Shown here piece after piece: positions 1 through 64,000 of a stretch of 64,000 bases of DNA. Position 1 is the first letter of the stretch, and the number at the start of each line of letters is the position of its first letter. The DNA is from Patescibacteria group bacterium. Lineage in GTDB: Bacteria; Patescibacteriota; Minisyncoccia; Phycocordibacterales; JAACPR01. The DNA is taken from the NCBI GenBank assembly GCA_022711495.1, contig JAKLEX010000001.1:225389-289388 (forward strand). The letters are read 5' to 3'. The notes under the pieces are model-generated. The model ran no database searches, had not been told where the DNA came from, and saw nothing but the letters and a program-made list of their open reading frames with translations. Both the position numbers and the translations under genes were made by a program.

Positions 1-263
1 GGATTCCCCTGGACGGCGACCTTTTATCTTAATCCGGAAGCAATTGGCACGGATGATCGTTATTTCCGGGTTCTCTATACTCCGCAAGGACAGTAGAGAT
101 GATGATCGTCTTGATGGCCAACGGACTATTGCGGTCCGGCTTGAGCAAAACCCCATTCGCGTGAACAGCGGTGGGGTTTTTATTTTTTCGGTGTGGCAAC
201 AAAATATTCTCCAGTCGTATCAAGGGGTATTGACAATTATTGAAAGTAAGAGTATAATCGTCA

Positions 264-1673
264 GTGATAGTAAGTAACAATAATATGACAAGAGCAAATC
301 CATTAACAAGCCAAAAAACAAGCAAATACGCAGTTATTTTGTTGATCACCATCTTTGCTATGGGAATTTTGATTTCATCTCCGGCCAGAGCCGAAGCAGC
401 GCTGGACGTTTCTTGTTCGCCGGATATTTCTGCCATTTATGACGGCGAATCAGTTTCTTGGTCCGCTGATGTCAGTGGCGGTGACGGCAATTATACTTAT
501 GAATGGTCGGATGATCAGGGCAATTCATCTTCTGATGAAAATTTTGATCAATCTTACAATGCCGGTTCTGGCAACGAGACAATTTCCGTGATAGCGGAAG
601 TAACTGTTACCGACGGACTAGGTGACACCGGATCTTCTCAGTGTGAAGTTATCGTGATCGGCGAATTAACTTTCAACGGCTGTGAAGCCAATGAAGTTTC
701 TGGCGAAACCGGTGTACCGATAAAATGGACAGCCGATGTCGTCGGTGGTTTGACGCCGTACACTCTTTCTTGGTCGGGTGATGACGATTTATCTGGTGAC
801 TCAACTAGAATTTCAAAAAATTATTCAACTCCTGGTACAAAATCCGCTTTTGTAGACGCCGTTTCATCAGATGACGGCCAGATTGTCGTTGGGCCGTTTG
901 ATTGCGGTTCAGTTGAAATTTATCCAACCCCGGGCGAATTTATTGTCTCATGCCGAGCGGAACCGGATAATCCAAAGCAGTTTGCTTCTGTGACATGGGT
1001 GGCCGACGTTTCTGGCGGTCTTGAACCTTATACTTTTTCTTGGGACGGAGACAATAATTTATCAGGAGACGGGGAGACCGTCGTTACTTCTTACACTGAA
1101 GTCGGTGTAAAAAATGCCACGTTAAATGTGATTTCAAGCGATGGTCAGATGGCCACAGGAGTCAGTTGTAGCCTTGAAGTTGAAGAAAGAACCGGCGGTG
1201 GCGGTCACAGCGGAAATGACGATGACGGCGGTGATTCATCTTCTACTTCTACGACGACAGATTCTACTTCCACAACGACAGATTCAACTTCTACGTCAAC
1301 CGAGCCGACCTCCACGACGACCGAATCTACTTCCACGACTACTTCAGAAGAGCCTGGCGAAGAAGGTTCTGGTGGCGGAGAGATAATTTTAAGTTTTGCT
1401 ACACCGGGGACTGAAGCCTCAAGCAATCTAACTGCTACTGGCACGCAAGATGGCACTGACTCTCAAGGAACAACTACAGACGCTACGTCAACAGCCACGA
1501 CAAGCCCAGAGCAACTCGCGTCCGGATTAACCGCGGCGGCTTTTGCGGCATTTGTCGGAGACAACTTACTGTGGTTTGGATTTCCAATTCTTCTTTTAAT
1601 CATTCTGGCCATCATCTTTATTGCTATAGTTTTAAAACGAAGATCAAAGGTGTATAATACAACCGAACACTAA
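264..1673 (+). CDS. Secreted/cell-surface protein with three PKD/Ig-like repeats, Thr/Ser-rich stalk and C-terminal TM anchor
   Basis: N-terminal signal peptide (ILLITIFAMGILISSPARA). Three ~100-aa internal repeats with motif W-[ST]-A-D-V-x-G-G-x-x-P-Y-T-[YLF]-x-W-[SD]-x-D. (TSTTTDS)n linker. Hydrophobic C-terminal helix followed by KRRSK. Confidence 0.6.
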   Translation: MIVSNNNMTRANPLTSQKTSKYAVILLITIFAMGILISSPARAEAALDVSCSPDISAIYDGESVSWSADVSGGDGNYTYEWSDDQGNSSSDENFDQSYNAGSGNETISVIAEVTVTDGLGDTGSSQCEVIVIGELTFNGCEANEVSGETGVPIKWTADVVGGLTPYTLSWSGDDDLSGDSTRISKNYSTPGTKSAFVDAVSSDDGQIVVGPFDCGSVEIYPTPGEFIVSCRAEPDNPKQFASVTWVADVSGGLEPYTFSWDGDNNLSGDGETVVTSYTEVGVKNATLNVISSDGQMATGVSCSLEVEERTGGGGHSGNDDDGGDSSSTSTTTDSTSTTTDSTSTSTEPTSTTTESTSTTTSEEPGEEGSGGGEIILSFATPGTEASSNLTATGTQDGTDSQGTTTDATSTATTSPEQLASGLTAAAFAAFVGDNLLWFGFPILLLIILAIIFIAIVLKRRSKVYNTTEH

Positions 1674-1715
1674 AGGCCGGGGGAACCTTTACTAGCTTTA
1701 ACTTAATATTGTCTT

Positions 1716-2816
1716 ATGAAAACAAAAACAATATTTTTTTTGGCGTTACTGATTATTGTCGCTCTGAGTTTCATCATCCTGGGCGGTCGATCTCTTATGG
1801 AAAACGGGGGAATTGATTTTAGTCTAAATGACGGATCAAAATATGCTCCACAAATTAATCCGGATGATTTTACAACCAATGTCACTAACCAACATTTCAC
1901 GTTAGTCCCGGGCAAGAAAACGGTTTATGAATCTCAAACGGAAGACGGACTTGAGAGGATTGAAACATACGTGACAAGTGAAACAAAAGTTGTCGCGGGT
2001 GTTGATACGGTCGTCGTTTGGGACAGGGTTTGGCTTGAAGGAGATTTGATTGAAGATACAAAAGACTGGTACGCTCAAGATAAAGACGGAAACGTCTGGT
2101 ACTTCGGTGAAGAATCTTATGAGTTGATTGATGGAAAGATTATCAGCAATCACGGTTCTTGGGAGTCTGGAAATGACGGTGCGCAACCGGGAATAATTAT
2201 GTTTGCTGATCCGAGAGTTGGTGTTACGTACAGGGAAGAATATTATGCCGGAGAAGCGGAAGATATGGCCGAAGTCTTGTCCTTAAATGAGAAAGTGGAT
2301 GTGCCGTATGGATCTTTTGAGAATTGTTTACAAACAAAAAATTTTAGTCCTTTGGAACCAGACGTGATGGAGTACAAATATTATTGTATCGGACCAAATA
2401 GCGTTGTGTTGGAGATTGACGGCGAAGATCAAGAAAGAGTAGAACTCATTTCGGTTGAATTCAATTCCACACCTTCTCCCAACGACTTGAGCGAGAATGG
2501 GTCTGATTCAAACACCGCCGATGAGCCGACTGGCACACCCCTTTCTGGCGGAGAAGACGCGATGAGCGATGGAAATCAGACTGATTCCTCGTCAGGATCT
2601 CCAGCCGAAGACAGAGAAATGCTACAAACGCAAATTACTGAAGATCAGGCAAAGACCATTGCCCTTAATTCTGTTTCGGGGACAGTTACAGATGTCGCTA
2701 TTGAGAAAAAATTCGGCAAACCGACTTATGTGGTAGAAATCCGCACGGCTGATGGGGAAGAAATTGACGTGATTATAGATATTGATACCGGAGAAGTCTT
2801 GGCTGTGGAAGACTAA
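1716..2816 (+). CDS. Secreted protein with C-terminal PepSY domain
   Basis: Signal peptide. C-terminal approx 60 aa (AKTIALNSVSGTVTDVAIEKKFGKPTYVVEIRTADGEEIDVIIDIDTGEVLAVED) fits the PepSY fold pattern. Confidence 0.55.
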   Translation: MKTKTIFFLALLIIVALSFIILGGRSLMENGGIDFSLNDGSKYAPQINPDDFTTNVTNQHFTLVPGKKTVYESQTEDGLERIETYVTSETKVVAGVDTVVVWDRVWLEGDLIEDTKDWYAQDKDGNVWYFGEESYELIDGKIISNHGSWESGNDGAQPGIIMFADPRVGVTYREEYYAGEAEDMAEVLSLNEKVDVPYGSFENCLQTKNFSPLEPDVMEYKYYCIGPNSVVLEIDGEDQERVELISVEFNSTPSPNDLSENGSDSNTADEPTGTPLSGGEDAMSDGNQTDSSSGSPAEDREMLQTQITEDQAKTIALNSVSGTVTDVAIEKKFGKPTYVVEIRTADGEEIDVIIDIDTGEVLAVED

Positions 2817-2845
2817 GGGTTTTTGGTGAGAACCTCTTCCGGCTC

Positions 2846-2874
2846 TTGACAGACGGTGTAGTTTTTGTTAAAAT
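2846..2874 (+). promoter_or_regulatory. Sigma70-like promoter TTGACA-N17-TAAAAT upstream of 2946 gene
   Basis: TTGACA 2846-2851, 17-nt spacer, TAAAAT 2869-2874. AAAGGAG Shine-Dalgarno site sits before the ATG at 2946. Confidence 0.4.
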
Positions 2875-2945
2875 TCTCAGCAGAAAAGGTTAAGACTTCT
2901 TGAGCAACAAGCTCTGTCTGACCGAAAAAACAAAAGGAGAAAGAC

Positions 2946-3914
2946 ATGAAGAGTTCTTTGATAGCGATTGTGGTCGCCAGTGTTTTGTTGGCGATTGTGG
3001 TGACGCCCAAGGCATCGGCGGGCGGACTGATCCCGATGTTTGATTACGGCTACATGCAGGCCCAGGTGAGTGGTTACACTCACCTGTACTACCTGCCGGA
3101 GTCGGCGATGTGCCCGCGTCCGGACAAGGTCGGGATTCCCGATGACGAGTCCGATTTTCAGTGGGGCTTGTGCCGGCTGAAGATTGATGCGAGCATGCCG
3201 GACTCACCGTTCGGCGGGTTCTACGAGTTTGAACTCGTGGACATCGACGATTCTGGAGCCAACTGGCTTCGGCGTGCCGAGCTCACATACAAAGTCAATG
3301 ATGCCTGGCTGGTTCGTGCCGGCCGATTGTTTATGGCATCGAGCTATGCGACTCCTTCGGCGGCGAGTGTGGAAACGGTTCGCTCTCCGCGGATGTCGTC
3401 CCCGCTCTACGCCTACGGCGTTCAAGCGGCCGGGGATCTCGGTTCGGGCGTGAGCATTCTGTCCGACATTACCGGGAATTCCGGCGTGTCGTTCGACAGT
3501 GACGACAACTGGAATCGCGTTGAATCTTCGACGCGAATCCAGAAACAGATCTCCGAAGATTTGTTCGTCGCCGGCACAGCTCACTTGTCCGAAGACTTCG
3601 GTAGAGCCGTTCTGGACGGTGGGTGGCGTCTGGGGTCCGTATGCCTTCGCGTGGCGGGCTATACCAAGTACGAATCTGTCGACGGGCGGGCCGAAAACAA
3701 GCGGGGTTTCTACCAATACGTTGGGTATGAAATTCTGCCCGGTCTCGAAGTTCACGGCCAGTACGATCACCAAGTTGGCGACGACGACATCTGGACGATC
3801 GGTTCCCGAATCTGGGCGCCGAAAGTCCCGGTCGAGCTGACCGTTGACTACGAATTCGTTCCGGATGCGGACGGCGACAATCGCGTCGTTGCCCGCCTCG
3901 AGGGGCGGTTCTAA
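2946..3914 (+). CDS. Secreted hypothetical protein in GC-rich island (possible beta-rich/outer-membrane-like protein, C-terminal Phe)
   Basis: Longest ORF in a ~58% GC segment. Signal peptide (LLAIVVTPKASA). Good Shine-Dalgarno site. Ends ...ARLEGRF. Confidence 0.5.
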   Translation: MKSSLIAIVVASVLLAIVVTPKASAGGLIPMFDYGYMQAQVSGYTHLYYLPESAMCPRPDKVGIPDDESDFQWGLCRLKIDASMPDSPFGGFYEFELVDIDDSGANWLRRAELTYKVNDAWLVRAGRLFMASSYATPSAASVETVRSPRMSSPLYAYGVQAAGDLGSGVSILSDITGNSGVSFDSDDNWNRVESSTRIQKQISEDLFVAGTAHLSEDFGRAVLDGGWRLGSVCLRVAGYTKYESVDGRAENKRGFYQYVGYEILPGLEVHGQYDHQVGDDDIWTIGSRIWAPKVPVELTVDYEFVPDADGDNRVVARLEGRF

Positions 3915-3941
3915 GTTCTAAGTCGGTTAACCACAAACAGG

Positions 3942-3980
3942 GCGCATCAGCAATGATGCGCTCTTTCTTTTTGTTTTTTG
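3942..3980 (+). terminator. Rho-independent terminator
   Basis: GCGCATCA-gcaa-TGATGCGC hairpin followed by a T-run. Confidence 0.55.
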
Positions 3981-3998
3981 ATAAATTCAAATCCGTTC

Positions 3999-4027
3999 TT
4001 GACTCAAACCCTATAACATGTTATACT
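3999..4027 (+). promoter_or_regulatory. Sigma70-like promoter TTGACT-N17-TATACT upstream of 4122 gene
   Basis: TTGACT 3999-4004, 17-nt spacer, TATACT 4022-4027. A ~95-nt leader with two hairpins and a GGAAAGGAAGG Shine-Dalgarno site precedes GTG 4122. Confidence 0.4.
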
Positions 4028-4121
4028 CCACACTAGAGTAGTTGAGCCAACATCGGCTCAAAATTCAGGAGGTCGGTTAATTCCCGCCCACAGAGGCGGA
4101 TAACGGAAAGGAAGGTTCGTT

Positions 4122-5138
4122 GTGAAGAGAACAAAGGTAGTGAAATTGGGTGTCCACAGCTCGCCCCATCTGGACGAATTGGTGGCGGTCCATCTGCTTC
4201 GGAACTACGGGGAAGAGAAAATCCCCGGAGTTTCGACGGCAGTCCTGACTACATACGGCAAGACTGAGCTTCAGCAATTGTCGCCGGAAACAGCGGCAAT
4301 GCAGGGCATTCTTCTTGTCGGCATAGGCGGTGGAATGTTCGACGAGCACGGCCGACGCGGTTCGCGCCAGGATTGCGCGGCGACACTGGTCGCCAAGCAC
4401 CTGGGTCTGGACGAGGATCTGTTATGGCCGCGCTTTCTCCGGAACGTGTTCCTGGCGGACGCGGAAAACCGTGGTCCGTACACGTTCGTAGCGGAGCTCG
4501 TCAAAAAGCTCAACCGCTACTGGGTGGGCACCCTCGATCCGGAATTGCTGTATAAGCAAGTCGAACCGATCATTATCGCGCTTCGAGTTGAAGTTGAGCT
4601 TCTGGCTGAAGCCGAGCATCGTTTCCGCAAGGCCTACAAGCGGGAGATCAACGGCTACCAACTGGTGGCGGTGGACCAACTGGACAACGTCGAATTCCAG
4701 CACGTCGCAAACCGTGCCGGGGTCAACGTCGTCGTTCAGCGGGGGCGCGACGGGCTGACTCAGATTCTGATGAGGCACGCCTCGTCAGATGAACTGGACG
4801 TGCCCGGTCTGGCCGTTCGTATCCGCAAGGCGGAAATGGCCAAGTCCGGAATTCGCCCGAAGCGGTTTCTGGACGATCGCGCGCTGTCGGCGATGGGAAC
4901 TCTTTCCGATATACCCCAGTGGTATGTTGAGAAGGGGAACCTGTTAAACGGATCGGAATCTTTCCGGGACGTTCCGCCTTCGGGCATTTCGTTTGCCGAC
5001 CTGGTACATGTCGTTGAGAAGCACCTGCGCGAATTGGACGATGAGTCTGATCCGCGCGATTCGGCGGAAAAGTCGGGTAAATCGATTTGCGAAAGAGAAC
5101 CGGCCCCGACCGAAGAACTACCGGTGGATGGCGACTGA
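4122..5138 (+). CDS. Hypothetical protein, possible metal-dependent hydrolase (H-x3-H-x-D-E motif reminiscent of MYG1/UPF0160)
   Basis: GTG start with Shine-Dalgarno site. N-terminal VHSSPHLDELVAVHLL motif. GC-rich. Longest ORF among overlapping alternatives. Confidence 0.45.
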   Translation: MKRTKVVKLGVHSSPHLDELVAVHLLRNYGEEKIPGVSTAVLTTYGKTELQQLSPETAAMQGILLVGIGGGMFDEHGRRGSRQDCAATLVAKHLGLDEDLLWPRFLRNVFLADAENRGPYTFVAELVKKLNRYWVGTLDPELLYKQVEPIIIALRVEVELLAEAEHRFRKAYKREINGYQLVAVDQLDNVEFQHVANRAGVNVVVQRGRDGLTQILMRHASSDELDVPGLAVRIRKAEMAKSGIRPKRFLDDRALSAMGTLSDIPQWYVEKGNLLNGSESFRDVPPSGISFADLVHVVEKHLRELDDESDPRDSAEKSGKSICEREPAPTEELPVDGD

Positions 5139-5188
5139 ATTATATTCGCACCCTGACTGGCCAAAAATCAGTCAGTGAACTCACAAGG

Positions 5189-5225
5189 GGTCGAGAAAGC
5201 AAAACTTTCTCGGCCTCTTTTTTAT
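5189..5225 (+). terminator. Rho-independent terminator (plus strand)
   Basis: CGAGAAAG-caaaa-CTTTCTCG hairpin followed by a T-run. Confidence 0.5.
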
Positions 5226-5250
5226 TTACCGACAAAATATTTTCTAAAAA

Positions 5251-5295
5251 ATAAAAATCGGCGAGAAAGTGATTAAACCTTCTCGCCGATTCCGG
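5251..5295 (-). terminator. Rho-independent terminator (minus strand) for lipoprotein gene
   Basis: Reverse strand ATCGGCGAGAA...TTCTCGCCGAT hairpin followed by a U-run. Convergent with the previous terminator. Confidence 0.5.
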
Positions 5296-5311
5296 TTGCG
5301 ACCGGCAACGA

Positions 5312-5674
5312 TCAGCGTACCTCTACCCAATCGTCGTATATGTTGACGTGGTAGTTGTACAGATCGTCGTCGAATTCGGCGTGGAACTGTCTCGGTCCGC
5401 TCGGTCCCCAGATTACAAAACTCATCCTGAACTTCTCGCCCGGGTAGAGAGCTTTGGAATAGTAGCCGTCTTCGCCGGGCTCCAGGGATTCAACGAACGC
5501 GTTGCCCAGATAGACGTCCACTGCGTACTGAGTGTACGAGTACACGTCAACGCTTACGTATGTCTCGTAATCACCCTCGTAACGGTCCTCGCACCCGACC
5601 GTTCCACAGATCACAATCGCCATCACGCCGATTCCGACCAACACCGGCAAAAACTTCTGCAAAAGAGCCTTCAT
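5312..5674 (-). CDS. Putative lipoprotein (GC-rich island)
   Basis: Signal peptide with lipobox-like VICGTVGC. GC-rich codon usage. Terminator downstream. Confidence 0.5.
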   Translation of the reverse strand: MKALLQKFLPVLVGIGVMAIVICGTVGCEDRYEGDYETYVSVDVYSYTQYAVDVYLGNAFVESLEPGEDGYYSKALYPGEKFRMSFVIWGPSGPRQFHAEFDDDLYNYHVNIYDDWVEVR

Positions 5675-5794
5675 TGCGCACTCCCTTCTTGTTTTTTGCG
5701 CTACCTCTGTCTAGCACTATTATATCTTAATTATAGTAAAAGTCAACCACATTATATCCCCATACATTATTAGGACTTATGTTATAATTCAGAC

Positions 5795-5965
5795 ATGGAT
5801 ACAAACCCAAAAGACAATATTAATAAGATTTTAAACACCATTCCGATTGTTATCGGAGTGGTCGTGGCTGTCGTAGCTCTTCTTGGCATCGGAAGTATTC
5901 AAGTAATCTTGGCGATGCTGGGAATCGGCTTGTTTAGCACCGCGCTTGGAGAGTTGGTCAGCTAG
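5795..5965 (+). CDS. Small (56 aa) membrane protein, hypothetical
   Basis: ATG at 5795. Single long hydrophobic segment (IPIVIGVVVAVVALLGIGSIQVILAMLGIGLF). Not in the ORF track because it is under 60 aa. Confidence 0.3.
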   Translation: MDTNPKDNINKILNTIPIVIGVVVAVVALLGIGSIQVILAMLGIGLFSTALGELVS

Positions 5966-6051
5966 TCTTATTTACTACTTGAATAATTTCCAAGGACTCT
6001 TTATTTTGAGAGATTTTTTATGTAGCAGAAAGTATTTTTGGTAATTTCTGT

Positions 6052-6057
6052 TATAAT
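6052..6057 (+). promoter_or_regulatory. Extended -10 (TGtTATAAT) 10 nt upstream of lysS ATG (leaderless-type)
   Basis: TGTTATAAT at 6049-6057, ATG at 6067, no Shine-Dalgarno site. Confidence 0.4.
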
Positions 6058-6066
6058 CTATTTATC

Positions 6067-7587
6067 ATGAAAAAAGCAGAAAATTCAGCGCCTAACCGTC
6101 CCGCATCTGGTTCTCCAAAGGCAAGAGACGAGCGTCAAGATCGTCTAAAAAGACTTGAACTAATAAAATCCCTCGGTCTTGTTCCTTACGCTGATCGATT
6201 TGAGAAAACGCATTCAATCGCTCAAACCCGCGAAGCTAAAATGGGCGCCAAAGTCGCCACGGCCGGCCGAATTGTGTTGTTCCGCGACATGGGCAAAGTT
6301 TCTTTCGCTCATTTGCTTGATTTTTCCGGAAAAGTTCAAATCGTTCTAAAAATTGACGAGCTGGGCCAAGAAAATTATAAAAATTTCATTAAGATAATCA
6401 GCCTCGGCGACTTTATTGGTGTTCGGGGCGAGATGTTTAAAACCCAAAAAGGCGAAATTTCCATATTAGTCAAAGAATATGCTTTTTTGAGTAAAGCCTT
6501 GCGGCCTCTGCCGGAGAAATGGCACGGTTTGAAAGATCTTGAGACAAAATACCGCAAACGATATTTGGATTTGATCGCTAATTCGGATACGATGGCGCGA
6601 TTCAATTTCCGCAGTAATTTTATTTGGGAATTAAGAAAGTTTTATCAAGAAAACGGTTTTCTTGAGATTGATACGCCGGTTCTGTCTGGTTCGGCTTCTG
6701 GCGCTTTGGCTAAGCCATTTCAGACTCATTACAACGCTTTGGATCTGGACGTTTACTTACGTATTGCTCCGGAAATTCATTTGAAAGAAGCCGTCGCCGG
6801 GGGCTTTGAAAAGATTTTTGAAGTTGCTCGGGTTTTCCGCAACGAAGGCATGGATGCCAGTCACTTGCAGGAATTTTCAATGGTTGAGCATTACGCGGCT
6901 TATTGGAATTTTGAGGACAACATGAATTTCACCGAAAAGATGCTGACGACGTTGATTAAAAAATTAAAAGGCAGTTTGAAAATCAAAGTTCTAAATCGCG
7001 ACGACCAGCTGATTGAAGTGGATTTTTCTCTGCCTTGGCGTCGAGTCTCTTTTAGAGATTTACTGATGAAAGATTGCGGAATTGATGTTGATAAATGCTC
7101 TGACGCTAAAAGTTTGCGCGAAGCTATAAAGAAAAAGAAAATCGCCATTGAAGATATGGATAAGTTAGGACACGGAAACTTGATGGACGCTTTATATAAG
7201 AAGATTTCTCGTCCGAAGATTATCAATCCGACTTTCTTGATAAATCATCCGACCGATTTATCGCCTTTAGCGCGAAAAAATGACAAAAATCCGCTGGTTA
7301 CTGACCGTTTTCAATTGATTGTCAACGGCTGGGAAATTGTTAACGCTTACAGCGAATTAATTGATCCGATTGATCAGAGAGAAAGATTTGAAAAACAAAC
7401 CGTCGCCAAGAAAGCCGGCGATGAAGAGGCCATGCAGAAGGATGATGAATTTGTTGAAGCAATGGAATATGGCATGCCGCCAGTGTCGGGCTGGGGGATG
7501 GGCATAGAAAGAATCGTGGCTCTTCTGACGGAACAGCCAAATCTGCGCGACGTGGTGATGTTTCCTTTGTTGAAACCGAAAGAGTGA
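6067..7587 (+). CDS. lysS: Lysyl-tRNA synthetase, class II
   Basis: Class II motifs. C-terminal GMPPVSGWGMGIERIVALL...FPLLKP. 506 aa. Confidence 0.95.
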   Translation: MKKAENSAPNRPASGSPKARDERQDRLKRLELIKSLGLVPYADRFEKTHSIAQTREAKMGAKVATAGRIVLFRDMGKVSFAHLLDFSGKVQIVLKIDELGQENYKNFIKIISLGDFIGVRGEMFKTQKGEISILVKEYAFLSKALRPLPEKWHGLKDLETKYRKRYLDLIANSDTMARFNFRSNFIWELRKFYQENGFLEIDTPVLSGSASGALAKPFQTHYNALDLDVYLRIAPEIHLKEAVAGGFEKIFEVARVFRNEGMDASHLQEFSMVEHYAAYWNFEDNMNFTEKMLTTLIKKLKGSLKIKVLNRDDQLIEVDFSLPWRRVSFRDLLMKDCGIDVDKCSDAKSLREAIKKKKIAIEDMDKLGHGNLMDALYKKISRPKIINPTFLINHPTDLSPLARKNDKNPLVTDRFQLIVNGWEIVNAYSELIDPIDQRERFEKQTVAKKAGDEEAMQKDDEFVEAMEYGMPPVSGWGMGIERIVALLTEQPNLRDVVMFPLLKPKE

Positions 7588-7677
7588 ATCTGAAGTCGCT
7601 GGACTCTTAACGATACGGGGCCCGTGCTTTTGTGTTAAAATAATGGCAGTTGGAATTTATAAAGTTAATTTATTTCT

Positions 7678-9036
7678 ATGAACCGTTTTTATAAATTTGG
7701 CTTGATGTTCGTGTTGGCCGCGGCTCTGTTTTTTTCTGCCGCCAGATCAGTCCAAGCCTTGACAATGTGTAGTTTCACTCGAGATTTAACTGTTGGATCA
7801 AGTGGTGAAGATGTTCGCTGTCTGCAGCAATATCTGAATGCGGTTGGTTACACGATTGCTAACACGGGCGCTGGTTCGCTAGGCCAAGAGACAACTTATT
7901 TTGGAAATCTAACGGCACAAGCCGTGGCCAAATGGCAAGCAGGCAACGACATATCGCCGACGGCTGGATATTTTGGCACAATCTCTCGTGCCAGATACGC
8001 GGAGATTTTCCAAAGAGCGAATGATCCGGCCGGAGCCGACGCGCGGGCGGCTATAGCCGAGGCTTCTTCTTATATCGCTGAGGCACGTCGAGCCTTTAAT
8101 CAAGCGGATGGAGATGGGGCCGACCGAACAGAAGATATAATCAAGGCGACGTTTAGTGACTTATCTATTGCTTCCGATTTTTATCAAGATGGTGAATATA
8201 ACAAAGCCGAGGACTCTGCCTTAAGGGCTGTTAGAGGAGCCAAGTATGCTCTCGGGGCTTTAGATGACTCCAAAGATTATGAAGATAATAGGAGCGGGGC
8301 CAAAGAGGTTATTCAGAACACTGAAGACGCAATTAAAGACGCCGAAGATGCTATTGAAGATGCTGAAGAGGCCACAGATGAGTCTGAAGCAGACGATTAT
8401 GACATAGACGGGGCAAAAGATATTTTGGAAGAAGCCCAAGATCTATTGGAAGAATCTCAAGATCTATTAAACGAAGCCGAAGAAGCTTTTGACGATAGGG
8501 ATTATGATGAGGCGATTGACTCGGCCGAAGATGCACTAGCCTTAGCGACAGACGCTCAAGAAATTGCAGAAGATGCCGCAGATATTGCTGACGGGGATAT
8601 TGAATACGAAGACTATGATTCGGATTTTATGGTCCATGATAGTGATGATGACGACGAAAATGCCGTTGATCAAAACGACGAAGATGACGAAGATGATGAT
8701 GAGGACGACGATTCCGCCACGACAGACGATCAAATAACCGGACAGGCAACCTCAACAGTGGATACGTATAATAAAATAGTTCCAACACTGGTTCAAACTT
8801 ATGGCGGTAGTGGCGTGAGCCAAAGTAGCACCGCTAGTGAAAGCGGCACACAAAGTGGCATTGACGCGGGAAGTTCTAGTAATGACTCTGATGAGACAGA
8901 AGAAACTCCAGAGGAAGAGGCCGCTCAAATAAATGACTCCATAATTTATTCTGGTAATTCTGCCGGCGATTGGTATAACAACGGCATCCTTAATCCTGGG
9001 GGCTGTTCTGCGGGGGAATGTTCGTGGGGGACATAA
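7678..9036 (+). CDS. Secreted peptidoglycan-binding-domain protein with polyacidic repeat region (family member 1)
   Basis: Signal peptide. CSFTRDLTVGSSGEDVRCLQQYLNAVGY...YFG...AVAKWQ matches the PG_binding_1 pattern. Long D/E/A-rich repeats (FDDRDYDEAIDSAEDA etc.). Confidence 0.7.
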   Translation: MNRFYKFGLMFVLAAALFFSAARSVQALTMCSFTRDLTVGSSGEDVRCLQQYLNAVGYTIANTGAGSLGQETTYFGNLTAQAVAKWQAGNDISPTAGYFGTISRARYAEIFQRANDPAGADARAAIAEASSYIAEARRAFNQADGDGADRTEDIIKATFSDLSIASDFYQDGEYNKAEDSALRAVRGAKYALGALDDSKDYEDNRSGAKEVIQNTEDAIKDAEDAIEDAEEATDESEADDYDIDGAKDILEEAQDLLEESQDLLNEAEEAFDDRDYDEAIDSAEDALALATDAQEIAEDAADIADGDIEYEDYDSDFMVHDSDDDDENAVDQNDEDDEDDDEDDDSATTDDQITGQATSTVDTYNKIVPTLVQTYGGSGVSQSSTASESGTQSGIDAGSSSNDSDETEETPEEEAAQINDSIIYSGNSAGDWYNNGILNPGGCSAGECSWGT

Positions 9037-9109
9037 TTTTCTCTATTCTTATCTGCATGTTAAAATAATCATGCTTATCAGAAGCATTATTGGTTAATTT
9101 ATTTCAATT

Positions 9110-10315
9110 ATGAATAATCAAAGAAAAATAGTTTGGTTACTGACATTATTAGTTCTGCTTGTTGTTGGTGCGAATATTGCCGAAGCCGCCACGACTTGTA
9201 CTTTTACAAGAGACCTGGCTTTAGGTGATAACGGCGAAGACGTTCGTTGCTTGCAACAGTATTTAAATAGTGCCGGCTACACAATCGCAGCATCGGGCGT
9301 CGGTTCGCCTGGAAACGAAACAAGCTTGTTTAGAACTTTGACGGAGCAAGCGGTGATTAGGTGGCAAACAGCCAACGGTATTTCACCGGCTTCCGGATAC
9401 TTTGGTCCAAAGTCACAAGCAAAATATAATGCACTAATTTCTGGATCAAGTTCTGGCTCAAGTTCCAGCTCATCCGGCAGCTCGTCATCCAGTTCTTCCA
9501 GTAGCTCGTCCGGTTCATCCAGCTCCAGCTCTTCGTCAAGTAGCTCATCAGCTAACTCGGAGAGAAGCGAGGCCGAAGATACAATCTTAGAGGCTGTAGA
9601 CGCCATTTATGATGCCGAAGGGCAAATAGAAGATAGCGATGAAGATGAAGACGATATTGAGGATGCCGAAGAGATGTTAAAAGATGCTCGTGAAAATCTT
9701 TATAATGCCATTGAGGCGTATTTTGACGAAGATTACGATGATGCCATAGATTCAGCCGACGACGCCATTTCAGACGCCGAAGATGCTTATGAACAAGCCG
9801 GCGGGGAATCAGAAGAGGACGAAGCCGAGCAAGCCATTGACGACGCCGAGGACGCCTTAGACGCCGCCGAAGCCGAAATTGAGGAAGCGGACGACGATGG
9901 TGAGGAAGTCGGCGAGGCCGAAGATCTTTTTGACGAAGCTCAAGACTTGTTAGACGAAGCTGAAGAGGCTTTTGATGATGAGGATTATGACGAGGCTATT
10001 GATTTAGCCGAAGAGGCCGAAGATACGGCGGACGAAGCCGTCGACGCTATCGGTGAAGAAGGCGACGATGAAGAATCAGACGCCGAAGAAGCTATTGAAG
10101 ACGCCGAAGATGCCATTGATGCCGCCGAAGAGGCCATTGATGAATCAGACGCGGATGCTGATGACATAGAGGAGGCCGAAGATCTTGTTGACGAGGCTAA
10201 CGATTTGCTAGACGAAGCCGAAGAAGCCTTTGACGACGAAGATTACGACGATGCCATTGACGCTGCTGAAGAAGCTCAAGAAAAAGCCGAAGAAGCCGAA
10301 GATTTGGTTGATTAG
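9110..10315 (+). CDS. Secreted peptidoglycan-binding-domain protein with poly-Ser tract and polyacidic repeats (family member 2)
   Basis: Same N-domain (CTFTRDLALGDNGEDVRCLQQYLNSAGY). Poly-Ser run of about 35 aa. Repeated acidic modules EEAEDLxDEAxDLLDEAEEAFDDEDYDEAID. Confidence 0.7.
   Translation: MNNQRKIVWLLTLLVLLVVGANIAEAATTCTFTRDLALGDNGEDVRCLQQYLNSAGYTIAASGVGSPGNETSLFRTLTEQAVIRWQTANGISPASGYFGPKSQAKYNALISGSSSGSSSSSSGSSSSSSSSSSSGSSSSSSSSSSSSANSERSEAEDTILEAVDAIYDAEGQIEDSDEDEDDIEDAEEMLKDARENLYNAIEAYFDEDYDDAIDSADDAISDAEDAYEQAGGESEEDEAEQAIDDAEDALDAAEAEIEEADDDGEEVGEAEDLFDEAQDLLDEAEEAFDDEDYDEAIDLAEEAEDTADEAVDAIGEEGDDEESDAEEAIEDAEDAIDAAEEAIDESDADADDIEEAEDLVDEANDLLDEAEEAFDDEDYDDAIDAAEEAQEKAEEAEDLVD
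9443..9552 (+). repeat. Poly-serine coding simple-sequence tract (AGY/TCN codon repeats)
   Basis: About 110 nt encoding SSGSSSSSSGSSSSSSSSSSSGSSSSSSSSSSSS. Confidence 0.8.
10061..10315 (+). repeat. 255-bp direct repeat copy 1 (3' end of paralog CDS), ~99% identical to 13128-13382
   Basis: Base-by-base comparison shows only 2 mismatches over 255 nt, including the stop codon. Confidence 0.9.
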
Positions 10316-10352
10316 TCTCGGCGAGTTTCTCTAAGCATTATTGGTTTAATAA

Positions 10353-10386
10353 AACCACCAGAAAATATGGTGGTTTTATTTTTTTA
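10353..10386 (+). terminator. Rho-independent terminator
   Basis: AACCACCA-gaaaata-TGGTGGTT hairpin followed by a T-run. Confidence 0.6.
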
Positions 10387-10448
10387 TCGGAATCTGTCTA
10401 TGTTATACTGTGTGTTAGTTAAAAACACATTAACTTAATTTAATCTTT

Positions 10449-13382
10449 ATGAAATATCTTAGAAAATTAATCCAGGCGTCTGTATTATTAGTATTTTTTG
10501 TCTCTAATATTCGTGTTGAGGCAGTATCGATTTGTACTTTTACCAGAGATCTGACAGTCGGATCGGTCGGCGAAGACGTGCGCTGCTTGCAACAATATTT
10601 AAATAGCACCGGTTACACCATTACCGAATCAAATGAGGGCTCACTAGGACAAGAGACCACATATTTTGGAACTTTAACCGCGCAAGCTTTAGCAAGATGG
10701 CAGTCAAACAACGGAGTATCGCCGGCCACCGGATATTTCGGTCCAGTTTCAAGAGCGAAATATAGCTCCTTCACTTCCGGAGTCTCTAATGGCGCCGGAG
10801 GAACTGTGAGCGGACAAAGAGAAGCCGCCTCTTCTATAAATGAGGCCGTTTATACCATAAGCGAAGTTTATGATAAGGTCAGAAATTCAAAAAATAGCAA
10901 AGCTGTAGGACTCTGGGAAGATGCCGACGAATTGTTGGATGATGCGGAGGCAGCTTATAACAAAAAGCAATATGATCTAGCTTTAGATTTTGCGGAGGCG
11001 GCAATCGAAAAAGCCGATGAGGCAGAATCGGCTCTTAGTAGTAAGACTGCTTCAACTAGCGAAGCTAAATCTGAAGCCAGAGACGCTATCGCAGACGCTG
11101 AAAAAGCCATTGACGACGCCAAAGATGAGATTGACGAAGCTGATGACGATGGCGATGACGTTGATGAAGCTGAAAGTATCTTAGACGACGCCAGGGAAGC
11201 TTTAAATGACGCCGAGGAAGCCTACGACGATAAAGATTATGATGAAGCGATAGAATTGGCTGAAGAGGCTCAAGATGCGGCAGACGAGGCCGTTGATGCT
11301 ATCGGCGAAGAACCTGAAGATGACGATGATGAAGATGATGAAGATGATGAACAGATCTCGGTTAAACTTCTGGCTAACGGAAAGTCTGGAACGGTTAAAA
11401 CCAATTCAGACAGTGTCGCACTAACATGGACGTCTAATGCTAAATATTGCGAAGCTTCGTCGTCATATTCCGCCGCCGGCAGCTCATCTAGTTTGGCAAA
11501 TAAGACAATAAGCATCTTGCCAATCGGTGATTCCAATACTGCTGGAGTGGGCAATCCAACCAACTGCACGAAAAATTGCCTTGGTTATAGGAAAAGCTTA
11601 AAAGATCTTCTAACCGCGGCCAATATAAAGACCGACTTTGTTGGTTCAAAATCTGACGGTAATTTCACCGACAATCAACACGAGGGCTGGTCTGGCGAAG
11701 GTATTTCTAAAATTCAAAGCCGAATATCTGGCGGCATTCTTGGAACTCTCAAACCAGATATCGCCCTGCTTCTTATTGGAAGCAATGACATGTGGATTTC
11801 TCTTTCTGATCGTAGCCCGGTCTCTGATAACAAGGCTAACTACTGGGTATCGCAACTTGGAAAATTGCTAGATGCTATGTATGGCAAAAAAAGTGACATG
11901 CATGTTATTGTCGCCAAACCGGCGACACCTAGGAGCGCCTCTGGACCTCTGGCCATTTATCGCGATGGTATTGATACTTTGGTTAAACAGAAAAAAACCG
12001 ATGGACAAAAAATCTCCTCAGTTGATTTGATGGGAGCGAAAAATGATGGCACCCATTATACCTCTACCGGTTTTGAGACTGTGGCCAATTTGTGGGCCGC
12101 TGAAATCAAGAGCATTGTTTCCGGTAGTTCTGCGATATATACCGCGCCAAGTTGGTCGGGCCAGAAGAGTGCAAAGGGCAGTAAATCTTTTTCTTTAGCT
12201 CCGGGCTCGGAAACGACTTTCAGTTTAAGGTGCGGGGATTCTTCCTCGTCTTTGACGGCTAGGAGTAATGTTACTGTTAAAGTCAGCTCAAGCGCCAGTT
12301 CATCGTCCGGCGGCGACTCCGGTGATGACGCCGTTGACCTTTATGAAGGCATGATTGAACAGTTGGTTGAGACCATGGGTGAAGGATTTGATGAAGTTGG
12401 TATACCGCAACCTTTTGCTTGTCCTTTGAAGACTGAATCTGATGATGACCGACTAGTTAATTTCTCTACAGTTAAGGGATTGCTTGGTAAATCTTCCGGA
12501 AGTACTCCTGCTGGATTCTCGTCCAATGGTCAAGCGGACTACCAAGTAAGTATTCCTGCCGGCACGTATAAAGTGTCCATGACAACCTATGACAATCACT
12601 CGGAACACGGCGGTCAGGGCCAGCGCAATGAGAAAGTCTATCTTGAGTTATATGATGGTGCCGATGGAGACATGATTGCGAAGACCGACTCTACGGATGA
12701 TATTTCAGAAAGTTCTAATAGTGTTACCACGATCATCGCTGACGCTTTGGAAGTAGACAGTCAAGTCAAAATGTTAAGAACTATTCACGCGGCGTATCCG
12801 AATGGTTCATCGGCCGAAAGCGTATTTCCAATCTGTACGTTGTTTGAAAGCACAGACGAAGACCCGGAGGATGACGAAGAAAAGGAGGCCGAAGACGCTG
12901 TTGATAGAGCCATAGAACTGATAGACGAAGCTAAAGACGCGATTGACGACTCCGACGCCTCGGACAGGAAAATTGAATTGGCTGAAGATATTATTGATGA
13001 CGCGGAAGATCTTGTTGACGATGCAACGGAGGCCATTGATGATGAGGATTATGACGAAGCGATAGAATTGGCCGAAGAGGCTCAAGATTTTGCTAAGGAG
13101 GCGGCCGATATCGTCGGTGAGAAAATCGGCGACGATGAAGAATCAGACGCCGAAGAAGCTATTGAAGACGCCGAAGATGCCATTGATGCCGCCGAAGAGG
13201 CCATTGATGAATCAGACGCGGATGCTGATGACATAGAGGAGGCCGAAGATCTTGTTGACGAGGCTAACGATTTGCTAGACGAAGCCGAAGAAGCCTTTGA
13301 CGACGAAGATTACGACGATGCCATTGACGCTGCTGAAGAAGCTCAAGAAAAAGCCGAAGAAGCGGAAGAGTTGGTTGATTAG
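10449..13382 (+). CDS. Large secreted protein: PG-binding domain + acidic repeats + SGNH/GDSL hydrolase domain + second acidic repeat array (family member 3)
   Basis: Signal peptide and CTFTRDLTVGSVGEDVRCLQQYLNSTGY. SGNH blocks GDSNTAG (block I), EGWSG (II), GSNDMW (III), DGTHYT (V). Acidic modules on both sides. Confidence 0.7.
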   Translation: MKYLRKLIQASVLLVFFVSNIRVEAVSICTFTRDLTVGSVGEDVRCLQQYLNSTGYTITESNEGSLGQETTYFGTLTAQALARWQSNNGVSPATGYFGPVSRAKYSSFTSGVSNGAGGTVSGQREAASSINEAVYTISEVYDKVRNSKNSKAVGLWEDADELLDDAEAAYNKKQYDLALDFAEAAIEKADEAESALSSKTASTSEAKSEARDAIADAEKAIDDAKDEIDEADDDGDDVDEAESILDDAREALNDAEEAYDDKDYDEAIELAEEAQDAADEAVDAIGEEPEDDDDEDDEDDEQISVKLLANGKSGTVKTNSDSVALTWTSNAKYCEASSSYSAAGSSSSLANKTISILPIGDSNTAGVGNPTNCTKNCLGYRKSLKDLLTAANIKTDFVGSKSDGNFTDNQHEGWSGEGISKIQSRISGGILGTLKPDIALLLIGSNDMWISLSDRSPVSDNKANYWVSQLGKLLDAMYGKKSDMHVIVAKPATPRSASGPLAIYRDGIDTLVKQKKTDGQKISSVDLMGAKNDGTHYTSTGFETVANLWAAEIKSIVSGSSAIYTAPSWSGQKSAKGSKSFSLAPGSETTFSLRCGDSSSSLTARSNVTVKVSSSASSSSGGDSGDDAVDLYEGMIEQLVETMGEGFDEVGIPQPFACPLKTESDDDRLVNFSTVKGLLGKSSGSTPAGFSSNGQADYQVSIPAGTYKVSMTTYDNHSEHGGQGQRNEKVYLELYDGADGDMIAKTDSTDDISESSNSVTTIIADALEVDSQVKMLRTIHAAYPNGSSAESVFPICTLFESTDEDPEDDEEKEAEDAVDRAIELIDEAKDAIDDSDASDRKIELAEDIIDDAEDLVDDATEAIDDEDYDEAIELAEEAQDFAKEAADIVGEKIGDDEESDAEEAIEDAEDAIDAAEEAIDESDADADDIEEAEDLVDEANDLLDEAEEAFDDEDYDDAIDAAEEAQEKAEEAEELVD
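13128..13382 (+). repeat. 255-bp direct repeat copy 2
   Basis: See 10061-10315. Confidence 0.9.
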
Positions 13383-13404
13383 ATTTCTTTAGTCTGAAAC
13401 TGAC

Positions 13405-13436
13405 AAAAACCGCCCTGAAGGCGGTTTTTGTTTTTA
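13405..13436. terminator. Bidirectional rho-independent terminator between convergent genes
   Basis: AAAACCGCC-ctgaa-GGCGGTTTT with A/T runs on both sides. Confidence 0.6.
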
Positions 13437-13443
13437 CCCAGAC

Positions 13444-14358
13444 TTACCGTCTAACAAAACTGCGGACAATCTTAAATAAAATCCAGATAAGAAACGCAAT
13501 AACCAAATACAACAAGATTTTATATTCCAAAATTCCGTAAAGGGTCTTGAAGAGATAGAGTTGCCCAGTCTTCAAAAATATTTGTCTTGATAACATTCGT
13601 CCTTCGGCTGGAGCGGACAATTCCGCTCGTCCCTCAACAATCGTCTGTTTAATAGCTTCGTTGCGAGCCTTTAGGTCCGCAAGCTCTTCTTCCAGAGCGA
13701 GAATTTTGCCTTCAATTTTGTCGCTCAAAGAATCGGCGCCGGTGTTGATACTTTGGAGGGCACTGTCGGCGGTTTCTTTGATGGTACTGACGACTTGTCC
13801 TCCGATATCGTTCTCATCATCTTCTTTCGTATCTCGGTTATCCTCATCGTCCTCTTCATCGCCGATACCGTCATCGTCGGAGTCATAATCAACAAAAATT
13901 TCTTCCGATTCTATGATGTTGTTTTTTATTTCTACGTCGCTTCGCCAACCGCTAGAGGTATTTTTTTTGACATTAGTGAGTTTGGCGTAAATCTGATGAG
14001 TGCCGTATTCTGGAGCAAAATCAGCCCAGCCTTCAATAAGTCGGCCGTTGAGAGCGGAGAATTCTTTGGTCTCAATTCTCTTGCCGTTGTCATAGAATTC
14101 TATCTGACCGGTGATGTCATCGCCGGATTGATTTTGAAAAGCCACGTAAATACGAGCATTTTCATCGGCGAAAAGAGGAAATTTTGAATACCAAATTCCG
14201 CTGACAAAACCGGCGTTAGTCTTCACCGCGGATTCGGCCGCTTCAACTTTTTCTGCGGCCAAGACTTTTCCCACTATTAGAACCTTTTCCGCGTTGATTA
14301 ATAGAAGGGATAGACTTAATATTGCAAAAACACTGAAAAATTTAAAGTTTGTCATCAT
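13444..14358 (-). CDS. Secreted acidic coiled-coil protein with C-terminal TM anchor, hypothetical
   Basis: N-terminal signal peptide. D/E-rich segment. Coiled-coil segment (LALEEELADLKARNEAIKQ). C-terminal hydrophobic helix. Confidence 0.5.
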   Translation of the reverse strand: MMTNFKFFSVFAILSLSLLLINAEKVLIVGKVLAAEKVEAAESAVKTNAGFVSGIWYSKFPLFADENARIYVAFQNQSGDDITGQIEFYDNGKRIETKEFSALNGRLIEGWADFAPEYGTHQIYAKLTNVKKNTSSGWRSDVEIKNNIIESEEIFVDYDSDDDGIGDEEDDEDNRDTKEDDENDIGGQVVSTIKETADSALQSINTGADSLSDKIEGKILALEEELADLKARNEAIKQTIVEGRAELSAPAEGRMLSRQIFLKTGQLYLFKTLYGILEYKILLYLVIAFLIWILFKIVRSFVRR

Positions 14359-14821
14359 ATTTTTTTATCAACCATAACGTGATGCCGATTCCTAAAACTG
14401 CACCAGCTAAGATTTGTGTTAGCGTGTGAACTCTTAAGATTAGCCGGCTGGCGACTATGGCTAAAATGGCAAGTGTCAGAATCAAAGTTGCGGTGCTCTT
14501 GAATAAGCGGCTTTTGTTTGAACGCCAGATGTAGTTAGCTAAAAAAGTCAGAAGGAAAAAACCGATCGCGGTGTGTCCGCTCGGAAAAGCATAATCGTTC
14601 AGTCCAATTAGGGCGTCGGCCGGGCGCGATATTTTAGTGACGTCTTTTATTAGCAGAGTCAAAATTGAAGTGAGCAGGGTGGACAGGGCGAAAACTTTTA
14701 AGGCGGGGAATCTTTTCTTGGCCATCAGCCAAAGCGCGATGGCAAAAATAAACCCAAAGATGATTTCCCAACTGGAGATGAAATAGACGTAATATGAGGC
14801 CGTTACTAGAAGGGAATTCAT
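14342..14821 (-). CDS. PAP2-family phosphatase (undecaprenyl-diphosphatase-like)
   Basis: Motifs KxxxxxxRP (KDVTKISRP), PSGH, SRxxxxxHxxxQ. About 5 TM helices. Confidence 0.7.
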   Translation of the reverse strand: MNSLLVTASYYVYFISSWEIIFGFIFAIALWLMAKKRFPALKVFALSTLLTSILTLLIKDVTKISRPADALIGLNDYAFPSGHTAIGFFLLTFLANYIWRSNKSRLFKSTATLILTLAILAIVASRLILRVHTLTQILAGAVLGIGITLWLIKKYDDKL

Positions 14822-14927
14822 GGGGATATTATAGCAACTTTTTACTGTATATTGGCATTATCTGTTGTCATTAATATTTTTGAATTCTCTAGGCTTATAT
14901 AATATATTCTGGTAAAATTAAACCGTT

Positions 14928-15263
14928 ATGGGAAATGAGGAAGGAAAGGCCGATAGAGACTATTTTGTTTTAGCAATTCTGTTTATGATAGCTGTGGCTT
15001 TCTGGGTTAGTTTCTTTCGGTATTTTATCAATTTAGACTACAACATATTGCTGACTATTGAATGCGACCCAGAAGTTTCAAGCTGTGTCACTGACGGAGA
15101 ATATTTTTATGATCGGTTTTTGGTCAAGGCAAAAACCATAGAAGATTATTGCGGTGAAAAACAAGACGAAGAATGTATTTTAAAGTTATATGAACAAAAT
15201 CGGGCGGAAAAAATACCCTGTGAAGAAGACCTAGAAGATTGGGAGGAATGTACAAGTCCATAA
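14928..15263 (+). CDS. Small membrane-anchored Cys-rich hypothetical protein
   Basis: One N-terminal TM helix. Six Cys in the C-terminal half. Confidence 0.35.
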   Translation: MGNEEGKADRDYFVLAILFMIAVAFWVSFFRYFINLDYNILLTIECDPEVSSCVTDGEYFYDRFLVKAKTIEDYCGEKQDEECILKLYEQNRAEKIPCEEDLEDWEECTSP

Positions 15264-15327
15264 ATAATTCAAGAGCAATGTTATCATATGAGCTTTTTGC
15301 CCAACGTACTTTTGTGGTTTTATTACT

Positions 15328-16491
15328 ATGAGAGAAATAAGAGAAAAGCCAAGCCTACTGATTTTGGGAGTTTCTGGCGGTGTTGCTGGCGCATTTTTAC
15401 AAATTTTCAGGCAGTACAGAAATAACTTTTCAGAAGTTATCTTGTTGGATAAGGACGATAAAATTTTGCGCTCTGGTCAAATTGACCTTGTCAGAGATAA
15501 ATACTCTTTTATAAATCAGGACATAGTTTTACAAAATATAGAGCTAGTTTTGGCAGATATAAAACACAAACATGATATCTCTATCGTTCTAGATCTGACA
15601 GATTGTGAGACTTTTCCGATATTACAAGCGGCCGACAAACTTGGTCTAAGCTACTTGAATTGTTCTTTAAATAATGGTGATGAATCGATGAAAAATTTCG
15701 TCCGAGACTATAAAAGTTTCACTCAAAAGTTTAAGAACAATGCCCACTTGTTATCAATAGGGATGAATCCCGGAATTATCAACCACCTGGTTGTCAGGGG
15801 AGTTCTGGAATATGGAATACCAAAAGAATTTGTTGAAATTGAGTATGAGACGGGTTTCCCAGAGAAAGACGTCGGTCGCCCTTTTATAACTTGGTCTAGA
15901 AAGCAATTTTTACTAGAGTCAGTTTTATCTGGTTCCGGTTATTGTGGTTCCGGCGGAAAGTATGTGGAATCTAAAAGTTCTGCGATAGAGCACCCAATTA
16001 AGACTGAAGAATTTTTATCGCCAATAAAAAAATTTGATTCCTATCCTTTGGGGATGATTGTTCCTCATGATGAGATTATTTCAATGTCTAGAATTATCGA
16101 AGTTCCTGGCAGATTTGTCTATGCCATACACCCGGTTTCTTTGTCTAGGTTAAGGGAAATTTTCAATAAAAAGGGGAACGTTGTTGAATCAGATATAGAT
16201 CTTTTAGATGGAGTTACAAAGAAGTTAATTGGGTCTGATCTGATAGGCGTCTGGTTATTCTATGACGATAAAAAGATTTGCTATTTTTGTGAAGTCAACC
16301 ACAAAGACGTCTCCGGGACAAACGCCACTTTATTTCTAGTTGCCGTGGGCGTTCTGGCGGCGCTCATGGATTTTATTAGCAATCCTTTGTTAGAAAACGG
16401 CGTCTCTTTCGTTAATGAGTTAAATAGTAAAAATTTTCAGAGGTTTGTATCTAGATACGTCAAGATTAATAAGATTGAGGTGAAAAAATAG
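15328..16491 (+). CDS. Saccharopine-dehydrogenase-like NAD(P)-binding protein (possibly polyamine biosynthesis type), tentative
   Basis: N-terminal LLILGVSGGVAG Rossmann-like glycine motif. GMNPGIINH resembles the G-x-[DN]-P-G-x-x-N motif of the saccharopine/carboxynorspermidine dehydrogenase family. Confidence 0.4.
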   Translation: MREIREKPSLLILGVSGGVAGAFLQIFRQYRNNFSEVILLDKDDKILRSGQIDLVRDKYSFINQDIVLQNIELVLADIKHKHDISIVLDLTDCETFPILQAADKLGLSYLNCSLNNGDESMKNFVRDYKSFTQKFKNNAHLLSIGMNPGIINHLVVRGVLEYGIPKEFVEIEYETGFPEKDVGRPFITWSRKQFLLESVLSGSGYCGSGGKYVESKSSAIEHPIKTEEFLSPIKKFDSYPLGMIVPHDEIISMSRIIEVPGRFVYAIHPVSLSRLREIFNKKGNVVESDIDLLDGVTKKLIGSDLIGVWLFYDDKKICYFCEVNHKDVSGTNATLFLVAVGVLAALMDFISNPLLENGVSFVNELNSKNFQRFVSRYVKINKIEVKK

Positions 16492-16527
16492 ATTGTGCCA
16501 CCAGACTTGCATTTTCTGTGCGGTTAT

Positions 16528-16553
16528 GTTATAATTATCCTAGAAGGGAGGTG
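16528..16553 (+). promoter_or_regulatory. TGTTATAAT extended -10 plus GGGAGGTG Shine-Dalgarno site upstream of TTG start 16561
   Basis: TATAAT 16530-16535. Shine-Dalgarno site 16546-16553. Confidence 0.35.
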
Positions 16554-16560
16554 AAGTTCG

Positions 16561-17115
16561 TTGAAATTGGACAGATCCTATTGGATAAGGACCCTGTCTG
16601 CGCACGGACTGCTGTCTGCTACTGACTACGCGTTTGATAACTGGATCTACCCAGCCGTCTTGATTTGGCTGGGTGTGATTAACGGATGCGTTGTCATGAC
16701 GATGGCCAGCATGGTGTTGTGCGCAGGGTTTCTGGCCGTTTATGAACGGATGAAGATCGATTGGCTTGGAGTCAATGCTCTAGAGGTGGTTAAGGAGCAT
16801 GGTCAATCGTGGGTTCGCCGCTTAGACGCAGCCAACATCTTGATTAGGGTGTTTGCCTGGATTCCGACTCGTATTTTTCTGGTTGTCCTTTGGGCAGTCA
16901 AGAAAAACGACCTGTTGGCGTTTCTGGCATTCTCTCTATATGAAGATGCTTTCAAAACGACCGCCTTTCTCCGAAAGGGAAAGTTTGGTCGTTTTGGGCG
17001 AAAGGATGTAGGAATCTTTTTCGCCTCTCTTGTGATATCGAATCTGTACTGGACAGTTCGGTGGACTGTCATAATTGGTATCATTAAGAGAATTTACCAT
17101 TGGGTTATGACCTAA
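16561..17115 (+). CDS. Integral membrane protein, hypothetical
   Basis: TTG start with strong Shine-Dalgarno site. 4-5 TM helices. Terminator downstream. Confidence 0.45.
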   Translation: MKLDRSYWIRTLSAHGLLSATDYAFDNWIYPAVLIWLGVINGCVVMTMASMVLCAGFLAVYERMKIDWLGVNALEVVKEHGQSWVRRLDAANILIRVFAWIPTRIFLVVLWAVKKNDLLAFLAFSLYEDAFKTTAFLRKGKFGRFGRKDVGIFFASLVISNLYWTVRWTVIIGIIKRIYHWVMT

Positions 17116-17117
17116 CC

Positions 17118-17156
17118 AGCGCAACGACGAGGAATCGTTGCGCTGTTTTATTTTGT
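17118..17156 (+). terminator. Rho-independent terminator
   Basis: CAGCGCAACGA-cgaggaa-TCGTTGCGCTG followed by a T-run. Confidence 0.6.
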
Positions 17157-17198
17157 GGTGTTAACTTTTTTGCTAAGATGTCTTATAATTCACGATAA

Positions 17199-17972
17199 AT
17201 GGTAGAAGATATATACACAGATCCAAAAGAAGCTGTCGCTGAACTCAAAAGGCGCCAGAAAAACCCCGAGTTGATAAAAAAAGTAGAGGAGTATTTAAAA
17301 GGTGATATTCCAGAGCCGTTGGTTAATTTTTTAGAGAAACCGAAAATGGTTTTGTTTCGAAATATTTTTACTCCTGACTATGAGTTGGACATTTTTTTAA
17401 AGTACGCGAAAGAGATCGGCGCCCAACCCATTCTCTTTGAATATACGGACGATATGTTTGTCGCTAAGAATGAAGATAAATATGCCCTTGGCAAGCTCAT
17501 GTTTTATTTAAATACGGATAAAGAGGGGCATGTAAATACAAAAAATTTGAAGATCATTGATTTTAATGATTCCGAACGGAAAAACATTCGAGACATAAAA
17601 ACTTTATGGGGAGAATCGTTAGTAGATTTTCATCATAGGATATTAGCCCATTTTTTTTCTGACAAAAAACTACATATTTATGATTGTTCAGCCTGGTTTC
17701 ATCGAAATGGGGGTCACCCGGATGGTTATTATTATAAAATATTTTCTTTATTTATTTGTCACGCCATAATGTTCGAGAATTTTAGAAGCTCTGGTACAGA
17801 GGGGGAGTTTTTTAGGAAAATATTCTTACCGATTTATTCTGAAACAGTCAATTTCTTTGGTTTTAAACCAATAATTTGCCGGATTCAACCCCCTGAAGAA
17901 GAGAATAATCGAAAATGGTGGGGATATCCAAAAGACAGAATGGAAGAATTCTTATCGAGCTCATCAGACTAA
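17199..17972 (+). CDS. Hypothetical protein
   Basis: 257-aa ORF with GTCTTATAAT box upstream. No recognisable motif. Confidence 0.45.
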   Translation: MVEDIYTDPKEAVAELKRRQKNPELIKKVEEYLKGDIPEPLVNFLEKPKMVLFRNIFTPDYELDIFLKYAKEIGAQPILFEYTDDMFVAKNEDKYALGKLMFYLNTDKEGHVNTKNLKIIDFNDSERKNIRDIKTLWGESLVDFHHRILAHFFSDKKLHIYDCSAWFHRNGGHPDGYYYKIFSLFICHAIMFENFRSSGTEGEFFRKIFLPIYSETVNFFGFKPIICRIQPPEEENNRKWWGYPKDRMEEFLSSSSD

Positions 17973-18026
17973 CCTATCAAGAGATACTTTTGCTTATTTA
18001 TTATCTGTAATATAATGTGACGAAGC

Positions 18027-19631
18027 ATGTCTGATCTTGTTAGATATATTGAATATTGCTCAGATATTTTTGTTGGCCAAATTTCACCTACTCTAGTATA
18101 TTATTCACACATACCGATAATAATATTATCGCTAATCTTTGGTTTGCATTTCATCTTAAGGGATAGGCGAAACCGGCTCTTTAGTTATTTTCTAAGTCTT
18201 AGCTTGTTAATCTCTCTCTGGAATATTAATGACCTTTTTATGTGGACCATGTCTTATGACAGTTCTCTGACTATGTTTGCTTGGTCGACCTTGGAACTGA
18301 TTGAAGTTTCTTTCTTCTTTGTTTCTACCGGTCTAGTTTATGTATTCTTCTTTGCCAAAAGATTGCCGAAATGGCTTAATCTCGTTTTTATACTTCCGAT
18401 AGTTCCAGTATTTTATTACACAATAACTGGACAGATTCTTCAAAACTATAACGCTATCGTCTGCGAGGCATCAGAAAATTCTAACATCATCAATCAGGTC
18501 GTCCTCTTTACAGATTTGTTTTATATTTTGTCGATCATTATTCTTTATGTTTGGTCTGTGATAAAAAATAAAAGGCAAGAGATATTAAAAAACACCCTAT
18601 TCTTTGCTGGGTTGTTATTATTTCTTGTCTTATACCTAATATCTCTATATGGAGCTGATTATCTTGAAAACTATAACTGGTCATTAATCGCACTGGCAGG
18701 TCTACCAGTGTTCTTGGGGGTAGTTGGCTTTATCGCCGTCCGATTCAATGCGTTTAAATTCAAAATTTTAGGCTCTCAAATCTTAGTTTTTCTATCTATA
18801 TTTATCGTTGGTTCACAATTTGTATTTATCACTAACAATATCAATAGGATACTGAACATTGTCACCTTGGTCATACTATTAATTGGTGGCATTCTCCTTA
18901 TCCGCTCCGTCCGAAAAGTTGACGATCAGAAAGAACAGCTAGCACTCGCCAACACTGAACAAGAAAACTTAATTCATTTCATCTCGCACCAAGTTAAAGG
19001 CTTCTTCACCAAATCCAGAAACATCTTTGCCACTATGAAGGACGAATCCGACTACGTTCCGGAAAATCTTCGGGCCTTTGTTGATGAGGGGCTTCGTTCC
19101 GACAGCGAGGGCATCAAAGTCGTTACGGATATTTTAAGCGCCGCCAATTTGAAGACCGGCAACATTCAATTCTCCAAAGATCGACTGTACATAAATATGC
19201 TGATTGGAAATATCATTGATCACAACAAGTCTCTGGCTGATAAAAAAGGCGTGGCTCTCAAATATAATGCGCCGAATAAAATGATTGAGTTTATCGGTGA
19301 CGAAGATCGTCTGAAAGACGCTATCGGCAACATTATCAACAACTCCGTTAATTACACGATGTCCGGCGAGATTGTTGTTACTCTGACGGATAGTCCAAAA
19401 CAAGTAAAAATTGTCATAAAAGATACCGGCGTCGGTCTTTCCGAGAAAGATAAGGCGCGACTATTTAGCTCGGGCATTCGCGGAGAAGACTCTTTGAAAT
19501 ACAACGTCAACAGCACCGGTTATGGCCTCTACATCGCCAAGCGTGTCATTGAGGGTCACGGCGGAACTATCACCGCCGAATCGGAAGGACGTGACCGGGG
19601 CTCAACCTTTACCATAATCTTGCCGAAATAA
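18027..19631 (+). CDS. Sensor histidine kinase (multi-TM sensor + HisKA/HATPase_c)
   Basis: About 7 N-terminal TM helices. H-box HFISHQVKGF. N box NIINNSVNYT. G1 DTGVGL. G2 GYGLYIAKRVIEGHGG. Confidence 0.85.
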   Translation: MSDLVRYIEYCSDIFVGQISPTLVYYSHIPIIILSLIFGLHFILRDRRNRLFSYFLSLSLLISLWNINDLFMWTMSYDSSLTMFAWSTLELIEVSFFFVSTGLVYVFFFAKRLPKWLNLVFILPIVPVFYYTITGQILQNYNAIVCEASENSNIINQVVLFTDLFYILSIIILYVWSVIKNKRQEILKNTLFFAGLLLFLVLYLISLYGADYLENYNWSLIALAGLPVFLGVVGFIAVRFNAFKFKILGSQILVFLSIFIVGSQFVFITNNINRILNIVTLVILLIGGILLIRSVRKVDDQKEQLALANTEQENLIHFISHQVKGFFTKSRNIFATMKDESDYVPENLRAFVDEGLRSDSEGIKVVTDILSAANLKTGNIQFSKDRLYINMLIGNIIDHNKSLADKKGVALKYNAPNKMIEFIGDEDRLKDAIGNIINNSVNYTMSGEIVVTLTDSPKQVKIVIKDTGVGLSEKDKARLFSSGIRGEDSLKYNVNSTGYGLYIAKRVIEGHGGTITAESEGRDRGSTFTIILPK

Positions 19632-19634
19632 TAT

Positions 19635-20090
19635 ATGAAGAGAATTCTAACCGTCGTATTTTTTATCGTCGTTTTATCGGTTGTGACCTTTATCATAATC
19701 AAGGAGCAGACCGGAGTTCCTGATCAAAACAATTTTGGCAATATCGCCGAAAAAGCCGACCTAATTAAAATTGCCAGTCTTTCTGCCAATCAAGAAATTA
19801 AAAGCCCGATCACTATCACTGGCGAGGCCCGCGGCTATTGGTTTTTTGAAGCGGTTTTACCGGTAATAATCATTGATAAAGAGGGAAATGTCTTGGGGCA
19901 AGGCGTCGCTACAGCCCAAGACGATTGGATGACGACTGATTTTGTCTCTTTTACCGCCACGGTTAGCTTCAATAAATTTAAATTTGCTTCTGATGGCGCG
20001 AAATCTGGAGCTATTATCTTTCAAAAATCAAACCAATCCGGCTTACCCGAAAATGACGATGCTTTGGAATTTCCGATTACGTTTAAATAA
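19635..20090 (+). CDS. Secreted hypothetical protein (possible Ig-like beta-sandwich)
   Basis: Signal/TM anchor. Start 4 nt after the kinase stop, suggesting co-transcription. Confidence 0.45.
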   Translation: MKRILTVVFFIVVLSVVTFIIIKEQTGVPDQNNFGNIAEKADLIKIASLSANQEIKSPITITGEARGYWFFEAVLPVIIIDKEGNVLGQGVATAQDDWMTTDFVSFTATVSFNKFKFASDGAKSGAIIFQKSNQSGLPENDDALEFPITFK

Positions 20091-20113
20091 TCAAAATCTG
20101 CTATAATAATCTT

Positions 20114-21046
20114 ATGCCAAACTGGTTGCTGATCGTTGTTCTTGCTCAACTTTTATATGCTGTCGCCTCTCTGGTTGACAAATTTATTTTGACTTCCCAG
20201 AAAGTCTCCAAGCCGTTCATTTATGCTTTTTATGTCACAGCCCTTTCGATCGTTCCGATTCTTTTATTTTTCCTAAGCCCGCTCAAAATCACTGTGGGCT
20301 CGTTCACTTTTCCACTCTTCGCCAATGTCTACCGTCCGACCGCCGGTCTCATGGCCATGGCCCTGATTTCCGCTTTTGCCGGGTTTTATGGCCTCTTGTC
20401 ACTCTATTCGGCTCTCAAAAAAGCCGATGCCTCCGATGTCGTGCCGGTTATCGGCTCCGTCAGTGCCATCGGCACGTTTATCTTGAGCTTTGTCTTTGTT
20501 TCCGAACCCCTCTCGCAAAATTTCTTACAGGGCTTTATTTTGCTCGTTATCGGCACGGTCTTTGTCTCTCATTTTCGTTTCAATAAAGAAGTTCTCTTTC
20601 TGACCCTTCACTCCGGGTTTTTGTATTCCATCAAGGTTGTCATGATGAAAGAAATGTTTAACATTGTCGGCTTTGATCAGGCCTTTTTTTGGTCGCGAGT
20701 GGCGATATTTATTGTCTTGGTCAGTTTGCTTTTGATCCCGAATTCTTCCCAAAAGATTCAATTCTACGGTCGCAAAACCAGCAAGGGGGGCAATTTGTGG
20801 GTTATCGGCAATGCCATTTTGGGTGGAGTCGCCGCTTTTATTTCTCTCAAAGCCACGGAGTTGGGGAATGTCACGATTGTTCAGGCCATGGGCGGACTGC
20901 AATTCTTATTCTTGGGCGTCTTTTCAATTTTATTCGGCCGAGTCACCACCAAGCACGTCGGAGAAAACAATTCGGTTCGGGATTTGTTCCAAAAAACCGT
21001 CTCCATAATTTTACTGACCGCCGGATTTGCTTTCCTTTTCTTCTAA
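20114..21046 (+). CDS. DMT/EamA-like 10-TM transporter
   Basis: Ten predicted TM helices in two five-helix halves. TATAAT at 20102-20107 just upstream of the ATG. Confidence 0.55.
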   Translation: MPNWLLIVVLAQLLYAVASLVDKFILTSQKVSKPFIYAFYVTALSIVPILLFFLSPLKITVGSFTFPLFANVYRPTAGLMAMALISAFAGFYGLLSLYSALKKADASDVVPVIGSVSAIGTFILSFVFVSEPLSQNFLQGFILLVIGTVFVSHFRFNKEVLFLTLHSGFLYSIKVVMMKEMFNIVGFDQAFFWSRVAIFIVLVSLLLIPNSSQKIQFYGRKTSKGGNLWVIGNAILGGVAAFISLKATELGNVTIVQAMGGLQFLFLGVFSILFGRVTTKHVGENNSVRDLFQKTVSIILLTAGFAFLFF

Positions 21047-21061
21047 ATTCGCCCATATTTT

Positions 21062-22093
21062 GTGACAGAACACCACATCATGGAAACTCTGAAAAAAATT
21101 CTCAAAAGCAAAAAGTTTATCCTCTCGGTTGTCTTTGTTATTGTTTTGGCCGTGGCGGTTAATTGGCCTTCGGAGATGAGTGAGTATGAATACGGCCTGA
21201 CTTTCAGTGCTAAATACGCGCGGGAGCTTAATCTGAATCCGGAAGAAACTTTTGATGCCATCATCAATGATTTGAATATCAAGAAAGTCCGCTTGGTGGC
21301 TTATTGGGACGAAATAGAAGCCGAGAAAGACATCTATGATTTCACTGATCTGGATTGGCAAATTAAGAAAGCCGAAGAAAACGATTTGAGCGTGATTTTA
21401 GCCATCGGCCGACGGGTTCCGCGCTGGCCGGAATGCCATTTTCCTGAATGGGTTTATGGAAAATCTTGGGAAAATCAACAGGACGAATTAATTGATTATC
21501 TTAGAGAGATCGTCAATCGTTATAAAGATTCTAAGGCCGTCACTTTTTGGCAGATTGAAAACGAACCGTTTCTAACTGCTTATGTTCCGGAAATTTGCGG
21601 TTCGGAACTGGACAGAAACTTTCTTGATGAAGAGATCGCCCTAGTTCGCCGCCTGGACCCATCGCGTCGGATTATTGCCACCGATAGCGGAAATATTGGA
21701 ACCTGGCTCGGTGCCTATAAACGAGGGCATATTTTCGGCTCAACTTTTTATATTTACTTGGCCAATCCGCGCTTTGGCGAAGTTAAATCTTTCTTGAATC
21801 ACAATTACTATAAATTCAAGCGCGCCTTGGCGACTTTGCTTTATGGCTATAAACCGACCTATTTGATTGAAGTTTCAATGGAGCCCTGGCTGATTGATAC
21901 TGTCATGAATACGCCGATTGATGAACAACTAGAAGCCATGAATATTGATAGAATAAATGAAATTATTGAGATTTCGGCCAAAACCAATTTTGACGATCAG
22001 TATTTGTGGGGCGCGGAATGGTGGTATTACTTAAAACAAAACGGCCATCCCGAGATCTGGGATTATTTGAAAGAAAGACTATTTTCTTTTTAA
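21062..22093 (+). CDS. Membrane-anchored glycoside hydrolase, TIM-barrel type (GH5/GH42-like NEP motif)
   Basis: N-terminal TM anchor. FWQIENEPF catalytic-acid-like motif. About 340 aa. Confidence 0.45.
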   Translation: MTEHHIMETLKKILKSKKFILSVVFVIVLAVAVNWPSEMSEYEYGLTFSAKYARELNLNPEETFDAIINDLNIKKVRLVAYWDEIEAEKDIYDFTDLDWQIKKAEENDLSVILAIGRRVPRWPECHFPEWVYGKSWENQQDELIDYLREIVNRYKDSKAVTFWQIENEPFLTAYVPEICGSELDRNFLDEEIALVRRLDPSRRIIATDSGNIGTWLGAYKRGHIFGSTFYIYLANPRFGEVKSFLNHNYYKFKRALATLLYGYKPTYLIEVSMEPWLIDTVMNTPIDEQLEAMNIDRINEIIEISAKTNFDDQYLWGAEWWYYLKQNGHPEIWDYLKERLFSF

Positions 22094-22129
22094 TATTTTT
22101 TTAGTCAGCCCTTATTTGTTCCTGCCACG

Positions 22130-23506
22130 ATGGAGCGCATGGAACATATATTTTTTATCGGTATCGGCGGAAAGGGGCTAAACGGCATTGCCAAGGTTTG
22201 TCTGGAAAAGGGTTATAAAGTTTCAGGAGTTGATGTTTGCGATAAGCCGGAGACAATCGCTCTGGCCGGCCTTGGAGCAAAAATTTTTTATGGACACAAG
22301 GAATCAAATATTTCTCCGGAAATCAACCTAATCGTTTATTCGTCTTTAATAAAAGAGAATTGTCCGGAAATTATTGCCGCTCGACGGCTCAACATAAAAA
22401 CCATGAAACGCTCAGCCTTTCTGGGGTTTTTGGCCAGAGATGATTTCCGTATTTCCATCGCCGGCAGTCACGGCAAAAGCACGACGACGGCTTTGGTCGG
22501 ACTAAGCTTGATCAATTCAAATGTTGACGCGACGATTTTCGGCGGCGCTTACACCAAAGAGCTCGGAAGTTACAACCATCTTGGCAAAAGCGGCCATTCG
22601 GTCATTGAAGCTTGCGAATATGATCGCTCGTTTTTTGACTTAACCGCCGATATTTCCGTCATTACTTCCATTGAAAAAAGTCATCTTGAATACTACAAAG
22701 ATGAGGGTGAAATGGTTGAGGCTTTTCGTGAATTTATTCATCTGCACAAGCCAAACGCTTTGATTATCGCTAACGGCGACGATTCTAATATCCGCCGCGT
22801 CACCAGTCATATCGCTCAAAAAGTCATCTATTTCGGTTTTGACGTGCGAAACGATTATGTCATAGGCGACGTGCTAAAAACAAAACTTGGCTCAACTTTT
22901 TCCATCTTTAAGAATTCCAAAAAGATTCTAAATAATCTGACCATCAATCTGCCGGGAACTTATAATATTCTCAATTTCACCGCTACCGCCACGGTTTTGC
23001 GCGAGCTTGGTATTTCTCTGGAGGGAGTGATTGAAACCGCCAAGCATTTTACCGGCGTTGGTAGACGATTTGAAATGACCAGATTGAATACCGGACAGAT
23101 TTTCATTGATGACTTCGCTCATCATCCGACGCAGGTGAAGAATCTTTTTGACGGCATACAACAATTCTTCGGCGAGAAAAAGGTCTGTGCTATTTTTCAG
23201 CCTCGTCAGTACAATCTGATGAAAAATTTTTTAACTGAATACGGTAAAGCTTTCAGCGGCGCGGATGAGGTCATTCTCACCGATATCGTGCCGGGTCTCG
23301 GCGATACCGAGGCCGACTGCCTTAGTGTGAACTCTCATCAAATCGCCGAATCAATTATTAAAAACTCTGGTCGGCCGGCTAGAATAATGAACGATTTTTC
23401 CCAGATAACTCAATATGTTAAATCGAATTATGCTGGAGATTCGGTGGTGACGACTATTGGCGCCGGAGACATCTACAAGATCAGGAATCTTTTTGCCGAA
23501 AAATAA
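22130..23506 (+). CDS. murC: UDP-N-acetylmuramate--L-alanine ligase
   Basis: N-terminal FFIGIGGKGLNGIA. ATP-binding GSHGKSTTTALV. Mur ligase length and architecture. Confidence 0.85.
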   Translation: MERMEHIFFIGIGGKGLNGIAKVCLEKGYKVSGVDVCDKPETIALAGLGAKIFYGHKESNISPEINLIVYSSLIKENCPEIIAARRLNIKTMKRSAFLGFLARDDFRISIAGSHGKSTTTALVGLSLINSNVDATIFGGAYTKELGSYNHLGKSGHSVIEACEYDRSFFDLTADISVITSIEKSHLEYYKDEGEMVEAFREFIHLHKPNALIIANGDDSNIRRVTSHIAQKVIYFGFDVRNDYVIGDVLKTKLGSTFSIFKNSKKILNNLTINLPGTYNILNFTATATVLRELGISLEGVIETAKHFTGVGRRFEMTRLNTGQIFIDDFAHHPTQVKNLFDGIQQFFGEKKVCAIFQPRQYNLMKNFLTEYGKAFSGADEVILTDIVPGLGDTEADCLSVNSHQIAESIIKNSGRPARIMNDFSQITQYVKSNYAGDSVVTTIGAGDIYKIRNLFAEK

Positions 23507-23525
23507 CATATAATTATGATAATTT

Positions 23526-24932
23526 ATGGCGATCGTCAGTAAAAGAAAAAATCCAAAAGTTGCGGTTATCGGGTTTGGTGTTACGGGCAAATCGGTGGCC
23601 AGGTTTTTGATTTCTAGGGGTATAGAGACTCATGTTTATGAAAGTAAAAGACAGCAAGATTTTCCCGAGACGGAATTGAAGAAATTTTCCGAGGCGATTT
23701 TTCACTTTGAAACTAATAACTTTGATCCCAAGGAATATGATTATTTGGTCACCAGTCCCGGAGCTTCACTTGAAATTCCGCCAATCCAAAAAGCCTTAGC
23801 TCTGAACATTCCGGTTCATAACGACCTGACTTTGTTTATTGAAGCCTGGCGCAAAATCGGGAAAATTGTCGGCATAACCGGATCTAACGGAAAAACCACC
23901 ACGGCCTCCGTTTTATACGAGGCGCTGAAAAGACTTACCCCGACAATTTTGGCGGGGAACATTGGTAATTCGCCGTTGGATTTGTTGGATATCCACTATT
24001 CCAAGGACGTAGTGGCAGTTTTGGAAATATCAAGCAATCAATTGGACCTGTTCAAGCCGGAACACTATCTGGATATCTACGTTTTGACCAATTTGAGTTC
24101 AAATCATCTTGATCGTTATCACGGCGATATGGACGAATACGCATTGTCTAAATTAAGGGGCATTAATAAAACTAAAACCAAAACAATTATCTGCGCTGAT
24201 GACTCTGGGACGCAAAAACATATCTTGAAAAAATTGCGGTGCGATGATCTTTTTGTTATTTCCTTCAAGACTTCTCCCGAACAGGCGACTCTTCCCGGGA
24301 TTTATCTTGATCCTCGCCAAGGTCTGATGTGCAAAATGGATGCTCGATCTCGCCCGAAACCGGTCTTCAATAGATCTGACGAAAGAGCGTTGCTTGGTCT
24401 GCACAACCTATACAATATTTCTTTTGTTCTCTTGTCTATCAAACTGTTGGGTCTTGAAATCTCGGCGCCAGCCATAAAAGCCATTAGGAATTTTACACCG
24501 CTTGAACACCGCGTCGAAAAAGTTTGCCAGAAAAAAGGCGTTTTATACGTGAACGACTCAAAATCCACCAGTCCGGATTCAATTCGCGTGGCTTTGGAGA
24601 CAGTTGGCCAAACTAAAAATGTCATTTTGATTGCCGGTGGTGACGACAAGAATATGTCCTTTGATTTTTTGACTGAAGTTTTTTCTGAAAAAGTTAAAGA
24701 CCTGATCATTTTGCCCGGAGAAATAGCGCCGAAACTAAAAAAGGTTGCTTCTTCGGCGAAAGGAGTGACGGTGAGGGAAGTGACAACTTTGGCGGAAGCG
24801 ACCAATTTGGCGGCGGGGAAAGCCGTCTCTGGCGATGTTGTTTTATTGTCTCCCGGCTCATATAGCCGAAATTATTTTAAAGACTATAAAGAACGAGGCG
24901 CCAAATTCAAAGAATTTGTCCGTGACCTCTGA
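23526..24932 (+). CDS. murD: UDP-N-acetylmuramoylalanine--D-glutamate ligase
   Basis: KVAVIGFGVTGKSVA Rossmann N-domain. GITGSNGKTTTASVL P-loop. Adjacent to murC. Confidence 0.8.
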   Translation: MAIVSKRKNPKVAVIGFGVTGKSVARFLISRGIETHVYESKRQQDFPETELKKFSEAIFHFETNNFDPKEYDYLVTSPGASLEIPPIQKALALNIPVHNDLTLFIEAWRKIGKIVGITGSNGKTTTASVLYEALKRLTPTILAGNIGNSPLDLLDIHYSKDVVAVLEISSNQLDLFKPEHYLDIYVLTNLSSNHLDRYHGDMDEYALSKLRGINKTKTKTIICADDSGTQKHILKKLRCDDLFVISFKTSPEQATLPGIYLDPRQGLMCKMDARSRPKPVFNRSDERALLGLHNLYNISFVLLSIKLLGLEISAPAIKAIRNFTPLEHRVEKVCQKKGVLYVNDSKSTSPDSIRVALETVGQTKNVILIAGGDDKNMSFDFLTEVFSEKVKDLIILPGEIAPKLKKVASSAKGVTVREVTTLAEATNLAAGKAVSGDVVLLSPGSYSRNYFKDYKERGAKFKEFVRDL

Positions 24933-24951
24933 CTTTAATTCCGACCATATT

Positions 24952-25443
24952 ATGCGAAGAAAATTCTGGAGCTATTTGCGAACGATGATTTTTTACAAGC
25001 TTTTACGCCTTAAGACTTTTGGTGTCAGAGTCGCGGTTTTTCATCAGGGGCAAGTTTTATTGATTAAAGACCGCTGGTCGCGCTTGTGGGTTTTCCCCGG
25101 TGGTGGGATTCAGACTGGTGAATCTATAAAAGATGCAGCGGTTAGAGAATTCGGCGAAGAGACGGGGCTCGCAATGACAGGAAAGACTATCAGCGAATTG
25201 AAACAATTCGGTGAGTTTAAAAACATTAGCTTTGGTAAAAATGATCATGTTTATCTTTTTTGCGCAGATGTTCCGGATGTTTCTGAATTATCACCCCTTT
25301 TAAAGAAATCGCCCCTAAACTTTCTGGAAGTTGCTGATTTACGATGGTTTCCGATTAATGATCTGCCGAAAACAATTTCCGATTCTACCAGACAACGTAT
25401 CTTTGAAATGAAAAAAGGCCATCCGATTAGTCAAATTTGGTGA
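24952..25443 (+). CDS. NUDIX hydrolase
   Basis: Nudix box GGGIQTGESIKDAAVREFGEETGL. The ORF-track start 24835 overlaps murD, so an internal ATG at 24952 is more likely. Confidence 0.75.
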   Translation: MRRKFWSYLRTMIFYKLLRLKTFGVRVAVFHQGQVLLIKDRWSRLWVFPGGGIQTGESIKDAAVREFGEETGLAMTGKTISELKQFGEFKNISFGKNDHVYLFCADVPDVSELSPLLKKSPLNFLEVADLRWFPINDLPKTISDSTRQRIFEMKKGHPISQIW

Positions 25444-25462
25444 CGTGCTATAATTGATTCCG

Positions 25463-26215
25463 ATGGATATTTTATCGGAGTACAAAAGAAGAAATGAGAA
25501 GTGGAATTATGGGGGACCAAATTGGAAACTTAGCCGGTCAAAAATAGATCTTTTTAATGAATGCCCCAGATGTTTCTATTTGGACAATAAATTAGGAATT
25601 CGCCGACCCTCCATGCCGCCTTTTAATTTAAACGTCGCGGTTGACGCTTTGTTGAAAAAGGAATTTGACATTTACCGCGCCCAAAAGAAGCCGCATCCTT
25701 TGATGAAAAAATATAAGATTGAGGCCATTCCGTTTCAGCATAAGGAACTGGAAAAATGGCGAGATAATTTTGTTGGACTGCAATATCTTCACGAACCGAC
25801 TGGCATGACGATCTCCGGCGCCATTGATGATGTCTGGATAAATTCTCGGGGTGAGCTATATGTCGTTGATTATAAAGCGACGAGCAAAGATGAAGAGATA
25901 ACTTTAGATGATAAATGGAAGGATGGCTACAAGCGACAGATAGAAGTCTATCAATGGCTTTTCCGGCAGTGCGGTTTTGAGGTCTCTGATACTGGCTACT
26001 TCGTTTATGCTAACGGTCTCAAAGATAAGAAATCTTTTGATAACAAACTGGAATTTGATTTGACGATCTTGGATCACGTCGGCAACACGGAGTGGGTTGA
26101 ACCGACGATCTTTAAGATAAAGGAGGTCCTTGACGGCGAAGAATTGCCAAATCCTGGCAAGGGTTGTGAGCATTGCGCTAGCCATAAATTCCGGTCGGAA
26201 GTCGAAAATACATAA
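25463..26215 (+). CDS. PD-(D/E)XK nuclease family protein, Cas4/RecB-nuclease-like with 4 Cys (possible Fe-S)
   Basis: GAIDDVW...ELYVVDYKAT matches nuclease motifs II/III. Cys pairs CPRC (N-term) and CEHC (C-term). The ORF-track start 25454 is a TTG inside the -10 box. ATG at 25463. Confidence 0.5.
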   Translation: MDILSEYKRRNEKWNYGGPNWKLSRSKIDLFNECPRCFYLDNKLGIRRPSMPPFNLNVAVDALLKKEFDIYRAQKKPHPLMKKYKIEAIPFQHKELEKWRDNFVGLQYLHEPTGMTISGAIDDVWINSRGELYVVDYKATSKDEEITLDDKWKDGYKRQIEVYQWLFRQCGFEVSDTGYFVYANGLKDKKSFDNKLEFDLTILDHVGNTEWVEPTIFKIKEVLDGEELPNPGKGCEHCASHKFRSEVENT

Positions 26216-26268
26216 TTCTAAATCGGAATTTCTTTACAGGGAATCAGCTCAATTTATGTTATAATTTG

Positions 26269-27246
26269 ATGACGACATTCATGGAAGAAATATTGAAAAA
26301 CTTTTCTAAACAATTTGACTATCGCCCGGAGGTTAAAAACTCTGACAAACTTGGGGCCGGTTATAAAAATTTCGTTCTGGCCGGCATGGGCGGTTCGCAT
26401 TTGTCTGCGGACATTCTTAAAACTTACAAGCCGGACTTAAGTCTTTTCGTGCATTCCGATTACGGCGTTCCTAGATATTCCAAGGAATTTTGCCGCGAGA
26501 CTCTTTTCATTGCCAGTTCTTACTCTGGTGACACTGAGGAAGTTTTAGATTTTCTGGACGAATCTTATTCTCGTGGTCACGATGTTCTGGTGATTTCTTC
26601 CGGTGGTAAATTGATAACCTTCGCGAAAGACAACAAACTTCCATATATTCAGTTGCCCAAAGAAGATATTCCACCTAGGCTGGCGGTTGGTTACACGACG
26701 GTAGCTTTGGCCGCGATCGTCCTGCCAGAAGCCTTGCCGGAATTACTGTCTCTTCAAAAAGTTTTAGACTCCAAGGGTCTGGAGAACTCCGCGAAAGTTT
26801 TGGCCGACGGTCTTTTTGACAAAATACCGGTCATTTACGCCTCAAATAAAAATAAAAGAGTGGCTTATAACTGGAAAATAAAGTTCAATGAGACGACTAA
26901 AATACCAGCTTTCTGTAATTTTTTCCCAGAACTCAACCATAACGAGATGCAGGGATATGATTTTATTTTCCAGAACGAATCACTGTCCAAACGTTTTCAC
27001 TTTGTCATTATTCGCGACGCTTTGGATGACGAAAAAATTTCCAGAAGGATGGAAGTTTTGCAACAACTTTTTGAAGAGAAGGGACTGGGCGTTACCTCAG
27101 TGTATTTGGAAGGGAACAATCGCTTTGAACAAATTTTTAATTCAATATTGCTGGCAGATTTGGTGACGGTTAATCTAGCTGAAAAATACGGAGTTGATCC
27201 GGTCGAAGTCCCTATGATTGAGACTTTCAAGAAAAGAATCTCTTAG
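26269..27246 (+). CDS. SIS-domain bifunctional phosphoglucose/phosphomannose isomerase-like protein
   Basis: GMGGSHLSADIL SIS motif. About 325 aa. Two-domain layout typical of archaeal/bacterial PGI/PMI. Confidence 0.55.
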   Translation: MTTFMEEILKNFSKQFDYRPEVKNSDKLGAGYKNFVLAGMGGSHLSADILKTYKPDLSLFVHSDYGVPRYSKEFCRETLFIASSYSGDTEEVLDFLDESYSRGHDVLVISSGGKLITFAKDNKLPYIQLPKEDIPPRLAVGYTTVALAAIVLPEALPELLSLQKVLDSKGLENSAKVLADGLFDKIPVIYASNKNKRVAYNWKIKFNETTKIPAFCNFFPELNHNEMQGYDFIFQNESLSKRFHFVIIRDALDDEKISRRMEVLQQLFEEKGLGVTSVYLEGNNRFEQIFNSILLADLVTVNLAEKYGVDPVEVPMIETFKKRIS

Positions 27247-27270
27247 GTTTTTTGTGTTAAAATTCAACTG

Positions 27271-29949
27271 ATGGATAAAGAGTGGTACCGAGAGGACATT
27301 AAGAAAATCGCGTCTATTTTTAACACCTCCTTGGAGAGGGGGCTGACAAGCGCTCGCATTGTTGAAAGCCGCCGGAAGTTTGGCCAGAATATTTTATCTA
27401 AGGAAAAGGCCCAATCAACCGCGGATATTTTTATCAATCAATTCAAGAGTCCGCTTATTTATGTTTTGCTGATTGCTTCCGCTCTGGTTTTTATTTTAGG
27501 GGATTTATTAGAGGCCATCGTTATATTTTTGATCGTTTTGATAAATAGCATCGTTGGAACGATTCAAGAGGGCAAAGCCCAAAACACTTTATTGGCTCTA
27601 AGTCGTGTCATAAAAAGTTATGTTTTGGTTATCAGAAATGGGCGTCAGCAAAAAATTCCTGATTATGAACTTGTGCCCGGCGATATTTTAGTCTTGAAAG
27701 ACGGTGAATCTGTTGGTGCTGACGCTCGAGTTTTTGAGAGTAACTCTCTTATGGTCAATGAATCTTCTTTGACCGGAGAATCAATCATGGTCTCTAAAAT
27801 TGCGGAGCCAATTACGGCCGCCGGTTTAGCCAGCTCTGATCAAGTGAACATGATTTTTCGCGGCACGTATGTTGTTTCCGGTGCCGGAAAGGCTATTGTG
27901 ATTAGAACTGGCACCAAGACAATAATCGGCGGTATTTCTGAAAAATTGTCTGATTTGCAAATGGACGTGCCGTTAAAAAGAAACATCGCTAATCTGTCAA
28001 AAATTATTGTTTATGCCGTCACTTTCGTCGCCCTCGTCACTTTCGTCATTGGTCTCAAGACGGGTTACGAGCTTTCAGATCTTTTTGCGACGATAGTCGC
28101 CATCTCGGTTTCGGCCATACCCGAGAGTTTACCCGTTGTGGTTACTTTGGTTTTAGCCACCGGAGTTTGGCGCATGAGTCGGCAGAAGGTCTTGGTAAAA
28201 AAACTGCAAGCCGTTGAGGCCCTGGGTCAGGCCAAAGTTGTTGCCTTGGACAAAACTGGCACCATAACCAAAAACCAAATGGCTGTGGAGAAAATATTTA
28301 TTAACAACGAATTTTTATCCGTGACAGGCCTTGGCTATGAACCAAAAGGCGCACTTATTTCCGGTCACAAGCGGATCTCTGCTGATGAAATTAAGGGGCT
28401 GGACTTGTTTCTGACCGCCGCTGCGCTTACGGCCACAGCTGAAGTTATTCCGGATAATGCTGATGGCGAATGGAAACTTCATTATGGCGATCCGACAGAG
28501 GCGGCATTACTTGTTTTAGGGAAAAAATTTGGTTATGACAAAGCTGAATTGACCAATAAATATCAGAGAATCTTGGAAATTCCGTTTGATATGCGTAACA
28601 AGTATCACGCGGCCGTGCACCTTATCAAAGGCAAAGAGACATTAATGGTTGCTGGCAGTCCGGAAGCGATTTTACATTATTCAAAAAATATTTTAATCAA
28701 CGGCCGTTCATCTAAAATCACCGAAACAAATCTGGACTCTATTAATGACGCCATCAAAAAATTATCAACCGCGGGCTATAGGGTTCTTGCCATCGCTCTA
28801 AATCGCGAAGATATAAAAGATATCGGCCCCAAGCATCTGCCAGTGTTAACTTTTGTTGGTCTGGTTGGTATCTCTGACGCTATTCGGCCGGAAGTCGTCG
28901 GCGCCGTTGAGTCAGTAAAAAAGGCCGGCATGAAAGTGTTGATGATCACCGGCGATCACTTGGAGACAGCTTTAGCTATTGCAAAGAAAGTCGGAATATA
29001 TGGTCCAAAAAATAGTTATATGACTGGAGCAGAGATTCGCGAAATAGATGATTTTGATTTGCCAAGCAGATTGGAGAAAGTCACGGTATTCGCTCGAGTA
29101 ACTCCAGATGACAAACTACGTATAATTGAAGCTTACAAAAGACGAGGTGAAACCATCGCCATGACAGGAGATGGTGTGAACGACGCCCTGTCGCTGGTCG
29201 CCGCTGATTTGGGGGTTTCCATGGGCAAGATCGGCACCGAAGTCGCTCGAGAGGCTTCTGATATCGTTTTACTTGATGACAATTTTGGAAACATCGTTAG
29301 CGCGGCGGAAGAGGGAAGAAATATTTATCAAGTTATTAGAAGGACGACTCTCTTTTTGTTAGCGACCAGCGCTGGCGAACTTTTGCTTATTCTTTTTGCC
29401 ATCCTGCTAGGAATGCCGATTCCTCTTACGCCGATTCAGATAATCTGGCTAAATCTTATTACTGATACTTTTTTGGTTAGCGCCATGGCTCTTGATCCAA
29501 AAGGGAAAAATCTCTTGAAAGAAAAGTTTACCAAACCAAGCAAATATTTGGTGGATTGGTTTATGGGGTTCAGAATTCTGTTAGTCTCCGGAGTGATGGT
29601 GATTGTCACGCTTTGGTTATTCAACCAATATTTAGAAATAGACATGAGAAAAGCCCTAACCATATCTTTGACCCTGCTCACTGTTTTTCACTTCTATAAC
29701 ATTTTTAATGTTCGCTCGGACAAAGAATCGGCTTTAACCAAAAAATGTTTTGAAAATAAATATGTTCTATTCGGCCTAGCCGTCGCTTTACTATTACACT
29801 TATTCGCCATTTATAATCCGTTTATGCAAAATATTTTGCATACCACAAATTTGGGCTGGTTAGAATGGGTGATTATCTTTGCTCTGGGCTCTTCAATCCT
29901 GTTGGTGGAAGAAATAAGGAAAATTTTTCACAGAAAATTACGTCCTTAA
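27271..29949 (+). CDS. P-type cation-transporting ATPase (P2-type, Ca2+/Mg2+-like)
   Basis: DKTGTITKN phosphorylation site, TGDHLETA, MTGDGVNDALSL. 10 TM helices. 892 aa. Confidence 0.9.
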   Translation: MDKEWYREDIKKIASIFNTSLERGLTSARIVESRRKFGQNILSKEKAQSTADIFINQFKSPLIYVLLIASALVFILGDLLEAIVIFLIVLINSIVGTIQEGKAQNTLLALSRVIKSYVLVIRNGRQQKIPDYELVPGDILVLKDGESVGADARVFESNSLMVNESSLTGESIMVSKIAEPITAAGLASSDQVNMIFRGTYVVSGAGKAIVIRTGTKTIIGGISEKLSDLQMDVPLKRNIANLSKIIVYAVTFVALVTFVIGLKTGYELSDLFATIVAISVSAIPESLPVVVTLVLATGVWRMSRQKVLVKKLQAVEALGQAKVVALDKTGTITKNQMAVEKIFINNEFLSVTGLGYEPKGALISGHKRISADEIKGLDLFLTAAALTATAEVIPDNADGEWKLHYGDPTEAALLVLGKKFGYDKAELTNKYQRILEIPFDMRNKYHAAVHLIKGKETLMVAGSPEAILHYSKNILINGRSSKITETNLDSINDAIKKLSTAGYRVLAIALNREDIKDIGPKHLPVLTFVGLVGISDAIRPEVVGAVESVKKAGMKVLMITGDHLETALAIAKKVGIYGPKNSYMTGAEIREIDDFDLPSRLEKVTVFARVTPDDKLRIIEAYKRRGETIAMTGDGVNDALSLVAADLGVSMGKIGTEVAREASDIVLLDDNFGNIVSAAEEGRNIYQVIRRTTLFLLATSAGELLLILFAILLGMPIPLTPIQIIWLNLITDTFLVSAMALDPKGKNLLKEKFTKPSKYLVDWFMGFRILLVSGVMVIVTLWLFNQYLEIDMRKALTISLTLLTVFHFYNIFNVRSDKESALTKKCFENKYVLFGLAVALLLHLFAIYNPFMQNILHTTNLGWLEWVIIFALGSSILLVEEIRKIFHRKLRP

Positions 29950-30000
29950 TGGTAGCCCTGGTTTTGGTAAAAACCAATTTACCTGGTAAAATATAGCTAT

Positions 30001-32340
30001 ATGAGGGAGAACTTTGAAAAGTATTTTCGAGCGGCGAACTACCTAAGCGTCGCACAGATCTTTTTGCAAGATAATTTCTTGATGGAGCAGCCGTTGAAAC
30101 CGGAACACATAAAGCCGCGACTTTTAGGCCATTGGGGGACTTGTCCGGGTATAAATTTTGTCTATATGTTTTTGAATAAATTAGCCAAGGATCACGGTGT
30201 GGATTTGATGTATGTTGTCGGCCCTGGTCACGGTTACCCGGCCGTTCAAGCTAATCTTTTCATTGAAGGTACTCTTTCTGAATATTATCCAAATGCCAAA
30301 AGGGATGCCGAAGGCGTTGCTTATATTTCTAAACAATTCAGCTGGCCATATGGTTTTCCGAGTCACTCCAGTCCACATACCCCGGGGGTTATTCTTGAGG
30401 GCGGAGAATTGGGATATTCATTATCAACTTCTTTTGGCGCGGTTATGGATAATCCAGACCTAGTTGTCGCTTGTCTGGTTGGCGATGGCGAAGCCGAAAC
30501 TGGCCCGACGGCCACGGCTTGGCACGTTAATAAATTCATCAGTCCAAAAACGGACGGCGCGGTTTTGCCAATTTTGCACTTAAACGGCTATAAAATCTCC
30601 GGCCCAACTGTTTTTGGTCGGATGTCAGACGACGAACTTCAAAAATTATTTGAGGGATATGGTTACCAACCATGTTTTGTTGACAAAGACAAGGGAGATA
30701 TTTTTAAGGAGATGGAAAAAACGATAGAGCAATGCTATCTTGATATAAAAAAGATTCAAACTGCGGCTCGTTCCGGTAAAGAAACCATCAAACCGAAATG
30801 GCCGATGATTATTTTGAAAACACCAAAAGGTTGGACTGGCCCAAAAACTTTGCTTGGTAAAAAGATTGAAGGAAATTGTTACTCGCACCAGGTTGTCGCG
30901 AAAAATCCGAGAATTGATAAGGAGGAATTTCGGGCGTTAGAAAATTGGCTCAGATCTTATAAATTTGAAGAACTCTTTGACAAGAAAACTGGTTTTGTTA
31001 AAGAAATTTTGGATTTGATACCGGTCGGCGATCGAAGAATCGGCAAAAACAGACATGCTTTTGGTGGTCCGCAAGTTTACAAACCGTTGATTTTACCGAA
31101 AGCGGAAAAATACGAAGAAAATGTCTCAAAACCCGGAATTATTGGATCAAGCTCAATGCACCGAGCTGGGGAATATCTGAACGAAGTCTTTAAATTAAAT
31201 AAAGATAATTTTAGGTTTTTCTCGCCGGATGAAACTTATTCTAATAAACTGGACAAAATTTTTGAAACTACAAAGCGTAGTTTTGATTGGCCGCTTGAGA
31301 AATGGGATGAGGATTTGGCTGCCGAGGGGCGGGTTGTAGAAATGCTCTCAGAGCACACCTTGCAGGGATTGATTCAGGGATATGTTTTGACCGGGCGTCA
31401 TGGCGTATTTGCCTCTTATGAGGCGTTCATTCAAATAGTCGCCAGCATGTCTGATCAATACGCCAAGTTTTTGAAACAGGCTCGGGAGATTCCTTGGCGT
31501 GGTGCTGTTCCTTCTCTTAATTATATTTTAACCTCATCCGGCTGGCGCCAAGAACACAACGGATTTTCTCATCAAAATCCCGGTTTCATAGATAATATCT
31601 TGCAGAGGCAGGGAGATTTTATAAATGTCTTTTTCCCGGCTGATGGTAGTTCAACTCTGGCTGTTTTGGAAAAGAGCTTATCTCTGGCAAATGGTATGAA
31701 TGTTATCGTCGCCGGAAAGACACTAGAGCCGCGCTGGATCAGTTTGGATGAAGCTCGAAATCAGCTTGAAGAGGGATTAGGCATTTGGAAATTTGCCAGC
31801 GATGATAATCCGGATATCGTCTTTGCCGGTGTCGGCGACTATCTAACTAAGGAAGCTCTGGCCGGAGTTCAGTTGTTAAAGGAAGAAATTCCCGATATCA
31901 AGGTAAGGTTTGTTAATATTATGACTTTGTCAGCCTCGGGTTTTGGATGCGGCGGCTGTGTTTTGTCCAGAAAAGATTTCCATCGTTTCTTTACCAGCGA
32001 TAAGCCGGTTATCGTTAATTTCCATGGTTATCCGCAGACGGTCAAACAGATTCTTTTTGATTATGGCGATGACCCCGATCGTTTCAAAATTAACGGATAT
32101 ATAGAAAATGGCTCAACCACAACGCCGTTTGACATGCACATCAGAAATCAGACCAGTCGTTATCATTTGCTTATGGACGCTTGTCGGTTGCTGACCGAAA
32201 ATGGCCGCGTGGATAAAAAATTATCGGACAAAATTGTAGAAAAATACCAACGGAAATTAAAAGATCATCGGATTTATATAAAAAAGTACGGGGTTGATCC
32301 TGAAGAAATAGAGAATTGGCAATGGCAAAGACAAATATGA
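30001..32340 (+). CDS. xfp: Xylulose-5-phosphate/fructose-6-phosphate phosphoketolase
   Basis: GHWGTCPG and EGGELGYSLS signature motifs. 779 aa. Confidence 0.9.
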   Translation: MRENFEKYFRAANYLSVAQIFLQDNFLMEQPLKPEHIKPRLLGHWGTCPGINFVYMFLNKLAKDHGVDLMYVVGPGHGYPAVQANLFIEGTLSEYYPNAKRDAEGVAYISKQFSWPYGFPSHSSPHTPGVILEGGELGYSLSTSFGAVMDNPDLVVACLVGDGEAETGPTATAWHVNKFISPKTDGAVLPILHLNGYKISGPTVFGRMSDDELQKLFEGYGYQPCFVDKDKGDIFKEMEKTIEQCYLDIKKIQTAARSGKETIKPKWPMIILKTPKGWTGPKTLLGKKIEGNCYSHQVVAKNPRIDKEEFRALENWLRSYKFEELFDKKTGFVKEILDLIPVGDRRIGKNRHAFGGPQVYKPLILPKAEKYEENVSKPGIIGSSSMHRAGEYLNEVFKLNKDNFRFFSPDETYSNKLDKIFETTKRSFDWPLEKWDEDLAAEGRVVEMLSEHTLQGLIQGYVLTGRHGVFASYEAFIQIVASMSDQYAKFLKQAREIPWRGAVPSLNYILTSSGWRQEHNGFSHQNPGFIDNILQRQGDFINVFFPADGSSTLAVLEKSLSLANGMNVIVAGKTLEPRWISLDEARNQLEEGLGIWKFASDDNPDIVFAGVGDYLTKEALAGVQLLKEEIPDIKVRFVNIMTLSASGFGCGGCVLSRKDFHRFFTSDKPVIVNFHGYPQTVKQILFDYGDDPDRFKINGYIENGSTTTPFDMHIRNQTSRYHLLMDACRLLTENGRVDKKLSDKIVEKYQRKLKDHRIYIKKYGVDPEEIENWQWQRQI

Positions 32341-33506
32341 AAAAGATTATCGTAAACAACGGAAGCGTTTCAAAAAAATATGCCCTTTTTGATTCTGACA
32401 AAGAAATAATGTCGGCCCATTATGAGATGTTGCCAGAAGGGTTCGTCGTGACGGAAACCGCCGCTGATGGAGAGAAAGAGGCACAGATTGATAGAAAGAT
32501 TTTTGATAAAAGCTTTTCTGATTTTATCGGCAAACTGCTGGACAGGAAGTTGCTTTCTGATAAAAAAGAAATTTCTGCTATTGGTGTCAGAATTGTTGCT
32601 CCCGGAAAATATTTTCAGGAACATCGTTTAATTGATGATAAATTTCTTTTTAATCTAGACGATATTTCTGATCTATCGCCATTGCACGTCAAACCAGTCC
32701 AAAAGGAACTTTCTGATATTCGGGCGGAGCTTGGCAATAGCGCAAAAATATTTTCAATCAGCGACAGCGCTTTTCACGGAACGATAACTACCGCGGCACG
32801 GCTCTATGCTTTGCCGAGAGAAATGATGGAGAAGCTTGGTCTGTATCGTTACGGTTATCATGGCATCTCGGTGAGTTCGGTTGTTAATGAGATTAATAAA
32901 GGTTCGGAAAAATACCAAAATATTGTTGTTTGTCACTTAGGCGGCGGATCCAGCATAACGGCCGTCAAAGGCAATCAAAGCTTTGACACAACCATGGGCT
33001 TTTCTCCTTTGGAAGGATTGCCGATGGCCACTCGTTCCGGTGACGTGGATCCTAATGTTCTAATTTCGATTGTGGATTCAGAGGGTTTTGATACGGCCGA
33101 ACTGCAAGAATTCCTTTATAAAAAGTGCGGGATGAAGGGCCTAAGCGGTATTTCCGGCGATACCCGAGTGATTTTGGACGAGATCGCCAAGGGCAATAAA
33201 GATGCCGAGAACGCTCTTGATTTATATGTCTATCAGATCCAAAAAACTATTGGAGCCTTCTTTACCGCCCTTGGCGGGCTGGATGCCCTGATATTTACCG
33301 GGACAATCGGCGAACGCTCAGCGGAAGTTCGCAGGAGAATTTGCGACAAGCTGTCTCTGATTGGCGTTAAACTGAATCCTGGAAAAAACAAACTTCAAAT
33401 CAATGGAGACGGCCAGATTTCTTCGGATGATTCTAGAGTAAGAGTCTTGGCCGTCAGAACTAAAGAGGCCGAAGAAATGGCCCGGATTATTGAGACCTTG
33501 GTTTAG
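32316..33506 (+). CDS. ackA: Acetate kinase
   Basis: HLGGGSSITAVK and PLEGLPMATRSGDVDP motifs. Overlaps the xfp stop, suggesting an operon. Confidence 0.85.
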   Translation: MAMAKTNMKKIIVNNGSVSKKYALFDSDKEIMSAHYEMLPEGFVVTETAADGEKEAQIDRKIFDKSFSDFIGKLLDRKLLSDKKEISAIGVRIVAPGKYFQEHRLIDDKFLFNLDDISDLSPLHVKPVQKELSDIRAELGNSAKIFSISDSAFHGTITTAARLYALPREMMEKLGLYRYGYHGISVSSVVNEINKGSEKYQNIVVCHLGGGSSITAVKGNQSFDTTMGFSPLEGLPMATRSGDVDPNVLISIVDSEGFDTAELQEFLYKKCGMKGLSGISGDTRVILDEIAKGNKDAENALDLYVYQIQKTIGAFFTALGGLDALIFTGTIGERSAEVRRRICDKLSLIGVKLNPGKNKLQINGDGQISSDDSRVRVLAVRTKEAEEMARIIETLV

Positions 33507-33529
33507 AAAATGTTATACTATACCGAAAT

Positions 33530-34975
33530 ATGATTAAAAAACTTAAGTCAAAGTTGATTGCCTTTTTTGTCTCTTTGTTTTTGATTATCATTGCCATATA
33601 TTTGGCCAATTTATTCAAAAATGGTGACAATGACATTTTTATCGTTGCCAGAAATGATCTAGTTGTTTCTATTAATGTTTCCGGTAAGGTTGTTCCGGGA
33701 CAAGAGATAGACCTGTCTTTTGAGACTTCTGGAAAAGTCAGTGTCATCAACGCTAAAATCGGCGACGAGGTTAAAGAGGGGGATATCTTAGCCCGTTTAA
33801 ACTCTGCGCAAATAGATAGCGAAATCGAAGAAGCCCTAGCCGATTTAAAAAGCCAAGAGGCTAAGTTGGCGGAGATTTCTGGAGGTGATTCGCTACAGGG
33901 AAAATTGGAAAGTGCCCGTCAATCTCTGATATCTGTTTTGAAAAAGTCATATATCTCTGCTGATGATGTAGTCAGGAACAGCGTTGATTTGTTTTTTGAT
34001 AATTTAGACACCAGCTCCCCGGAATTTTCAAAAGCCTTGGCAGATTATTACATCAGACAAGATATTCAGACGCAGCGTAAAGATATTGAGAAGACGCTTT
34101 CTAACTGGAAAGATGAAGCCAATAATTTGACTTCCGATGAAGTTACTCTGACCGATGCGGAAGATTTTGTCGCTAATTTGAAAAAGATTGAGGCTCTTCT
34201 CTCAACAATTTCTTCTGGTAGCGGAAAATTCGGCATATCGGCCGATAAAACGCAAGCTCAGATTGACGCTTATATCGCCGGCATCAGCCAAGCCCGAATT
34301 ACCATTGCCTCGTTAATTGTTGATATCAATTCGGCGACAGAAGCGGTCCGCTCGGTTCAAGCCGAAACGCCGGTTTTGTCGGCCGCGATAATCAGCGCTC
34401 AAGCCGTCATTGACCGTCTAACCGCCAAAAGTGACAGCTATGTCATCCGTGCACCTTTTGACGGCATAATTACCGATAAAGACGTTGAACTTGGCGTAGT
34501 CGTCTCTTCCGGAGAAAAAGTCTTCTCTATGGTTGGTAAGCAGCCGCTTGAAATAGAGAGTTTTGTTCCAGAGGTGAATATCGCCGGAGTAGACATAGGA
34601 GATCCCGCCAAGGTCAGCCTTGACGCCTTTGACGAAGGAACTGGTTTGGCCGCGGCGGTCTCTCACATTGACCCGCGCGAAACAGTCAAAGATGGTGTTA
34701 CCACTTATCGCATATTGCTTCAGTTCAATGAATTTAATCCGGACGTTCTTTCTGGCATGAGCACGGAGATCCAGATTGAAAAGGACAGAATTAGAGATCA
34801 GATTGTAATTCCTAGGTATTTGATTACGACTGAAGGAGATAAAAGTTTTGTTACGGTCTTATCGTTAGGCAAGAAAAACTCAATTGAAGTCACCTTAGGG
34901 CAAAGAGACTCAAGTGGCAATGTGGCCATCAATTCAGGATTGTCTATTGGCGACAAAATCGTTGTACCGAGATAG
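33530..34975 (+). CDS. Membrane fusion/periplasmic adaptor protein (HlyD/MacA family)
   Basis: N-terminal TM. Biotin-lipoyl-like hairpin (VSGKVVPGQEIDLSFETSGKVSVINAKIGDEVKEGDILARL). Coiled-coil region. Confidence 0.7.
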   Translation: MIKKLKSKLIAFFVSLFLIIIAIYLANLFKNGDNDIFIVARNDLVVSINVSGKVVPGQEIDLSFETSGKVSVINAKIGDEVKEGDILARLNSAQIDSEIEEALADLKSQEAKLAEISGGDSLQGKLESARQSLISVLKKSYISADDVVRNSVDLFFDNLDTSSPEFSKALADYYIRQDIQTQRKDIEKTLSNWKDEANNLTSDEVTLTDAEDFVANLKKIEALLSTISSGSGKFGISADKTQAQIDAYIAGISQARITIASLIVDINSATEAVRSVQAETPVLSAAIISAQAVIDRLTAKSDSYVIRAPFDGIITDKDVELGVVVSSGEKVFSMVGKQPLEIESFVPEVNIAGVDIGDPAKVSLDAFDEGTGLAAAVSHIDPRETVKDGVTTYRILLQFNEFNPDVLSGMSTEIQIEKDRIRDQIVIPRYLITTEGDKSFVTVLSLGKKNSIEVTLGQRDSSGNVAINSGLSIGDKIVVPR

Positions 34976-34977
34976 CT

Positions 34978-36234
34978 ATGCTTGATTTGAACTCAATCAA
35001 AGTTGGCTGGTTTTTAGGTTATAGACAAATAAAAAGGGCCTCGCTTTGGACCAATCTTTTGATCATTATCATAATGATTCTAACGTTTCTTAATTTAGTC
35101 GTGGTCTCAGGTTTGCTGGTCGGTCTGATTGAGGGGGCAGTTGTGACTATCCGAGAACATTATATTAGCGATATTTTCATCTCCAAACTGAAAGAGAAAA
35201 ATTACATTGAAGATAGCCAAAATATTATCGCGACTTTGCAGAACATACCCGGAGTTTCCAGTTTCTCTCCCAGGTATCTAGTCTCTGGAATTATTGAGGC
35301 CAATTATCAGGACAGAACGGACTTCAATAATCTTCCGGAGGAGACGGCGGCTATTATTGCCGGCATAGATTTTGAAAAAGAGAACGCCGTCACCGGCCTA
35401 GGTTCGCTTATCGTTGAGGGCGAATATCTGGACAACGACGATTTTGACCAAGTCATCGTCGGCGCCATGTTGTTGGATAGGTATTTGGACATTGACTCTC
35501 CTAGCTTTACTGTTTTGCGAGATGTTGAAATCGGCTCAAAAATTAAATTAAAAATCGGCGACGAGGCGCGGGAAGTTACCGTTAAGGGCATTACTCGCGG
35601 TAAGGCTGATGAAATTGATCGGCGTGTTTTTATTAACGACAAGCAATTGCGAAACATGATTGGTCGTAGCGATTTAAACGTCGGCGAAATCTCAATCGCC
35701 GTGGATGATCAATACAAGCCAGAATTTGTTCGCGACGTTTTGTTACAAAATGGCTTTGGTCGATACGCGCGAATCCAAACTTTTGATGAGGCCCAGCCCA
35801 AATTTATCATTGATATGAAAAATACTTTTGCTCTGCTCGGGACAATCATCAGTTCAATTGGTCTAATCGTTGCCGCTATTACTATTTTTATCGTTATTTT
35901 TATCAACGCTATCACTCGGAGAAAATATATTGGCATTATGAAGGCAATTGGCACCAACGGCCGTTCAATTGAATTGGCTTATGTCTTTCAATCGTTGATC
36001 TATGCTATCGTCGGGTCAGTTATTGGGCTGATATTGGTTTACGTTGTTCTGGTGCCATATTTCAACGGGAATCCGATTGATTTTCCTTTCAGCGACGGGA
36101 TTCTGGTGGCCCCGGCCCTGGTTACGATGATTAGGGTGTGTGTTCTTATTGTGGTTACGGCTTTGGCGGGATATATTCCGGCTCGAATCATCGTGACAAA
36201 AAATACTCTAGACTCTATTTTGGGAAGAAAGTAA
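34978..36234 (+). CDS. ABC transporter permease, FtsX/MacB-like
   Basis: N-terminal TM, large extracytoplasmic domain and C-terminal 3 TM (FtsX fold layout). Follows the adaptor protein directly. Confidence 0.7.
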   Translation: MLDLNSIKVGWFLGYRQIKRASLWTNLLIIIIMILTFLNLVVVSGLLVGLIEGAVVTIREHYISDIFISKLKEKNYIEDSQNIIATLQNIPGVSSFSPRYLVSGIIEANYQDRTDFNNLPEETAAIIAGIDFEKENAVTGLGSLIVEGEYLDNDDFDQVIVGAMLLDRYLDIDSPSFTVLRDVEIGSKIKLKIGDEAREVTVKGITRGKADEIDRRVFINDKQLRNMIGRSDLNVGEISIAVDDQYKPEFVRDVLLQNGFGRYARIQTFDEAQPKFIIDMKNTFALLGTIISSIGLIVAAITIFIVIFINAITRRKYIGIMKAIGTNGRSIELAYVFQSLIYAIVGSVIGLILVYVVLVPYFNGNPIDFPFSDGILVAPALVTMIRVCVLIVVTALAGYIPARIIVTKNTLDSILGRK

Positions 36235-36238
36235 AAAC

Positions 36239-36934
36239 ATGGAATTGATTATAAAAGCCAAAGGAATAGTAAAAACATTCGTTGATGGAGAAGTTGAAAC
36301 TCCGGTGTTAAAGGGGATAGATCTTGAAATCAAGAGGGGAGAGTTTTTGTCCATTATGGGACGTTCTGGTGCTGGAAAAAGTACTTTGATATATCAGCTT
36401 GGTCTTTTGGACGAGCCGACGGGCGGCCAGATTGATATAAATGGAACCGACACTTTGGCCTTAAACTGGTCGAAGAAAACCGATTTCCGTTTAAAATACT
36501 TGGGCTATGTTTTTCAGGATTATGCTCTGGTTCCGGAATTGACCGCTGTTGAGAATGTTGCTCTGCCGTTATTGATGCGAGGAATTCAAACCAATAAGGC
36601 TCTAGAGAAAGCTCGAGAGGTTCTGCATACTCTGGAATTGCATCAACAGGTCAACAATTTTCCAAGCCAATTGTCTGGCGGGGAACAACAGAGAGTTTCC
36701 ATTGCCCGGGCCATTGTTGATGAACCGGAGATAATTTTTTGTGATGAGCCGACGGCCAATTTGGACTCCCTTTCAGCGCGGGTGGTAATTGATATTTTAA
36801 AAAAATTGAATAAGTCAGGGCAAACTATTGTCATGGTAACTCACGAAGATGAATATGCCAGACAAACCGACAGAATAATTAAGCTTGCCGACGGCCTGAT
36901 TGAAAGCGAGGAGATCTTAACTCCGGCAAAATAA
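36239..36934 (+). CDS. ABC transporter ATP-binding protein (MacB/LolD-like)
   Basis: Walker A GRSGAGKST, signature LSGGEQQRVSIARA, Walker B IIFCDEPT. Confidence 0.85.
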   Translation: MELIIKAKGIVKTFVDGEVETPVLKGIDLEIKRGEFLSIMGRSGAGKSTLIYQLGLLDEPTGGQIDINGTDTLALNWSKKTDFRLKYLGYVFQDYALVPELTAVENVALPLLMRGIQTNKALEKAREVLHTLELHQQVNNFPSQLSGGEQQRVSIARAIVDEPEIIFCDEPTANLDSLSARVVIDILKKLNKSGQTIVMVTHEDEYARQTDRIIKLADGLIESEEILTPAK

Positions 36935-36962
36935 AAAACCCGCCAGATGGCGGGTTTTTTAT
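36933..36962. terminator. Bidirectional rho-independent terminator
   Basis: AAAAAACCCGCC-agat-GGCGGGTTTTTT. Confidence 0.7.
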
Positions 36963-36968
36963 TAAGGT

Positions 36969-37172
36969 TTATTTAACAACGCTAACCTTAACAGCTTGTG
37001 GTCCTTTCTGTCCTTCTACGACTTCAAACTCTACGCTTTCGCCACCTTTTAGTTGGTCGAACTCGACGTTTTGAAGTTCATTTGAATGGAAGAAAAGATC
37101 TTTTTCCGCTCCGTCATATTTGATAAAGCCGTAGCCTTTGTCCATGACGCGAACGATAGTTCCTTTTTGCAT
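36969..37172 (-). CDS. cspA: Cold-shock protein (CspA family)
   Basis: 67 aa. MQKGTIVRVMDKGYGFIKYDG...FFH RNP motifs. Confidence 0.85.
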   Translation of the reverse strand: MQKGTIVRVMDKGYGFIKYDGAEKDLFFHSNELQNVEFDQLKGGESVEFEVVEGQKGPQAVKVSVVK

Positions 37173-37325
37173 CTTTCAATAAACTAAACGAATAAAATCT
37201 CAAATAAACTCACAAAAGATTAAACTCGACTTAGTTCTACTTTGGTAGTTATTTGATAATGAGAAGTATAAATGATTGGCTGGCGCCTGTCAAGCGATAA
37301 CTGGGGAATTCGTGGGCCATGCTTT

Positions 37326-38159
37326 TTATGGTCTTTTCTTGTCGTAATAGCTGTGCAGAGCTGAAAAATCATCGCGCATTCTGCTTAAGGCCGGGGCGAT
37401 CTTTTCTATAAGTCTTTTCATCAGATCAAATAGAGCCGTCAGATCCTTTTTGTCACGAATTAGCCTATCGTCGTAGATATAAAGTTTGTTCTCGGCAAAT
37501 TCCACGCTGAATTGTGGCGCGATTTCCCTAAGAAAAATCAAAAGGTCTTTGGTAAAGATTTCCAGACATTCAATTTCATAGCCGGCCGTAGTGTGGAGAG
37601 AGTAATTTTTTTGAAATTCCGGTTCAATACTTATCTTTACATCGTTTTTTCTCTGAAATAAATCCCACGGAAGATAAACCGGCATAGTTTTTGATCGTAA
37701 CAGAATGAAAGGGAAGTCTGCTTCGGGAATTTCTATTTCCGCCGCGGTAAACAAATAAGTATGACTATTTTTGCCACTGCCGATGGTGTAAGAATAGTTG
37801 AAGATTTTGAAAGGGCAGTGTTGATATTCTCCCAGCAAGGCATTACTGGCCGTTTCGGAATTTGAGATCGAGAATAGACGCCCCTGAAAATTTTTTGCCG
37901 ATAACCATGGTTGGTACTCTAACCCGTTTTCTTCGGCGAATTGTTTCATGAAGGCAAAGTGCTGAATTGTTGCCCTTATGCCGATGAATAAAACTATTAA
38001 AGTTATAGAGAAGATCGGGTTAACGAAAAATAGACCGATGACCAAGATCCAGAATATTACCAACAGCTTTTTCTTTTTTTTCGGAGAGATTTTTGTCATC
38101 TTCTCCCCAAACTTAAGATACTTCTTGGTTATCTCTTCCGTTTGAATCATTTTAATCAA
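37326..38159 (-). CDS. Membrane protein, hypothetical
   Basis: Two N-terminal TM helices. Overlaps the upstream gene by 8 nt. Confidence 0.45.
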   Translation of the reverse strand: MIKMIQTEEITKKYLKFGEKMTKISPKKKKKLLVIFWILVIGLFFVNPIFSITLIVLFIGIRATIQHFAFMKQFAEENGLEYQPWLSAKNFQGRLFSISNSETASNALLGEYQHCPFKIFNYSYTIGSGKNSHTYLFTAAEIEIPEADFPFILLRSKTMPVYLPWDLFQRKNDVKISIEPEFQKNYSLHTTAGYEIECLEIFTKDLLIFLREIAPQFSVEFAENKLYIYDDRLIRDKKDLTALFDLMKRLIEKIAPALSRMRDDFSALHSYYDKKRP

Positions 38160-39054
38160 ATAAATACAAGATATACTCGTCTATCTCTCTTTGACTTAAA
38201 TCGTAAAAATATTGACCTCTTTTGTGAAGATTCTTGGCCAATCTTTCTCCGACAAATCTCCAGTGCCACGGCTCAAATTGGTAGTAAGAATTATTCTCCG
38301 GATAAGACAAGGCAAAACCATAATTGTGGGCATTATCTTGCAGCCATTTATATTCCGACGATTTCTCAAATCCGGTAAAAGTGTCGCCGATGATTGAATT
38401 GGTAAAGTCAACCGTTGTTCCCAATTGGTGCTCTGAATAACCCTGATCGGCCGAGAACTGATTGGCTGTTCCGGCTCCATAAGTGACCGAATAGGCGCCT
38501 TTTAGAGAGGCTTGTTCTCCAAACGAACGATAAGCAGAAGCGATTTTTAGATCCACATCATCGTCCTTGGCATCCTCTAATAAATCTTCTAGATAAGGCC
38601 AAACCTCGCTCATGATCTGGTATTCCTTATTCGGGTGCGTCGTGTATTTACCCGGAATAGTTTCCAAATCAGACGGGACGTAATGTTCGTTTAAAAAATA
38701 TACTTTTGAATATTTTTGTAGAAGTTCCGGGTCAGTTAGCGTTATTTTTTCCAAATCATCAACGTCGCCACTGACCTTTTTGAATTCCTTTGAAAGGGAG
38801 TCCGTTTTTTCTTTGGCCGCCGCCAGCGCTTCAGCCAGAGTTGTGTTACTTTCCTGTGCCGCCAACAAAATGATCTCAATATCCGAAATTTTTTGGTCTA
38901 GCGCCTCGTTTTTGTCGCGGGCTTGTTTTTGAATGTCTAAAACCTTCCAGAAGGTAAGCGCCTGCCAAAGAATTAGTAAAATCACTAGTAGAACACCCGC
39001 TACAATATAGATTCTTTTCCTATCAGACGCCCAGATTTTACTTAAGAGACTCAT
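38152..39054 (-). CDS. Peptidase M15B, D-alanyl-D-alanine carboxypeptidase (VanY-like), membrane-anchored with coiled coil
   Basis: SEHQLGTTVDF and EPWHWRFVG zinc-ligand motifs. N-terminal TM plus coiled coil. Confidence 0.75.
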   Translation of the reverse strand: MSLLSKIWASDRKRIYIVAGVLLVILLILWQALTFWKVLDIQKQARDKNEALDQKISDIEIILLAAQESNTTLAEALAAAKEKTDSLSKEFKKVSGDVDDLEKITLTDPELLQKYSKVYFLNEHYVPSDLETIPGKYTTHPNKEYQIMSEVWPYLEDLLEDAKDDDVDLKIASAYRSFGEQASLKGAYSVTYGAGTANQFSADQGYSEHQLGTTVDFTNSIIGDTFTGFEKSSEYKWLQDNAHNYGFALSYPENNSYYQFEPWHWRFVGERLAKNLHKRGQYFYDLSQREIDEYILYLFD

Positions 39055-39074
39055 GTTTTTGTATTATCTTTTGA

Positions 39075-39467
39075 TTATTTTTTCAATAAATCCCGGATTT
39101 CGGTCAGCAATTTAACATCGGCCGGCGGCTCTGTCGGCTTGGCCTCTTCTTTCTTTTTGAAACGATTAACTTGTTTCACTACGATAAATATTGCCCAAGC
39201 CACGATTAGAAAACTTATGGCGCTGTTTATAAAGGCCCCATAATTCAAGGTCACTGCTGGCGTAGTCTCGGTTGCTGCTTTTAACACAAACATTTTATCC
39301 GAGAAATCAATTCCGCCGGTGAGAGCGCCCAGCGGAGGCATTAAAATGTCCCTAACCAGAGAATTAACAATTGTGCCGAAAGCACCGCCGATGATTATGC
39401 CGACAGCCATATCTATGAAATTACCCTTAACGGCAAAATCTTTAAATTCACGCAATATTTTCATCAT
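39075..39467 (-). CDS. mscL: Large-conductance mechanosensitive channel
   Basis: [31 protein letters not shown] signature. 130 aa. Confidence 0.85.
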
Positions 39468-39545
39468 ACAAATGCTATTATAATCTAAATCCCAAAAAAG
39501 ACACTAACGTTGAAAATTAACGGGAAGAGTGTATGATCAGATCAT

Positions 39546-39893
39546 ATGAAGTCTGAAGAACAGATGGCCCTATCGGAACCCATTGAGAGGGAAATCGGCA
39601 TTGTTAATGGAGAAATTATTCCGGCCAACCGATTAGAAAACCAAATCAGATTGGCCGCGGCCTTGTATCGTAAAGAAGTAGATAAAGATATTGACGTCTC
39701 TTCCGTGGAAGCGCGAAATGAAACAATGATTTTTTGGTCCGGTGGCGGCGAAAAATCTTTTTCCAAAATTTACCGGGATATTGAGAATGATCCGGGATTT
39801 GTCACTCACGCGAGATTGGCTGGCGACATCCTTAACATTACTGTTGAAGATGTCTTGTCTTACAAAGAGGCCGGGAAACTACCGACGGAATAA
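39546..39893 (+). CDS. Hypothetical protein
   Basis: 115-aa ORF between convergent genes. Chosen over an overlapping 74-aa antisense ORF. Confidence 0.3.
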   Translation: MKSEEQMALSEPIEREIGIVNGEIIPANRLENQIRLAAALYRKEVDKDIDVSSVEARNETMIFWSGGGEKSFSKIYRDIENDPGFVTHARLAGDILNITVEDVLSYKEAGKLPTE

Positions 39894-39899
39894 ATCTCA

Positions 39900-40508
39900 T
39901 TATCTCTTATAGCTTTTTAGAATAAAGTAAACCACTAGAGTGAGGCAGATTAATATTCCGCTTACGAGAAGGGCGATCTGATACTTAATGTCAATAATTC
40001 GCAGATTGTTGAATAAGGATGTCGGACTGTTATTGCTGGTCAGGTTGATAGACCTTAGGACGATCTTATGCCCCGGATCTATTTTTATGGTGTAGCCGTT
40101 TCCGGATAATTCTTCCGCGGTGTCTTTAGATTGGCTAAGCAAATTTAACGGATCTGTCGGTATGGCCACGATAAAACTGGGGACTAAGGCAGACAGATCA
40201 ACTAAATTTTCACAAACTCCGGGGGTCTTGGCGCCTTCTATATAGCCCGTATCGCAGATTTCCGTTTCTGTGGCAGTAATTCCCAGATCAAGATAGTTTT
40301 GTTTGTCCAAATAATATTGTTGCACGGCCTTATTCAGGGCATTCATATCGGACAATCTTTGTGAATCGTAAGCCTTGGCGATACTTTGCGCCGGATTTAA
40401 AATCAGGATGACGATACTATACAAAACAGATATTATGGCGATGACGATGATTAATTCCAGCAAAGTAAACCCGGTTCTATAAGCCCCTTTTTTAGAGAGT
40501 AATTTCAC
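39900..40508 (-). CDS. Type IV pilin / pseudopilin (prepilin-type N-terminal cleavage/methylation domain)
   Basis: KGAYRTG-FTLLELIIVIAIISVL class III signal. Confidence 0.8.
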   Translation of the reverse strand: MKLLSKKGAYRTGFTLLELIIVIAIISVLYSIVILILNPAQSIAKAYDSQRLSDMNALNKAVQQYYLDKQNYLDLGITATETEICDTGYIEGAKTPGVCENLVDLSALVPSFIVAIPTDPLNLLSQSKDTAEELSGNGYTIKIDPGHKIVLRSINLTSNNSPTSLFNNLRIIDIKYQIALLVSGILICLTLVVYFILKSYKR

Positions 40509-40572
40509 CTCTTTATTTTCAGCGATATTTTATTCAGTGTCAAATTTCATGTTATGATGTTATCAATAAAAC

Positions 40573-41373
40573 ATGCCGTTTAAGTACAAAATCGCCGCTT
40601 TTGACCTAGATGGGACGATCGCAGAAAGCAAACGCCCTCTCTCCCAAGAAATGGTTGGACGACTTTTTGAATTAGCGAGCAAAATTAGGGTGGTAATTAT
40701 TTCTGGTGCCTCAATAACTCAATTTCAAAAACAAGTCTTAACACCCTGGCACGAAGTCACTGGCAATCAAAAGGGGGAACTAATTAAGAAAATAAATCAA
40801 AACCTTATTTTGTTGCCCGTCTGTGGCACTCAACAATATTTTTACGATGAGGAACTCGCTGACTGGAAAATCGTTCACTCGGATGATTTTGAGGATGACA
40901 TCAAAGACAAAGTCATCTCTGTTGTAAATAGTATTGTTTCAGATGCCCGTTTTGACATCGCAAAAAATCCGGCAGGTCCGTATATTGAGGACCGTGGCAC
41001 GCAGATAACTTTCTCCGCGCTTGGCCAATCGGCCGATTTTGCCGTCAAACAAACGTGGGATAAGGACGGCAAAAAAAAGAAAATTATCCGTGATGAATTG
41101 GCCAAACTTCTGCCGGAGGTTGAAGTTCGTGTCGGCGGTACAACCTCAATAGATATTCTGCCGAAAGGCTTTGACAAAGCCGTCGGGCTGCTTAGGTTAC
41201 TATTTAGCCTGGGAATGACCAAGGAAGACATGATCTTCGCTGGTGACGCGATTTTCCCCGGCGGGAACGATGAGCCGGTTGAAAAAAGCGGCATGATCTG
41301 CGTTAAGGTGGATGATTTGGCTGATACGATAGGAGTAATTGATTCCTGGCTTGAACAGATGAAAAACGGATGA
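40573..41373 (+). CDS. HAD-superfamily hydrolase (subfamily II-like)
   Basis: Motif I FDLDGTI. C-terminal GD motif (FAGDAIFPGGNDEPV). Confidence 0.6.
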   Translation: MPFKYKIAAFDLDGTIAESKRPLSQEMVGRLFELASKIRVVIISGASITQFQKQVLTPWHEVTGNQKGELIKKINQNLILLPVCGTQQYFYDEELADWKIVHSDDFEDDIKDKVISVVNSIVSDARFDIAKNPAGPYIEDRGTQITFSALGQSADFAVKQTWDKDGKKKKIIRDELAKLLPEVEVRVGGTTSIDILPKGFDKAVGLLRLLFSLGMTKEDMIFAGDAIFPGGNDEPVEKSGMICVKVDDLADTIGVIDSWLEQMKNG

Positions 41374-41377
41374 TTTT

Positions 41378-42997
41378 ATGTTTGATAAAGTAAAATCCAG
41401 CGAAATAAAATTTTCAAGACCGCCGGTCGCTTTCTTTTCAATGGAATATGGTTTTGACGATGAAAAAAATCAGTACGCCGGTGGTTTGGGCGTGCTCTCA
41501 GTTGATTTTTTGTTAGAAGCCGGTGAGCAAAATATCTCGTTTATCGCTCTCGGTTTAAAATATTCCGGCGCCGTGCTCTCTTCTAATTTCAAGGAACTTG
41601 AATTTGAAGATGGCCCTATTTTATATCTGCCGATCGCTGACCGGCGCGTTGCTTTCAGGGCGCTGTTTAAAAAATATAATGAAAACACCTATCTCATTTT
41701 GCTTGATATTGAATTACCGGAAAATTCCGATGTTGACAAAGATATTTTAAAAACTGTATATGATTCGGACGCCGAAACTTTTTTGAAACAACAGATAATT
41801 TTGGGATTGGGCGGAAACATGGTTTTGCAAAAACTTCAGATTTCACCGAGTGTTTATCATCTGAATGAGGGGCACACGGCCTTTGCCGCTCTAGGACTTC
41901 TTCTTGAAGAAGCCTGCACCAAACAGATTTCTCTGAAAGAGGCCTTCGCTCTTATTACTGGAAAAATTGTCGCAACTAAACACACTATTTTGTCAGCTGC
42001 CGGAATGCATCTTCCAAAGGGGCTTTTTGATTTTTACTTAGGCAAGTACTGTCTGGAAAGCGGCTTTTCCGTTGATGAGGTCTTTGATTTTGAGCAAGGG
42101 ACAAAGGATGATGACGACAATTTTTCAACGACCAAATTTTTGATAAAGATTGCCGGACGGCAAAACGGGGTCAGCAAGCTTCACGCGACTTATGAAAAAA
42201 AAGCTCATCCGGAAAGTAATTTAATTGCTATCACAAACGGAGTCAACAAAAATCGCTGGCAGGCTCAAGAATGGGTAGATAATGAAAAGAGTCTTATAGA
42301 AACAAAAGCTTCTCTACGATCTAATTTGATAGATTTGGTTAAAAAGAAAACGGGGCAGGAGCTTTCTCCAGATAAATTAACATTAGTTTGGGCCAGGCGA
42401 CTTACTAAATACAAGAGACCAGAGATACTGTTTATTCACCCCGAAAGGCTGTTAAAGGTCTTAAATGATGAGAAGGCAGCGATTCAGGTCGTTATCTCCG
42501 GCAATGCTCATCCATCAGATGAATTTGGCAAGCGAACTTTAAAAATGATTCTGGATTTTATAAAAGATAATCATCTGGAATCAAAGTTGGTCTATCTGCC
42601 GGATCACAATCCGGAAATTTCTCACGCGTTGGTTGCCGGTGCCGATGTTTGGCTAAACACTCCGATTCGTGGAATGGAGGCTTGCGGAACTAGTGGCATG
42701 AAGGCCGGACTGAACGGCGGATTGCAATTAAGCGTTTCTGATGGTTGGGTTGATGAAGTGGACTGGCGAGGTATTGGTTGGATTTTGCCCGATGCCGACG
42801 CAGGAAAAACCGCAGCGGCCATATTTGATTTACTGGAATCGGAGATAATTCCTCTCTTTTATAAAAAAGATAACGAAGATCGGTTTACTGACGAATGGGA
42901 AGAGAGAATGCGTAAAACTCAAGGAATTGTGTTAGATAATTATACAACCAAAAGGATGTTGGGTGACTATTTAAAGTGGCTATATCTAATAAATTAA
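41378..42997 (+). CDS. Alpha-glucan (glycogen) phosphorylase, short GT35 form
   Basis: NEGHTAFAAL, and EACGTSGMKAGLNGGLQLSVSDGW resembling the PLP-site region EASGTxNMKxxLNG. Confidence 0.7.
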   Translation: MFDKVKSSEIKFSRPPVAFFSMEYGFDDEKNQYAGGLGVLSVDFLLEAGEQNISFIALGLKYSGAVLSSNFKELEFEDGPILYLPIADRRVAFRALFKKYNENTYLILLDIELPENSDVDKDILKTVYDSDAETFLKQQIILGLGGNMVLQKLQISPSVYHLNEGHTAFAALGLLLEEACTKQISLKEAFALITGKIVATKHTILSAAGMHLPKGLFDFYLGKYCLESGFSVDEVFDFEQGTKDDDDNFSTTKFLIKIAGRQNGVSKLHATYEKKAHPESNLIAITNGVNKNRWQAQEWVDNEKSLIETKASLRSNLIDLVKKKTGQELSPDKLTLVWARRLTKYKRPEILFIHPERLLKVLNDEKAAIQVVISGNAHPSDEFGKRTLKMILDFIKDNHLESKLVYLPDHNPEISHALVAGADVWLNTPIRGMEACGTSGMKAGLNGGLQLSVSDGWVDEVDWRGIGWILPDADAGKTAAAIFDLLESEIIPLFYKKDNEDRFTDEWEERMRKTQGIVLDNYTTKRMLGDYLKWLYLIN

Positions 42998-43023
42998 CCC
43001 TTTCTATTGTGGGTAAAATCTGT

Positions 43024-43029
43024 TATAAT
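43024..43029 (+). promoter_or_regulatory. TGTTATAAT extended -10, 8 nt upstream of glgA GTG start (leaderless-type)
   Basis: TGTTATAAT at 43021-43029. GTG at 43038. Confidence 0.4.
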
Positions 43030-43037
43030 ATACAACC

Positions 43038-44546
43038 GTGATAGGCATTTTTTGTAAGAAGAATTTAAAGATTCTGTTTGTTGGCGCAGAGGCAGCTCCG
43101 TTTGTGAAAATCGGCGGATTGAGCTCTGTGATGAAATCTTTGCCGAAGGCCCTAAATGAGATTGGGCACGATGCTCGGGTTATGATCCCGAAATATCTTT
43201 CTATTGATACTGAAAAATATTTTTTGAAGATGGAACATGAAGGATTGGAGGTTCCAACGGGGAATTCCGCTGAACCGGACCACCTAGTTTGTAACGTCAG
43301 ACGTTGTGATCCAATTAAAGAGGAGGGAATCGTTACGACCTATTTTTTGGAAAATCAAGAATACTATGAAAAACGCGCTAACGTTTACGGCTATTCTGAC
43401 GATCCGGTTCGTTGGGCGCTACTCTGTCGTGGTGTCTTAGAATTTATTAAGAAGAATAGAAACTGGGTGCCGGATGTAATAGTTTGCGCCGACTGGCAAT
43501 CTGCTCTTATACCAAACTTTTTAAAGACAACTTATTCTAATATTCCGAAATTAACCAAAATAGCCACGGTCTTTTCAATTCACAATCTTTACTTCCAGGC
43601 CATGTATGACCATCGTTTCGTGTCGGAAATGGATTTTGATGACGGGCATTCGGAAATTCCGGGATTTGATAATCCGCGATTGACTAAAATTAATTGGATG
43701 AGAAGAGGTATTATGTACGCTGATGCCATAAATACCGTTTCGCCAACTTACGCCAAAGAAATTATGACCAAAAATTATGGTGAACTGCTTGACGAATTGC
43801 TTCGCGAACGCCGTTCGGTTCTTTCCGGAATTTTAAACGGAATTGATTATGATCTCTGGAATCCGGAAAAGAATCCGCATGTAGCCTTCCCTTATTATGC
43901 TAGAAACCTTTCGGCTCGGGCTAAAAATAAGGCCAGTTTACAAGGACAATTTAATCTGCCGATTAAAAAAGATGCTTTTATTATGGCGATTGTTTGCCGA
44001 TTTACAAAACAAAAAGGTCTTGACTTGTTAATGCCGATTTTGGACCTGATTTTGCAGGAGTTACCGGCGCAGTTAGTTATTGTCGGTGAAGGTGATTCGG
44101 AATATATGCACTTCTTCCATAATTTGGAAACAAAATATCCAGACAAAGTCGCGGTCCATTTGAAATTTGATAGTGTTTTGGCTCACAAAATTTTTGCTGG
44201 AGCTGATGTGGTTTTGGTCCCTTCAAAGTTTGAGCCTTGTGGTTTGGTTCAGCTGGAAGCCATGAGAATGGGCACCATCCCAATTGTTAGAAAGACGGGC
44301 GGGTTGGCGGATAGTGTTGAAGACTATAGTCCGGAAAAACAGACTGGTACCGGATTTGTTTTTGAAAAATTTGATTCATCATCGCTTATGATCGCCATTA
44401 TTAGAGCTTTTGAAAATTTCCGCGATAGGGAACGTTGGCAAGAATTACAAAAGCGCGCGATGTCAAAGGATTTTTCTTGGGAAAGTTCGGCAGAAAAATA
44501 TGTAAAATTGTTTTTGCAGGCGATCGCCATACATGGACCAAAATAA
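43038..44546 (+). CDS. glgA: Glycogen synthase (GT5, ADP/UDP-glucose type)
   Basis: KIGGLSSVMKSLPKAL N-terminal motif. About 500 aa. Confidence 0.85.
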   Translation: MIGIFCKKNLKILFVGAEAAPFVKIGGLSSVMKSLPKALNEIGHDARVMIPKYLSIDTEKYFLKMEHEGLEVPTGNSAEPDHLVCNVRRCDPIKEEGIVTTYFLENQEYYEKRANVYGYSDDPVRWALLCRGVLEFIKKNRNWVPDVIVCADWQSALIPNFLKTTYSNIPKLTKIATVFSIHNLYFQAMYDHRFVSEMDFDDGHSEIPGFDNPRLTKINWMRRGIMYADAINTVSPTYAKEIMTKNYGELLDELLRERRSVLSGILNGIDYDLWNPEKNPHVAFPYYARNLSARAKNKASLQGQFNLPIKKDAFIMAIVCRFTKQKGLDLLMPILDLILQELPAQLVIVGEGDSEYMHFFHNLETKYPDKVAVHLKFDSVLAHKIFAGADVVLVPSKFEPCGLVQLEAMRMGTIPIVRKTGGLADSVEDYSPEKQTGTGFVFEKFDSSSLMIAIIRAFENFRDRERWQELQKRAMSKDFSWESSAEKYVKLFLQAIAIHGPK

Positions 44547-44564
44547 TTTTTCTGAGAGATTTAT

Positions 44565-46061
44565 ATGAAATGGGCCAATTTTTTACACTTTTACCAACCG
44601 GCGCAACAACAGGCAGATATTTTAGAGGCCGTTGCGACTCAGTGCTATCGTCCGGTTATCACGAGCATTTTCAATAATCCCAAGGCGAGGATGACTATCA
44701 ACATCAACGGCTCTCTCTTGGAGTTGTTTGATAAATATGGCTATCAAGACTTAATCAAAATGTTGCGCGAACTGGGCGAACGAGGACAGGTAGAATTTGT
44801 TAGTTCGGCCAAATATCATGCTTTTTTACCCCTTCTAGGTAAAGAAGAAATCTTAAGACAAATTAAAATTAATGATCAAACAAACGCTCATTACTTAGGG
44901 GAAAAAGCTTATCGTCCCAAAGGCTTCTTTTCACCAGAGATGGGTTATTCCAAACATGTCGCGGAAGTAGTTGAAGAAGCCGGTTTTGAGTGGATGATCT
45001 TGGACGAAATAACCGCCACGGGAAAGGTGGGCGCCGTTGACTATTCCAAGACTTATAAAATCCAAGGGACAAAGTTAAAAGCTTTCTATCGAGAGAGACG
45101 TCTAAGTAACGCCATTATGAGTGCCGTGGTTAGAAACACAGATTCTTTGGCCGAGGCCATGGCTAATGAACTGGCCGGGGATAAATATGTTCTAACCGGA
45201 ATGGACGGAGAAACCTTTGGCCATCACCGCCCGGGGCTAGAAAAACTTCTTGAGAATGTTTATAAAGATAATCGTTTTGAACTGGTGACGATTTCTGAAC
45301 TTCCAGATTTATATCCGGAGGTTGTTGAAACTGAACCGGTGCCATCAACCTGGGCCAGCAGCCAAGACGATATTGATCGTCACATTCAATTTTTATCCTG
45401 GAAAGATCCAGAAAATCCAATACACGCGTGGCAGTGGGAATTGTTTAATCTGGTAAATAAAACGGTTAGGTCAACTAAAGTGCCCGAAAATGATAGGGAA
45501 CTGATTTGGAGAAAAATGGATATTGCCACCGCGAGTGATCATTTCTGGTGGGCTTCGGCTAAACCGTGGTGGAGTCTGGAAATGATTGAGGCCGGCGCGT
45601 TCATGCTACTTGACGTGATGAGGAGCGTCCCAAAGATTTCTCAAAAACTTGTAAAGAAAGCCGAAGATCTATACTTAAAAATTATTTCAACCGCCTGTGA
45701 TTGGCAGAGAACGGGAAAAGTTCGAACCATGGCTAAAGCTCAACGGACGATAACTCGCATTCCGTTCAAAGATCGAACCGTTGGCCGAGGAGGCGCCGAA
45801 GAGGGCGTTTATCATGCGTTTATCAAAATGATGCGCGATTTGGAGCAAAAAGCCGTGCAGAATCACGAGTATGAAAAAGCCATCCTTTGGAGAGACGCCG
45901 TTTTTAAATTAGAAAACAAGCTTGATATTTATGAGGCCATAAATATTATTGATCTTGTTAGACTTGAAATTCCGTACGAAGAAATAGAAAAAACTATTGA
46001 TAAATATAAAGATGAGTACCGACGAATTCGCGGAGGTCAGCCGGAACAGAGGGGCGCGTAG
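44565..46061 (+). CDS. Glycoside hydrolase family 57 (alpha-amylase/branching-enzyme type)
   Basis: N-terminal LHFYQP and GMDGETFGHH motifs characteristic of GH57. Confidence 0.7.
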   Translation: MKWANFLHFYQPAQQQADILEAVATQCYRPVITSIFNNPKARMTININGSLLELFDKYGYQDLIKMLRELGERGQVEFVSSAKYHAFLPLLGKEEILRQIKINDQTNAHYLGEKAYRPKGFFSPEMGYSKHVAEVVEEAGFEWMILDEITATGKVGAVDYSKTYKIQGTKLKAFYRERRLSNAIMSAVVRNTDSLAEAMANELAGDKYVLTGMDGETFGHHRPGLEKLLENVYKDNRFELVTISELPDLYPEVVETEPVPSTWASSQDDIDRHIQFLSWKDPENPIHAWQWELFNLVNKTVRSTKVPENDRELIWRKMDIATASDHFWWASAKPWWSLEMIEAGAFMLLDVMRSVPKISQKLVKKAEDLYLKIISTACDWQRTGKVRTMAKAQRTITRIPFKDRTVGRGGAEEGVYHAFIKMMRDLEQKAVQNHEYEKAILWRDAVFKLENKLDIYEAINIIDLVRLEIPYEEIEKTIDKYKDEYRRIRGGQPEQRGA

Positions 46062-46107
46062 ATCTTTATCTTAGAATTATTTTAGAATTTTCTTAAGAGG
46101 CGCTTAC

Positions 46108-46632
46108 TTATTCTAGAGTTGAAATTCCAATAACGATGCTCGTCTCTCCTTCTTCAGAAGTTCCTATGTAGAGACCAACATTTCGACCATCTTTGTCGGC
46201 TGAGAGGACAGCGGCGTTACCCATAGAAGTCATCTGTGAAATTGTCCAGCCGGCTTTTTCTAACTCCGTTTTGTAGAAATTAGAAACAGTCAAGGCGTTG
46301 TCATTCGTGATAAAAGAAGCGGTTAGTCTATTTTGACCGTCTTGTTCTGTAACAGACCCGGCTAAAACAGCTGCACCAGGATAGCTAGGGACGTCGCTCG
46401 GCCAATTTGCCGGCAAAGAATTTGTACCGACGGTAACGGTTCCGTCTTCGGAAGTATAAGTTACATCGCCGTTTAATTTTTGATTAATTTCTACACCCGG
46501 CGCGATTGTCTTTTTACTGCCGAAAACAAAGAAAGCGATTAGGGCAATAATTACAACAGCGATAATTCCGTAAATTTTCTTTTTTGATCCAGAAGAATTC
46601 TCAACTGGTACATTTGAATTTTGTTCGTCCAT
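46108..46632 (-). CDS. Membrane-anchored extracytoplasmic hypothetical protein
   Basis: N-terminal TM (IIAVVIIALIAFFVF). 174 aa. Confidence 0.45.
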   Translation of the reverse strand: MDEQNSNVPVENSSGSKKKIYGIIAVVIIALIAFFVFGSKKTIAPGVEINQKLNGDVTYTSEDGTVTVGTNSLPANWPSDVPSYPGAAVLAGSVTEQDGQNRLTASFITNDNALTVSNFYKTELEKAGWTISQMTSMGNAAVLSADKDGRNVGLYIGTSEEGETSIVIGISTLE

Positions 46633-46713
46633 GATAAATTATTTATCTAATAATTTTCCTCACTAAATCTGCATAAAAGTATAACACTCTGTCGCTTTAA
46701 AATCACTCATTAA

Positions 46714-46745
46714 CAAAAACCGCGCTTAAGCGCGGTTTTTGTTAA
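46714..46745. terminator. Bidirectional rho-independent terminator
   Basis: AAAACCGCGC-ttaa-GCGCGGTTTT. Confidence 0.7.
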
Positions 46746-46760
46746 TCCTAAAATTTGGAT

Positions 46761-48563
46761 TTAGTAGGTTGTTGTTGAATCTTTAACTAGCTCCCAAGCT
46801 CCTCCTGGCCCAATCCACATCCAGTGGTATCCGACTGGGTGATTTGGATATTTTCTCTCCATTCTTTCACAGCTCTTCATACCATAGAGATGTGAATGGC
46901 TAGGAATTACATCTCCCCATGAATACTGGGTTGGTCTAACTACGCCTTCCTTTGCAGGATAATCAGTTCCGCCGGCAGGGTTTCTTATGCCTGGGCAGAT
47001 CTTGTATTGTATTTGCTGACCGTTATATGTTGTATAACCAATTTCTCCACTTGCATCAGTATTTTGCATGTAGTAACCAGGAATCGTAGATATACCACTT
47101 TGACCCATAGTTGCCACTAACTCTTCTACTGATTGATTATATGCGCCAACCGCTCCTTGAGTGAAGTTTTGAGAGAATTGAAGCAGACAGTCATTGACGG
47201 TGCTTCCTTTTTCCCAACAATCTCGCCAACAATCACAGTTAATTCTGCCGGCATCACAAACGCCATTTGTTGAGTGGGTCATGGTGTAACCAGCCTCTGG
47301 AAAAGCCTTGTGAATACATATATCATTTACGACATGTTGTCTTGCCCCATCTATAAATAAGTAGTTTGTCGTCGTTGCTGGAGTAGTTGATGCGGTAGAA
47401 GAGCCAATATTCTCAACGACCTCAATAGCCTCTTCTGCCAATCCTTCCGCTTCTACGGCATAGTCAAGAGCATCGTCGTAATCTTCATCGTCAAACTCTT
47501 CTTCAGCCGTATCCAGTTGTTCTTTTGCTGAATCTACCAAGCCGTTTGCTTCGTCAATGGCCTCTTCCGCCCCATCTTTAACATCGTCGTATTCGCCATC
47601 CTCAAAATCTTGCTCGGCTTCTTCTACGACACCTTCTGCCTCTTCGATGGCGTCTTCGGCGTCGTTAATAGCCTCTTCGGCGTCATTTTCATCGGCATCA
47701 ACTTCTTCAGCTAAATCTTCCGCTTCCTCGGCCTTTTTTTGAGCTTCTTCTGCCGAATCAATGGCCTCATCATAATCCTCATCATCAACAGACTCTTCAG
47801 CATCCTCTAACAAATCTTTAGCTTCATCGACAAGCTCCTCGGCATCTTCAATATCGTTATCATCAGCATCCGATACGTCTATAGCATCTTCAGCGTCATC
47901 TATAGCATCTTCAGCGTCTTTAATTGCTTCTTCTGCACCGTCTTCGTCTTCGTCGTAAGAAGCTTTTGATTTTTTCTTTAACGCGTCTTCAGCCTCTTCT
48001 GCCTTTTCCACGGCATCAACTCCAAGTGTTAGGGCTTTGTTATATTGACCTTTGTTATAAGCATCCTCCGCGTCGTCCAGTATTTTCTCGGCGGCTTCCC
48101 ATAATTTTGTGGCAGAACTATTCTTTGCTTTTTTAACTTTATCGTAAACTTCACTTACGGTATAGATTGCCTCGTTTATGGAAGAGGCGGCCTCTCTTTG
48201 CTGGCCCTCCACGCCACCGACATTGCCGGGATTTCCGGTAACCAATGTATTATATTTCGCGATAGACTTTGCTCCGAAATAGCCCGCAGCTGGAGTGACT
48301 CCATTGGCCGCTTGCCATCTCTGAACTGCACCCTGGGTTGCGTTACCGAAAAAGATTGTTTCATTTCCAGCTGAACCAACGCCAGATTGCGCCACCTTGT
48401 AACTGGTGCTGTTTAAGTACTGCTGCAGACATCGCACGTCTTCACCGCTTACTCCTAGATTTAGGTCTCGGGTGAAAGAACAAGCCGCATCAGCCCTGCT
48501 GATTCCGACAAAAAGCAGAACCAACACAGGCAACAACCAGCTCATTTTTCTTAAATAATTCAT
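46761..48563 (-). CDS. Secreted PG-binding-domain protein with polyacidic repeats and Cys-rich C-terminal domain (family member 4)
   Basis: Signal peptide. CSFTRDLNLGVSGEDVRCLQQYLNSTSY. Conserved REAASSINEA...YNKGQY linker shared with the 10449 gene. Acidic modules. About 200-aa C-terminal domain with 10 Cys. Confidence 0.7.
   Translation of the reverse strand: MNYLRKMSWLLPVLVLLFVGISRADAACSFTRDLNLGVSGEDVRCLQQYLNSTSYKVAQSGVGSAGNETIFFGNATQGAVQRWQAANGVTPAAGYFGAKSIAKYNTLVTGNPGNVGGVEGQQREAASSINEAIYTVSEVYDKVKKAKNSSATKLWEAAEKILDDAEDAYNKGQYNKALTLGVDAVEKAEEAEDALKKKSKASYDEDEDGAEEAIKDAEDAIDDAEDAIDVSDADDNDIEDAEELVDEAKDLLEDAEESVDDEDYDEAIDSAEEAQKKAEEAEDLAEEVDADENDAEEAINDAEDAIEEAEGVVEEAEQDFEDGEYDDVKDGAEEAIDEANGLVDSAKEQLDTAEEEFDDEDYDDALDYAVEAEGLAEEAIEVVENIGSSTASTTPATTTNYLFIDGARQHVVNDICIHKAFPEAGYTMTHSTNGVCDAGRINCDCWRDCWEKGSTVNDCLLQFSQNFTQGAVGAYNQSVEELVATMGQSGISTIPGYYMQNTDASGEIGYTTYNGQQIQYKICPGIRNPAGGTDYPAKEGVVRPTQYSWGDVIPSHSHLYGMKSCERMERKYPNHPVGYHWMWIGPGGAWELVKDSTTTY
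47878..47919 (-). repeat. Perfect 2x21-nt tandem duplication inside acidic repeat coding region
   Basis: TCTATAGCATCTTCAGCGTC[A/T] twice, encoding DAEDAID twice. Confidence 0.8.
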
Positions 48564-48637
48564 AAATAAAATTAAACTAATAATTTGATAATTACGGGTG
48601 AATTATACCACAAAGCGCTGTTCTTTGAGGGGGTGGG

Positions 48638-48871
48638 TCAAGAGTTGTTGATATCTTGGCCCGTTGCTACCGACTCATTATTTGCCGTTTTAGACAATGT
48701 TTTTGGTACGAAATATAGGGCGATAACGACGAATAATATCCACCAGAGCCAGATTACTTTGACCAAATAATCATAGAAGTACAGACCTAGCAAAATTCCC
48801 AATGAGATAAGGCAAAGCTTTATCAGTCCTACCTCCCACCACTTAAATGTCCATGTTCTAAATATCTTCAT
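48638..48871 (-). CDS. Small membrane protein, hypothetical
   Basis: 77 aa with 2 TM helices. Confidence 0.3.
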   Translation of the reverse strand: MKIFRTWTFKWWEVGLIKLCLISLGILLGLYFYDYLVKVIWLWWILFVVIALYFVPKTLSKTANNESVATGQDINNS

Positions 48872-48949
48872 AAACTTATATATTATTCCGATAATAAACT
48901 AATTATAACACTCTCGTATTTTTGGCCAGTGTGAAAAATATAAGCAATA

Positions 48950-48980
48950 AAAACCCGCCATCACGAGATGGCGGGTTGGT
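48950..48980 (-). terminator. Rho-independent terminator (minus strand)
   Basis: Reverse strand CCCGCCATC-tcgtg-ATGGCGGG followed by a U-run. Confidence 0.55.
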
Positions 48981-49033
48981 GGAAACAAATCAGAAGCGAC
49001 CTTGTTTAGACGCGCTGTCTGGAACAGCCGCGT

Positions 49034-49387
49034 TCATGACAACACGATCCGACGACCGGGACCTTTCGGCGTAAGGTCTGACACATAAACCACCACTGCG
49101 TTCTGGGCGGCTTCCTTTTTCCAAAGATCTCTCGCGTGTGCAAACATTGATTGCGCGTCACTAGCTACCTCCTTTCTGGTTTTAGAAATTTTTATCTGTC
49201 CGTTCATAAAACTAACATTTCTTGAGTTTCTGTCAAAATTTAAATTAAAAATTGAGTCCGATTTGACAAATTGTGCCGGCAATGTACTATTGCTTCCATG
49301 ATAAGAAATTATCAAAAGTTGAATATGAACAATTGGAACGTGGGCACATCCTGTGGTGACTTTTTTGCTATCGCGAACAGGGCCCAT
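49034..49387 (-). other. Uncertain: GC-rich structured segment. Either a 117-aa ORF or a 57-aa Cys-rich small ORF (Shine-Dalgarno AAAGGAGG + GTG) or a non-coding RNA.
   Basis: Atypical composition relative to flanks. AAAGGAGG-N6-GTG, then 4 Cys/2 His in 57 aa. Ends at a strong terminator. Confidence 0.2.
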
Positions 49388-49530
49388 CCGTTTATATTTA
49401 GCCGAGATAATTTTAATCTAGAATTCCTGTCATAAAAGTTTTCTATCTCAAAAGATAAATCAAATTATCCCGGCTGAACAGAAGCCGGTTTTTGTTCAGC
49501 GAGGAAAAGTTCTTAAAAAGGAGAAGACAG

Positions 49531-50721
49531 ATGAATAGGAAAGTCTTGTTTGAGTTTTATCTCTTGTCAGCGTTGGATTGTCTGGCTCATTCAACAATGT
49601 CGGCCATGTATGTTTCTTTCTTGATTTCAAATGGGCTAGATCTCTTTGAAATCAATTTAGTAAACTTAGTGTTCTATGTGACGTTGTTTCTGACGGAAAT
49701 TCCGACAGGAGCTTTTGCTGATGTCTTTGGTCGCAAGGTCTCGCATATTACGGCGTGCGCGCTATTGGCCATCAGCATGTTGGTGTATGGATTGTCCAGT
49801 TCGTTTATCTTTTTTGCCGTTGCCGAATCCATCGGAGCCGTTGCTCTGACTTTTTCCAGTGGAGCTTTTGACTCCTGGTTTGTTGATCGTATCAAGCATT
49901 ATGGTTATAACGGTAAATTAGATAAAGCCTTTGCGCGAGCCGGTCAGATTGGGCGAGTGTGTGGAATTGCTTCTGCTTATGTCGGAGCCGCTTTAGCCGA
50001 CATAAACATGGTGATTCCGTGGTTCGCCGCCAGCGCTCTGTTTGTTGTCAGCGGATTAGTGGCCTTGTTTATTAAGGAAGAGTACTTTGTCCGACAAAAA
50101 CTCTCTCTTACCGCCGGATTACGAGACATGGGAAAAACGATTCAATCTAGCTTATGCTACTGCCGAGACAACCTGAATGTTCGTTTTGTCATTATCATAA
50201 CGACGATTCAGTTATTTGTTTTGCAAGCCCCGAATATGCAATGGCAGCCATTCTTTAAAAGATGGTTGTCTGGCCAAATTGGGCTGGGAATTATCTATGT
50301 TCTCATCTCCGTCTCTGTGTTGTTGGGCTCGTTTGTCGCGCCATGGCTTCTGCGAAAAGTTCGTTGCGAAAGAAAGACTTTATTGATGACGCAAAGCCTC
50401 ATCGCTCTAGGCATAATTTTGCCAGTTTTGAGCGAGCGGTTTTTGCCGGCATTACTTATCTTTCTTGTGCACGAATTTGCTCGTGGGATCTTTGATCCGA
50501 TAAAAAAGTCATATCTACATCAGAATATTACTCAGAAAGAACGAGCCACGATTCAGTCTTTTGAATCAATGGCTCATCATTTGGGTGGCGCCGGAGGGTT
50601 GCTGATATCTGGCCTGTTGGCAAAGTCGTTTGGCATTTCGGTTAGTTGGGTGGTTGTTGGGATGGCGCTTCTTCTCGGTTCGCTCCTAATGGGTCGAAAC
50701 GGTCGTAAGCTGCCAAATTAA
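49531..50721 (+). CDS. MFS transporter
   Basis: 12 TM helices. Shine-Dalgarno AAAGGAG before ATG 49531. The ORF-track start 49492 is probably too far upstream. Confidence 0.7.
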   Translation: MNRKVLFEFYLLSALDCLAHSTMSAMYVSFLISNGLDLFEINLVNLVFYVTLFLTEIPTGAFADVFGRKVSHITACALLAISMLVYGLSSSFIFFAVAESIGAVALTFSSGAFDSWFVDRIKHYGYNGKLDKAFARAGQIGRVCGIASAYVGAALADINMVIPWFAASALFVVSGLVALFIKEEYFVRQKLSLTAGLRDMGKTIQSSLCYCRDNLNVRFVIIITTIQLFVLQAPNMQWQPFFKRWLSGQIGLGIIYVLISVSVLLGSFVAPWLLRKVRCERKTLLMTQSLIALGIILPVLSERFLPALLIFLVHEFARGIFDPIKKSYLHQNITQKERATIQSFESMAHHLGGAGGLLISGLLAKSFGISVSWVVVGMALLLGSLLMGRNGRKLPN

Positions 50722-50727
50722 AATTAA

Positions 50728-50758
50728 AGAGGGATCTTTTGTGGATCCCTCTTTTTAT
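50728..50758. terminator. Bidirectional rho-independent terminator
   Basis: AGAGGGATC-ttttgtg-GATCCCTCT followed by a T-run. Confidence 0.6.
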
Positions 50759-50861
50759 ATTGCTCTACTGCTGATCATCCGTTGAAATAAAAACCGCCCG
50801 GCTGAGTAGCGGGGCGGCTGGTTCATCACTTTTTGAATGGGCACTCAGTTATCGGAACGGA

Positions 50862-51296
50862 CTAGTGCCTCAAGGTATCTACGATGGCGGATACGACCGA
50901 CCTGTTCGGGCCCATATCCTGAGGCCAGAGTACAATCGGCTGCCGGAATTCCGTTAGCGTACTACTTATATCAATACCGTGATCACACATCAATACGATC
51001 TTGATACCGCTTGAAAACACCTCTTTGAGGTTTTTTATCTTCTCGCGAAGAATGGCCAGGTGTACTTTTGATCTCGGATCAAAAGTTTGCATGATATGTA
51101 CGTGATCAGCGCACGAACAATCAATGGCGCCGTACGTGATGGCCTTGGGCGCTATTTCTGACAGCCGTTGTTGCGCTGACCGTATTTCGCCCAGACCGTC
51201 GCTGACAAAAACGACACGAGCCCCCCTTTGTCCGAAAAGATTGCGCCATTTAAGGATCTCGCCCGCATTCCATCTCTGATAGATGACAATGTTCAC
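50862..51296 (-). CDS. Hypothetical protein (GC ~50%)
   Basis: 144-aa ORF, compositionally distinct, with a terminator-like hairpin downstream. Confidence 0.4.
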   Translation of the reverse strand: MNIVIYQRWNAGEILKWRNLFGQRGARVVFVSDGLGEIRSAQQRLSEIAPKAITYGAIDCSCADHVHIMQTFDPRSKVHLAILREKIKNLKEVFSSGIKIVLMCDHGIDISSTLTEFRQPIVLWPQDMGPNRSVVSAIVDTLRH

Positions 51297-51449
51297 TTTA
51301 ATCCTCCTTAGTTGTTTATTTGAACTTAAACTCCGTTGGCCAGTATACGTGAGATATACAGACCTGTCAATATAGCCCGAAAATGTCTTTGCTTAGAACA
51401 ATTTCGCGCCAGCGCAGTTTATCAAATAGGCAGAGGGACTGTATCGCGC

Positions 51450-52340
51450 CTAATTTGCGCGAGAATAGTAGTCAAATAACCCCAAGACTCCGGCCAGATT
51501 TTGCTCCCATTCAACAGTTTCATGGGTTTTTAGTTCAACTGTTATGGAAGGAATGTTGATCGTTGCTAACCAACCCTCAAGGTCACCCGTAACTACATAA
51601 TCATCAAATGTTGTGGATTTTAAGTAGCCAGATTTTTCGGAATAAATGTTCATGATGTCTGTTGTTTCAGGCAAAATACCATTTCCACATTCGCCGGCAT
51701 AAATAGTGTTGGCTTGACTATGCCAGGAAACAACCGCTCTAGGTTTTATTTTCAGGACAAAATCTCTAATGGCTTGCGATTCCGGTTCAGAAAAGGGGAA
51801 GTCGCCCGCTCCGACTTTATTATTTCGCCAACTAGCTTCCGGCGACCAGCGGCAATCAAAATTTCTATTTAGGTCAACCCCTCTGGCGTTAAATCTTCCA
51901 AGACCGGTCGTGTTTTTTTCTGCCGGCAAGTCTGTTAGGTCAAATTTTCCTTCTTTGCCAATATATTTATAAACCCCATCCGGGTTGGCGGAAGGAATTA
52001 CTGCGACAGAAAAGTTTTCTGGAATTGTGTTCGGATTTTGCTTGAAATAATCAATAAATCTGTAAGCCAAGACGACGCTATTCCATTCGTATCCACCGTG
52101 AATTCCGCCGATAAACAACAGCGGCGTTTTTCCAGTACCAAAGACATACGCATTTATCTCTCGTCCTTCTACCGATTTACCGATTAAAATTTCTTGTGGT
52201 TCCGTTAAGGTGCTGCTTTCTGTTGGGACATAAACAGGTTCCGATGAGCCACTGTACAAACTTATCAATACAAAAGCAGCGCACAAAACAATCGCGACCA
52301 ATAGTATAACGCCCCAGATCTTTTTTCTGCCAGAAAACAT
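51450..52340 (-). CDS. Secreted M14-family zinc carboxypeptidase-like protein
   Basis: Signal/TM. GGIHGGYEWNS and VDLNRNFDCRW (DxNRNF is typical of M14). Confidence 0.6.
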   Translation of the reverse strand: MFSGRKKIWGVILLVAIVLCAAFVLISLYSGSSEPVYVPTESSTLTEPQEILIGKSVEGREINAYVFGTGKTPLLFIGGIHGGYEWNSVVLAYRFIDYFKQNPNTIPENFSVAVIPSANPDGVYKYIGKEGKFDLTDLPAEKNTTGLGRFNARGVDLNRNFDCRWSPEASWRNNKVGAGDFPFSEPESQAIRDFVLKIKPRAVVSWHSQANTIYAGECGNGILPETTDIMNIYSEKSGYLKSTTFDDYVVTGDLEGWLATINIPSITVELKTHETVEWEQNLAGVLGLFDYYSRAN

Positions 52341-52353
52341 CTCTTAGTTTTGT

Positions 52354-53265
52354 TTAATCCGTGTAATATTCCAATACCGCTTCTATACCTGCGAGATTCT
52401 TCGTCCACTCCGCATCATTATGGCTAGTCAGCAAAACACCAATGGCCGGGATATCATTTTTCGCCAGCCAGTTGACCATATCACCGGTTATTTCGTAGAA
52501 GTCAAAGTCTTTATAAGCTTTGTAGCCGGAAGCCTCGGCGTAAAGGTTAACCAAATTTAAAGTTTCCGCTGACACGCCGTTATGGCAACTTGAGGCGAAA
52601 ACTCCGCCGGCGGCGCTATCCCAAGAAATGACGGCCGTCGGCTTATTGGCTTCAACATAATTTTTTAGAGCGGCGCTTTCTGGTTCAGAAAAAGCCGAAT
52701 TTCCGCCGCTGACTGACTTATTTTGCCAAGTTGCAGCCGATTGCCAGTCACAATCAAAATTTCTGTTCAAATCAACTTCGTTGCCGTTAAATCTGCCCGG
52801 TATGGTTTCTGAAAGAGATAGTGAAATGTCAGAAGCTTCAAATGGGCCCTCGTTCTCTACGACTTTACTTAACCCATCAGGATTTAACACCGGGATGATC
52901 GTTACCTTGACCGCTTCCAGTGCTAAAGGCGGATTTTCTGATAAATGATCTATAAGGTTGTAGGCGACTAGAGAACTGTTCCAAGAGTATCCGCCGTGAA
53001 TTCCACCGATAAACAAGATCTCTTTTTCCCCGCGACCGAAATGATAAGCGACGATGTCCAACCCGTCCGCGGAAGTTCCTATAATTGTTTTCGCCCCATT
53101 CGTTGGTTCAGTAACCTGATCAGTACTGGTGGCGTTTTTTTGTTCCGATTCGTCAGCGCGATATTCGTCTGGACTCTGAAGCGCTTCAGACGAAAGGTTA
53201 ATTAAATAATACAATCCCAACCCAACCAAGATAACAACTGTGATTATGATGATTACTTTTTTCAT
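52354..53265 (-). CDS. Secreted M14-family zinc carboxypeptidase-like protein (tandem paralog)
   Basis: Same motifs (GGIHGGYSWNS, VDLNRNFDCDW). About 40% identity to its neighbour. Confidence 0.6.
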   Translation of the reverse strand: MKKVIIIITVVILVGLGLYYLINLSSEALQSPDEYRADESEQKNATSTDQVTEPTNGAKTIIGTSADGLDIVAYHFGRGEKEILFIGGIHGGYSWNSSLVAYNLIDHLSENPPLALEAVKVTIIPVLNPDGLSKVVENEGPFEASDISLSLSETIPGRFNGNEVDLNRNFDCDWQSAATWQNKSVSGGNSAFSEPESAALKNYVEANKPTAVISWDSAAGGVFASSCHNGVSAETLNLVNLYAEASGYKAYKDFDFYEITGDMVNWLAKNDIPAIGVLLTSHNDAEWTKNLAGIEAVLEYYTD

Positions 53266-53304
53266 ACCTTGAGATTATACCAAATTTTCTTGGAGATCAC
53301 CGCC

Positions 53305-53343
53305 AAAAATAAAAACCGCGTCGTTGCGATTGCAACGACGCGG
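53305..53343 (-). terminator. Rho-independent terminator (minus strand)
   Basis: Perfect 12-bp stem CCGCGTCGTTGC-gat-GCAACGACGCGG followed by a U-run on the minus strand. Confidence 0.6.
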
Positions 53344-53440
53344 GACCAAAAGACAACTTTCGAGTGGCGGAGCTTTTGGAAGATTAAATTATGTTCCTCG
53401 AGCCAGTCGTCGGGCAATGGAATCACCGATACGATAATGT

Positions 53441-53845
53441 CTATTTTTCACGAAATCGTCTTGTGTTATGACTATATCGGCGCGCGAACCTCGCTTTTTT
53501 TTTCTGACCGTTGATTGTCAGATCCAGAGTTACAATTCGATGATTGTACTCAAAGAAGAAATCAATTCCCATTCGGTCTACGATGGTGCCGAGAGCATTA
53601 TAAAGACGCAACTCTATTGATCCGTGCCTTAGACGAGAGGCAACCCTTTGGAAAAGGCAACGAGCCAACGGTGTTGGTGGCCTTCGCGGGTTCCATCCCA
53701 ATCGCCGTTGCCAACCTTTGACTTTTTGAAGTCCTTCTCGGATGCCCCTTACGCGCCTAGCTCTAAGACGGACGCTAACTTCGTTTGAAGCGATGCCGCC
53801 GAATTCATACTCAAACTCGTAACCGGTTGTGGCGTTAGTTCTCAA
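53441..53845 (-). CDS. Questionable ORF / possible gene remnant
   Basis: 134-aa basic ORF in a ~50% GC patch with a terminator downstream. No motif recognised. Confidence 0.2.
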   Translation of the reverse strand: MRTNATTGYEFEYEFGGIASNEVSVRLRARRVRGIREGLQKVKGWQRRLGWNPRRPPTPLARCLFQRVASRLRHGSIELRLYNALGTIVDRMGIDFFFEYNHRIVTLDLTINGQKKKARFARRYSHNTRRFREK

Positions 53846-53940
53846 TTATCCGTTCCCCTTTGTGCTTTTTGGTGGAAAGATCTGTTACGTACTTAAGGAT
53901 AATCAAAATAATTAATGAGTCAATATTTGTTGAGAAGAAA

Positions 53941-53977
53941 TAAAAAAAGAGCTCGGAAATGTTTTTCCGAGCTCCCA
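53941..53977 (-). terminator. Rho-independent terminator (minus strand)
   Basis: GAGCTCGG-loop-CCGAGCTC followed by a U-run on the minus strand. Confidence 0.5.
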
Positions 53978-54005
53978 GAAATGATGCGACCAGGAAAGGC
54001 CGGGC

Positions 54006-54338
54006 TCAAGAATCAGACCATCGCACTGCGGCGATGTTCAAATCCTTGGGATCAATCATGCCCACCTCTTCGTCGGGCGAGGGCTGATTATCGCCCTTCC
54101 ACAGTTTGGAAACCGACCCGTCCTCTAGAACGGCAAATCCGAAATTCATCCCGCCAAAACGGTTGGCGAAAAAGATTTCACCATTGCCACCGGCCAACTT
54201 CTTGAAGAAATTGCCGGCCAGCTGATCGAACCTCATCTTGGCCTTAATCGGTACCGCCGGCGCCTCCATTTGCTTCATCAGCGTTCTCCTTGTTTGATCT
54301 TTTTCAAAGATTGGCGGCGGATGTTGGGTTTGACCCAC
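54006..54338 (-). CDS. Hypothetical protein
   Basis: 110 aa with GTG start and moderate GC. Confidence 0.35.
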   Translation of the reverse strand: MGQTQHPPPIFEKDQTRRTLMKQMEAPAVPIKAKMRFDQLAGNFFKKLAGGNGEIFFANRFGGMNFGFAVLEDGSVSKLWKGDNQPSPDEEVGMIDPKDLNIAAVRWSDS

Positions 54339-54478
54339 GCTCGCTGAAGGCCTGCTCAGCCATTCAGCAACGCAACCGCCGCCTTTTCATTCCGTTTGCA
54401 TTGTAGCAGATTTGCGGGCCCATGTCAATATCTAATATCGCGTAAATCAGTTCAACTCTGTTGTATACTATATCCGTC

Positions 54479-55549
54479 ATGAGAATTGAAGAACAGACTA
54501 AACTTGATTATTCAGATGTTTTGATTCGTCCGAAACGCAGCACTTTGACCTCAAGAAAAGAAGTCGTCCTGGATAGAACTTTTACTTTCTATCATTCTCC
54601 TAAAACCTGGACGGGAATCCCGATTATGTCGGCCAACATGGCGACTTGCGGCACTTTTGGCATGGCTAAAATTTTGGCGCCACTGAAAATTATCACGACC
54701 TTCCATAAATACTATTCAGTTTCTGATTTTGAAAAGTTTTTTCAGACTTTTAATAATCCGGATTATGTTTGCTACACGCTTGGAATTCGCGATGAAGACG
54801 TGGCGAAGATTCAGGAAATGCAGAAAAAAGGTTTGATGAAAAACTTTTCTTTTATTTGTATTGATGTCCCAAACGGCTATTTGCAAAGGTTCTTGGAGAG
54901 CATTCGGCTTATCCGCCAAATGTTTCCGGAGCACATCTTGATTGCGGGCAATGTTGTGACCAACGAGATGACCGAAGAAATAATTTTGGCCGGAGCTGAC
55001 ATCGTCAAAATTGGCATCGGCCCGGGTTCGGCTTGCACGACCAGACGGATGACCGGCGTGGGCTATCCGCAGCTGTCGGCAGTTATTGAATGCGCCGACG
55101 CGGCTCACGGAATTGCCAACGAAAGGGGAGTCGGACGAATCATCGCCGACGGCGGTCAACAATATATTTCTGATATCGCCAAAGCCTTTTGTGCCGGAGC
55201 GGATTTTAATATGTGTGGTTCACTTTTCTCTGGTTTTGATCAAAGTGATGGCAAATTGATAGAAAAAGATGGCAAAAAGTTTAAGGAATATTTTGGCTCC
55301 TCTTCAAATAAAGCTTTGGAAGAATTGTATGGCAAAAAAGACGACCATCGGGCCAGCGAAGGCCGATACGCCTTAATTCCATACAAAGGCGATATAAATA
55401 ATTTTTTGCAAGATTTATTCGGCTCTCTACGAAGCACGGGAACTTACATCGGCGCGCGTCAACTTCGCGAGTTTCCCAAAAGAGCGACTTTTGTGAAAGT
55501 GAACAGACAACTCACGAACTATTTGGAGCCCTATGATACGGGGGAGTAG
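54479..55549 (+). CDS. guaC: GMP reductase
   Basis: MRIEEQTKLDYSDVLIRPKRSTL... and GIGPGSACTTRRMTGVGYPQLSAVIECADAA (IMPDH/GMPR barrel without CBS insert). About 355 aa. TGTTGTATACT box overlaps the ORF-track start 54461. Confidence 0.85.
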   Translation: MRIEEQTKLDYSDVLIRPKRSTLTSRKEVVLDRTFTFYHSPKTWTGIPIMSANMATCGTFGMAKILAPLKIITTFHKYYSVSDFEKFFQTFNNPDYVCYTLGIRDEDVAKIQEMQKKGLMKNFSFICIDVPNGYLQRFLESIRLIRQMFPEHILIAGNVVTNEMTEEIILAGADIVKIGIGPGSACTTRRMTGVGYPQLSAVIECADAAHGIANERGVGRIIADGGQQYISDIAKAFCAGADFNMCGSLFSGFDQSDGKLIEKDGKKFKEYFGSSSNKALEELYGKKDDHRASEGRYALIPYKGDINNFLQDLFGSLRSTGTYIGARQLREFPKRATFVKVNRQLTNYLEPYDTGE

Positions 55550-55557
55550 AAAATAAA

Positions 55558-55590
55558 AACCACCCAAAAAGTCAAACCTTGTTTGGGTGG
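55558..55590. terminator. Bidirectional terminator
   Basis: CACCCAAA...TTTGGGTG hairpin with flanking A/T runs. Confidence 0.5.
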
Positions 55591-55600
55591 ATGGGGATAT

Positions 55601-56026
55601 TCACTGACAGCAGATATTAGGGACATGCATGACATAGGGGCGGGAGCACTTTTCGCAGGTAAACCAGCCGTAGTATTCACCACTTTCCTGGAAAAAACTG
55701 TCGGCGGTTCCGTTATTTGCCGCTTCATGACGGTCGCCTTCACAAGAAGGAAGACCGCTTATTTCCCAATAGCCCGCTGTTTCATCTTGCCTGGTTAGAA
55801 GCTGGCAAAATTCAACGAAGATCGCATGCGCCTCAGCTTCCATTTTCAGGCTTGGATCGAGCTCGTCATCTTTTCTTTTGGGCGACTGCTTTAAAACGCA
55901 TCGCTTAAAATCGGCTCTCAACTTATCGTATTGATGTCTGAAATGTTCATCTGCCAAGAGCGACCAGCAAAGCCGCGCTCTTTTTTCAAAGGCCTCTACG
56001 ACGGCCAAGAACTTGTCAACTTTCAT
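55601..56026 (-). CDS. Hypothetical Cys-containing protein
   Basis: 141 aa. Shine-Dalgarno AAAGGAG. TTGACT-N17-TAATGT promoter at 56066-56094. Confidence 0.4.
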   Translation of the reverse strand: MKVDKFLAVVEAFEKRARLCWSLLADEHFRHQYDKLRADFKRCVLKQSPKRKDDELDPSLKMEAEAHAIFVEFCQLLTRQDETAGYWEISGLPSCEGDRHEAANNGTADSFFQESGEYYGWFTCEKCSRPYVMHVPNICCQ

Positions 56027-56065
56027 GAGCCAACTCCTTTCTTGAATTCGGATTTTTCTTACTAA

Positions 56066-56094
56066 ACATTATAATTACAAAGGCAATTAGTCAA
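56066..56094 (-). promoter_or_regulatory. TTGACT-N17-TAATGT promoter
   Basis: Reverse strand TTGACTAATTGCCTTTGTAATTATAATGT. Confidence 0.45.
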
Positions 56095-56131
56095 ATCCTA
56101 ATCAACTTATTTATGACAAATTTTATCTATA

Positions 56132-56410
56132 ATGATCACCGATAAAAATTGGTCAGATAAGGTCACCAGAAGAAGTAACGCCCTTGATCTAAGAGGTGGT
56201 GTTTTTACTTGGAAAAATCCAAGGAAAATTGCCCTCTCTTTGAAAGAGTCTGCCCTTAAAAGTTCTCGTCGCAGATCTGGCGCATTTGCATCTGCCATGT
56301 CAATGCTGAATTTCTATATAAATCGAGCTGGTAAAAATCTACCGCGGACGCAAAAAAAGATTTTGAAACAGGCCAAGAATGAACTTCGGAGAGTTTTTAA
56401 CCGGATTTAG
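56132..56410 (+). CDS. Small basic hypothetical protein (conserved-hypothetical style, DUF3175-like, tentative)
   Basis: 92 aa, Lys/Arg-rich. SAMSMLNFYINRAGKNL core. Confidence 0.4.
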   Translation: MITDKNWSDKVTRRSNALDLRGGVFTWKNPRKIALSLKESALKSSRRRSGAFASAMSMLNFYINRAGKNLPRTQKKILKQAKNELRRVFNRI

Positions 56411-56429
56411 AAACAAATCAATAATGATA

Positions 56430-56458
56430 TTGACTGTCGCAGATATCTTCGATAATGT
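56430..56458 (+). promoter_or_regulatory. TTGACT-N17-TAATGT promoter
   Basis: TTGACTGTCGCAGATATCTTCGATAATGT followed by Shine-Dalgarno AAGGAGG and the ATG at 56477. Confidence 0.45.
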
Positions 56459-56476
56459 TTGCAAAGGAGGCACATT

Positions 56477-56707
56477 ATGAAACATCCTGATGGCGGAAGG
56501 GAGATTCTTAATTTTTACAGTTCAAGAAATCTCGTTTTAGATTTCTTACGGGACTTATCTACCGGCGAAAAAGTTTGGTTGGCGACGACATTAAGTGCCA
56601 TGGAAATCTACTATCGCCCGGTTACTCTTTTACAGGCAGTTGAACTATGCCAGGAATATCAAGTGGGAGCCGAGGTAATACAGAAGCTTGAGAGTGAGGA
56701 GAGCTGA
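56477..56707 (+). CDS. Hypothetical protein (76 aa)
   Basis: ATG 56477 after a strong Shine-Dalgarno site. The ORF-track start 56459 is a TTG overlapping the -10 box. Terminator hairpin at 56713-56745. Confidence 0.4.
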   Translation: MKHPDGGREILNFYSSRNLVLDFLRDLSTGEKVWLATTLSAMEIYYRPVTLLQAVELCQEYQVGAEVIQKLESEES

Positions 56708-56819
56708 ACCAAATGCGCGACATGTGTGTCGCGCATTTTATTATTAATTTTTTGTTAGAATCCGTGACAGCAAAATAAAAACCGCCCCCAAGACTCGTTT
56801 TTTGGAAGCGGCCCGAATC

Positions 56820-57020
56820 TTACTGCGAAAACAATTCTGAAAATTTCACCCCCTCTTCTTCAGCCCACTTTATTGCTTCAGTGTCGCTTACCGGGACACC
56901 TTCTTCCGCGTCGAGGAACCCATCCTCACAGACCAACAGCGATTTGTGGGGCTTACCCTTAAGCAGGTTTGCAATCCTTCTTCTGGCCGACAACGTTAGC
57001 ATTTGCGGCTCTGCGCTCAT
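56820..57020 (-). CDS. Hypothetical protein (66 aa)
   Basis: Small acidic ORF with promoter-like TTGAGC-N17-TAGTAT upstream. Confidence 0.3.
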   Translation of the reverse strand: MSAEPQMLTLSARRRIANLLKGKPHKSLLVCEDGFLDAEEGVPVSDTEAIKWAEEEGVKFSELFSQ

Positions 57021-57158
57021 ACTTTTCTCCTTTCTCGATTCTGGTCTCTATTTAAATACTACATCAACTCACACAAAAGCTCAAACCCGCTAGATATTAA
57101 GAGATACTAAGGATCTGTTTCTGTTATAATTAAAGAGTTATCAATTTAATCTAAAAAA

Positions 57159-58061
57159 ATGGATCCAACAAAATCAAAAACGACTGCCAGGGACTTTTTT
57201 ATTTATCTAGGAGTTATTATTGGTCTTTATGTCAGCGTTGTTAATTTAATTAATCTTCTTTTTAGTCTGATAAATAAATGGCTACCGGACGTCAACGACT
57301 ACTTCGCCTCTTTTGATGAAGGCGTGAGGATTGCGCTGGCCATTTTGATTATCTTTTTTCCGGCCTTCCTTTATTTATCTCATCTGGCGACGAAAACTTT
57401 AGTTTCAGCGCCAGAAAAAAAGGAAATGTGGATTCGTCGCTGGTCTTATTTCTTAACCCTCTTTTTGTCTGGTCTAGCGATAGCCATTGACCTCTCGTCC
57501 TTGATTTATCGTTTTATCGGCGGGGAAGATTTAACTCCGCGGTTTTTGTTGAAAACCCTTATCGTTTTTCTGGTAGCTCTAGCCATCTTTCGTTTCTATC
57601 TTTATGAACTTCGTCGAGACGTATCTTTACCAACGCCAAAAAGGAAATACTTGCTGTATACGGTTCTGGTTTTCTTTGTTGTCATTGTGATTGGCTCAAT
57701 TATTTCAATTGGTTCACCGACTCAACAAAGGCAGGCTCGTTTTGATTCAGATCGAATTGAGGATCTAACAAATATTTCGTCGGCGATAACTGATTATTAT
57801 CACCAAAACTCTTCTTTACCAGAAAACCTGGTCACTTTGGCAAAATCGGGCGAATACTATACCACAAACAGTATAAATGATCCGGAGACAGCTGAAGAGT
57901 ATGGGTATATTATCGCTAGCTCAAACAGTTATAAACTGTGCGCAACATTTTCTAGGCCGAGTGAAGTGACAAAGTGGACAAATATCTGGGAACATGGCGC
58001 CGGCCTAACCTGTTTTGAGAGAACGATTGGAGAAGAAGTCCTCCCAAAGGCTGTGAAGTAA
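57159..58061 (+). CDS. Polytopic membrane protein with C-terminal pseudopilin-like extracellular domain
   Basis: About 6 TM helices. C-terminal RQARFDSDRIEDLTNISSAITDYYHQNSSLPENL...C..C segment resembles a type II secretion/type IV pilin globular domain. Confidence 0.45.
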   Translation: MDPTKSKTTARDFFIYLGVIIGLYVSVVNLINLLFSLINKWLPDVNDYFASFDEGVRIALAILIIFFPAFLYLSHLATKTLVSAPEKKEMWIRRWSYFLTLFLSGLAIAIDLSSLIYRFIGGEDLTPRFLLKTLIVFLVALAIFRFYLYELRRDVSLPTPKRKYLLYTVLVFFVVIVIGSIISIGSPTQQRQARFDSDRIEDLTNISSAITDYYHQNSSLPENLVTLAKSGEYYTTNSINDPETAEEYGYIIASSNSYKLCATFSRPSEVTKWTNIWEHGAGLTCFERTIGEEVLPKAVK

Positions 58062-58161
58062 ATCTGACTAATCAAATCCTTGGCTTGGTTTTGGGAAAAA
58101 GAAAACCGCCCCCTGAAGGATTTGGTTTTCCTTGAGAGGGGCGGCACGTTTGTCGGCCGGA

Positions 58162-58428
58162 TTAGTTCGGTTTTATCCAGCCGATCACGTATGAGTGCGA
58201 AGCTCCGGAAGAAACGGATTTGATGCCCAAGTCGATGTATCGGCCATTGTCGGTAAACCCGTGTGCAATTGCTCGCATATCCTTTTCGGAGATCTCGGTT
58301 GGGGGACTTATGAGCCTAACACCGCCAAATTCTTTTCCGCCGTCCGTGTCTTCGAGAACGGCTTGTAAGTTTGAACCGACGAAATAAACCTCGTAACCAG
58401 TTACTTCTGTGAACTTAACAAAGATCAT
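58162..58428 (-). CDS. Hypothetical protein (88 aa, re-assigned start)
   Basis: Shine-Dalgarno AAAGGAGG, 6 nt, then ATG at 58428. The ORF-track start 58467 lies inside the -10 hexamer of the promoter. Confidence 0.4.
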   Translation of the reverse strand: MIFVKFTEVTGYEVYFVGSNLQAVLEDTDGGKEFGGVRLISPPTEISEKDMRAIAHGFTDNGRYIDLGIKSVSSGASHSYVIGWIKPN

Positions 58429-58463
58429 ATCAGCCTCCTTTTTGTGTTCCGGTTTCTGTTCCG

Positions 58464-58492
58464 ACATTACCCTAACTCAACAGGGAAGTCAA
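58464..58492 (-). promoter_or_regulatory. TTGACT-N17-TAATGT promoter
   Basis: Reverse strand TTGACTTCCCTGTTGAGTTAGGGTAATGT. Confidence 0.5.
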
Positions 58493-58495
58493 AGT

Positions 58496-58930
58496 CTATT
58501 TCAACAAAATTGATTTGCTCAATAATTTCTTCACTTCTTCTTTGAATCTTTCATGATCTAAATTATTTTCCCTGGCAATTTCATGGAGCTTGTCTATTTT
58601 TTTCGGATTTCGAACCGCAGAGATATTAGAACCCGGCTTAACTCTATTGCCGGCCTTGCGGAAAAGCTTCCATCTAGAAGTATATTTAGGAAACATGTAT
58701 AGCGATCCCCAGAATAGTTTTAGCTTTCCAAACGGAAAAGTTAGCTCACGATGTCCCGACCATCTGGCTCGAGTGTAAGTATAAACGACATCGGCGAGCT
58801 CACTCCACCGGTGAACAAAGCCCTTTGCTTGTAGTAGTTCCTCATATTCACTCTGAATGTCTTGCTTGTGCCAATCAAGAGAATTCTTTCGCATATTTAA
58901 TTTTGTGTGCCAGGCGTGGAAAATTCCCAT
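58496..58930 (-). CDS. Hypothetical protein
   Basis: 144-aa ORF, basic, no motif recognised. Confidence 0.4.
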   Translation of the reverse strand: MGIFHAWHTKLNMRKNSLDWHKQDIQSEYEELLQAKGFVHRWSELADVVYTYTRARWSGHRELTFPFGKLKLFWGSLYMFPKYTSRWKLFRKAGNRVKPGSNISAVRNPKKIDKLHEIARENNLDHERFKEEVKKLLSKSILLK

Positions 58931-59050
58931 GATGGTGCTGTTATATTTCGATGTCGCATTCTATCATATCTTTCATAAATGTCGGCGATTAAGATTTTCC
59001 ATGCCAAGGTCGGTTAGCATTTTCAAAATTTCTTATTATTATTTTTTCCC

Positions 59051-59102
59051 AAAATAAAAACTCGCTAGCTTAAGGACTTGCCCATTCGTCCTGCTAGCGA
59101 GT
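59051..59102 (-). terminator. Rho-independent terminator (minus strand) ending a ~500-nt ORF-poor transcribed region
   Basis: CTCGCTAGC...GCTAGCGAG compound hairpin followed by a U-run on the minus strand. Confidence 0.5.
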
Positions 59103-59564
59103 TTGATCGGTTGGAATACTTTAACCTCCTTGGTATTTTTCTCCGAAATCTCCGCCCGAGTGCTTCGGTGGGGTTGTAGGCCCGCGTCAAAGTGCTATCT
59201 TCGCCATCTCTTCTAGGTTTACCCTATATCATGATGGTTATCTTCGCACAGCCGATTTTCAGCGACTCCTGCCCGTCTCAGGGGCTGGGTCAGATTTTAG
59301 GAGAACTCTCCGTTGTCGCCAGGCGGCATTCCGATTAGACGGCCGCCGGCGAAAAGGAGAGTCAGTTTCCGTATTCCCGAAGGGCGGCGATGTATTCGCG
59401 GCGCGTTCCCAGGAACAGCGTCCCATCCGGCATCCTCCACAACTCTTTCTTCACTCTGACCTCCTTTTCTTGTTACCGACCATGAACTGAATCATCTGTA
59501 CATATTATAGCAGATATGGGAAATCTGTCAAGTATCGGGTGTCGCAGTTAGATTTTTGAGATAT

Positions 59565-59608
59565 TTAAAAAGAAAAGCCCCATCGCGTTCTTAGAAAGCG
59601 ATGGGGCC
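59565..59608 (-). terminator. Rho-independent terminator (minus strand)
   Basis: GCCCCATCGC-loop-GCGATGGGGC followed by a U-run on the minus strand. Confidence 0.6.
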
Positions 59609-59624
59609 TGGGATTGCCCCGATT

Positions 59625-60407
59625 TCACGTCCCGGCAATTACCTTGGCATTTATGTCGGCCAGTTTCTTTAGGGCGCCGTCGACACCGTTTACCACGAAC
59701 ACGTGTTGGTTACCGACCTCGCTCTTTGTTCGCCAAAGAGTTGAGTGGCTGACCTTCTTGTTCATGATGCACCAATTGCACGACGGGGGAGCTTTCTCCC
59801 GATTCCCCTTACCGCCAAAGACCAACTCCAACTGGAATTCACCGGCTTTTTGTCTGACGGCCTCCTCTTGTTTCGGCAGGAATTCAAGAAGAAGAACTCG
59901 CGGGTGTCGTGTGCGGCCAGATGACTCGCGGATCTTTTCCGCGGACCCATTAGTCGTCGGTTCCGTCGCTAGCGGCTTCGGAACTGCTCCCAAAACCTCG
60001 GACGAAGCTACCGCCAGTTTTTCCAGAATCTTGGGAATCGCGCCTACGACTGGGGCCAGCCGGCGAGCCACAATAATCAACAGCTCTTCGGTCGTGATGC
60101 TCGCCAGAATCTCTTCTCGCGGAGTTTCAACCCGGACTTCTTTTTCGATCTGAATTTCGACGGGGTGGGACAAGCTCTCTAGAAACTCGATTCGAGCTTC
60201 TACGAATCTCTGCGTAAGTTCAGAACTTATACCCCTCCGGCCCGTGATCGTCCGTTGCCGGTGTGCGGGAAGGGTTTTCTGCGCTTCGGCGACGAAACTC
60301 CAAAGGTTACTCGTATCTTCCGTGTAGAGTCGCAAAGCCTCTTCGGCGACCTTATGAATTTCTTCGTCGGTCCAAAAGACTCGCGACTTTCTTTTATCTG
60401 CACTCAT
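59625..60407 (-). CDS. Hypothetical protein, GC-rich (260 aa, re-assigned start)
   Basis: Shine-Dalgarno AGGAGAGAG before ATG 60407. The ORF-track start 60464 is the ATG inside the TAATGTC -10 box. About 58% GC. Confidence 0.45.
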   Translation of the reverse strand: MSADKRKSRVFWTDEEIHKVAEEALRLYTEDTSNLWSFVAEAQKTLPAHRQRTITGRRGISSELTQRFVEARIEFLESLSHPVEIQIEKEVRVETPREEILASITTEELLIIVARRLAPVVGAIPKILEKLAVASSEVLGAVPKPLATEPTTNGSAEKIRESSGRTRHPRVLLLEFLPKQEEAVRQKAGEFQLELVFGGKGNREKAPPSCNWCIMNKKVSHSTLWRTKSEVGNQHVFVVNGVDGALKKLADINAKVIAGT

Positions 60408-60460
60408 GAGCTCTCTCCTGGTTGTTTGTATTTGATCTGTCTGTGTCCAATCTGCCCAGG

Positions 60461-60489
60461 ACATTACAACAACTTGATGGGGAAGTCAA
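60461..60489 (-). promoter_or_regulatory. TTGACT-TCCCCATCAA-N-TAATGT promoter
   Basis: Reverse strand TTGACTTCCCCATCAAGTTGTTGTAATGT. Confidence 0.5.
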
Positions 60490-60514
60490 ATAAAAAACCA
60501 CCCATCTATGTGGG

Positions 60515-60708
60515 TGGCGGGGCTGCCGGGATTTGAACCCGGGACCTCCTCCGTATCACGGAAGCACTCTAACCGCGCCGTACAGCATTTTCCCCGCCGT
60601 GCCCTCGAAAGGACTCTTTTGCAGAAGATTGTTCGCAACGTTACCGGTCATATCGCGGGTCTTGCTGCAATTTGGGACAAACACCGTCCGACTCTGAGCT
60701 ACAGCCCC
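60515..60708 (-). tRNA. tRNA-Ile(GAU)-like gene with ~115-nt insertion in the D-loop region (intron-containing or disrupted), CCA encoded
   Basis: Reverse strand 5' GGGGCUG-UA-GCUC-AG... pairs perfectly with 3' ...CAGCCCC-G-CCA. T arm CCGGG-UUCAAAU-CCCGG. Anticodon arm CUUCC-GUGAUAC-GGAGG (anticodon GAU). Variable loop AGGUC. D-stem 3' half GAGU. Total 194 nt instead of about 77. Confidence 0.55.
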
Positions 60709-60791
60709 TCCATACCTTCTGAAGTGGAAGCCTATATCATCTTAGATTTTGTGTCAACTCGTGCTCTATCGGCTAATTAACGGAGTATAAA

Positions 60792-61166
60792 CTATTCAAA
60801 ATTTAACTTTTTTAACGCTTCAGCTGTTTGGCCGACAATATCGGCCCGATGTCTTTCTATAAAATCAGACGTTAGGTCGTCTTGTGTCAGACCCTCGTCT
60901 TTTAAAATTTTTTCTATAACTCTTGCCACTTCAACTCGGTAAAATCGAGCCAGACAATTCTGTGTTCCAATCCACTGGGTCAATCTTTTATCCTGTTCTG
61001 GTGATCCATGAGGGTTCGTCTGAAGCGAGTCTCCCACTCCATAATAGGCATCTGCGACAGCAAATTGGATTTTCAAGGCAGACTTTGAAATTTTATCTAG
61101 AGATCCGCCCAACCGCGCAAGCCTCACTTCTTCGTCCAGATTTTCTTGTGGCATTTTTTCTATCAT
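60792..61166 (-). CDS. Hypothetical protein
   Basis: 124-aa ORF with TATAAT-type -10 upstream. Confidence 0.4.
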   Translation of the reverse strand: MIEKMPQENLDEEVRLARLGGSLDKISKSALKIQFAVADAYYGVGDSLQTNPHGSPEQDKRLTQWIGTQNCLARFYRVEVARVIEKILKDEGLTQDDLTSDFIERHRADIVGQTAEALKKLNFE

Positions 61167-61322
61167 GATGATTCAAATTATATCAGAAATTTGGTTTAGT
61201 CTAACGAAGGAAGATCAAGCCTGTTTGTGTAAAGGAGTAACAGTGTCTCGTGAGAGTTTTGCTGTATAAAAAAAGAAAACCGCCACCTTTTGGGAAGCGG
61301 TTTTGTTTCCAGCGAGTTCTTT

Positions 61323-61664
61323 TTAACCGATTTGAGCATCAAGTTGTTCCATTACAGCAAGGATAATCATCCCGGTAACCAGAGCATGTATTTTAGGGTC
61401 GTATTCTGATATATCAGAATCTGGAATAATTCCCAGTTTTTCTGGCCCAAAGTTGCCGCTGCGGCAACTTATTTTTAACGTCTTTCTGGAATATATATGC
61501 CCGGGCAGGAACAAGCTGAATCGCACAACATCATTCTCAATTGATTGGAACACCAGATCAAATTCAATGCCCTCAATTGTGACCTTGTAGGATTTCTCCA
61601 ACCGGTTATTAGTCATGGCCACAGCGACTTTTTGCGCGAAGGAACAGGAAAGAGCCTTAATCAT
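61323..61664 (-). CDS. Hypothetical protein
   Basis: 113-aa ORF with TTGACT-N16-TAATAT upstream and a terminator downstream at about 61275-61310. Confidence 0.4.
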   Translation of the reverse strand: MIKALSCSFAQKVAVAMTNNRLEKSYKVTIEGIEFDLVFQSIENDVVRFSLFLPGHIYSRKTLKISCRSGNFGPEKLGIIPDSDISEYDPKIHALVTGMIILAVMEQLDAQIG

Positions 61665-61803
61665 TTCTTATCTCCCTTGTTTTGAAGTTTCTGCTTCTGA
61701 TATTAGTTGCTAAAGATTAAAAGTCAACAAAAAAGAAAACCGCCAGATTTTTCCAGCGGTTTCAAGCCCACATATTTTTTGTCAGGCCACTGATGGCCAT
61801 GTT

Positions 61804-62088
61804 TTAATCGTCGTCTTTTATCAGAATCTTTATGCCGAGTTTTTCCAGGCCCCTTTTTGTCTCTCGCCATCTTTTTTCCATCTCTTCAGGAGACCAGAAA
61901 CTTCCCGGTTTGGCCTCATCGGGCTTTAGGGCCTTTGCAATTGGACTAGATTGAGAATCACTTGAGGCCCTCATCACAGAAATCTTTCTGTTAATTTCCA
62001 CATGCGTTCTGAGAGCCTCTGTCCCATCCAGTTTTTCTCTAACTATCCGTTGTGCCGCCTGGTAAGATCCGCCTAGCCAGATTGACAT
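61804..62088 (-). CDS. Hypothetical protein
   Basis: 94 aa. Shine-Dalgarno AAAGGAG. Promoter with TCCCCATCAA box. Confidence 0.4.
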   Translation of the reverse strand: MSIWLGGSYQAAQRIVREKLDGTEALRTHVEINRKISVMRASSDSQSSPIAKALKPDEAKPGSFWSPEEMEKRWRETKRGLEKLGIKILIKDDD

Positions 62089-62123
62089 AAAAAACTCCTT
62101 TCAATGTTCAGATTTCTATTTTG

Positions 62124-62152
62124 ACATTATATCAGTTTGATGGGGAAGTCAA
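62124..62152 (-). promoter_or_regulatory. TTGACT-TCCCCATCAA-N-TAATGT promoter
   Basis: Reverse strand TTGACTTCCCCATCAAACTGATATAATGT. Confidence 0.5.
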
Positions 62153-62228
62153 TTAAATTAAAAAGGCGAGAAATTGATTTTTATTTTCAATTCCCCGCCT
62201 TGTTGAACTGCGCTTTTACGACGGGAGT

Positions 62229-62441
62229 CTAGCTACCAATATCCGTATCGATGCTCCCATCGTGCCCGATGCTGGTTACGATATGTGCCGGGACGCCATC
62301 CTTCCCGTGATCGAAATGATCCACGATATCGACGTGATCCCCCCGGTGTTGGATCTGCGTCAAGTGATCGGGAGTTCCGATGTTTATCGTCTGCCCGGGA
62401 CCGATACTGCCCAAGTTGGGACCCTGCATTTTGATCACCAT
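62229..62441 (-). CDS. Small His-rich hypothetical protein (possible metal-binding)
   Basis: 70 aa, DHVDIVDHFDHGKDG. GC-rich patch. An overlapping plus-strand 88-aa ORF is the alternative. Confidence 0.25.
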   Translation of the reverse strand: MVIKMQGPNLGSIGPGQTINIGTPDHLTQIQHRGDHVDIVDHFDHGKDGVPAHIVTSIGHDGSIDTDIGS

Positions 62442-62462
62442 CCTTTCTGTGTCTACCGACGT

Positions 62463-62846
62463 TTACCAACCGTAATACTTCTTACTAAAGGCCTTTTCCA
62501 TCTCAGCAATCTTATCTCCAAGTCTTGAGAACTCATCAAACTTACTGCTCATATGCCAGTTTTCATCACCACTCTTTTCCATCTCATTAAGCTCTCTGGA
62601 TATTCGGGCCCGTTCTTTATTGGCCTCATCAATCGCTTTTTGATCCCTTTCTTTTTGCGTCTTACAGTCAGAACAAGTCGTCCAGTTGTCCCCGATTACA
62701 TGAGTCGATTTGCCAGTGTCTTTTTCGCACACCTTGCACTTGATTGGCATCGGCTTTTCAACAATGCGCCCCTCAATTGCTTCCGGTGTCCAGCTTATGT
62801 GTTTTAGTTCCGGTATTGGCGATCCGCTAAACCAGTTTATGCTCAT
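62463..62846 (-). CDS. Zinc-ribbon hypothetical protein
   Basis: CKVCEKD...CSDCK tetracysteine motif. Coiled-coil C-terminus. Confidence 0.4.
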   Translation of the reverse strand: MSINWFSGSPIPELKHISWTPEAIEGRIVEKPMPIKCKVCEKDTGKSTHVIGDNWTTCSDCKTQKERDQKAIDEANKERARISRELNEMEKSGDENWHMSSKFDEFSRLGDKIAEMEKAFSKKYYGW

Positions 62847-63026
62847 CGTCGCCCGTCCTTTCTTTTAAAGAACAGTTATTCTAGTCTAGTAGTAAATCTA
62901 CCACTTTTAATAATTTTGTCTAAATACGGCCGTTATTTTGTATAGTATTTTTATGAACCCCAAGAAAGACTTGATTTATAGCCATATTATAATATAGTAG
63001 AAGTTGACCTTTTTACCGACAAATAT

Positions 63027-63755
63027 ATGATAATAGAAAAATTAAAGTCTTTTGGCCTAACAGAAAAAGAAGCGAAAGTTTACATGGCCATTTTGGAGCT
63101 TGGTGAGACTAACGTCCAAAGAATTTCAAACAAGTCAAAAATCAAACGAACAACCTTATACGATATTTTAGATTTACTAAAGGAAAAGGGGTTGATTAGT
63201 TCAACAATAAAAAATAAGAAAAAATATTTTATAGCGTCTGATCCAAGAGAATTAGAGTCAAAACTTGAAGAAAGAAAAACAACTATTAAGTCAATTATTC
63301 CATATTTGCTCTCGATAACTAATTTGATTGATAACAAACCGAAAATTAGATTTTTTGAAGGGGATGAGGGGATAAAGGAAATCTATCTAGATACTCTAAA
63401 ATATCCAGATAATCCGATTTGGGCTTGGGTAACAGAAGAAATTTGGCAAGTTATTGACCAAGACTTTATTGATTATTATCTGAACCAGAGAGTTAAGAAA
63501 AAAATTTGGGCCTATGTTATCGCGCCAGACAAAGAACAGATTCAAACATATAAATCAGAGGATTCAAGATTTTTACGACAAACTAGAATAGATCGTGGTG
63601 AAGGATTTAGTATTCAGGTTGAAATAGATCTATATGGAGAGAATAAAATCGGTGTTATGGCTTTTAAGGAAAAAATTGGGCTGATAATCGAAAGTCAAAA
63701 GATTTTTAATACTCTAAAAAGCATTTTTGATTCCGCTTGGCGAAATTTGGAGTAG
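63027..63755 (+). CDS. TrmB-family transcriptional regulator (winged HTH)
   Basis: N-terminal LKSFGLTEKEAKVYMAILELGETNVQRISNKSKIKRTTLYDILDLLKEKGLI matches the TrmB HTH pattern. Confidence 0.65.
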   Translation: MIIEKLKSFGLTEKEAKVYMAILELGETNVQRISNKSKIKRTTLYDILDLLKEKGLISSTIKNKKKYFIASDPRELESKLEERKTTIKSIIPYLLSITNLIDNKPKIRFFEGDEGIKEIYLDTLKYPDNPIWAWVTEEIWQVIDQDFIDYYLNQRVKKKIWAYVIAPDKEQIQTYKSEDSRFLRQTRIDRGEGFSIQVEIDLYGENKIGVMAFKEKIGLIIESQKIFNTLKSIFDSAWRNLE

Positions 63756-63787
63756 GGGTTTACGAAGGTTTTAATTCGGGAGCCAAT

Positions 63788-63988
63788 CTATTTATCTCCC
63801 AGATATTTACTTGCGATACTAAGAGCAAAAGATGGGAGGATAATAAATACACATGCCATTATTATTTTTATAAGCGTTTGATTTATAGGGGCGTTATCGT
63901 TTGGTCCTCCAAATATAACTAAAGAGAGACCGGCAATCCCGAAAGCGATTGATGCCAATATAAATATACGAGTTGAAATTTTCTGCAT
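63788..63988 (-). CDS. Small membrane protein, hypothetical (near window edge)
   Basis: 66 aa with 2 TM helices. Confidence 0.25.
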   Translation of the reverse strand: MQKISTRIFILASIAFGIAGLSLVIFGGPNDNAPINQTLIKIIMACVFIILPSFALSIASKYLGDK

Positions 63989-64000
63989 AGAAATATTATA

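Follow-up and report, generated by a model that had tools for sequence, protein, structure and literature searches.

Three neighbouring genes on a chromosome of Candidatus Paceibacterota (CPR), designated here ORF1, ORF2 and ORF3, are probably long-maintained, gene-specific modules, GC-rich and led by Shine-Dalgarno (SD) sites, that occupy a variable locus upstream of the lysyl-tRNA synthetase gene lysS. Their high GC is a property of the gene lineages and not the fingerprint of a donor. It is held in the low-GC hosts examined, except in the ORF1-family members L041 and L042, it is confined to coding sequence, and it persists where synonymous sites are near saturation. Since GC richness recurs in the relatives of these genes in other low-GC CPR genomes, I do not see here a fresh import from a GC-rich source. 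The window, as I will call it, is the whole stretch of DNA that was analysed (64,000 nt), and the pertinent features within it, with predicted expression signals, are these:

2846-2874, plus strand: ORF1 promoter of sigma-70 type, TTGACA-17-TAAAAT with TG extension, 11/12 matches, leader of about 65 nt
2934-2939, plus strand: SD-like AAGGAG of ORF1, 6 nt from the ATG
2946-3914, plus strand: ORF1, 322 aa, Sec signal peptide, predicted all-beta porin-like barrel, C-terminal ...R-x-E-x-R-F
3939-3974, plus strand: predicted intrinsic terminator of ORF1, hairpin 3939-3964, 11-bp stem then T-run
3999-4027, plus strand: ORF2 promoter, TTGACT-17-TATACT, TG-extended, homologous to promoters of ORF2 homologues elsewhere
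4034-4121, plus strand: ORF2 leader, about 88 nt, hairpins 4044-4063 and 4084-4099
4067-4072 and 4110-4115, plus strand: ORF2 leader motifs, AGGAGG and the start-proximal GGAAGG, respectively
4122-5138, plus strand: ORF2, 338 aa, cytoplasmic, predicted two-domain DHH/DHHA1 fold, acidic tail
5185-5227, plus strand: predicted intrinsic terminator of ORF2, hairpin 5185-5219, 15-bp stem then T-run
5254-5293, minus strand: predicted intrinsic terminator of ORF3, convergent with that of ORF2
5312-5674, minus strand: ORF3, 120 aa, predicted small lipoprotein, signal peptide, lipobox Cys28
5681-5687, minus strand: SD-like AAGGGAG of ORF3, 6 nt from the ATG
5719-5746, minus strand: ORF3 promoter, TTGACT-16-TATAAT, leader of about 38 nt
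5795-5965, plus strand: 56-aa membrane protein, right boundary of the cluster, leaderless-type start (TGTTATAAT, 6 nt, ATG)
6067-7587, plus strand: lysS (LysRS), core gene anchoring the locus, leaderless-type start, GC3 0.44
264, 6067, 14342 (minus strand), 17199, 18027, 20114, 23526, 33530, 43038 and 52354 (minus strand): examples of leaderless-type starts

A first-pass annotation of the window had described a GC-rich island of three genes within DNA of about 40% GC, with sharp changes of composition at about 2.85 kb and 5.7 kb. Sliding windows bear this out, GC being anything but uniform: it climbs from 0.43 to 0.52-0.59 at about 2.9-5.2 kb and is again 0.41 by 5.7 kb. At 1-kb resolution, positions 3001-5000 stand at 0.57 and the remaining kilobases of the 64 kb are all at or below 0.51, while the region 2846-5700 is 54.6% GC as compared to 42.6% for the rest of the window. 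The shift is restricted to the coding sequences of ORF1, ORF2 and ORF3 (58.3%, 57.8% and 53.4% GC, respectively), and the spacers separating them lie at 41.6-43.5%. With GC3 values of 0.700, 0.673 and 0.711, against a median of 0.438 (MAD 0.039) over the 63 ORFs of the window, the three genes are its top GC3 outliers, by roughly 4 to 4.7 robust standard deviations. Their codon usage is shifted relative to the window at nearly every amino acid, and synonymous choice contributes about 9-10 GC points: the same proteins written with the codon usage of the window would have a GC content of 0.489, 0.481 and 0.440, as compared to the observed 0.583, 0.578 and 0.534. GC1 is raised along with GC3 (GC1/GC2/GC3 in ORF1 are 0.61/0.44/0.70), GC2 is moderately raised in ORF1 and hardly in ORF2, C-ending and G-ending codons are both commoner, and the proteins favour R over K and V over I. 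In a meta-profile, GC is 0.31-0.35 upstream of the genes, at least 0.5 from position +30, and 0.28 by 60 nt past the stop codon. So sharp a boundary at the coding sequence is weaker evidence than it appears, because the function of promoters, terminators and A-rich leaders itself makes them AT-rich. GC dips, as is usual, over the opening 30 nt of the coding sequences.

As judged from predicted signals, the locus appears to be built of three independent monocistronic modules, each with promoter, leader, SD site, coding sequence and terminator. The near-consensus promoters, long leaders, strong SD sites and convergent terminators attributed to the island could all be located at the three genes. 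Promoter-like sites number three, with 2.4 +/- 1.6 expected, a count not above chance, but each lies exactly upstream of its gene, and it is the placement that counts, not the number. Terminator-like hairpins number 12 (4.9 +/- 2.3 expected), one of them 3' of each of the three genes. Equivalent promoters are found in the relative L018, TTGACA-N-TTATAAT upstream of its ORF1 homologue and TTGACT-17-TATAAT for ORF3, and the CTTGACT...TG(C/T)TATACT core of the ORF2 promoter is invariant in the window, L013, L008 and L029 (alignment A4). The modules also resemble one another, in that the A-rich leader of ORF1, AAAAAACAAAAGGAG, is similar to that of ORF3 (repeats I6, I12 and D3), and the terminator stem of ORF3 is related in sequence to that of ORF2 (repeats I3 and I10). 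The ORF2 leader has a predicted fold of -28.2 kcal/mol (z = -2.5) and matched no Rfam family at E<=1; its start-proximal GGAAGG aligns to the family consensus GGAGGTTCTTTG(A/G)TG.

A GGAGG-like motif lies 5-9 nt 5' of the start codon in ORF1 (AAGGAG), ORF3 (AAGGGAG) and ORF2 (GGAAGG). Many neighbouring genes have instead a TATAAT-like box 4-14 nt 5' of the start codon and no SD site, so that the earlier statement that flanking core genes start 4-12 nt past their -10 box holds, and an SD-like motif of any sort is present in just 7-10 of 59 window genes, varying with the pattern used. In the ORF2 family, a strong SD site precedes 14 of the 14 genes whose start-upstream region could be read (13 distinct loci). 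Among 147 other genes at seven loci, those led by an SD site have a median dGC3 of +0.09, as compared to 0.00 for the rest (p = 1.4e-5). The 16S rRNA 3' ends of the related L008 and L011, encoded on the contigs that also carry their SD-led ORF2 homologues, read GGAUUAUUUCAAAU and GGAUAUUUUCAAAU (L011), with no CCUCC. The GC enrichment does not reflect the codon bias seen in highly expressed genes, since the ribosomal-protein genes of L011 have ordinary GC3.

The history of the locus differs from gene to gene. In L018, whose LysRS is 80-81% identical to that of the window with synonymous sites saturated (0.27 vs 0.24 expected), homologues of ORF1 and ORF3 are found at the same locus and are GC-rich there also, and the gene for the 56-aa membrane protein, host-like in GC, is conserved. 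One additional ORF3 homologue, with 61% identity, was found. ORF1 and ORF3 are old residents, present at the locus already in the common ancestor with L018. ORF2 is missing there; absence from a relative at the same locus is thus true of ORF2 and untrue of the other two. The window ORF2 is 47-60% identical to members of its clade, whereas the MurC and MurD of the window are only 27-34% identical to theirs. Of 200 bootstraps of the ORF2 tree, 176 nest the window copy within the clade and 149 make it sister to L013, and the ORF2 promoter is conserved across family members. These comparisons show that a unit comprising ORF2 and its promoter was later inserted between the convergent terminators of ORF1 and ORF3. 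The unit came from a different Paceibacterota clade of low GC (about 40%), where ORF2 is a conserved upstream neighbour of murC and already stands out as GC-rich.

Across the ORF2 family, genes have 43-66% GC and flanks 33-53%, the gene exceeding its flanks in 19/19 loci (sign test p = 4e-6). GC of the gene follows that of the host at a steady distance of about +12 points (gene GC = 0.96 x flank GC + 0.14; intercept 0.136, r = 0.83, 19 loci), and syntenic orthologues stay 11-17 points above their hosts. Homologues lie directly upstream of murC in eight distinct genomes, their GC3 is 0.16-0.30 higher than in the adjacent murC (seven genomes), and their pairwise identities co-vary with those of MurC. 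From this synteny and co-variation, in a handful of genomes, I infer that the homologues have resided vertically beside murC. At conserved four-fold sites, third-base identity between homologues is 0.25-0.43 for most pairs, as compared to 0.23-0.30 expected, and MurC is similar. Some pairs fall short of synonymous saturation (window and L013, 0.42 vs 0.29 expected; L028 and L030, 0.52 vs 0.25), and part of the pattern could therefore be due to recent exchange within the clade. The ORF1 family offers an exception of another kind. Its more distant members L041 and L042 show no GC enrichment, and in this family the trait is limited to a subclade, whose past could include passage through a GC-rich genome.

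ORF2 is predicted to be a metal-dependent phosphoesterase of DHH/DHHA1 fold, its structure model placing a DHH domain before a DHHA1-like domain. Residues H12, H16, D18, E19, D74, H76 and D113, candidate counterparts of DHH motifs I-IV, are invariant over 29 sequences compared by alignment position. They fall in His/Asp/Glu clusters near the N-terminus, with motifs H-x3-H-x-D-E and GGGxFD-x-H; an acidic tail of about 35 aa is lineage-specific. Its best match in structure is 6mtz, an uncharacterised protein of H. pylori, and at the sequence level there was no match to Pfam DHH, DHHA1 or UPF0160, to NCBIfam or to PDB chains. The suggestion that ORF2 is a MYG1-like metal hydrolase stands as regards the H-x3-H-x-D-E motif and fails as regards the family: none of the 29 members matches MYG1/UPF0160 (PF03690) at E <= 1, and the window protein has no match at E <= 0.1. 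The N-terminal motif presumably resembles that of MYG1, which I take as a lead only. ORF2 has its fold in common with the DHH/DHHA1 phosphoesterases (NrnA, GdpP/Pde2, PggH, PAP phosphatase, family II pyrophosphatase and RecJ) and differs in its conserved place beside murC, not a known feature of DHH/DHHA1 or MYG1/UPF0160 families.

The other two proteins are much as first described. ORF3 has the signal peptide and Cys28 lipobox of a lipoprotein, judged against the pattern [LVI][ASTVI][GAS]C; GTVG-C in the window is less typical, and it aligns to the canonical LFVAG-C of L018. ORF1 has the marks of a secreted protein ending in Phe, with the Sec signal peptide of an N-terminus that reads MKSSLIAIVVASVLLAIVVTPKASA-GG (cleavage near ASA-GG) and a terminal R-F. 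The C-terminal RF is found in 9/9 family members, an aromatic C-terminus being a beta-signal feature. ORF1 is predicted to be a Sec-exported beta-barrel of outer-membrane type, from a structure model whose N-terminal half is of low confidence. The window protein matches nothing in Pfam; three of nine relatives match Porin_O_P (best E 1.9e-4) and one of nine Porin_4 (0.0056), none at the Pfam family threshold. Compared to Gram-negative outer-membrane porins (Porin_O_P PF07396, Porin_4 PF13609, and the CymA, OmpG, PgaA and PelB structures), then, the ORF1 family sits below Pfam thresholds and in a lineage, the Patescibacteria, proposed to lack an outer membrane (PMC12102498; PMC8871954).

The three genes might be supposed to form a cassette recently transferred from a higher-GC, SD-using donor outside the CPR and not yet ameliorated. 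Their codon usage, GC1/GC2/GC3 and amino-acid shifts look like those of genes at home in a genome with about 58% GC, their expression signals are canonically bacterial, the predicted ORF1 barrel is of an outer-membrane type to be expected in diderm bacteria, SD-led genes at the examined loci are generally GC-richer, as imports would be, and some distant relatives of ORF2 come from MAGs with the label Gammaproteobacteria. The higher-GC donor proposed in the first-pass annotation is unlikely nonetheless; it is not supported, and the refutation test set out in that annotation goes against it. Every taxon name on a protein match is Candidatus Paceibacterota, belonging to the MAG record of the window itself in the case of ORF1 and ORF3 and to a homologue of 59% identity in that of ORF2, and homologue loci are mostly CPR-like, with flanks in the range given above. 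No uniformly GC-rich carrier genome appeared among the 19 ORF2-family loci and 4 close ORF1-family loci, nor any GC-rich source genome in 5.8 billion protein clusters, 185,579 species genomes and JGI metagenomes. ORF1, ORF2 and ORF3 were not found together at other homologue loci, as a conserved cassette would be. The synteny of ORF2 with murC in eight genomes, with synonymous sites near saturation, means that amelioration should be complete, and gene GC rises with host GC at a slope near 1. The window contains no tRNA, no integrase and no convincing flanking direct repeats, and phage, plasmid, PHROG and PADLOC searches gave no match. The annotation's other alternative, that assembly or binning spliced DNA of some higher-GC organism into a CPR contig of low GC, draws on the sharp composition boundaries and deserves almost no credence. 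It is rejected because the gene order PepSY-ORF1-ORF2-ORF3-small ORF-LysRS is identical in at least seven independent assemblies of a Candidatus Paceibacterota genome (JGI, ENA, Logan), built from different samples, on contigs reaching 553 kb (552,797 bp). Moreover, the GC steps fall at start and stop codons, the spacers are host-like in GC, and the divergent L018 shares the architecture of the locus.

GC-biased gene conversion or a local mutational bias, in which biased repair at recombination hot spots (for example in frequently exchanged surface or accessory genes) raises GC wherever constraint is weak, would suit an enrichment that acts as a directional pressure, with GC3 and GC1 up and both C- and G-ending codons favoured, and an offset that adds to the host's own bias; the movement of ORF2 between lineages is demonstrated. 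I consider it quite improbable. Conversion tracts would ignore the reading frame, yet GC is host-like or lower 90-180 nt upstream and at least 60 nt downstream, the adjacent murC shows no spill-over, and a GC3 offset of +0.16 to +0.30 seems, in my own judgement and not by literature figures, large for such an effect. Very unlikely is an analogy with T-DNA, whose genes carry recipient-type signals, whereby the modules, with their canonical promoters, SD sites, terminators and GC-rich codons, would be meant for the machinery of a conventional diderm host after delivery of the DNA, with the BAM of the host assembling the barrel. Strong SD sites are conserved in genomes whose 16S rRNA has no anti-SD, a barrel with C-terminal Phe is encoded in a lineage proposed to have no outer membrane (PMC12102498), and ORF2 homologues have a gene for a VirD4/TrwB-type coupling protein a few kb away. 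Against it, there was no sign of an oriT, a relaxase or border repeats, the Patescibacterial T4SS is reported to be without key conjugation components (PMC12102498), gene GC follows that of the CPR genome itself, the conserved adjacency of ORF2 to murC suggests a function in its own cell, and the GC dip in the first 30 nt is usual for genes translated in place.

If the genes are long-maintained modules, as I prefer, then selection on coding sequence or mRNA would keep them GC-rich, possibly by way of codon choice or of mRNA structure and stability. GC retention may be linked to a separate mode of expression, with strong -35 and -10 boxes, long leader, SD-type start and hairpin terminator, set apart from the leaderless or SD-less mode of the core genes. 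Persistent GC enrichment in a low-GC CPR bacterium of tiny genome is a pattern beyond the reach of standard gene-transfer theory.

Lawrence and Ochman are said to have framed the amelioration model of horizontally acquired genes, with its islands of atypical composition. The present locus is like such islands in the sharp deviation of GC and codon usage in accessory genes that have expression signals to themselves, and like genomic islands in that ORF2 is laterally acquired and missing from the nearest relative. It is unlike them in that the deviation is not decaying, the donor clade is low-GC, and genes for mobility, a tRNA target and direct repeats are all missing. In SD-poor lineages such as Bacteroidota/Flavobacteriia, most genes are SD-less and the few that keep a strong SD site would form a distinct regulatory class, the anti-SD being present but sequestered. 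The loci considered here are similar in their SD-less majority and small strong-SD set, but at least two related genomes have no anti-SD and the SD-led class consists of uncharacterised, GC-enriched accessory genes. A further parallel is the loss of the anti-SD motif in a subgroup of Parcubacteria (Tsurumaki et al. 2022, PMC9297842). That account, in the part of it drawn on here, describes no SD-retaining minority of raised GC, and the 16S sequences considered in this study come from L008 and L011, not from the genome of the window. The likeness lies in the background, with genes here mostly SD-less or leaderless and, in L008 and L011, a 16S rRNA end that lacks CCUCC, in agreement with the published loss.

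In sliding windows, the GC content rises from about 0.43 to 0.52-0.59 over 2.9-5.2 kb and is back to 0.41 by 5.7 kb, and all other kilobases of the 64-kb window are at or below 0.51. The segment from 2846 to 5700 is 54.6% GC as compared to 42.6% for the remainder, bearing out the sharp shift between about 2.85 and 5.7 kb described in a first-pass annotation of the sequence. The excess is confined to three coding sequences, the spacers between them having 41.6-43.5% GC.

The GC-rich genes (window positions; products as predicted; GC3 is the GC content at third codon positions)
2946-3914, + strand: ORF1, porin-like barrel gene, 322 aa; GC 58.3%; GC3 0.700
4122-5138, + strand: ORF2, DHH/DHHA1-fold phosphoesterase gene, 338 aa; GC 57.8%; GC3 0.673
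5312-5674, - strand: ORF3, lipoprotein gene, 120 aa; GC 53.4%; GC3 0.711

These are the strongest GC3 outliers relative to the 63 ORFs of the window (median 0.438, MAD 0.039). Codons ending in C and codons ending in G are both enriched (for example, AAG 0.74 vs 0.30 in the window, TAC 0.82 vs 0.30, and CTG 0.47 vs 0.16). Recoding the three proteins with the codon usage of the window gives an expected 44-49% GC, so 9-10 GC points are due to synonymous choice. Since these points are left once the protein is fixed and host codon usage applied, amino-acid composition was rejected as the sole cause, and it explains most of what is left of the excess over the window background (R, V, G and P up; K, I and N down). 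The codon bias of highly expressed genes was also rejected, since ribosomal-protein genes in the related genome L011 show ordinary GC3.

Each gene is bracketed by its own signals, and an SD-like (Shine-Dalgarno-like) motif lies 6 nt ahead of each start codon. Transcription is predicted to begin at about 2881 for ORF1, about 4034 for ORF2 and, on the minus strand, about 5712 for ORF3. The three are thus autonomous, self-contained modules.

Promoter-like sequences and terminators (hairpin plus T-run) of the three genes
2846-2874, + strand: promoter-like, ORF1, TTGACA-17-TAAAAT
3939-3964, + strand: terminator, ORF1
3999-4027, + strand: promoter-like, ORF2, TTGACT-17-TATACT
5185-5219, + strand: terminator, ORF2
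5746-5719, - strand: promoter-like, ORF3, TTGACT-16-TATAAT
5293-5254, - strand: terminator, ORF3

Many neighbors in the window have instead a TATAAT-type box, sometimes TG-extended, 4-14 nt ahead of the start and no SD.

Examples of gene starts with a near TATAAT-like box and no SD
264, 6067, 17199, 18027, 20114, 23526, 27271, 30001, 33530, 43038: + strand
14821, 39467, 53265, 61166: - strand

Operon-internal genes in the window also lack an SD, and an SD-like motif was found in just 7-10 of the 59 window genes, the count varying with the search pattern. The spacing from TATAAT to start, read from the sequence, implies that leaderless mRNAs would be widespread. The first-pass annotation thus described the promoters, SD sites, hairpin terminators and leaderless-style flanks accurately. 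Rfam gave no match in the whole window at gathering thresholds, nor in the island at E <= 1, which rules out a known structured RNA for the GC-rich segment and a known riboswitch for the ORF2 leader. The leaders of ORF1 (2925-2943) and ORF3 (5675-5698) have in common an A-rich element, AAAAAACAA(A/G)A(A)GG(G)AG, and the T-tail of the ORF1 terminator (3957-3980) comes close to being its reverse complement.

The exact ORF1 and ORF2 proteins appear in the same context in at least seven independent assemblies, including JGI contigs of 552,797 bp (3300010429, Ga0116241_10000024) and 325,166 bp, ENA contigs and one Logan assembly, the recurrent order being SprB-repeat protein, PepSY protein, ORF1, ORF2, ORF3, a 56-aa protein, LysRS and a PG-binding protein. 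The locus is therefore real, and the source is labeled by NCBI as a Candidatus Paceibacterota MAG (locus tags P5328_). The first-pass annotation had allowed that a GC-rich segment was joined by assembly or binning; with so many identical contexts, the chance of such a chimera is negligible. A tRNA scan of the window found none, blastn of the island against plasmid and phage collections gave no match, and a repeat search at the edges of the island and of the ORF2 unit, for inverted repeats as well as target-site duplications, gave just short, chance-level matches, except for related terminator stems and the similar leaders of ORF1 and ORF3.

The structure model of ORF2 is confident (pLDDT 91), and residues H12, H16, D18, E19, D74, H76 and D113 are invariant in 29 sequences of its family. 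No family member matches a Pfam model, those of DHH and UPF0160/MYG1 included. ORF2 may therefore be called MYG1-like, as in the first-pass annotation, by structural and motif resemblance and not by family membership. There are 36 detectable homologues, and eight different Paceibacterota genomes have a homologue immediately upstream of murC, with the same promoter core, long leader, strong SD and terminator.

DHH-fold phosphoesterase genes adjoining murC (L numbers designate loci or contigs carrying homologues of the three genes)
L008: 10954-12321
L011: 11069-12466
L013: 6768-8126
L028, L029, L030, L032, L040: the five further loci

Often murD, a PgeF-like gene (PF02578), or an M15 peptidase or NUDIX gene lies near the murC-linked phosphoesterase, and there are hints of a role tied to peptidoglycan-precursor or nucleotide metabolism. 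Most pairs of MurC proteins in this clade share 55-65% identity, and the closest pair, from L008 and L030, shares 81%; the identities of the ORF2 homologues, 47-66%, co-vary with the MurC distances. Distant family members, 32-41% identical over the N-terminal domain, occur in three MAGs labeled Gammaproteobacteria (L021, L023 and L024; the binning is taken as labeled), where they are 8-16 GC points above their flanks.

The elevated GC content is a property of the gene families. In all 19 recovered loci of the ORF2 family the gene exceeds its flanks (sign test, p = 4e-6), by a mean of 12.1 points, with gene GC = 0.96 x flank GC + 0.136 (r = 0.83). In seven genomes the homologue has a GC3 0.16-0.30 above that of the murC next to it (in L008, 0.559 vs 0.265), and the rise in GC sets in at the start codon and is gone within about 60 nt past the stop. 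Close ORF1 homologues are 51-54% GC in hosts of 34-40%, and the more distant family members in L041 and L042 show little or no enrichment. Synonymous turnover was gauged in syntenic copies by third-base identity at conserved four-fold codons, compared to the identity expected from composition. It was 0.25-0.43 vs 0.23-0.30 expected for most pairs in the ORF2 family and, between the window and L018 (GCA_964402215.1, the nearest among the available relatives of the window genome), 0.33 vs 0.29 for ORF1 and 0.27 vs 0.24 for LysRS. Values so near to expectation mean that these sites have turned over and that the high GC3 is a stationary state, not the residual signature of a donor. The GC excess is thus specific to gene lineages, persistent and limited to coding sequences.

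The order in L018, whose LysRS is 81% identical to that of the window, matches the window: an ORF1 homologue, an ORF3 homologue on the opposite strand, a small membrane protein and LysRS. These two genes have therefore long resided there: ORF1 and ORF3 are ancestral at the locus upstream of lysS. ORF2 is absent from the L018 locus. The window genome is far from the murC-linked clade (MurC 30-34% and MurD 27-30% identical), and nevertheless its ORF2 is 47-60% identical to the copies of that clade, in which a neighbor-joining tree nests it (176 of 200 bootstraps) as sister to L013 (149 of 200). ORF2 was laterally inserted from this low-GC clade of Paceibacterota, members of the CPR, between the convergent terminators of ORF1 and ORF3. 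The convergent terminators of ORF2 and ORF3 (5204-5227, 5247-5270, 5277-5291) have related stems, GAGAAAG...CTTTCTC, which could be a trace of the route of insertion. An insertion of about 45 nt that would have moved an ancestral SD away from the ORF2 start was considered and rejected, because the alignment makes the start-proximal GGAAGG homologous to the SD of the family. ORF3 is predicted to be a small lipoprotein, the canonical lipobox of its L018 homologue (LFVAG/C) aligning with TVG/C in the window. Such lipoproteins were sought beside the ORF1 homologues in L015 and L017 and were absent; the pairing of ORF1 with ORF3 is confined to the window and L018. L018 has one more stand-alone module (11780-12260), which separates the small membrane protein from lysS. 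In it, an arginine-rich ORF of about 120 aa (GC3 0.525 vs a genome median of 0.24) is preceded by a TTGACA-N17-TATAGT promoter and AAAGGAG and followed by a terminator. The locus upstream of lysS seems to collect such modules.

Other unusual stretches were seen. The CPR-like contig L017 has a block of about 10 kb (1-10000) at 46-51% GC, as compared to about 33% elsewhere on the contig (10700-20696). It holds two-component regulators, DAPDH, PurL and PurN, several genes being SD-led, and may have been imported, or kept GC-rich, as a larger unit. The window has a second, milder GC-rich stretch of small hypothetical genes at 58100-62200 on the minus strand (about 50% GC at 59-61 kb), where two exact copies of TTGACTTCCCCATCAA (60474-60489 and 62137-62152) each precede a minus-strand gene and a close variant, TTGACTTCCCTGTTGA, lies upstream of the minus-strand gene at 58162-58467. 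The gene at 58496-58930 encodes a 144-aa protein with 52% identity to the product of an L017 gene that lies three ORFs past the ORF1 homologue, and the stretch may be another accessory or mobile gene cluster. Secreted proteins with long low-complexity tracts flank the three genes (264-1673 and 7678-9036), one with Thr/Ser-rich repeats (TSTTTDSTSTTT...) and the other with a PG_binding_1 domain followed by a stretch that is rich in Asp/Glu and very acidic.

ORF1 has a Sec signal peptide and an R-F C-terminus common to its eight close homologues. AlphaFold models it as an all-beta meander with about 16 strands (mean pLDDT 54.7; 75-86 in the C-terminal half), and Pfam Porin_O_P is matched weakly by three of nine family members. 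ORF1, ORF2 and ORF3 gave no family-level match in Pfam, NCBIfam, PADLOC or PHROGs, and sequence and profile searches of the PDB returned nothing meaningful. A profile search with ORF1 recovered 181 clusters at 50% identity. An outer membrane has been proposed to be absent from Patescibacteria (PMC12102498; PMC8871954), and a barrel of outer-membrane type, as the model predicts, would put its place of residence in question. A family of this size in a supposedly monoderm lineage bears on how epibionts build their envelope or contact their hosts.

A strong SD lies 5-9 nt ahead of the start in all 14 ORF2-family genes examined, L008 and L011 included, as GGGAGG, GAGGAGG, AAGGAGG or AGGAGG. In these two murC-linked genomes the 16S gene shares a contig with the ORF2 homologue. 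The 16S 3' ends read GGAUUAUUUCAAAU (L008, 7940-7975) and GGAUAUUUUCAAAU (L011, 4313-4348), the Rfam consensus being GGAUcACCUCCUUu, and no CCUCC, the anti-SD, was found in the 300-400 nt that follow. SD-led genes thus stand 2-6 kb from a 16S gene without an anti-SD; loss of the anti-SD has been described for about half of Parcubacteria (PMC9297842). Among 147 genes from seven Paceibacterota loci, excluding the families of ORF1, ORF2 and ORF3, the median deviation of GC3 is +0.092 for genes with an SD-like motif (n = 16) and -0.002 for the others (n = 131; Mann-Whitney p = 1.4e-5). This difference indicates a minority class of SD-led, GC-enriched genes in these genomes, of which ORF1, ORF2 and ORF3 are extreme members.

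What maintains the excess is probably selection acting on the coding sequence or the mRNA, a force that would be linked to a distinct mode of expression; I am much less confident of any one mechanism. An import of recent date from a GC-rich donor is unlikely (the first-pass annotation had named a cassette from a higher-GC donor as one of two readings): no GC-rich carrier was found among the loci recovered, synteny with murC is combined with synonymous saturation, and ORF2 itself came from low-GC Paceibacterota. GC-biased conversion is at odds with the sharp coding-sequence boundaries and the large size of the offset, and I judge it quite unlikely. Conserved antisense ORFs are a further candidate cause of the GC richness; long ones are expected by chance in GC-rich sequence. 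That the modules are expressed in the host cell is very improbable, there being no evidence of a transfer apparatus.

I advance, as a rather doubtful conjecture, a further reading: some Paceibacterota without an anti-SD would run two regimes of translation and expression, the bulk of genes leaderless or SD-less and a small, maintained GC-rich set SD-led and driven by -35/-10 promoters. The SD of the latter would be read by a non-canonical partner, an unknown rRNA or protein or the ribosomes of the host cell, rather than by the canonical 16S tail, and raised GC would help to separate the two regimes. If so, the cluster upstream of lysS is a window onto a new mechanism of initiation or regulation in CPR, and onto a CPR-encoded barrel of outer-membrane type and its insertion site.

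In MAGs, an atypical GC content commonly serves as a mark of recent transfer or contamination, and for these genes it misleads: they genuinely belong to CPR, and their GC excess is passed on and maintained in those low-GC hosts that were examined. If this is general, filters based on composition would wrongly discard a real class of CPR genes, a gene-specific force (codon choice, mRNA structure or expression mode) must override genome-wide AT pressure, and a strong SD beside a 16S rRNA without an anti-SD poses a concrete, testable question on how translation starts. A literature search found no account of accessory families 11-17 GC points above low-GC CPR hosts over long evolution, of a tie between such families and a conserved strong SD in genomes without an anti-SD, or of a sizeable CPR family of outer-membrane-type barrels. 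The elements taken singly, GC-atypical islands, leaderless genes and the loss of the anti-SD in Parcubacteria, are already known.

Follow-up and report, generated by a model that had tools for sequence, protein, structure and literature searches.

Gene layout and modular organisation

Within the window (the whole 64,000-nucleotide stretch of DNA analysed), four ORFs were identified that are paralogues of one Patescibacteria (Parcubacteria/Paceibacteria-type) protein family, with gene B being the canonical member and genes A, C and D local derivatives. The ORF calls coincide exactly with the three tandem genes and the fourth at 46761-48563 given in the preliminary description. The features are as follows:

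7678..9036, + strand: gene A (ORF call), 452 aa, net charge -83; signal peptide (aa 1-27), disulfide-type N-domain, two modules and a disordered-looking acidic/Ser-Thr tail with the end GGCSAGECSWGT
7768..8007, + strand: N-domain of A, aa 31-110; PG_binding_1 with the family-specific Cys pair
8011..8568, + strand: modules A1 (8011-8253, aa 112-192, net -5) and A2 (8305-8568, aa 210-297, net -34)
9110..10315, + strand: gene B (ORF call; AF2 pLDDT 89.7), 401 aa, net charge -122; signal peptide, N-domain, Ser-rich linker and three modules, the C-terminus being the end of the last module
9197..9439, + strand: N-domain of B, aa 30-110; PG_binding_1; C30 and C47 invariant in 69 aligned sequences
9440..9547, + strand: Ser-rich flexible linker of B, aa 111-146; pLDDT <50 at aa 113-143
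9548..10312, + strand: modules B1 (9548-9796, net -32), B2 (9800-10051, net -44) and B3 (10058-10312, net -46), each predicted as three helices
10061..10315, + strand: 255-nt tract, 253/255 identical to 13128-13382 (module B3 = module C4)
10348..10380, + strand: terminator-like hairpin 3' of gene B, 13-bp stem followed by a T-run
10449..13382, + strand: gene C, 977 aa, net charge -144; signal peptide, N-domain, two modules, a 519-aa insert and two further modules
10533..10778, + strand: N-domain of C, aa 29-110; PG_binding_1
10812..11306, + strand: modules C1 (10812-11039, net -10) and C2 (11052-11306, net -31)
11514..12092, + strand: SGNH/GDSL hydrolase domain of C, aa 356-548
12864..13379, + strand: modules C3 (12864-13118, net -33) and C4 (13125-13379, net -45)
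46761..48563, - strand: gene D, 600 aa, net charge -88; signal peptide, N-domain, three modules and a 216-aa Cys-rich C-terminal domain
46764..47411, - strand: Cys-rich C-terminal domain of D, aa 385-600
47412..48206, - strand: modules D1 (net -5), D2 (net -40) and D3 (net -44; 98 aa including a 13-aa insertion)
48240..48482, - strand: N-domain of D, aa 28-108; PG_binding_1

Twelve acidic modules were found in total (two in A, three in B, two plus two in C and three in D), restricted to these four ORFs within the window with E values of 1e-22 to 1e-27, and thus far beyond chance. The repeating unit, initially put at ~45 aa, was found to be ~85 aa (255-261 nt), with core motifs lying 86-98 aa apart, and the supposedly very long polyanionic arrays consist of only 2-4 modules each, covering 34-63% of the protein. 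Nor are the modules nearly pure D/E/A, as D+E+A amounts to 39-78% with a regular hydrophobic core, and the wall-proximal modules A1, C1 and D1 have just a mild negative charge (net -5 to -10). The proposed core motif is present exactly in four modules (B2, B3, C2, C4) and loosely in eight. Low-complexity poly-D/E runs occur solely as short linkers, of 12 residues, in A (aa 334) and C (aa 290). Negative charge increases from proximal to distal modules in all four proteins, the distal modules having a net charge of -31 to -46. The family median was 0.28 for D+E and 0.07 for K+R.

An N-domain followed by repeats is also not the full content of every member, given the insert of C, which holds an SGNH hydrolase, and the Cys-rich domain of D. 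The putative SGNH esterase of C is intact in its catalytic blocks (GDS, GSND and DGTH all being there), with Pfam scores of 34.1 vs 32.9 (PF13472) and 28.5 vs 23.6 (PF00657); the remainder of the insert is a Ser-rich/beta region. The nearest relative of the insert, P0121 (51% identical), is an SGNH plus PG_binding_1 wall protein that possesses no acidic modules. Homologue searches with the Cys-rich domain of D returned none, and its single-sequence AF2 model (pLDDT 34) was unusable. As this cargo has been acquired, the chassis appears to serve as a wall-targeting stalk as well.

Coding reality of the repeats

The identity between B3 and C4 ends upstream at a module boundary and downstream just past the stop codon, and at 253/255 nt points to a recent duplication or gene conversion event involving the two paralogues. 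Genes B and C look like separate transcription units, owing to the terminator-like hairpin that follows gene B. The GA-rich repeats give rise to spurious opposite-strand open frames, and this, together with a 255-nt repeat that is 99% identical between copies 3 kb apart, could be taken to mean that the tracts are low-complexity non-coding DNA, or that a repeat was misassembled or collapsed. Such an artefact is extremely improbable. The repeats are conserved as protein over hundreds of clusters and in many species genomes, and many of the differences between modules are synonymous (33 synonymous-only codons and 24 amino-acid-changing codons between B3 and D2), so that they are not untranslated; the fold is confidently predicted; and the two repeat copies differ in their flanking sequence on either side, which fits a single linear path. 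An identical protein B is encoded on five public contigs; a JGI contig of 552,797 bp carries the identical protein.

Signal peptide and putative peptidoglycan-binding N-domain

The signal peptides described earlier were recognised in all four proteins, with n/h/c organisation (K/R, a 12-aa hydropathy peak of 2.6-3.2, A/V-x-A, then Cys at aa 28-31), and the proteins look secreted. Modelled as of the Sec/SPase-I type, the signal peptide would be cleaved to leave a mature N-terminus 0-4 residues ahead of the invariant Cys. No lipobox, LPXTG or membrane anchor is present in the four proteins, and lacking the lipobox, they are not lipoproteins.

The claim of a PG_binding_1-type N-domain was borne out with Pfam, the model being passed above cut-off by all four window proteins and by 69/69 family members (35.6 bits against a cut-off of 23 for gene A), and the N-domain could be superposed on the PG-binding domain of SleB at 1.5 Å. 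The four N-domains share 48-57/85 residues pairwise (tblastn E 1e-31 to 1e-35). The motif C-[ST]-F-T-R-D-L-x-[LV]-G-x-x-G-E-D-V-R-C-L-Q-Q-Y-L-N-x-x-[GS]-Y has one literal match per protein, with GYFG in 4/4, but the A-[KI]-Y assigned to all four departs in A, which has ARY. Most family members contain exactly two Cys, and we infer that the invariant pair forms a disulfide stapling the N-terminal strand to helix 1. Judging from domain identity, the proteins probably dock non-covalently on the cell wall.

Predicted fold of the acidic modules

The AF2 model of gene B (pLDDT 89.7, modules ~90) has three helices per module, although AF2 is no guide to folding in the absence of counter-ions at a net charge of -45 per bundle. 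The modules are accordingly modelled as antiparallel three-helix bundles of DUF4398-like fold joined by linkers of 3-5 residues, with inter-module geometry that is uncertain (pTM 0.52). The helical hairpin suggested previously, possibly TPR-like, comes close to this bundle. Among the 69 sequences, the core carries Ala/Leu/Ile at heptad-like positions with 3-4 spaced core columns conserved. In modules 2-3, almost every exposed column is D/E in at least 50-80% of the sequences, whose mutual identity is only ~37-53%. Columns that are invariant or nearly so within the modules consist almost entirely of Ala or Leu, with one Asp and no further specific polar residue conserved.

Modules gave a borderline match to Pfam DUF4398 (PF14346), the model being matched in B, C, D and 62/69 family members (best E 7e-16), with all single window modules below its cut-off (best 25.3 vs 27.9). 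They can be overlaid at 1.6 Å on 4fm3, a DUF4398 crystal structure that sequence searches did not retrieve, and show weak similarity to hairpins of the HEPN, TPR and PMEI kinds. The AF2 confidence, the conserved core columns and the DUF4398 matches argue for folded bundles rather than a disordered polyanion. Charge, in turn, appears to be the selected property, since exposed D/E is kept with no other conserved polar residues and the charge gradient recurs in 4/4 proteins. No EF-hand match or recognised cation-binding motif was found in the modules; the family loop ADDDGxDV does not match DxDxDG and is not preserved in B3, C3, C4 and D2 of this genome.

Distribution and genomic context

The family comprises 910 clusters at 50% identity (E<=1e-30), with a typical length of ~400 aa and 1 to 4 modules per member. 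Relatives were located at 235 sites across species-representative genomes, and the 80/80 loci kept are Patescibacteria-type MAGs, as had been guessed; the gene is single-copy in 76/80. No conserved neighbour genes were found (the best neighbour family occurs at 10/82 loci), and the neighbours in the window are unrelated housekeeping genes, which indicates a stand-alone gene. The family is thus common in Patescibacteria rather than a lineage-specific surface module, only the four-copy expansion and the cargo being local. It is also already domain-annotated, contrary to the earlier view that no standard annotated system resembles it: a described Pfam family with a crystal structure is matched by the module, and public records already carry these proteins under the name peptidoglycan-binding protein.

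Comparison with known systems

The Pfam model DUF4398 is common to B, C and D and to proteins such as P. aeruginosa PA2901 (PDB 4fm3) and Leptospira LipL71/LruA, for which an envelope location is suggested by annotation. LipL71, listed as a LysM peptidoglycan-binding lipoprotein, likewise joins DUF4398 to a peptidoglycan-binding domain, LysM (PMC5406399), and PA2901 has an entry in a proteome table of extracellular vesicles. The window modules differ in being tandem (2-4 copies) and hyper-acidic, with PG_binding_1 instead of LysM, no lipobox and a monoderm-type phylum. The N-domain resembles, by sequence and fold, PG_binding_1 (PF01471) of SleB, CtpB, Zn D,D-peptidase, L,D-transpeptidases and phage endolysins, and presumably targets the protein to peptidoglycan; whereas in SleB, CtpB and others it delivers an enzyme, the canonical member here carries only acidic bundles, together with the invariant Cys pair.

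Staphylococcal Ebh/Embp are also surface or wall strings of consecutive three-helix bundles forming elongated rods (PMC7587433), and 6gv8 was a weak profile hit (E 2e-5), with no FIVAR/GA domain membership of the modules (FIVAR 14 bits vs 29.2). The window proteins are, however, ~100-fold smaller, uniformly hyper-acidic where Ebh/Embp have dipolar repeats and bind fibronectin, and anchored by PG_binding_1 instead of a membrane or wall-spanning region. Treponema pallidum Arp (TP0433) is likewise a cell-envelope protein in which acidic repeats are joined to a domain that binds peptidoglycan (PMC9531955), but its anchor is a C-terminal SPOR domain, its repeats give low-confidence models (unstructured or beta), and the two are not homologous. 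The glutamic acid/alanine-rich GARP of Trypanosoma congolense is an elongated acidic three-helix surface protein (PMC5268388), yet is eukaryotic and GPI-anchored and consists of one long bundle bearing a head, the likeness being convergent, not homologous.

Functional interpretation

We consider it possible, though somewhat short of probable, that these proteins are non-covalently wall-docked strings of acidic helical bundles working by bulk charge. Extreme acidity would also be expected of a specific binder of a basic partner, and the only functionally studied possible relatives point to protein-protein interaction. A scaffold whose DUF4398-like bundles recruit basic partners to peptidoglycan (e.g. 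cationic wall hydrolases, S-layer or pilus components) is a less probable alternative. Fusion of a helical domain to a PG-binding domain recurs in envelope proteins, as in LipL71 (PMC5406399) and in the LysM protein BB0323 of Borrelia, whose helical N-terminal domain (residues 22-200) mediates binding of BB0238 (PMC5462797), and a positively charged ligand was expected for Arp by its authors (PMC9531955); the hairpin similarities of the modules are typical of interaction modules. The BB0323 match is nevertheless weak (6rjx; TM 0.37, Foldseek E 0.71), there is no conserved neighbour gene to encode a partner and no non-acidic patch of the surface is conserved, what is kept outside the core being composition, and the variation in module number from 1 to 4 fits charge dosage better than a defined interface.

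That the rods are host-contact or adhesion factors of an episymbiont, binding cationic host-surface features or mineral/particle surfaces, with paralogues of different C-terminal domains diversifying targets, is unlikely. PMC11809585 describes Patescibacteria as dependent on prokaryotic hosts, rod-like strings of such bundles serve staphylococci as adhesins (PMC7587433), the fold is common to Fap1-NRalpha and trypanosome surface receptors, and four diverged copies with lineage-specific cargo domains are present here. The canonical member, however, ends at its last bundle with no distal head or variable tip, the sequence is conserved over many lineages and not diversifying, most loci hold a single copy, and electrostatic adhesion to generally anionic cells would be unfavourable without bridging cations. 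Slightly less likely again is a protective decoy, a wall-bound polyanion that would trap cationic antimicrobial peptides, lysozyme-like basic enzymes or phage receptor-binding proteins on their way to the membrane or peptidoglycan. Its attraction lies in the extreme, conserved negative charge placed on the wall and in GARP, an acidic three-helix coat protein with no known ligand, the main one on the surface of T. congolense epimastigotes (PMC5268388); neither the window nor the relatives' loci have a defence-island context, direct evidence is absent, and, as a bulk-charge effect, it overlaps mechanistically with the wall-docked polyanion.

PMC11809585 suggests a monoderm murein envelope for a Patescibacterium, in which teichoic acids are possibly replaced. 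On the polyanion interpretation, to which the Embp/Ebh rods and the elongated GARP offer analogues, the N-domain would anchor each protein to peptidoglycan and its bundles would lie end to end, as expected of three-helix bundles having their two ends at opposite sides, to form a short rod of roughly 4-4.5 nm per bundle, a shape deduced from topology alone. Teichoic acids of monoderm bacteria bind cations and set wall charge. Wall teichoic and lipoteichoic acids, themselves wall-associated polyanions, are functional analogues only, being polyol-phosphate polymers with dedicated pathways and covalent or lipid anchors, in contrast to a ribosomally made protein docked non-covalently, and equivalence of the two is put forward as a hypothesis. 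Repelled by the anionic wall and by one another, the rods would jointly constitute a protein polyanion layer that, by bulk negative charge and with no specific binding pocket, would bind cations, Mg2+/Ca2+ among them, retain them, and govern the charge and spacing of the wall. In this organism the family has expanded to four copies, with the same chassis carrying an intact SGNH esterase in C and a Cys-rich domain in D.

Identification of the gene family and export signals

Four ORFs encoding paralogous, predicted secreted proteins, here termed A to D, were found at exactly the positions that the preliminary description had assigned to them:

7678-9036, forward strand, gene A, ORF of 452 aa
9110-10315, forward strand, gene B, ORF of 401 aa
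10449-13382, forward strand, gene C, ORF of 977 aa
46761-48563, reverse strand, gene D, ORF of 600 aa

The N-termini of all four proteins were found to be typical of a Sec signal, with lysine or arginine, a hydrophobic core (12-aa hydropathy of 2.6-3.2) and an A/V-x-A motif, and a cysteine follows in each (aa 28-31). Lipoprotein anchoring was ruled out, as no lipobox can be made out in the residues leading to this cysteine (TTC, SIC, TMC, and AAC preceded by D). Sortase (LPXTG) anchoring was also ruled out, since B, C and most homologues stop exactly at the last acidic module, and no lipobox, LPXTG motif or membrane anchor was identified among the family proteins.

The N-domain

The N-domain motif put forward in the preliminary description gave one literal match in each of the four proteins, and the assignment to PG_binding_1 was borne out by Pfam, with PF01471 scoring 35.6 (A), 42.1 (B), 36.2 (C) and 27.7 bits (D) against a curated cut-off of 23. 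Pairwise, the N-domains share 48-57 of 85 residues. All 69 aligned family members were found to match PF01471 (best E 5e-15), and the predicted structure, a small helical fold, can be superposed on PG_binding_1 domains of known structure. Judged from its sequence, the N-domain is thus a predicted peptidoglycan-docking domain.

An N-domain of the family type was also identified in four giant proteins of 1,390-4,210 aa (P0200, P0209, P0231 and P0238), lying near the C-terminus in three of them, which suggests that this cysteine-stapled PG_binding_1 variant is reused for docking giant surface proteins.

The acidic modules resemble DUF4398

A six-frame scan of the window with a module HMM identified 12 copies (E 1e-22 to 1e-27), all confined to the ORFs of A to D. 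The corresponding DNA repeat family has a unit of 255-261 nt, while the protein modules span 76-98 aa with a core-to-core distance of 86-98 aa; the repeat of about 45 aa originally proposed was therefore not recovered. Nor are the arrays very long, as had been suggested, with two modules in A, three in B, two plus two in C and three in D. Periodicities of 21 nt reported by TRF (78-86% matches, 2-3 copies) reflect protein heptads, and with no perfect, slippage-prone tandem repeats present, phase variation by this route was rejected.

At whole-protein level, DUF4398 (PF14346, cut-off 27.9) was matched by B (39.6 bits), C (41.7) and D (29.7), with no match for A in the Pfam scan. A DUF4398 match at E<=0.001 was present in 62 of the 69 family members (best 7e-16). 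Single window modules fall below the cut-off on their own, the best being B3, the third module of B, with 25.3 bits; the mildly acidic first modules C1, A1 and B1 score only 11-14 bits yet align in register, and D1 alone gave no DUF4398 match. The predicted module fold agrees with that of the solved DUF4398 member PA2901 of P. aeruginosa (4fm3). The closest apparent relatives of the modules in both sequence and fold are DUF4398 proteins, for which, to our knowledge, no function has been established. We take the typical DUF4398 protein to be a small, single-domain envelope protein of the lipoprotein type (PA2901 is 13 kDa), although this is not a strict requirement; the window proteins differ in carrying tandem modules, two to four of them, behind a PG_binding_1 domain, and in lacking a lipobox.

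Other identities were considered for the modules. Nominal HEPN matches (PF05168, cut-off 22) were obtained for C (23.0 bits) and D (26.7 bits), but every one is limited to positions 1-38 of a profile of about 117, corresponding to one hairpin, and the R-x(4-6)-H motif is absent from all modules, its sole match lying outside them at aa 570 of D. A HEPN identity was accordingly ruled out, and the JGI name 'HEPN domain-containing protein' carried by some homologues is most likely a mis-annotation. A DxDxDG calcium loop of the EF-hand type was ruled out as well: no EF-hand family was matched in Pfam scans of window proteins, family members or modules, the family consensus loop 'ADDDGxDV' is by inspection one residue out of register with DxDxDG, and it is replaced in B3, C4 and D2 by 'SDADADDI' and similar sequences. 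Sequence searches of the PDB with module or family profiles returned mostly de novo designed helical repeats, a sign of idealised helix composition and not of homology; these profile searches missed 4fm3, and Foldseek against the PDB gave no match at E<=0.001. No NCBIfam model came near its cut-off, matches to SMC, Rad50, PgrA and others being compositional, and an Rfam scan of the whole window matched zero families.

The same acidic modules were identified in a second Patescibacteria architecture (homologues P0097-P0119, for example P0099 and P0113), consisting of a signal peptide, an 'M-D-x-I-I-A-E-M-Q-x-L' helix, a cysteine-free PG_binding_1 variant and one or two modules, sometimes with a further tail of about 130-150 aa; P0113 has an acidic, beta-looking region ahead of its modules. 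The acidic bundle thus appears to be a mobile module among envelope proteins of the phylum.

Conservation of charge

Net charges of -83, -122, -144 and -88 were calculated for A, B, C and D, respectively. The distal modules contribute -31 to -46 each (42-55% D+E), compared to just -5 to -10 for A1, C1 and D1, the modules next to the wall-binding domain. Conservation of charge was examined in the alignment of 69 sequences, which are 37-53% identical to B. Helices of modules 2 and 3 were found to hold Ala, Leu or Ile at core columns spaced by 3-4 residues in at least 80% of the sequences, and almost all of the remaining columns are Asp or Glu in at least 50-80%. Of the module columns that vary little or not at all, nearly all are Ala or Leu and one is Asp; conservation extends to no further specific polar residue. 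That acidity is preserved column by column with no other specific polar residue is the main argument for bulk charge, rather than a pocket, being the selected property.

The conserved core and acidic column pattern also favour folded bundles over a disordered polyanion. The earlier view of the repeats as a polyanion stands as regards their strong, conserved acidity and has to be revised as regards their form, true poly-D/E runs occurring only as 12-residue linkers in A and C. What emerges as new is that the polyanion consists of predicted three-helix bundles, folded and hyper-acidic in a position-specific manner, with a gradient of charge.

Derived paralogues and gene conversion

C carries an insert of 519 aa with an SGNH/GDSL domain (PF13472, 34.1 bits, cut-off 32.9; PF00657, 28.5 bits, cut-off 23.6), in which SGNH blocks I, III and V are kept (GDS at about aa 360, GSND at about aa 444 and DGTH at about aa 533). 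Only three homologues of the insert were found, the closest being a protein of 827 aa (51% identity) with an SGNH domain and C-terminal PG_binding_1 domains but no acidic modules. This relationship suggests that the acidic chassis acquired a putative wall-esterase cassette by insertion. The C-terminus of D is a cysteine-rich domain of 216 aa, for which no homologues were detected and the single-sequence AF2 model was unusable (pLDDT 34), and A ends in a low-complexity acidic/Ser-Thr tail. A marginal motif of about 17-20 aa, V-x-x-Y-x-x-x-[VI]-[EP]-x-L-V-x-T-[MY]-G-x-[SG]-G (pairwise E 0.01-0.025), was noted in these extra regions of A, C and D, which are otherwise unrelated and share no domain beyond it:

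about 8758-8817, shared motif in A, about aa 361-380
about 12510-12566, shared motif in C, about aa 688-706
about 47088-47150, reverse strand, shared motif in D, about aa 472-492

Modules B3 (10061-10315) and C4 (13128-13382) were found to be identical at 253 of 255 nt, the identity beginning at the module boundary and ending just past the stop codon. All other module pairs show 60-74% identity with many synonymous-only codon differences (B3 and D2 differ by 33 synonymous and 24 replacement codons). This contrast, together with the synonymous excess, points to a recent gene conversion between the tandem paralogues, with purifying selection as the background. The synonymous pattern and the family-wide distribution also exclude, for practical purposes, the alternative that the repeats are untranslated or misassembled, which the preliminary description had named as grounds for rejecting the family. 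Antisense ORFs on the reverse strand over the acidic repeats (9277-9606, 11270-11569 and 12785-13085), with Ser/Leu-rich translations, are spurious side effects of GA-rich codon repeats free of stops, and do not merit gene annotation.

Distribution and genomic context

B was found residue for residue on a JGI metagenome contig of 552,797 bp (3300010429), alongside A and C. At NCBI, A and C are named 'MAG TPA: peptidoglycan-binding protein [Candidatus Paceibacterota bacterium]', Paceibacterota being now placed under the phylum Minisyncoccota in NCBI taxonomy. One architecture is common to more than 120 clusters at 90% identity, with two to four modules and the protein ending at the last module (median length 406 aa, D+E 0.28, K+R 0.07), and B can for this reason be regarded as the canonical form. 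An exhaustive profile search returned 910 clusters (50% identity) at E<=1e-30 and 10,607 at E<=1e-10, among the weaker of which PG_binding_1 proteins and acidic helical proteins of other kinds are to be expected.

With a single strict peptide pattern, relatives were located at 235 places in species-representative genomes, and all 80 loci kept derive from Patescibacteria-type MAGs. Titles of these include Paceibacterota/Paceibacteria, Parcubacteria, Kaiser-, Nomura-, Wolfe- and Vogelbacteria and Minisyncoccia, with many further MAGs from bulk submissions labelled by their submitters 'uncultured Candidatus Saccharibacteria'. Just one family copy was present within ±6 kb in 76 of the 80 loci. No conserved neighbourhood was found across 82 loci, the most frequent neighbour family occurring in at most 10 of them, and the neighbours in the window encode LysRS, a PAP2 phosphatase, a histidine kinase, starch synthase/GH57 and an MFS transporter. 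As the gene is mostly single copy, has no conserved neighbours and lies among unrelated genes in the window, it is a stand-alone gene and not part of a multi-gene system; an expansion to four copies is peculiar to the genome of the window.

Three neighbours deserve mention. The PAP2-superfamily phosphatase (14342-14821, reverse strand, 63.5 bits) lies close to the array, and a PAP2 homologue occurs within 6 kb in 6 of the 82 loci, a weak association that may be coincidence. Convergent with C is an ORF of 304 aa (13444-14358, reverse strand) that has an N-terminal signal or TM segment, a TM segment at the C-terminus and, between them, an acidic (DDxDD-rich), coiled-coil-like stretch; neither Pfam nor NCBIfam assigned it to a family, the acidic module is absent from it, and it may be another envelope protein. 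Immediately upstream of the region of D, genes for a starch/glycogen synthase (GT5, 226.8 bits) and, after it, a GH57 enzyme (43038-46061, forward strand) appear to form a pair for glycogen metabolism in a reduced genome.

The family comprises real, well-conserved envelope proteins built of known domains, PG_binding_1 and a DUF4398-like bundle, and is already annotated at domain level in public databases; the automatic names 'chromosome segregation ATPase' and 'HEPN domain' on some homologues are very likely wrong. A full-text literature search (DUF4398; acidic peptidoglycan-binding proteins in Patescibacteria) found no paper describing the family. New are its wide occurrence in Patescibacteria of the Parcubacteria/Paceibacteria type and the unusual expansion to four copies, with cargo domains and gene conversion, in the genome of the window.

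Elements upstream of the family genes

An element resembling 'GTTAATTTATTT' was identified 6-17 nt upstream of the ATG of all four family genes, within the following upstream regions:

7640-7677, forward strand, upstream of A
9060-9109, forward strand, upstream of B
10400-10448, forward strand, upstream of C
48564-48610, reverse strand, upstream of D

No Shine-Dalgarno sequence was found upstream of these genes. TTAATTT occurs within 30 nt upstream of 4 of the 51 ORF starts in the window, which are exactly those of A to D, and an extended -10-like box lies about 40-45 nt upstream of each (TGTTAAAAT, TGTTAAAAT, TGTTATACT and TGGTATAAT, respectively). In other genomes, TTAATT was found upstream of 23% of 77 orthologues compared to 5% of 650 other ORFs, an enrichment of about four-fold. 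The TTAATT-type element may act in a shared leader, in translation or in regulation. Only 6 of the 51 window ORF starts have an SD-like motif, while at many a TATAAT or TATACT box ends about 7-15 nt before the ATG; boxes placed so near the start suggest that leaderless or very short-leader mRNAs may be common in this genome and its relatives.

Proposed function and alternative explanations

The anatomy of the proteins, namely a secretion signal, a PG_binding_1 domain, tandem three-helix bundles, a charge gradient from proximal to distal and conserved hyper-acidity, is highly probable. Since a three-helix bundle begins and ends on opposite sides and neighbouring bundles are joined by short linkers, the bundles would line up into a short rod, each adding about 4-4.5 nm; the AF2 model of B, with a pTM of 0.52 alongside high pLDDT, fits rigid domains of uncertain mutual orientation. 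With one end docked to peptidoglycan, these rods would together make up a polyanionic protein layer that binds cations and sets the charge and spacing of the wall, and the rods of C and D would display additional domains. The complete functional statement, of a wall-docked layer of acidic bundles acting through bulk charge, is offered tentatively, as somewhat short of an even chance.

Several rival explanations, which are not mutually exclusive, have to be weighed against a layer acting through bulk charge. The bundles could instead be a specific scaffold for basic partner proteins, which is rather unlikely. Adhesion to a host or surface is a distinctly improbable role, and that of a protective decoy a little more so. 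An artefact is a negligible prospect in view of the synonymous excess and wide conservation of the repeats. A more far-reaching form of the bulk-charge reading would apply to Patescibacteria as ultra-small monoderm cells of minimal biosynthetic capacity, in which the family would supply a protein polyanion, encoded in the genome, in place of teichoic acids. It would serve as wall polyelectrolyte layer, cation reservoir and spacer, with about one negative charge per two residues and folding perhaps dependent on bound Mg2+/Ca2+, and its chassis would be reused for display of wall- or host-directed enzymes; this is unlikely, if conceivable.

Related arrangements have been described in other organisms. 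Leptospira LipL71 fuses DUF4398 to a peptidoglycan-binding LysM domain (PMC5406399), and Borrelia BB0323 combines LysM with a helical N-terminal domain, the N-terminal region of which binds BB0238 (PMC5462797), its structural match to the family modules being weak. T. pallidum Arp has acidic repeats and a SPOR domain and is of unknown function (PMC9531955). Architectures comparable in function to those of A to D are found in Embp/Ebh, where three-helix bundles are strung into rod-like structures (PMC7587433), and in GARP, a three-helix surface protein rich in Glu and Ala (PMC5268388). For Patescibacterium, a single membrane and murein layer have been inferred, with rhamnose polysaccharides suggested instead of teichoic acids (PMC11809585), a suggestion that leaves room for a protein polyanion without demonstrating one.

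DUF4398 gains a recurring context from these comparisons, that of fusion to peptidoglycan-binding domains. There are three kinds of such fusion if that to an OmpA-like peptidoglycan-binding domain, which we take to exist, is counted. A natural three-helix bundle with about 50% Asp/Glu, predicted here with confidence, is of interest for protein design as well. The envelope of Patescibacteria/CPR is almost uncharacterised, though it mediates their host-dependent lifestyle, and a large, conserved and easily recognised family with a clear predicted wall-docking domain provides a handle on this envelope, its wall charge and its cation management. If the bulk-charge reading is true, it would be a case of protein replacing the function of a glycopolymer.

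Follow-up and report, generated by a model that had tools for sequence, protein, structure and literature searches.

A probable recent gene conversion between tandem peptidoglycan-binding paralogs of a Candidatus Paceibacterota bacterium

Two consecutive genes of an uncultured Candidatus Paceibacterota bacterium (Patescibacteria/CPR) end in nearly the same 255 nucleotides, and the locus raises the question of whether these shared ends were produced by recent recombination between members of a gene family or by something else, the assembly included. We examined the locus within a 64-kb window, which is the whole stretch of DNA that was analyzed. The setting is an ordinary chromosomal region with a tandem array of three genes (g1-g2-g3), and no transposase or integrase genes were found within the window.

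RESULTS

Four paralogs with acidic modules

The window holds the tandem array and a distal fourth paralog, with the following features.

7678-9036, forward strand: g1, paralog 1 (452 aa), with a signal peptide, a PG_binding_1 domain, one clear acidic module (aa 206-305; module HMM match), and a Ser/Thr/Asp-rich tail.
9110-10315, forward strand: g2, paralog 2 (401 aa), with a signal peptide, a PG_binding_1 domain (aa 41-101), a poly-Ser linker (aa 115-143), and three acidic three-helix modules (m1, aa 147-231; m2, aa 231-316; m3, aa 317-401).
10348-10390, forward strand: terminator-like hairpin and T-run downstream of g2, with a 13-pair stem (10348-10380) followed by TTTTTATCGG.
10449-13382, forward strand: g3, paralog 3 (977 aa), with a signal peptide, a PG_binding_1 domain (aa 41-99), modules m1-m2 (aa 119-287; closest to g4), an SGNH/GDSL hydrolase domain (~aa 356-548), an unnamed ~150-aa domain (~aa 650-805), and modules m3 (aa 806-891) and m4 (aa 893-977).
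13405-13435, no strand assigned: hairpin AAAAACCGCC-CTGAA-GGCGGTTTTT followed by GTTTTT, between the convergent g3 and 13444-14358 (reverse strand).
46761-48563, reverse strand: g4, distal fourth paralog (600 aa), with a signal peptide, a PG_binding_1 domain, three acidic modules, and a Cys-rich C-terminal domain.

All four paralogs were complete ORFs with a start codon, a signal peptide-like N terminus, and a PG-binding domain. Profile scores above the gathering score, together with the corresponding fold, place them in PG_binding_1 (PF01471; for g1, 35.6 bits against a Pfam gathering score of 23). The acidic ~85-aa modules (55% Asp plus Glu) likewise scored above the gathering score for DUF4398 (PF14346) and had a three-helix fold like that of Pseudomonas aeruginosa PA2901 (PDB 4fm3). 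To our knowledge, the function of DUF4398 is known in no organism. The AlphaFold model of g2 (mean pLDDT, 88.6) contained nine helices, grouped three by three. The initial annotation called the product a surface protein, a reasonable reading that follows from the signal peptide (recognized by eye) and the PG_binding_1 domain. We infer that these proteins are wall-anchored polyanionic helical rods, which in g3 would tether an SGNH esterase to peptidoglycan. The hairpin at 13405-13435, read directly from the sequence and absent from the list of the consensus terminator scan, is likely a bidirectional terminator.

The paralogs differ in how widely they are distributed. Homologs of g2 comprise more than 200 proteins of ~400 aa in Patescibacteria with the same architecture, and homology searches found no ortholog or full-length relative of g3. 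The SGNH region of g3 (Lipase_GDSL_2, 34.1 bits against a gathering score of 32.9; Lipase_GDSL, 28.5 against 23.6) matched many SGNH domains in other proteins at 45 to 54% identity, and an exhaustive search with the middle part of g3 found its two middle domains only separately. These searches mark g3 as a mosaic specific to its lineage. In clusters at 90%, g1 and g3 were each the only member, and the exact sequence of g2 was absent from that collection.

A 255-nt direct repeat forms the ends of g2 and g3

The repeat consists of two copies on the same strand, 3,067 nt apart from start to start.

10061-10315, forward strand: repeat copy A, the last module (m3) of g2 and its TAG stop; exact block, 10061-10296.
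13128-13382, forward strand: repeat copy B, the last module (m4) of g3 and its TAG stop; exact block, 13128-13363.

A direct comparison bore out the initial description of a direct repeat with 253 of 255 positions matching and running through both stop codons, and a repeat search of the window recovered it at 99%. Both copies are in frame, with TAG codons at 10313-10315 and 13380-13382 that are the stops of the ORFs 9110-10315 and 10449-13382. The first 236 nt of the tract are exactly identical; the two mismatches that follow are synonymous (10297/13364, C/G) and Asp/Glu (10303/13370, T/G). The tract corresponds to exactly one ~85-aa three-helix DUF4398-type module, and modules of this ~255-nt family occur ~7 times in a 6-kb stretch, at 60 to 71% identity in the repeat search. 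While m3 of g2 and m4 of g3 were 98% identical, all other module pairs ranged from 20 to 74% (amino acids) or 59 to 76% (nucleotides); m2 of g4, at 74% nucleotide identity to the tract, was not converted. At 76% identity, the highest of any two other modules, the probability of a 236-nt identical run by chance is ~7e-29.

Both copies are real, and the repeat misleads assemblers

A long exact repeat in a metagenomic contig may be an artifact: only one block would exist, and either the 3-kb g3 segment was misthreaded into the contig (from a co-occurring strain or a circular by-product) or the shorter form seen in one public data set is the true one. The g3 segment is indeed joined to the rest of the contig through the repeat alone, and the 236-nt block is longer than every k used and than the typical read length. 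Moreover, one public contig (L168/L175; JGI 3300025715) consists of exactly window positions 4613-10296 plus 13364-21358, an exact 3,067-bp collapse or deletion that lacks g3 and carries a hybrid gene.

Nevertheless, five contigs from different samples showed the same two-copy arrangement, and all three sequences compared were 100% identical to the window. Six other contigs, of 233 kb and 88 to 156 kb, broke off inside the repeat, some entering from one side and some from the other, each exactly k bases in. Left contigs in three further data sets ended exactly 141, 123, and 30 nt into the block, and their right partners began at exactly these distances (141, 123, and 30 nt) upstream of the first base that tells the copies apart. 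Thus, independent assemblies (k = 141, ~123, and ~30) branch at both ends of the exact block, which means that both contexts were present in the reads. Two different unique sequences lead into the block, and its 3' end has two versions, each tied to a different unique flank. Further, the g2 3' untranslated region is continuous into the g3 promoter region and ORF, and the segment shares the family features of the array. Judged by assembly behavior, both repeat copies are real, and we consider an artifact very unlikely. A single copy doubled by an assembler, the scenario named at the outset as fatal to the repeat, is contradicted by these branch points. The accompanying warning of an assembly hazard was justified, as the collapsed contig and the six interrupted ones illustrate. 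An exact 236-nt repeat with copies 3 kb apart, contigs ending k nt in, and one repeat-to-repeat deletion resemble what is seen in deletion between direct repeats and in de Bruijn graph collapse; the contig lacking g3 is either a real deletion variant or an assembler shortcut.

Synonymous sites are homogenized within abrupt borders

In 30-column windows of the g2-g3 alignment, identity was 0.3 to 0.87 upstream of the tract, 0.9 to 1.0 within it, and 0.3 to 0.57 past the stop, with an abrupt step from 0.57 to 0.9 to 1.0 at position 10061. The module just upstream of the tract is homologous between the two genes (~62 to 75% nucleotide identity), the genes differ by a 3-nt indel immediately 5' of the tract, and the preceding 90 nt are ~57 to 87% identical; homology on the 3' side amounts to 19 nt only. 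The paralogs are otherwise diverged, as first described: the proportion of synonymous differences (pS) was 0.63 to 0.80 in the N-terminal 110 codons (PG-binding region) of all paralog pairs and 0.70 for the module pair adjoining the tract upstream, versus 0.021 in the tract, where 47 of ~48 synonymous sites were identical.

Identity of the C-terminal module could in principle reflect purifying selection or convergence without recombination, and the C-terminal motif "...AEEAEDLV" is conserved in the g2 ortholog of a related MAG (L007) and in m2 of g4. However, synonymous sites are homogenized in the tract only and are saturated elsewhere, even in the PG-binding domain, which is the more strongly conserved part. 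Such identity is beyond what selection on the protein could produce, and this reading is refuted.

The downstream flanks of g2 and g3 are dissimilar from the stop codon onward, each with its own hairpin; the one at 10348-10390 is peculiar to g2, and the sequence past its stop is not common to g3. Because the flanks differ immediately, the event was of the patch type, with no crossover. Both loci retain distinct upstream bodies, flanks, and terminators, and both ORFs are intact.

The last module of g2 was the probable donor

The nearest relative of the tract outside this genome was the last module of the L007 g2 ortholog (74% amino acid and 76% nucleotide identity), which holds the same position in the same three-module architecture. 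Module by module, g2 and this ortholog were 53, 64, and 74% identical (amino acids), and m1 and m2 of g2 paired with their L007 counterparts, not with modules of g3. Within the tract the paralogs are thus closer to each other than to the ortholog, and outside it they are not, a phylogenetic incongruence established with one outgroup (L007). Since m3 of g2 is nearest to the L007 module in the same position and architecture, g2 is the native owner of the module, and copying appears to have proceeded from g2 to g3. The L007 outgroup favors neither end variant (GCC GAA GAT or GCG GAA GAG) as ancestral, and the event can be timed only coarsely, the nearest available relative being 81% identical in LysRS.

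What stood at the end of g3 before the event separates two explanations. In one, g3 once ended after m3, and the last module of g2 with its stop was appended by illegitimate or microhomology-mediated recombination, with nothing homologous overwritten. Such a module insertion would suit the mosaic build of g3 (a g4-like N terminus, the SGNH domain, another domain, and g2-like C-terminal modules), the loss of identity close to or at the stop codon, beyond which the 3' flanks have nothing in common, and the weak, indel-broken 5' homology. Against it, both mismatches fall inside the last 19 nt of the tract (P = 0.005 if placed randomly), as expected of an older g3 end, and m3 of g3 ends in "...DIVGEK," typical of a penultimate module (compare "DAIGEE" in m2 of g2 and "DEIGSG" in m2 of the L007 ortholog), with an alignment to m2 of g2 that is collinear up to the tract. 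Insertion would also need, by chance, a precise in-frame junction at a module boundary. The motif and the clustered mismatches suggest that an existing terminal module was overwritten, and we consider insertion unlikely, though not negligibly so. It is important to note that no unconverted g3 allele or g3 ortholog was found, and the preconversion end of g3 is thus deduced and not observed; presumably g3 already possessed a terminal module.

A single recent ectopic (interlocus) gene conversion from g2 to g3 is, in our judgment, the likely origin of the repeat, and the proposal of recent gene conversion with which we began remains the best explanation of a 236- to 255-nt near-identity between otherwise saturated paralogs. 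The tract combines abrupt borders, homogenized synonymous sites, phylogenetic incongruence, and nonreciprocity. Two comparable cases in the family, in L008 and L115 (described below), and the lack of transposase and integrase genes in the window also speak for this origin. In the course of replication or of repair by recombination, g2 would have supplied its last module as the template, and the homologous last module of g3, 3,067 bp away on the same strand, would have been overwritten, leaving the perfectly identical 236-nt patch. The final 19 nt, stop codon included, are probably what remains of the older, homologous end of g3. The two identical blocks now form a direct repeat, one that can delete g3 and that certainly misleads short-read assemblers. 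RecA-type homologous recombination would be needed; RecA, RecFOR, and RuvABC were not among the 47 scanned ORFs of the window. The flanking homology (~57 to 87% with an indel on the 5' side, 19 nt on the 3' side) offers classical RecA-mediated conversion little to work with, which counts against this explanation.

One event, not a variation system

The initial annotation went further, to ongoing recombination that gives cassette-like variation, and this part is not supported: among the four paralogs in the window there is one recent tract only. A programmed system, in which repeated recombination among the paralogs as cassettes would change an exposed wall protein (for instance, in an episymbiont's interaction with host or phage), would draw on several paralogs with exchangeable modules and probably extracellular products, both of which are present here. 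It could also draw on a second genome (L008), with two adjacent paralogs whose 5' ends are identical over 465 nt, and on L115, with intragenic homogenization of m2 and m3. However, the self-comparison of the window gave only four complete genes, with no silent, truncated, partial, or promoterless cassettes. Loci fetched from contigs of several samples were 100% identical to the window, one collapse apart; across 12 contigs these genes showed no sequence variants, and the contig without g3 was the only difference in arrangement. Moreover, only 6 of 80 related loci had a second PG_binding_1-encoding gene within the fetched flanks, and there was no invertase, recombinase, or retroelement nearby. 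The event brings two proteins closer together, homogenizing and not diversifying them, and lowers diversity. Programmed variation is therefore extremely unlikely.

DISCUSSION

The kind of event described here is ordinary and already known. Ectopic gene conversion and concerted evolution affect bacterial paralogs such as tufA/tufB, rRNA operons, and repeated surface-protein genes, and the subject has reportedly been reviewed by Santoyo and Romero. As in those cases, the g2-g3 patch is short (a few hundred nucleotides), nonreciprocal, and inclusive of silent sites, and it lies between diverged paralogs that are both retained on the same replicon. In contrast to them, it covers one module of a multimodule gene and abuts the stop codon with almost no 3' homology, in a CPR host with a reduced genome. 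Full-text searches of a paper library returned nothing describing gene conversion in Patescibacteria (five papers contained both terms, but never in the title or abstract) and nothing on a protein family joining PG_binding_1 to acidic DUF4398 modules.

Cassette antigenic variation, as in Neisseria pilE/pilS, Borrelia vlsE, and Anaplasma msp2, relies on one expression site and many silent partial cassettes, with high-frequency heterogeneity. The likeness to our locus is segmental conversion between related sequences for (predicted) exposed proteins; unlike in those systems, all copies here are complete genes, with one event and no variants found. In Leptospira, LipL71/LruA combines DUF4398 with LysM (PMC5406399). 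Unlike in LipL71/LruA and PA2901, the DUF4398 module is here repeated one to four times in tandem, is far more acidic, and is joined to PG_binding_1 and not to LysM or OmpA.

The locus adds a further case of concerted evolution between tandem paralogs, in a small-genome CPR bacterium, and indicates that the wall-protein genes of this organism are subject to homologous recombination. Sequence exchange continues between g3, a mosaic enzyme gene confined to this lineage, and g2, the founder of a conserved family. The 236-nt exact repeat is also a documented weak point, where the same strain is resolved, broken, or without g3 in public data. Because public assemblies differ at the repeat, comparisons of gene content among MAGs (presence or absence of g3, or a hybrid g2) can be artifactual.

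The finding also draws attention to a widespread, uncharacterized, extremely acidic wall-binding family in Paceibacteria. As a speculation to which we give little credence, the ~400-aa protein with PG_binding_1 and three DUF4398 modules, present in hundreds of Paceibacteria, would be a wall-anchored polyanionic rod, perhaps a protein counterpart of teichoic acids; in lineages with several copies of the gene, module recombination between paralogs would regularly build and retailor wall-tethered enzymes, g3 being one; and the presence or absence of g3 would be a real repeat-mediated polymorphism. The g2-g3 tract, the identical 5' ends at L008, the homogenization at L115, and the contig lacking g3 may be signs of such regular recombination. 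If the polyanionic-rod reading is true, the protein may store cations, act as a spacer, or mediate contact with host or phage.

Identity and borders of the repeat

A repeat search of the window returned a direct repeat of 255 nt, 99% identical, with copies at 10061-10315 and 13128-13382; base-by-base comparison found that 253 of the 255 positions match. The initial annotation had described a repeat of 253/255 running through both stop codons, and this is borne out as written. The two copies start 3,067 nt apart, lie in frame, and end in TAG, the stop of the g2 and g3 open reading frames (ORFs), which belong to a family of four paralogs in the window.

Members of the wall-protein family in the window
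g1, 7678-9036, first gene of the tandem array
g2, 9110-10315, second gene of the tandem array, 401 aa
g3, 10449-13382, third gene of the tandem array, 977 aa
g4, 46761-48563, minus strand, distal paralog

The repeat corresponds to a single member of a module family with about seven occurrences between 8.3 and 13.4 kb, at 60 to 71% nucleotide identity. Its two mismatches are a silent C/G difference at 10297/13364 and a T/G difference (Asp/Glu) at 10303/13370, and 10061-10296 and 13128-13363 are identical over 236 nt. A run of this length has a chance probability of ∼7e-29 at 76% identity, the highest value between any two other modules. In 30-column windows, identity between g2 and g3 was 0.3 to 0.87 upstream, 1.0 in the tract, and 0.3 to 0.57 past the stop codon, with a 3-nt indel directly 5′ of the identical block.

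Synonymous divergence (pS) was 0.63 to 0.80 in the N-terminal 110 codons for all paralog pairs and 0.70 between the second module of g2 and the third of g3, compared with 0.021 within the tract. The paralogs are thus otherwise diverged, as had been stated, and the proposal of recent gene conversion is supported by the contrast between the tract and the saturated synonymous sites elsewhere. The copies were made alike by recombination and not by selection.

Both copies in independent assemblies

Other assemblies were found by looking up the flanking genes, and 12 contigs carry each flank. The g1-g2-g3 arrangement is resolved in five contigs, from samples that include JGI 3300010429 (a 552-kb contig), JGI 3300025902, and ENA ERZ795054; all three resolved contigs with fetched sequence are 100% identical to the window. 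MEGAHIT k141 contigs (ERZ27257480/ERZ27257455) stop on the left side exactly 141 nt into the block, and their partner contigs on the right side start exactly 141 nt ahead of the first distinguishing base. The same two-sided break occurs at 123 nt in JGI 3300009771 and at 30 nt in Logan SRR5007146. Breaks of this kind are the signature of an exact repeat exceeding k, at each end of which the de Bruijn graph branches. Because two-sided branching needs both sequence contexts in the reads of these samples, it is very unlikely that the duplication was created by the assembler.

One 36-kb contig of the same strain, Ga0209310_1000624 from JGI 3300025715, joins window positions 4613-10296 to 13364-21358 and is otherwise identical. 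It lacks g3 through an exact repeat-to-repeat deletion or collapse, leaving a hybrid g2 gene of 401 aa that carries the last 19 nt of g3, ends in AEELVD, and adjoins the gene for a 304-aa protein. Either a true deletion variant or a shortcut by the assembler could account for this contig. The warning of an assembly hazard was well placed, with one contig collapsed exactly and contigs from other data sets breaking k nt into the repeat; in practice, assemblies of this genome break or collapse at the repeat.

Probable conversion of an existing module and its likely direction

The sequence past the stop is unrelated between g2 and g3, and each gene has a separate hairpin; the exchange was thus patch-like, without a crossover. 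Both mismatches fall in the 19 nt at the 3′ end (P = 0.005 under random placement), which would be the older sequence of g3. The module of g3 preceding the tract ends in DIVGEK, a signature of penultimate modules (compare DAIGEE in the second module of g2 and DEIGSG in that of its orthologue in L007, a locus of a related MAG). Were the end of g3 the product of module insertion, a module would have been appended; the mismatch clustering and the DIVGEK signature suggest instead that an existing homologous g3 module was overwritten, and we consider insertion unlikely. A real, recent ectopic gene conversion of one DUF4398-type module, in a tandem family of secreted, peptidoglycan-binding, polyacidic proteins, is the probable explanation. 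Ectopic gene conversion is a well-known kind of event.

The architecture of g2 (PG_binding_1 plus DUF4398) is found in >200 Patescibacteria proteins, mostly of ∼400 aa. L007 has one g2 orthologue (396 aa) with the same neighbors, a 304-aa acidic membrane protein and PAP2, and the three modules correspond one to one at 53, 64, and 74% amino acid identity. Among outside sequences, the last module of this orthologue is nearest to the tract (76% nucleotide identity). The structure of g3 is mosaic. Its N-terminal part resembles g4 most closely (65% amino acid identity in module 1) and is followed by an SGNH/GDSL hydrolase, a ∼150-aa domain, and two further modules. A word-index search of 5.8 billion proteins with full-length g3, which scores just the 8,000 best candidates, returned no full-length relative among these and only matches to the PG-binding domain. 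In an exhaustive HMMER search of 1.84 billion representatives with the middle 518 aa, the SGNH and following domains were found only in separate proteins; neither search yielded a g3 orthologue with a preconversion tail. The conserved architecture of g2, the module orthology with L007, and the mosaic nature of g3, for which these searches found no orthologue, together indicate that the tract belongs natively to g2 and arrived secondarily in g3, and we infer that conversion ran from g2 to g3.

The ∼150-aa domain (window 12396-12863; aa ∼650 to 805) has no Pfam match and recurs in many proteins of 500 to 1,300 aa; its start, Y..MIEQLVETMG, resembles the YNQSVEELVATMG that opens the C-terminal region of g4.

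Recurrence within the family

The initial annotation had also proposed cassette-like variation of a surface protein. Nothing points to a cassette system: just one recent tract was found among the four paralogs, all four copies are complete genes, and sequence variants were found neither among the contigs nor in the clusters of g1 and g3 at the 90% level. Also speaking against cassettes, just 6 of the 80 loci that carry homologues of g2 have a second PG_binding_1-encoding gene within the fetched flanks. A codon-degenerate 44-nt pattern of the tract had no matches in a metagenome contig collection that evidently lacks the source contigs, a result with no bearing on variants.

At locus L008 (MAG contig CAYWTD010000031.1; 8 kb, from a co-assembly), two neighboring paralogs (536 and 582 aa) have 465 nt in common at 100% identity (4443-4907 and 6143-6607), from 42 nt before the ATG through codon 141, which covers the signal peptide, PG-binding domain, and Thr-rich linker. 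Beyond this the two genes are unrelated, mirroring the 3′ tract of the window. A g2 homologue at L115, a locus from a different metagenome, has modules 2 and 3 that are 95.7% identical over 138 nt (8190-8326 and 8444-8581; 44 identical residues), a case of intragenic module homogenization. Such sporadic homogenization in the family looks like ordinary concerted evolution.

Organism and genomic surroundings

The proteins are recorded under Candidatus Paceibacterota bacterium MAGs (HRY31197.1/HRZ34415.1 and others), and the nearest species representatives, L007 and L008, have a LysRS 81% identical. Beyond these two MAGs, at loci whose LysRS is ≤72% identical, no family member adjoins LysRS. The window belongs to an ordinary part of the chromosome and encodes LysRS, MurC/D-type ligases, a P-type ATPase, phosphoketolase, acetate kinase, glycogen genes, VanY, and M14 peptidases. 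A scan for domains of transposases or integrases found none within it, leaving involvement of a mobile element without support.

The 304-aa protein beside g3 (13444-14358, minus strand) carries a signal or anchor at the N terminus and a hydrophobic segment at the C terminus, together with an acidic Asp/Glu stretch, and its gene overlaps a PAP2 phosphatase gene (14342-14821, minus strand). The pair is kept beside the g2 orthologue in L007 at 60 to 69% amino acid identity, and this conserved neighborhood suggests a functional link to the wall-protein gene. Self-BLAST found a perfect 38-nt palindrome (46709-46746), 15 nt past the g4 stop and before the ORF at 46108-46632, that is probably a terminator hairpin. 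GC content is 0.51 to 0.52 at 2001-6000 versus ∼0.42 in the remaining window; neither of the ORFs here (2946-3914 and 4122-5138) matches a Pfam family, and L007 encodes, upstream of LysRS, a counterpart 47% identical to the first. Cell wall genes are abundant in the window, including two tandem M14 carboxypeptidase paralogs (51450-52340 and 52354-53265, both minus strand), a VanY D-Ala-D-Ala carboxypeptidase (38152-39054, minus strand), and Mur ligases (22130-24932).

A family of peptidoglycan-binding, polyacidic proteins

All four paralogs have a signal-peptide-like N terminus, read by eye as a hydrophobic core and then A-x-A, followed by PG_binding_1 (35.6 to 42.1 bits; Pfam gathering score, 23). 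A Cys pair (C30/C47) is invariant across 56 homologues. The downstream modules of ∼85 aa are 55% Asp plus Glu and 23% Ala, and match the uncharacterized Pfam family DUF4398 (39.6 and 41.7 bits; threshold, 27.9). Biopython pI values, which have a floor at 4.05, were left unused for these acidic proteins. Weak Pfam matches to HEPN, DUF1771, CENP-B_dimeris, and ApoLp-III, which do not exceed the gathering score and lie on acidic helices, were set aside as compositional. With the 84-aa module as the sole query, a protein search yielded 947 candidates of which none received a score, presumably through compositional filtering.

An AlphaFold model of g2 with 56 homologues as input (mean pLDDT, 88.6) comprises the PG-binding domain, a disordered poly-Ser linker (115 to 143), and nine confident helices forming three three-helix modules; Foldseek found no significant match in the PDB. 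A run of ∼35 Ser/Gly codons (window 9440-9550; aa ∼112 to 146; pLDDT, <50) encodes this linker, which separates the PG-binding domain from the acidic modules; its equivalent is Asn/Ser in L007 and Thr-rich in L008.

In Leptospira LipL71, DUF4398 is also paired with a peptidoglycan-binding LysM domain (PMC5406399); the proteins described here are alike in joining DUF4398 to a peptidoglycan-binding domain but carry PG_binding_1 in place of LysM. Literature searches for DUF4398, for gene conversion in Patescibacteria, and for CPR with PG_binding_1 returned nothing on the family or the phenomenon. This widespread, uncharacterized protein family is a by-product of the analysis more interesting than the conversion event.
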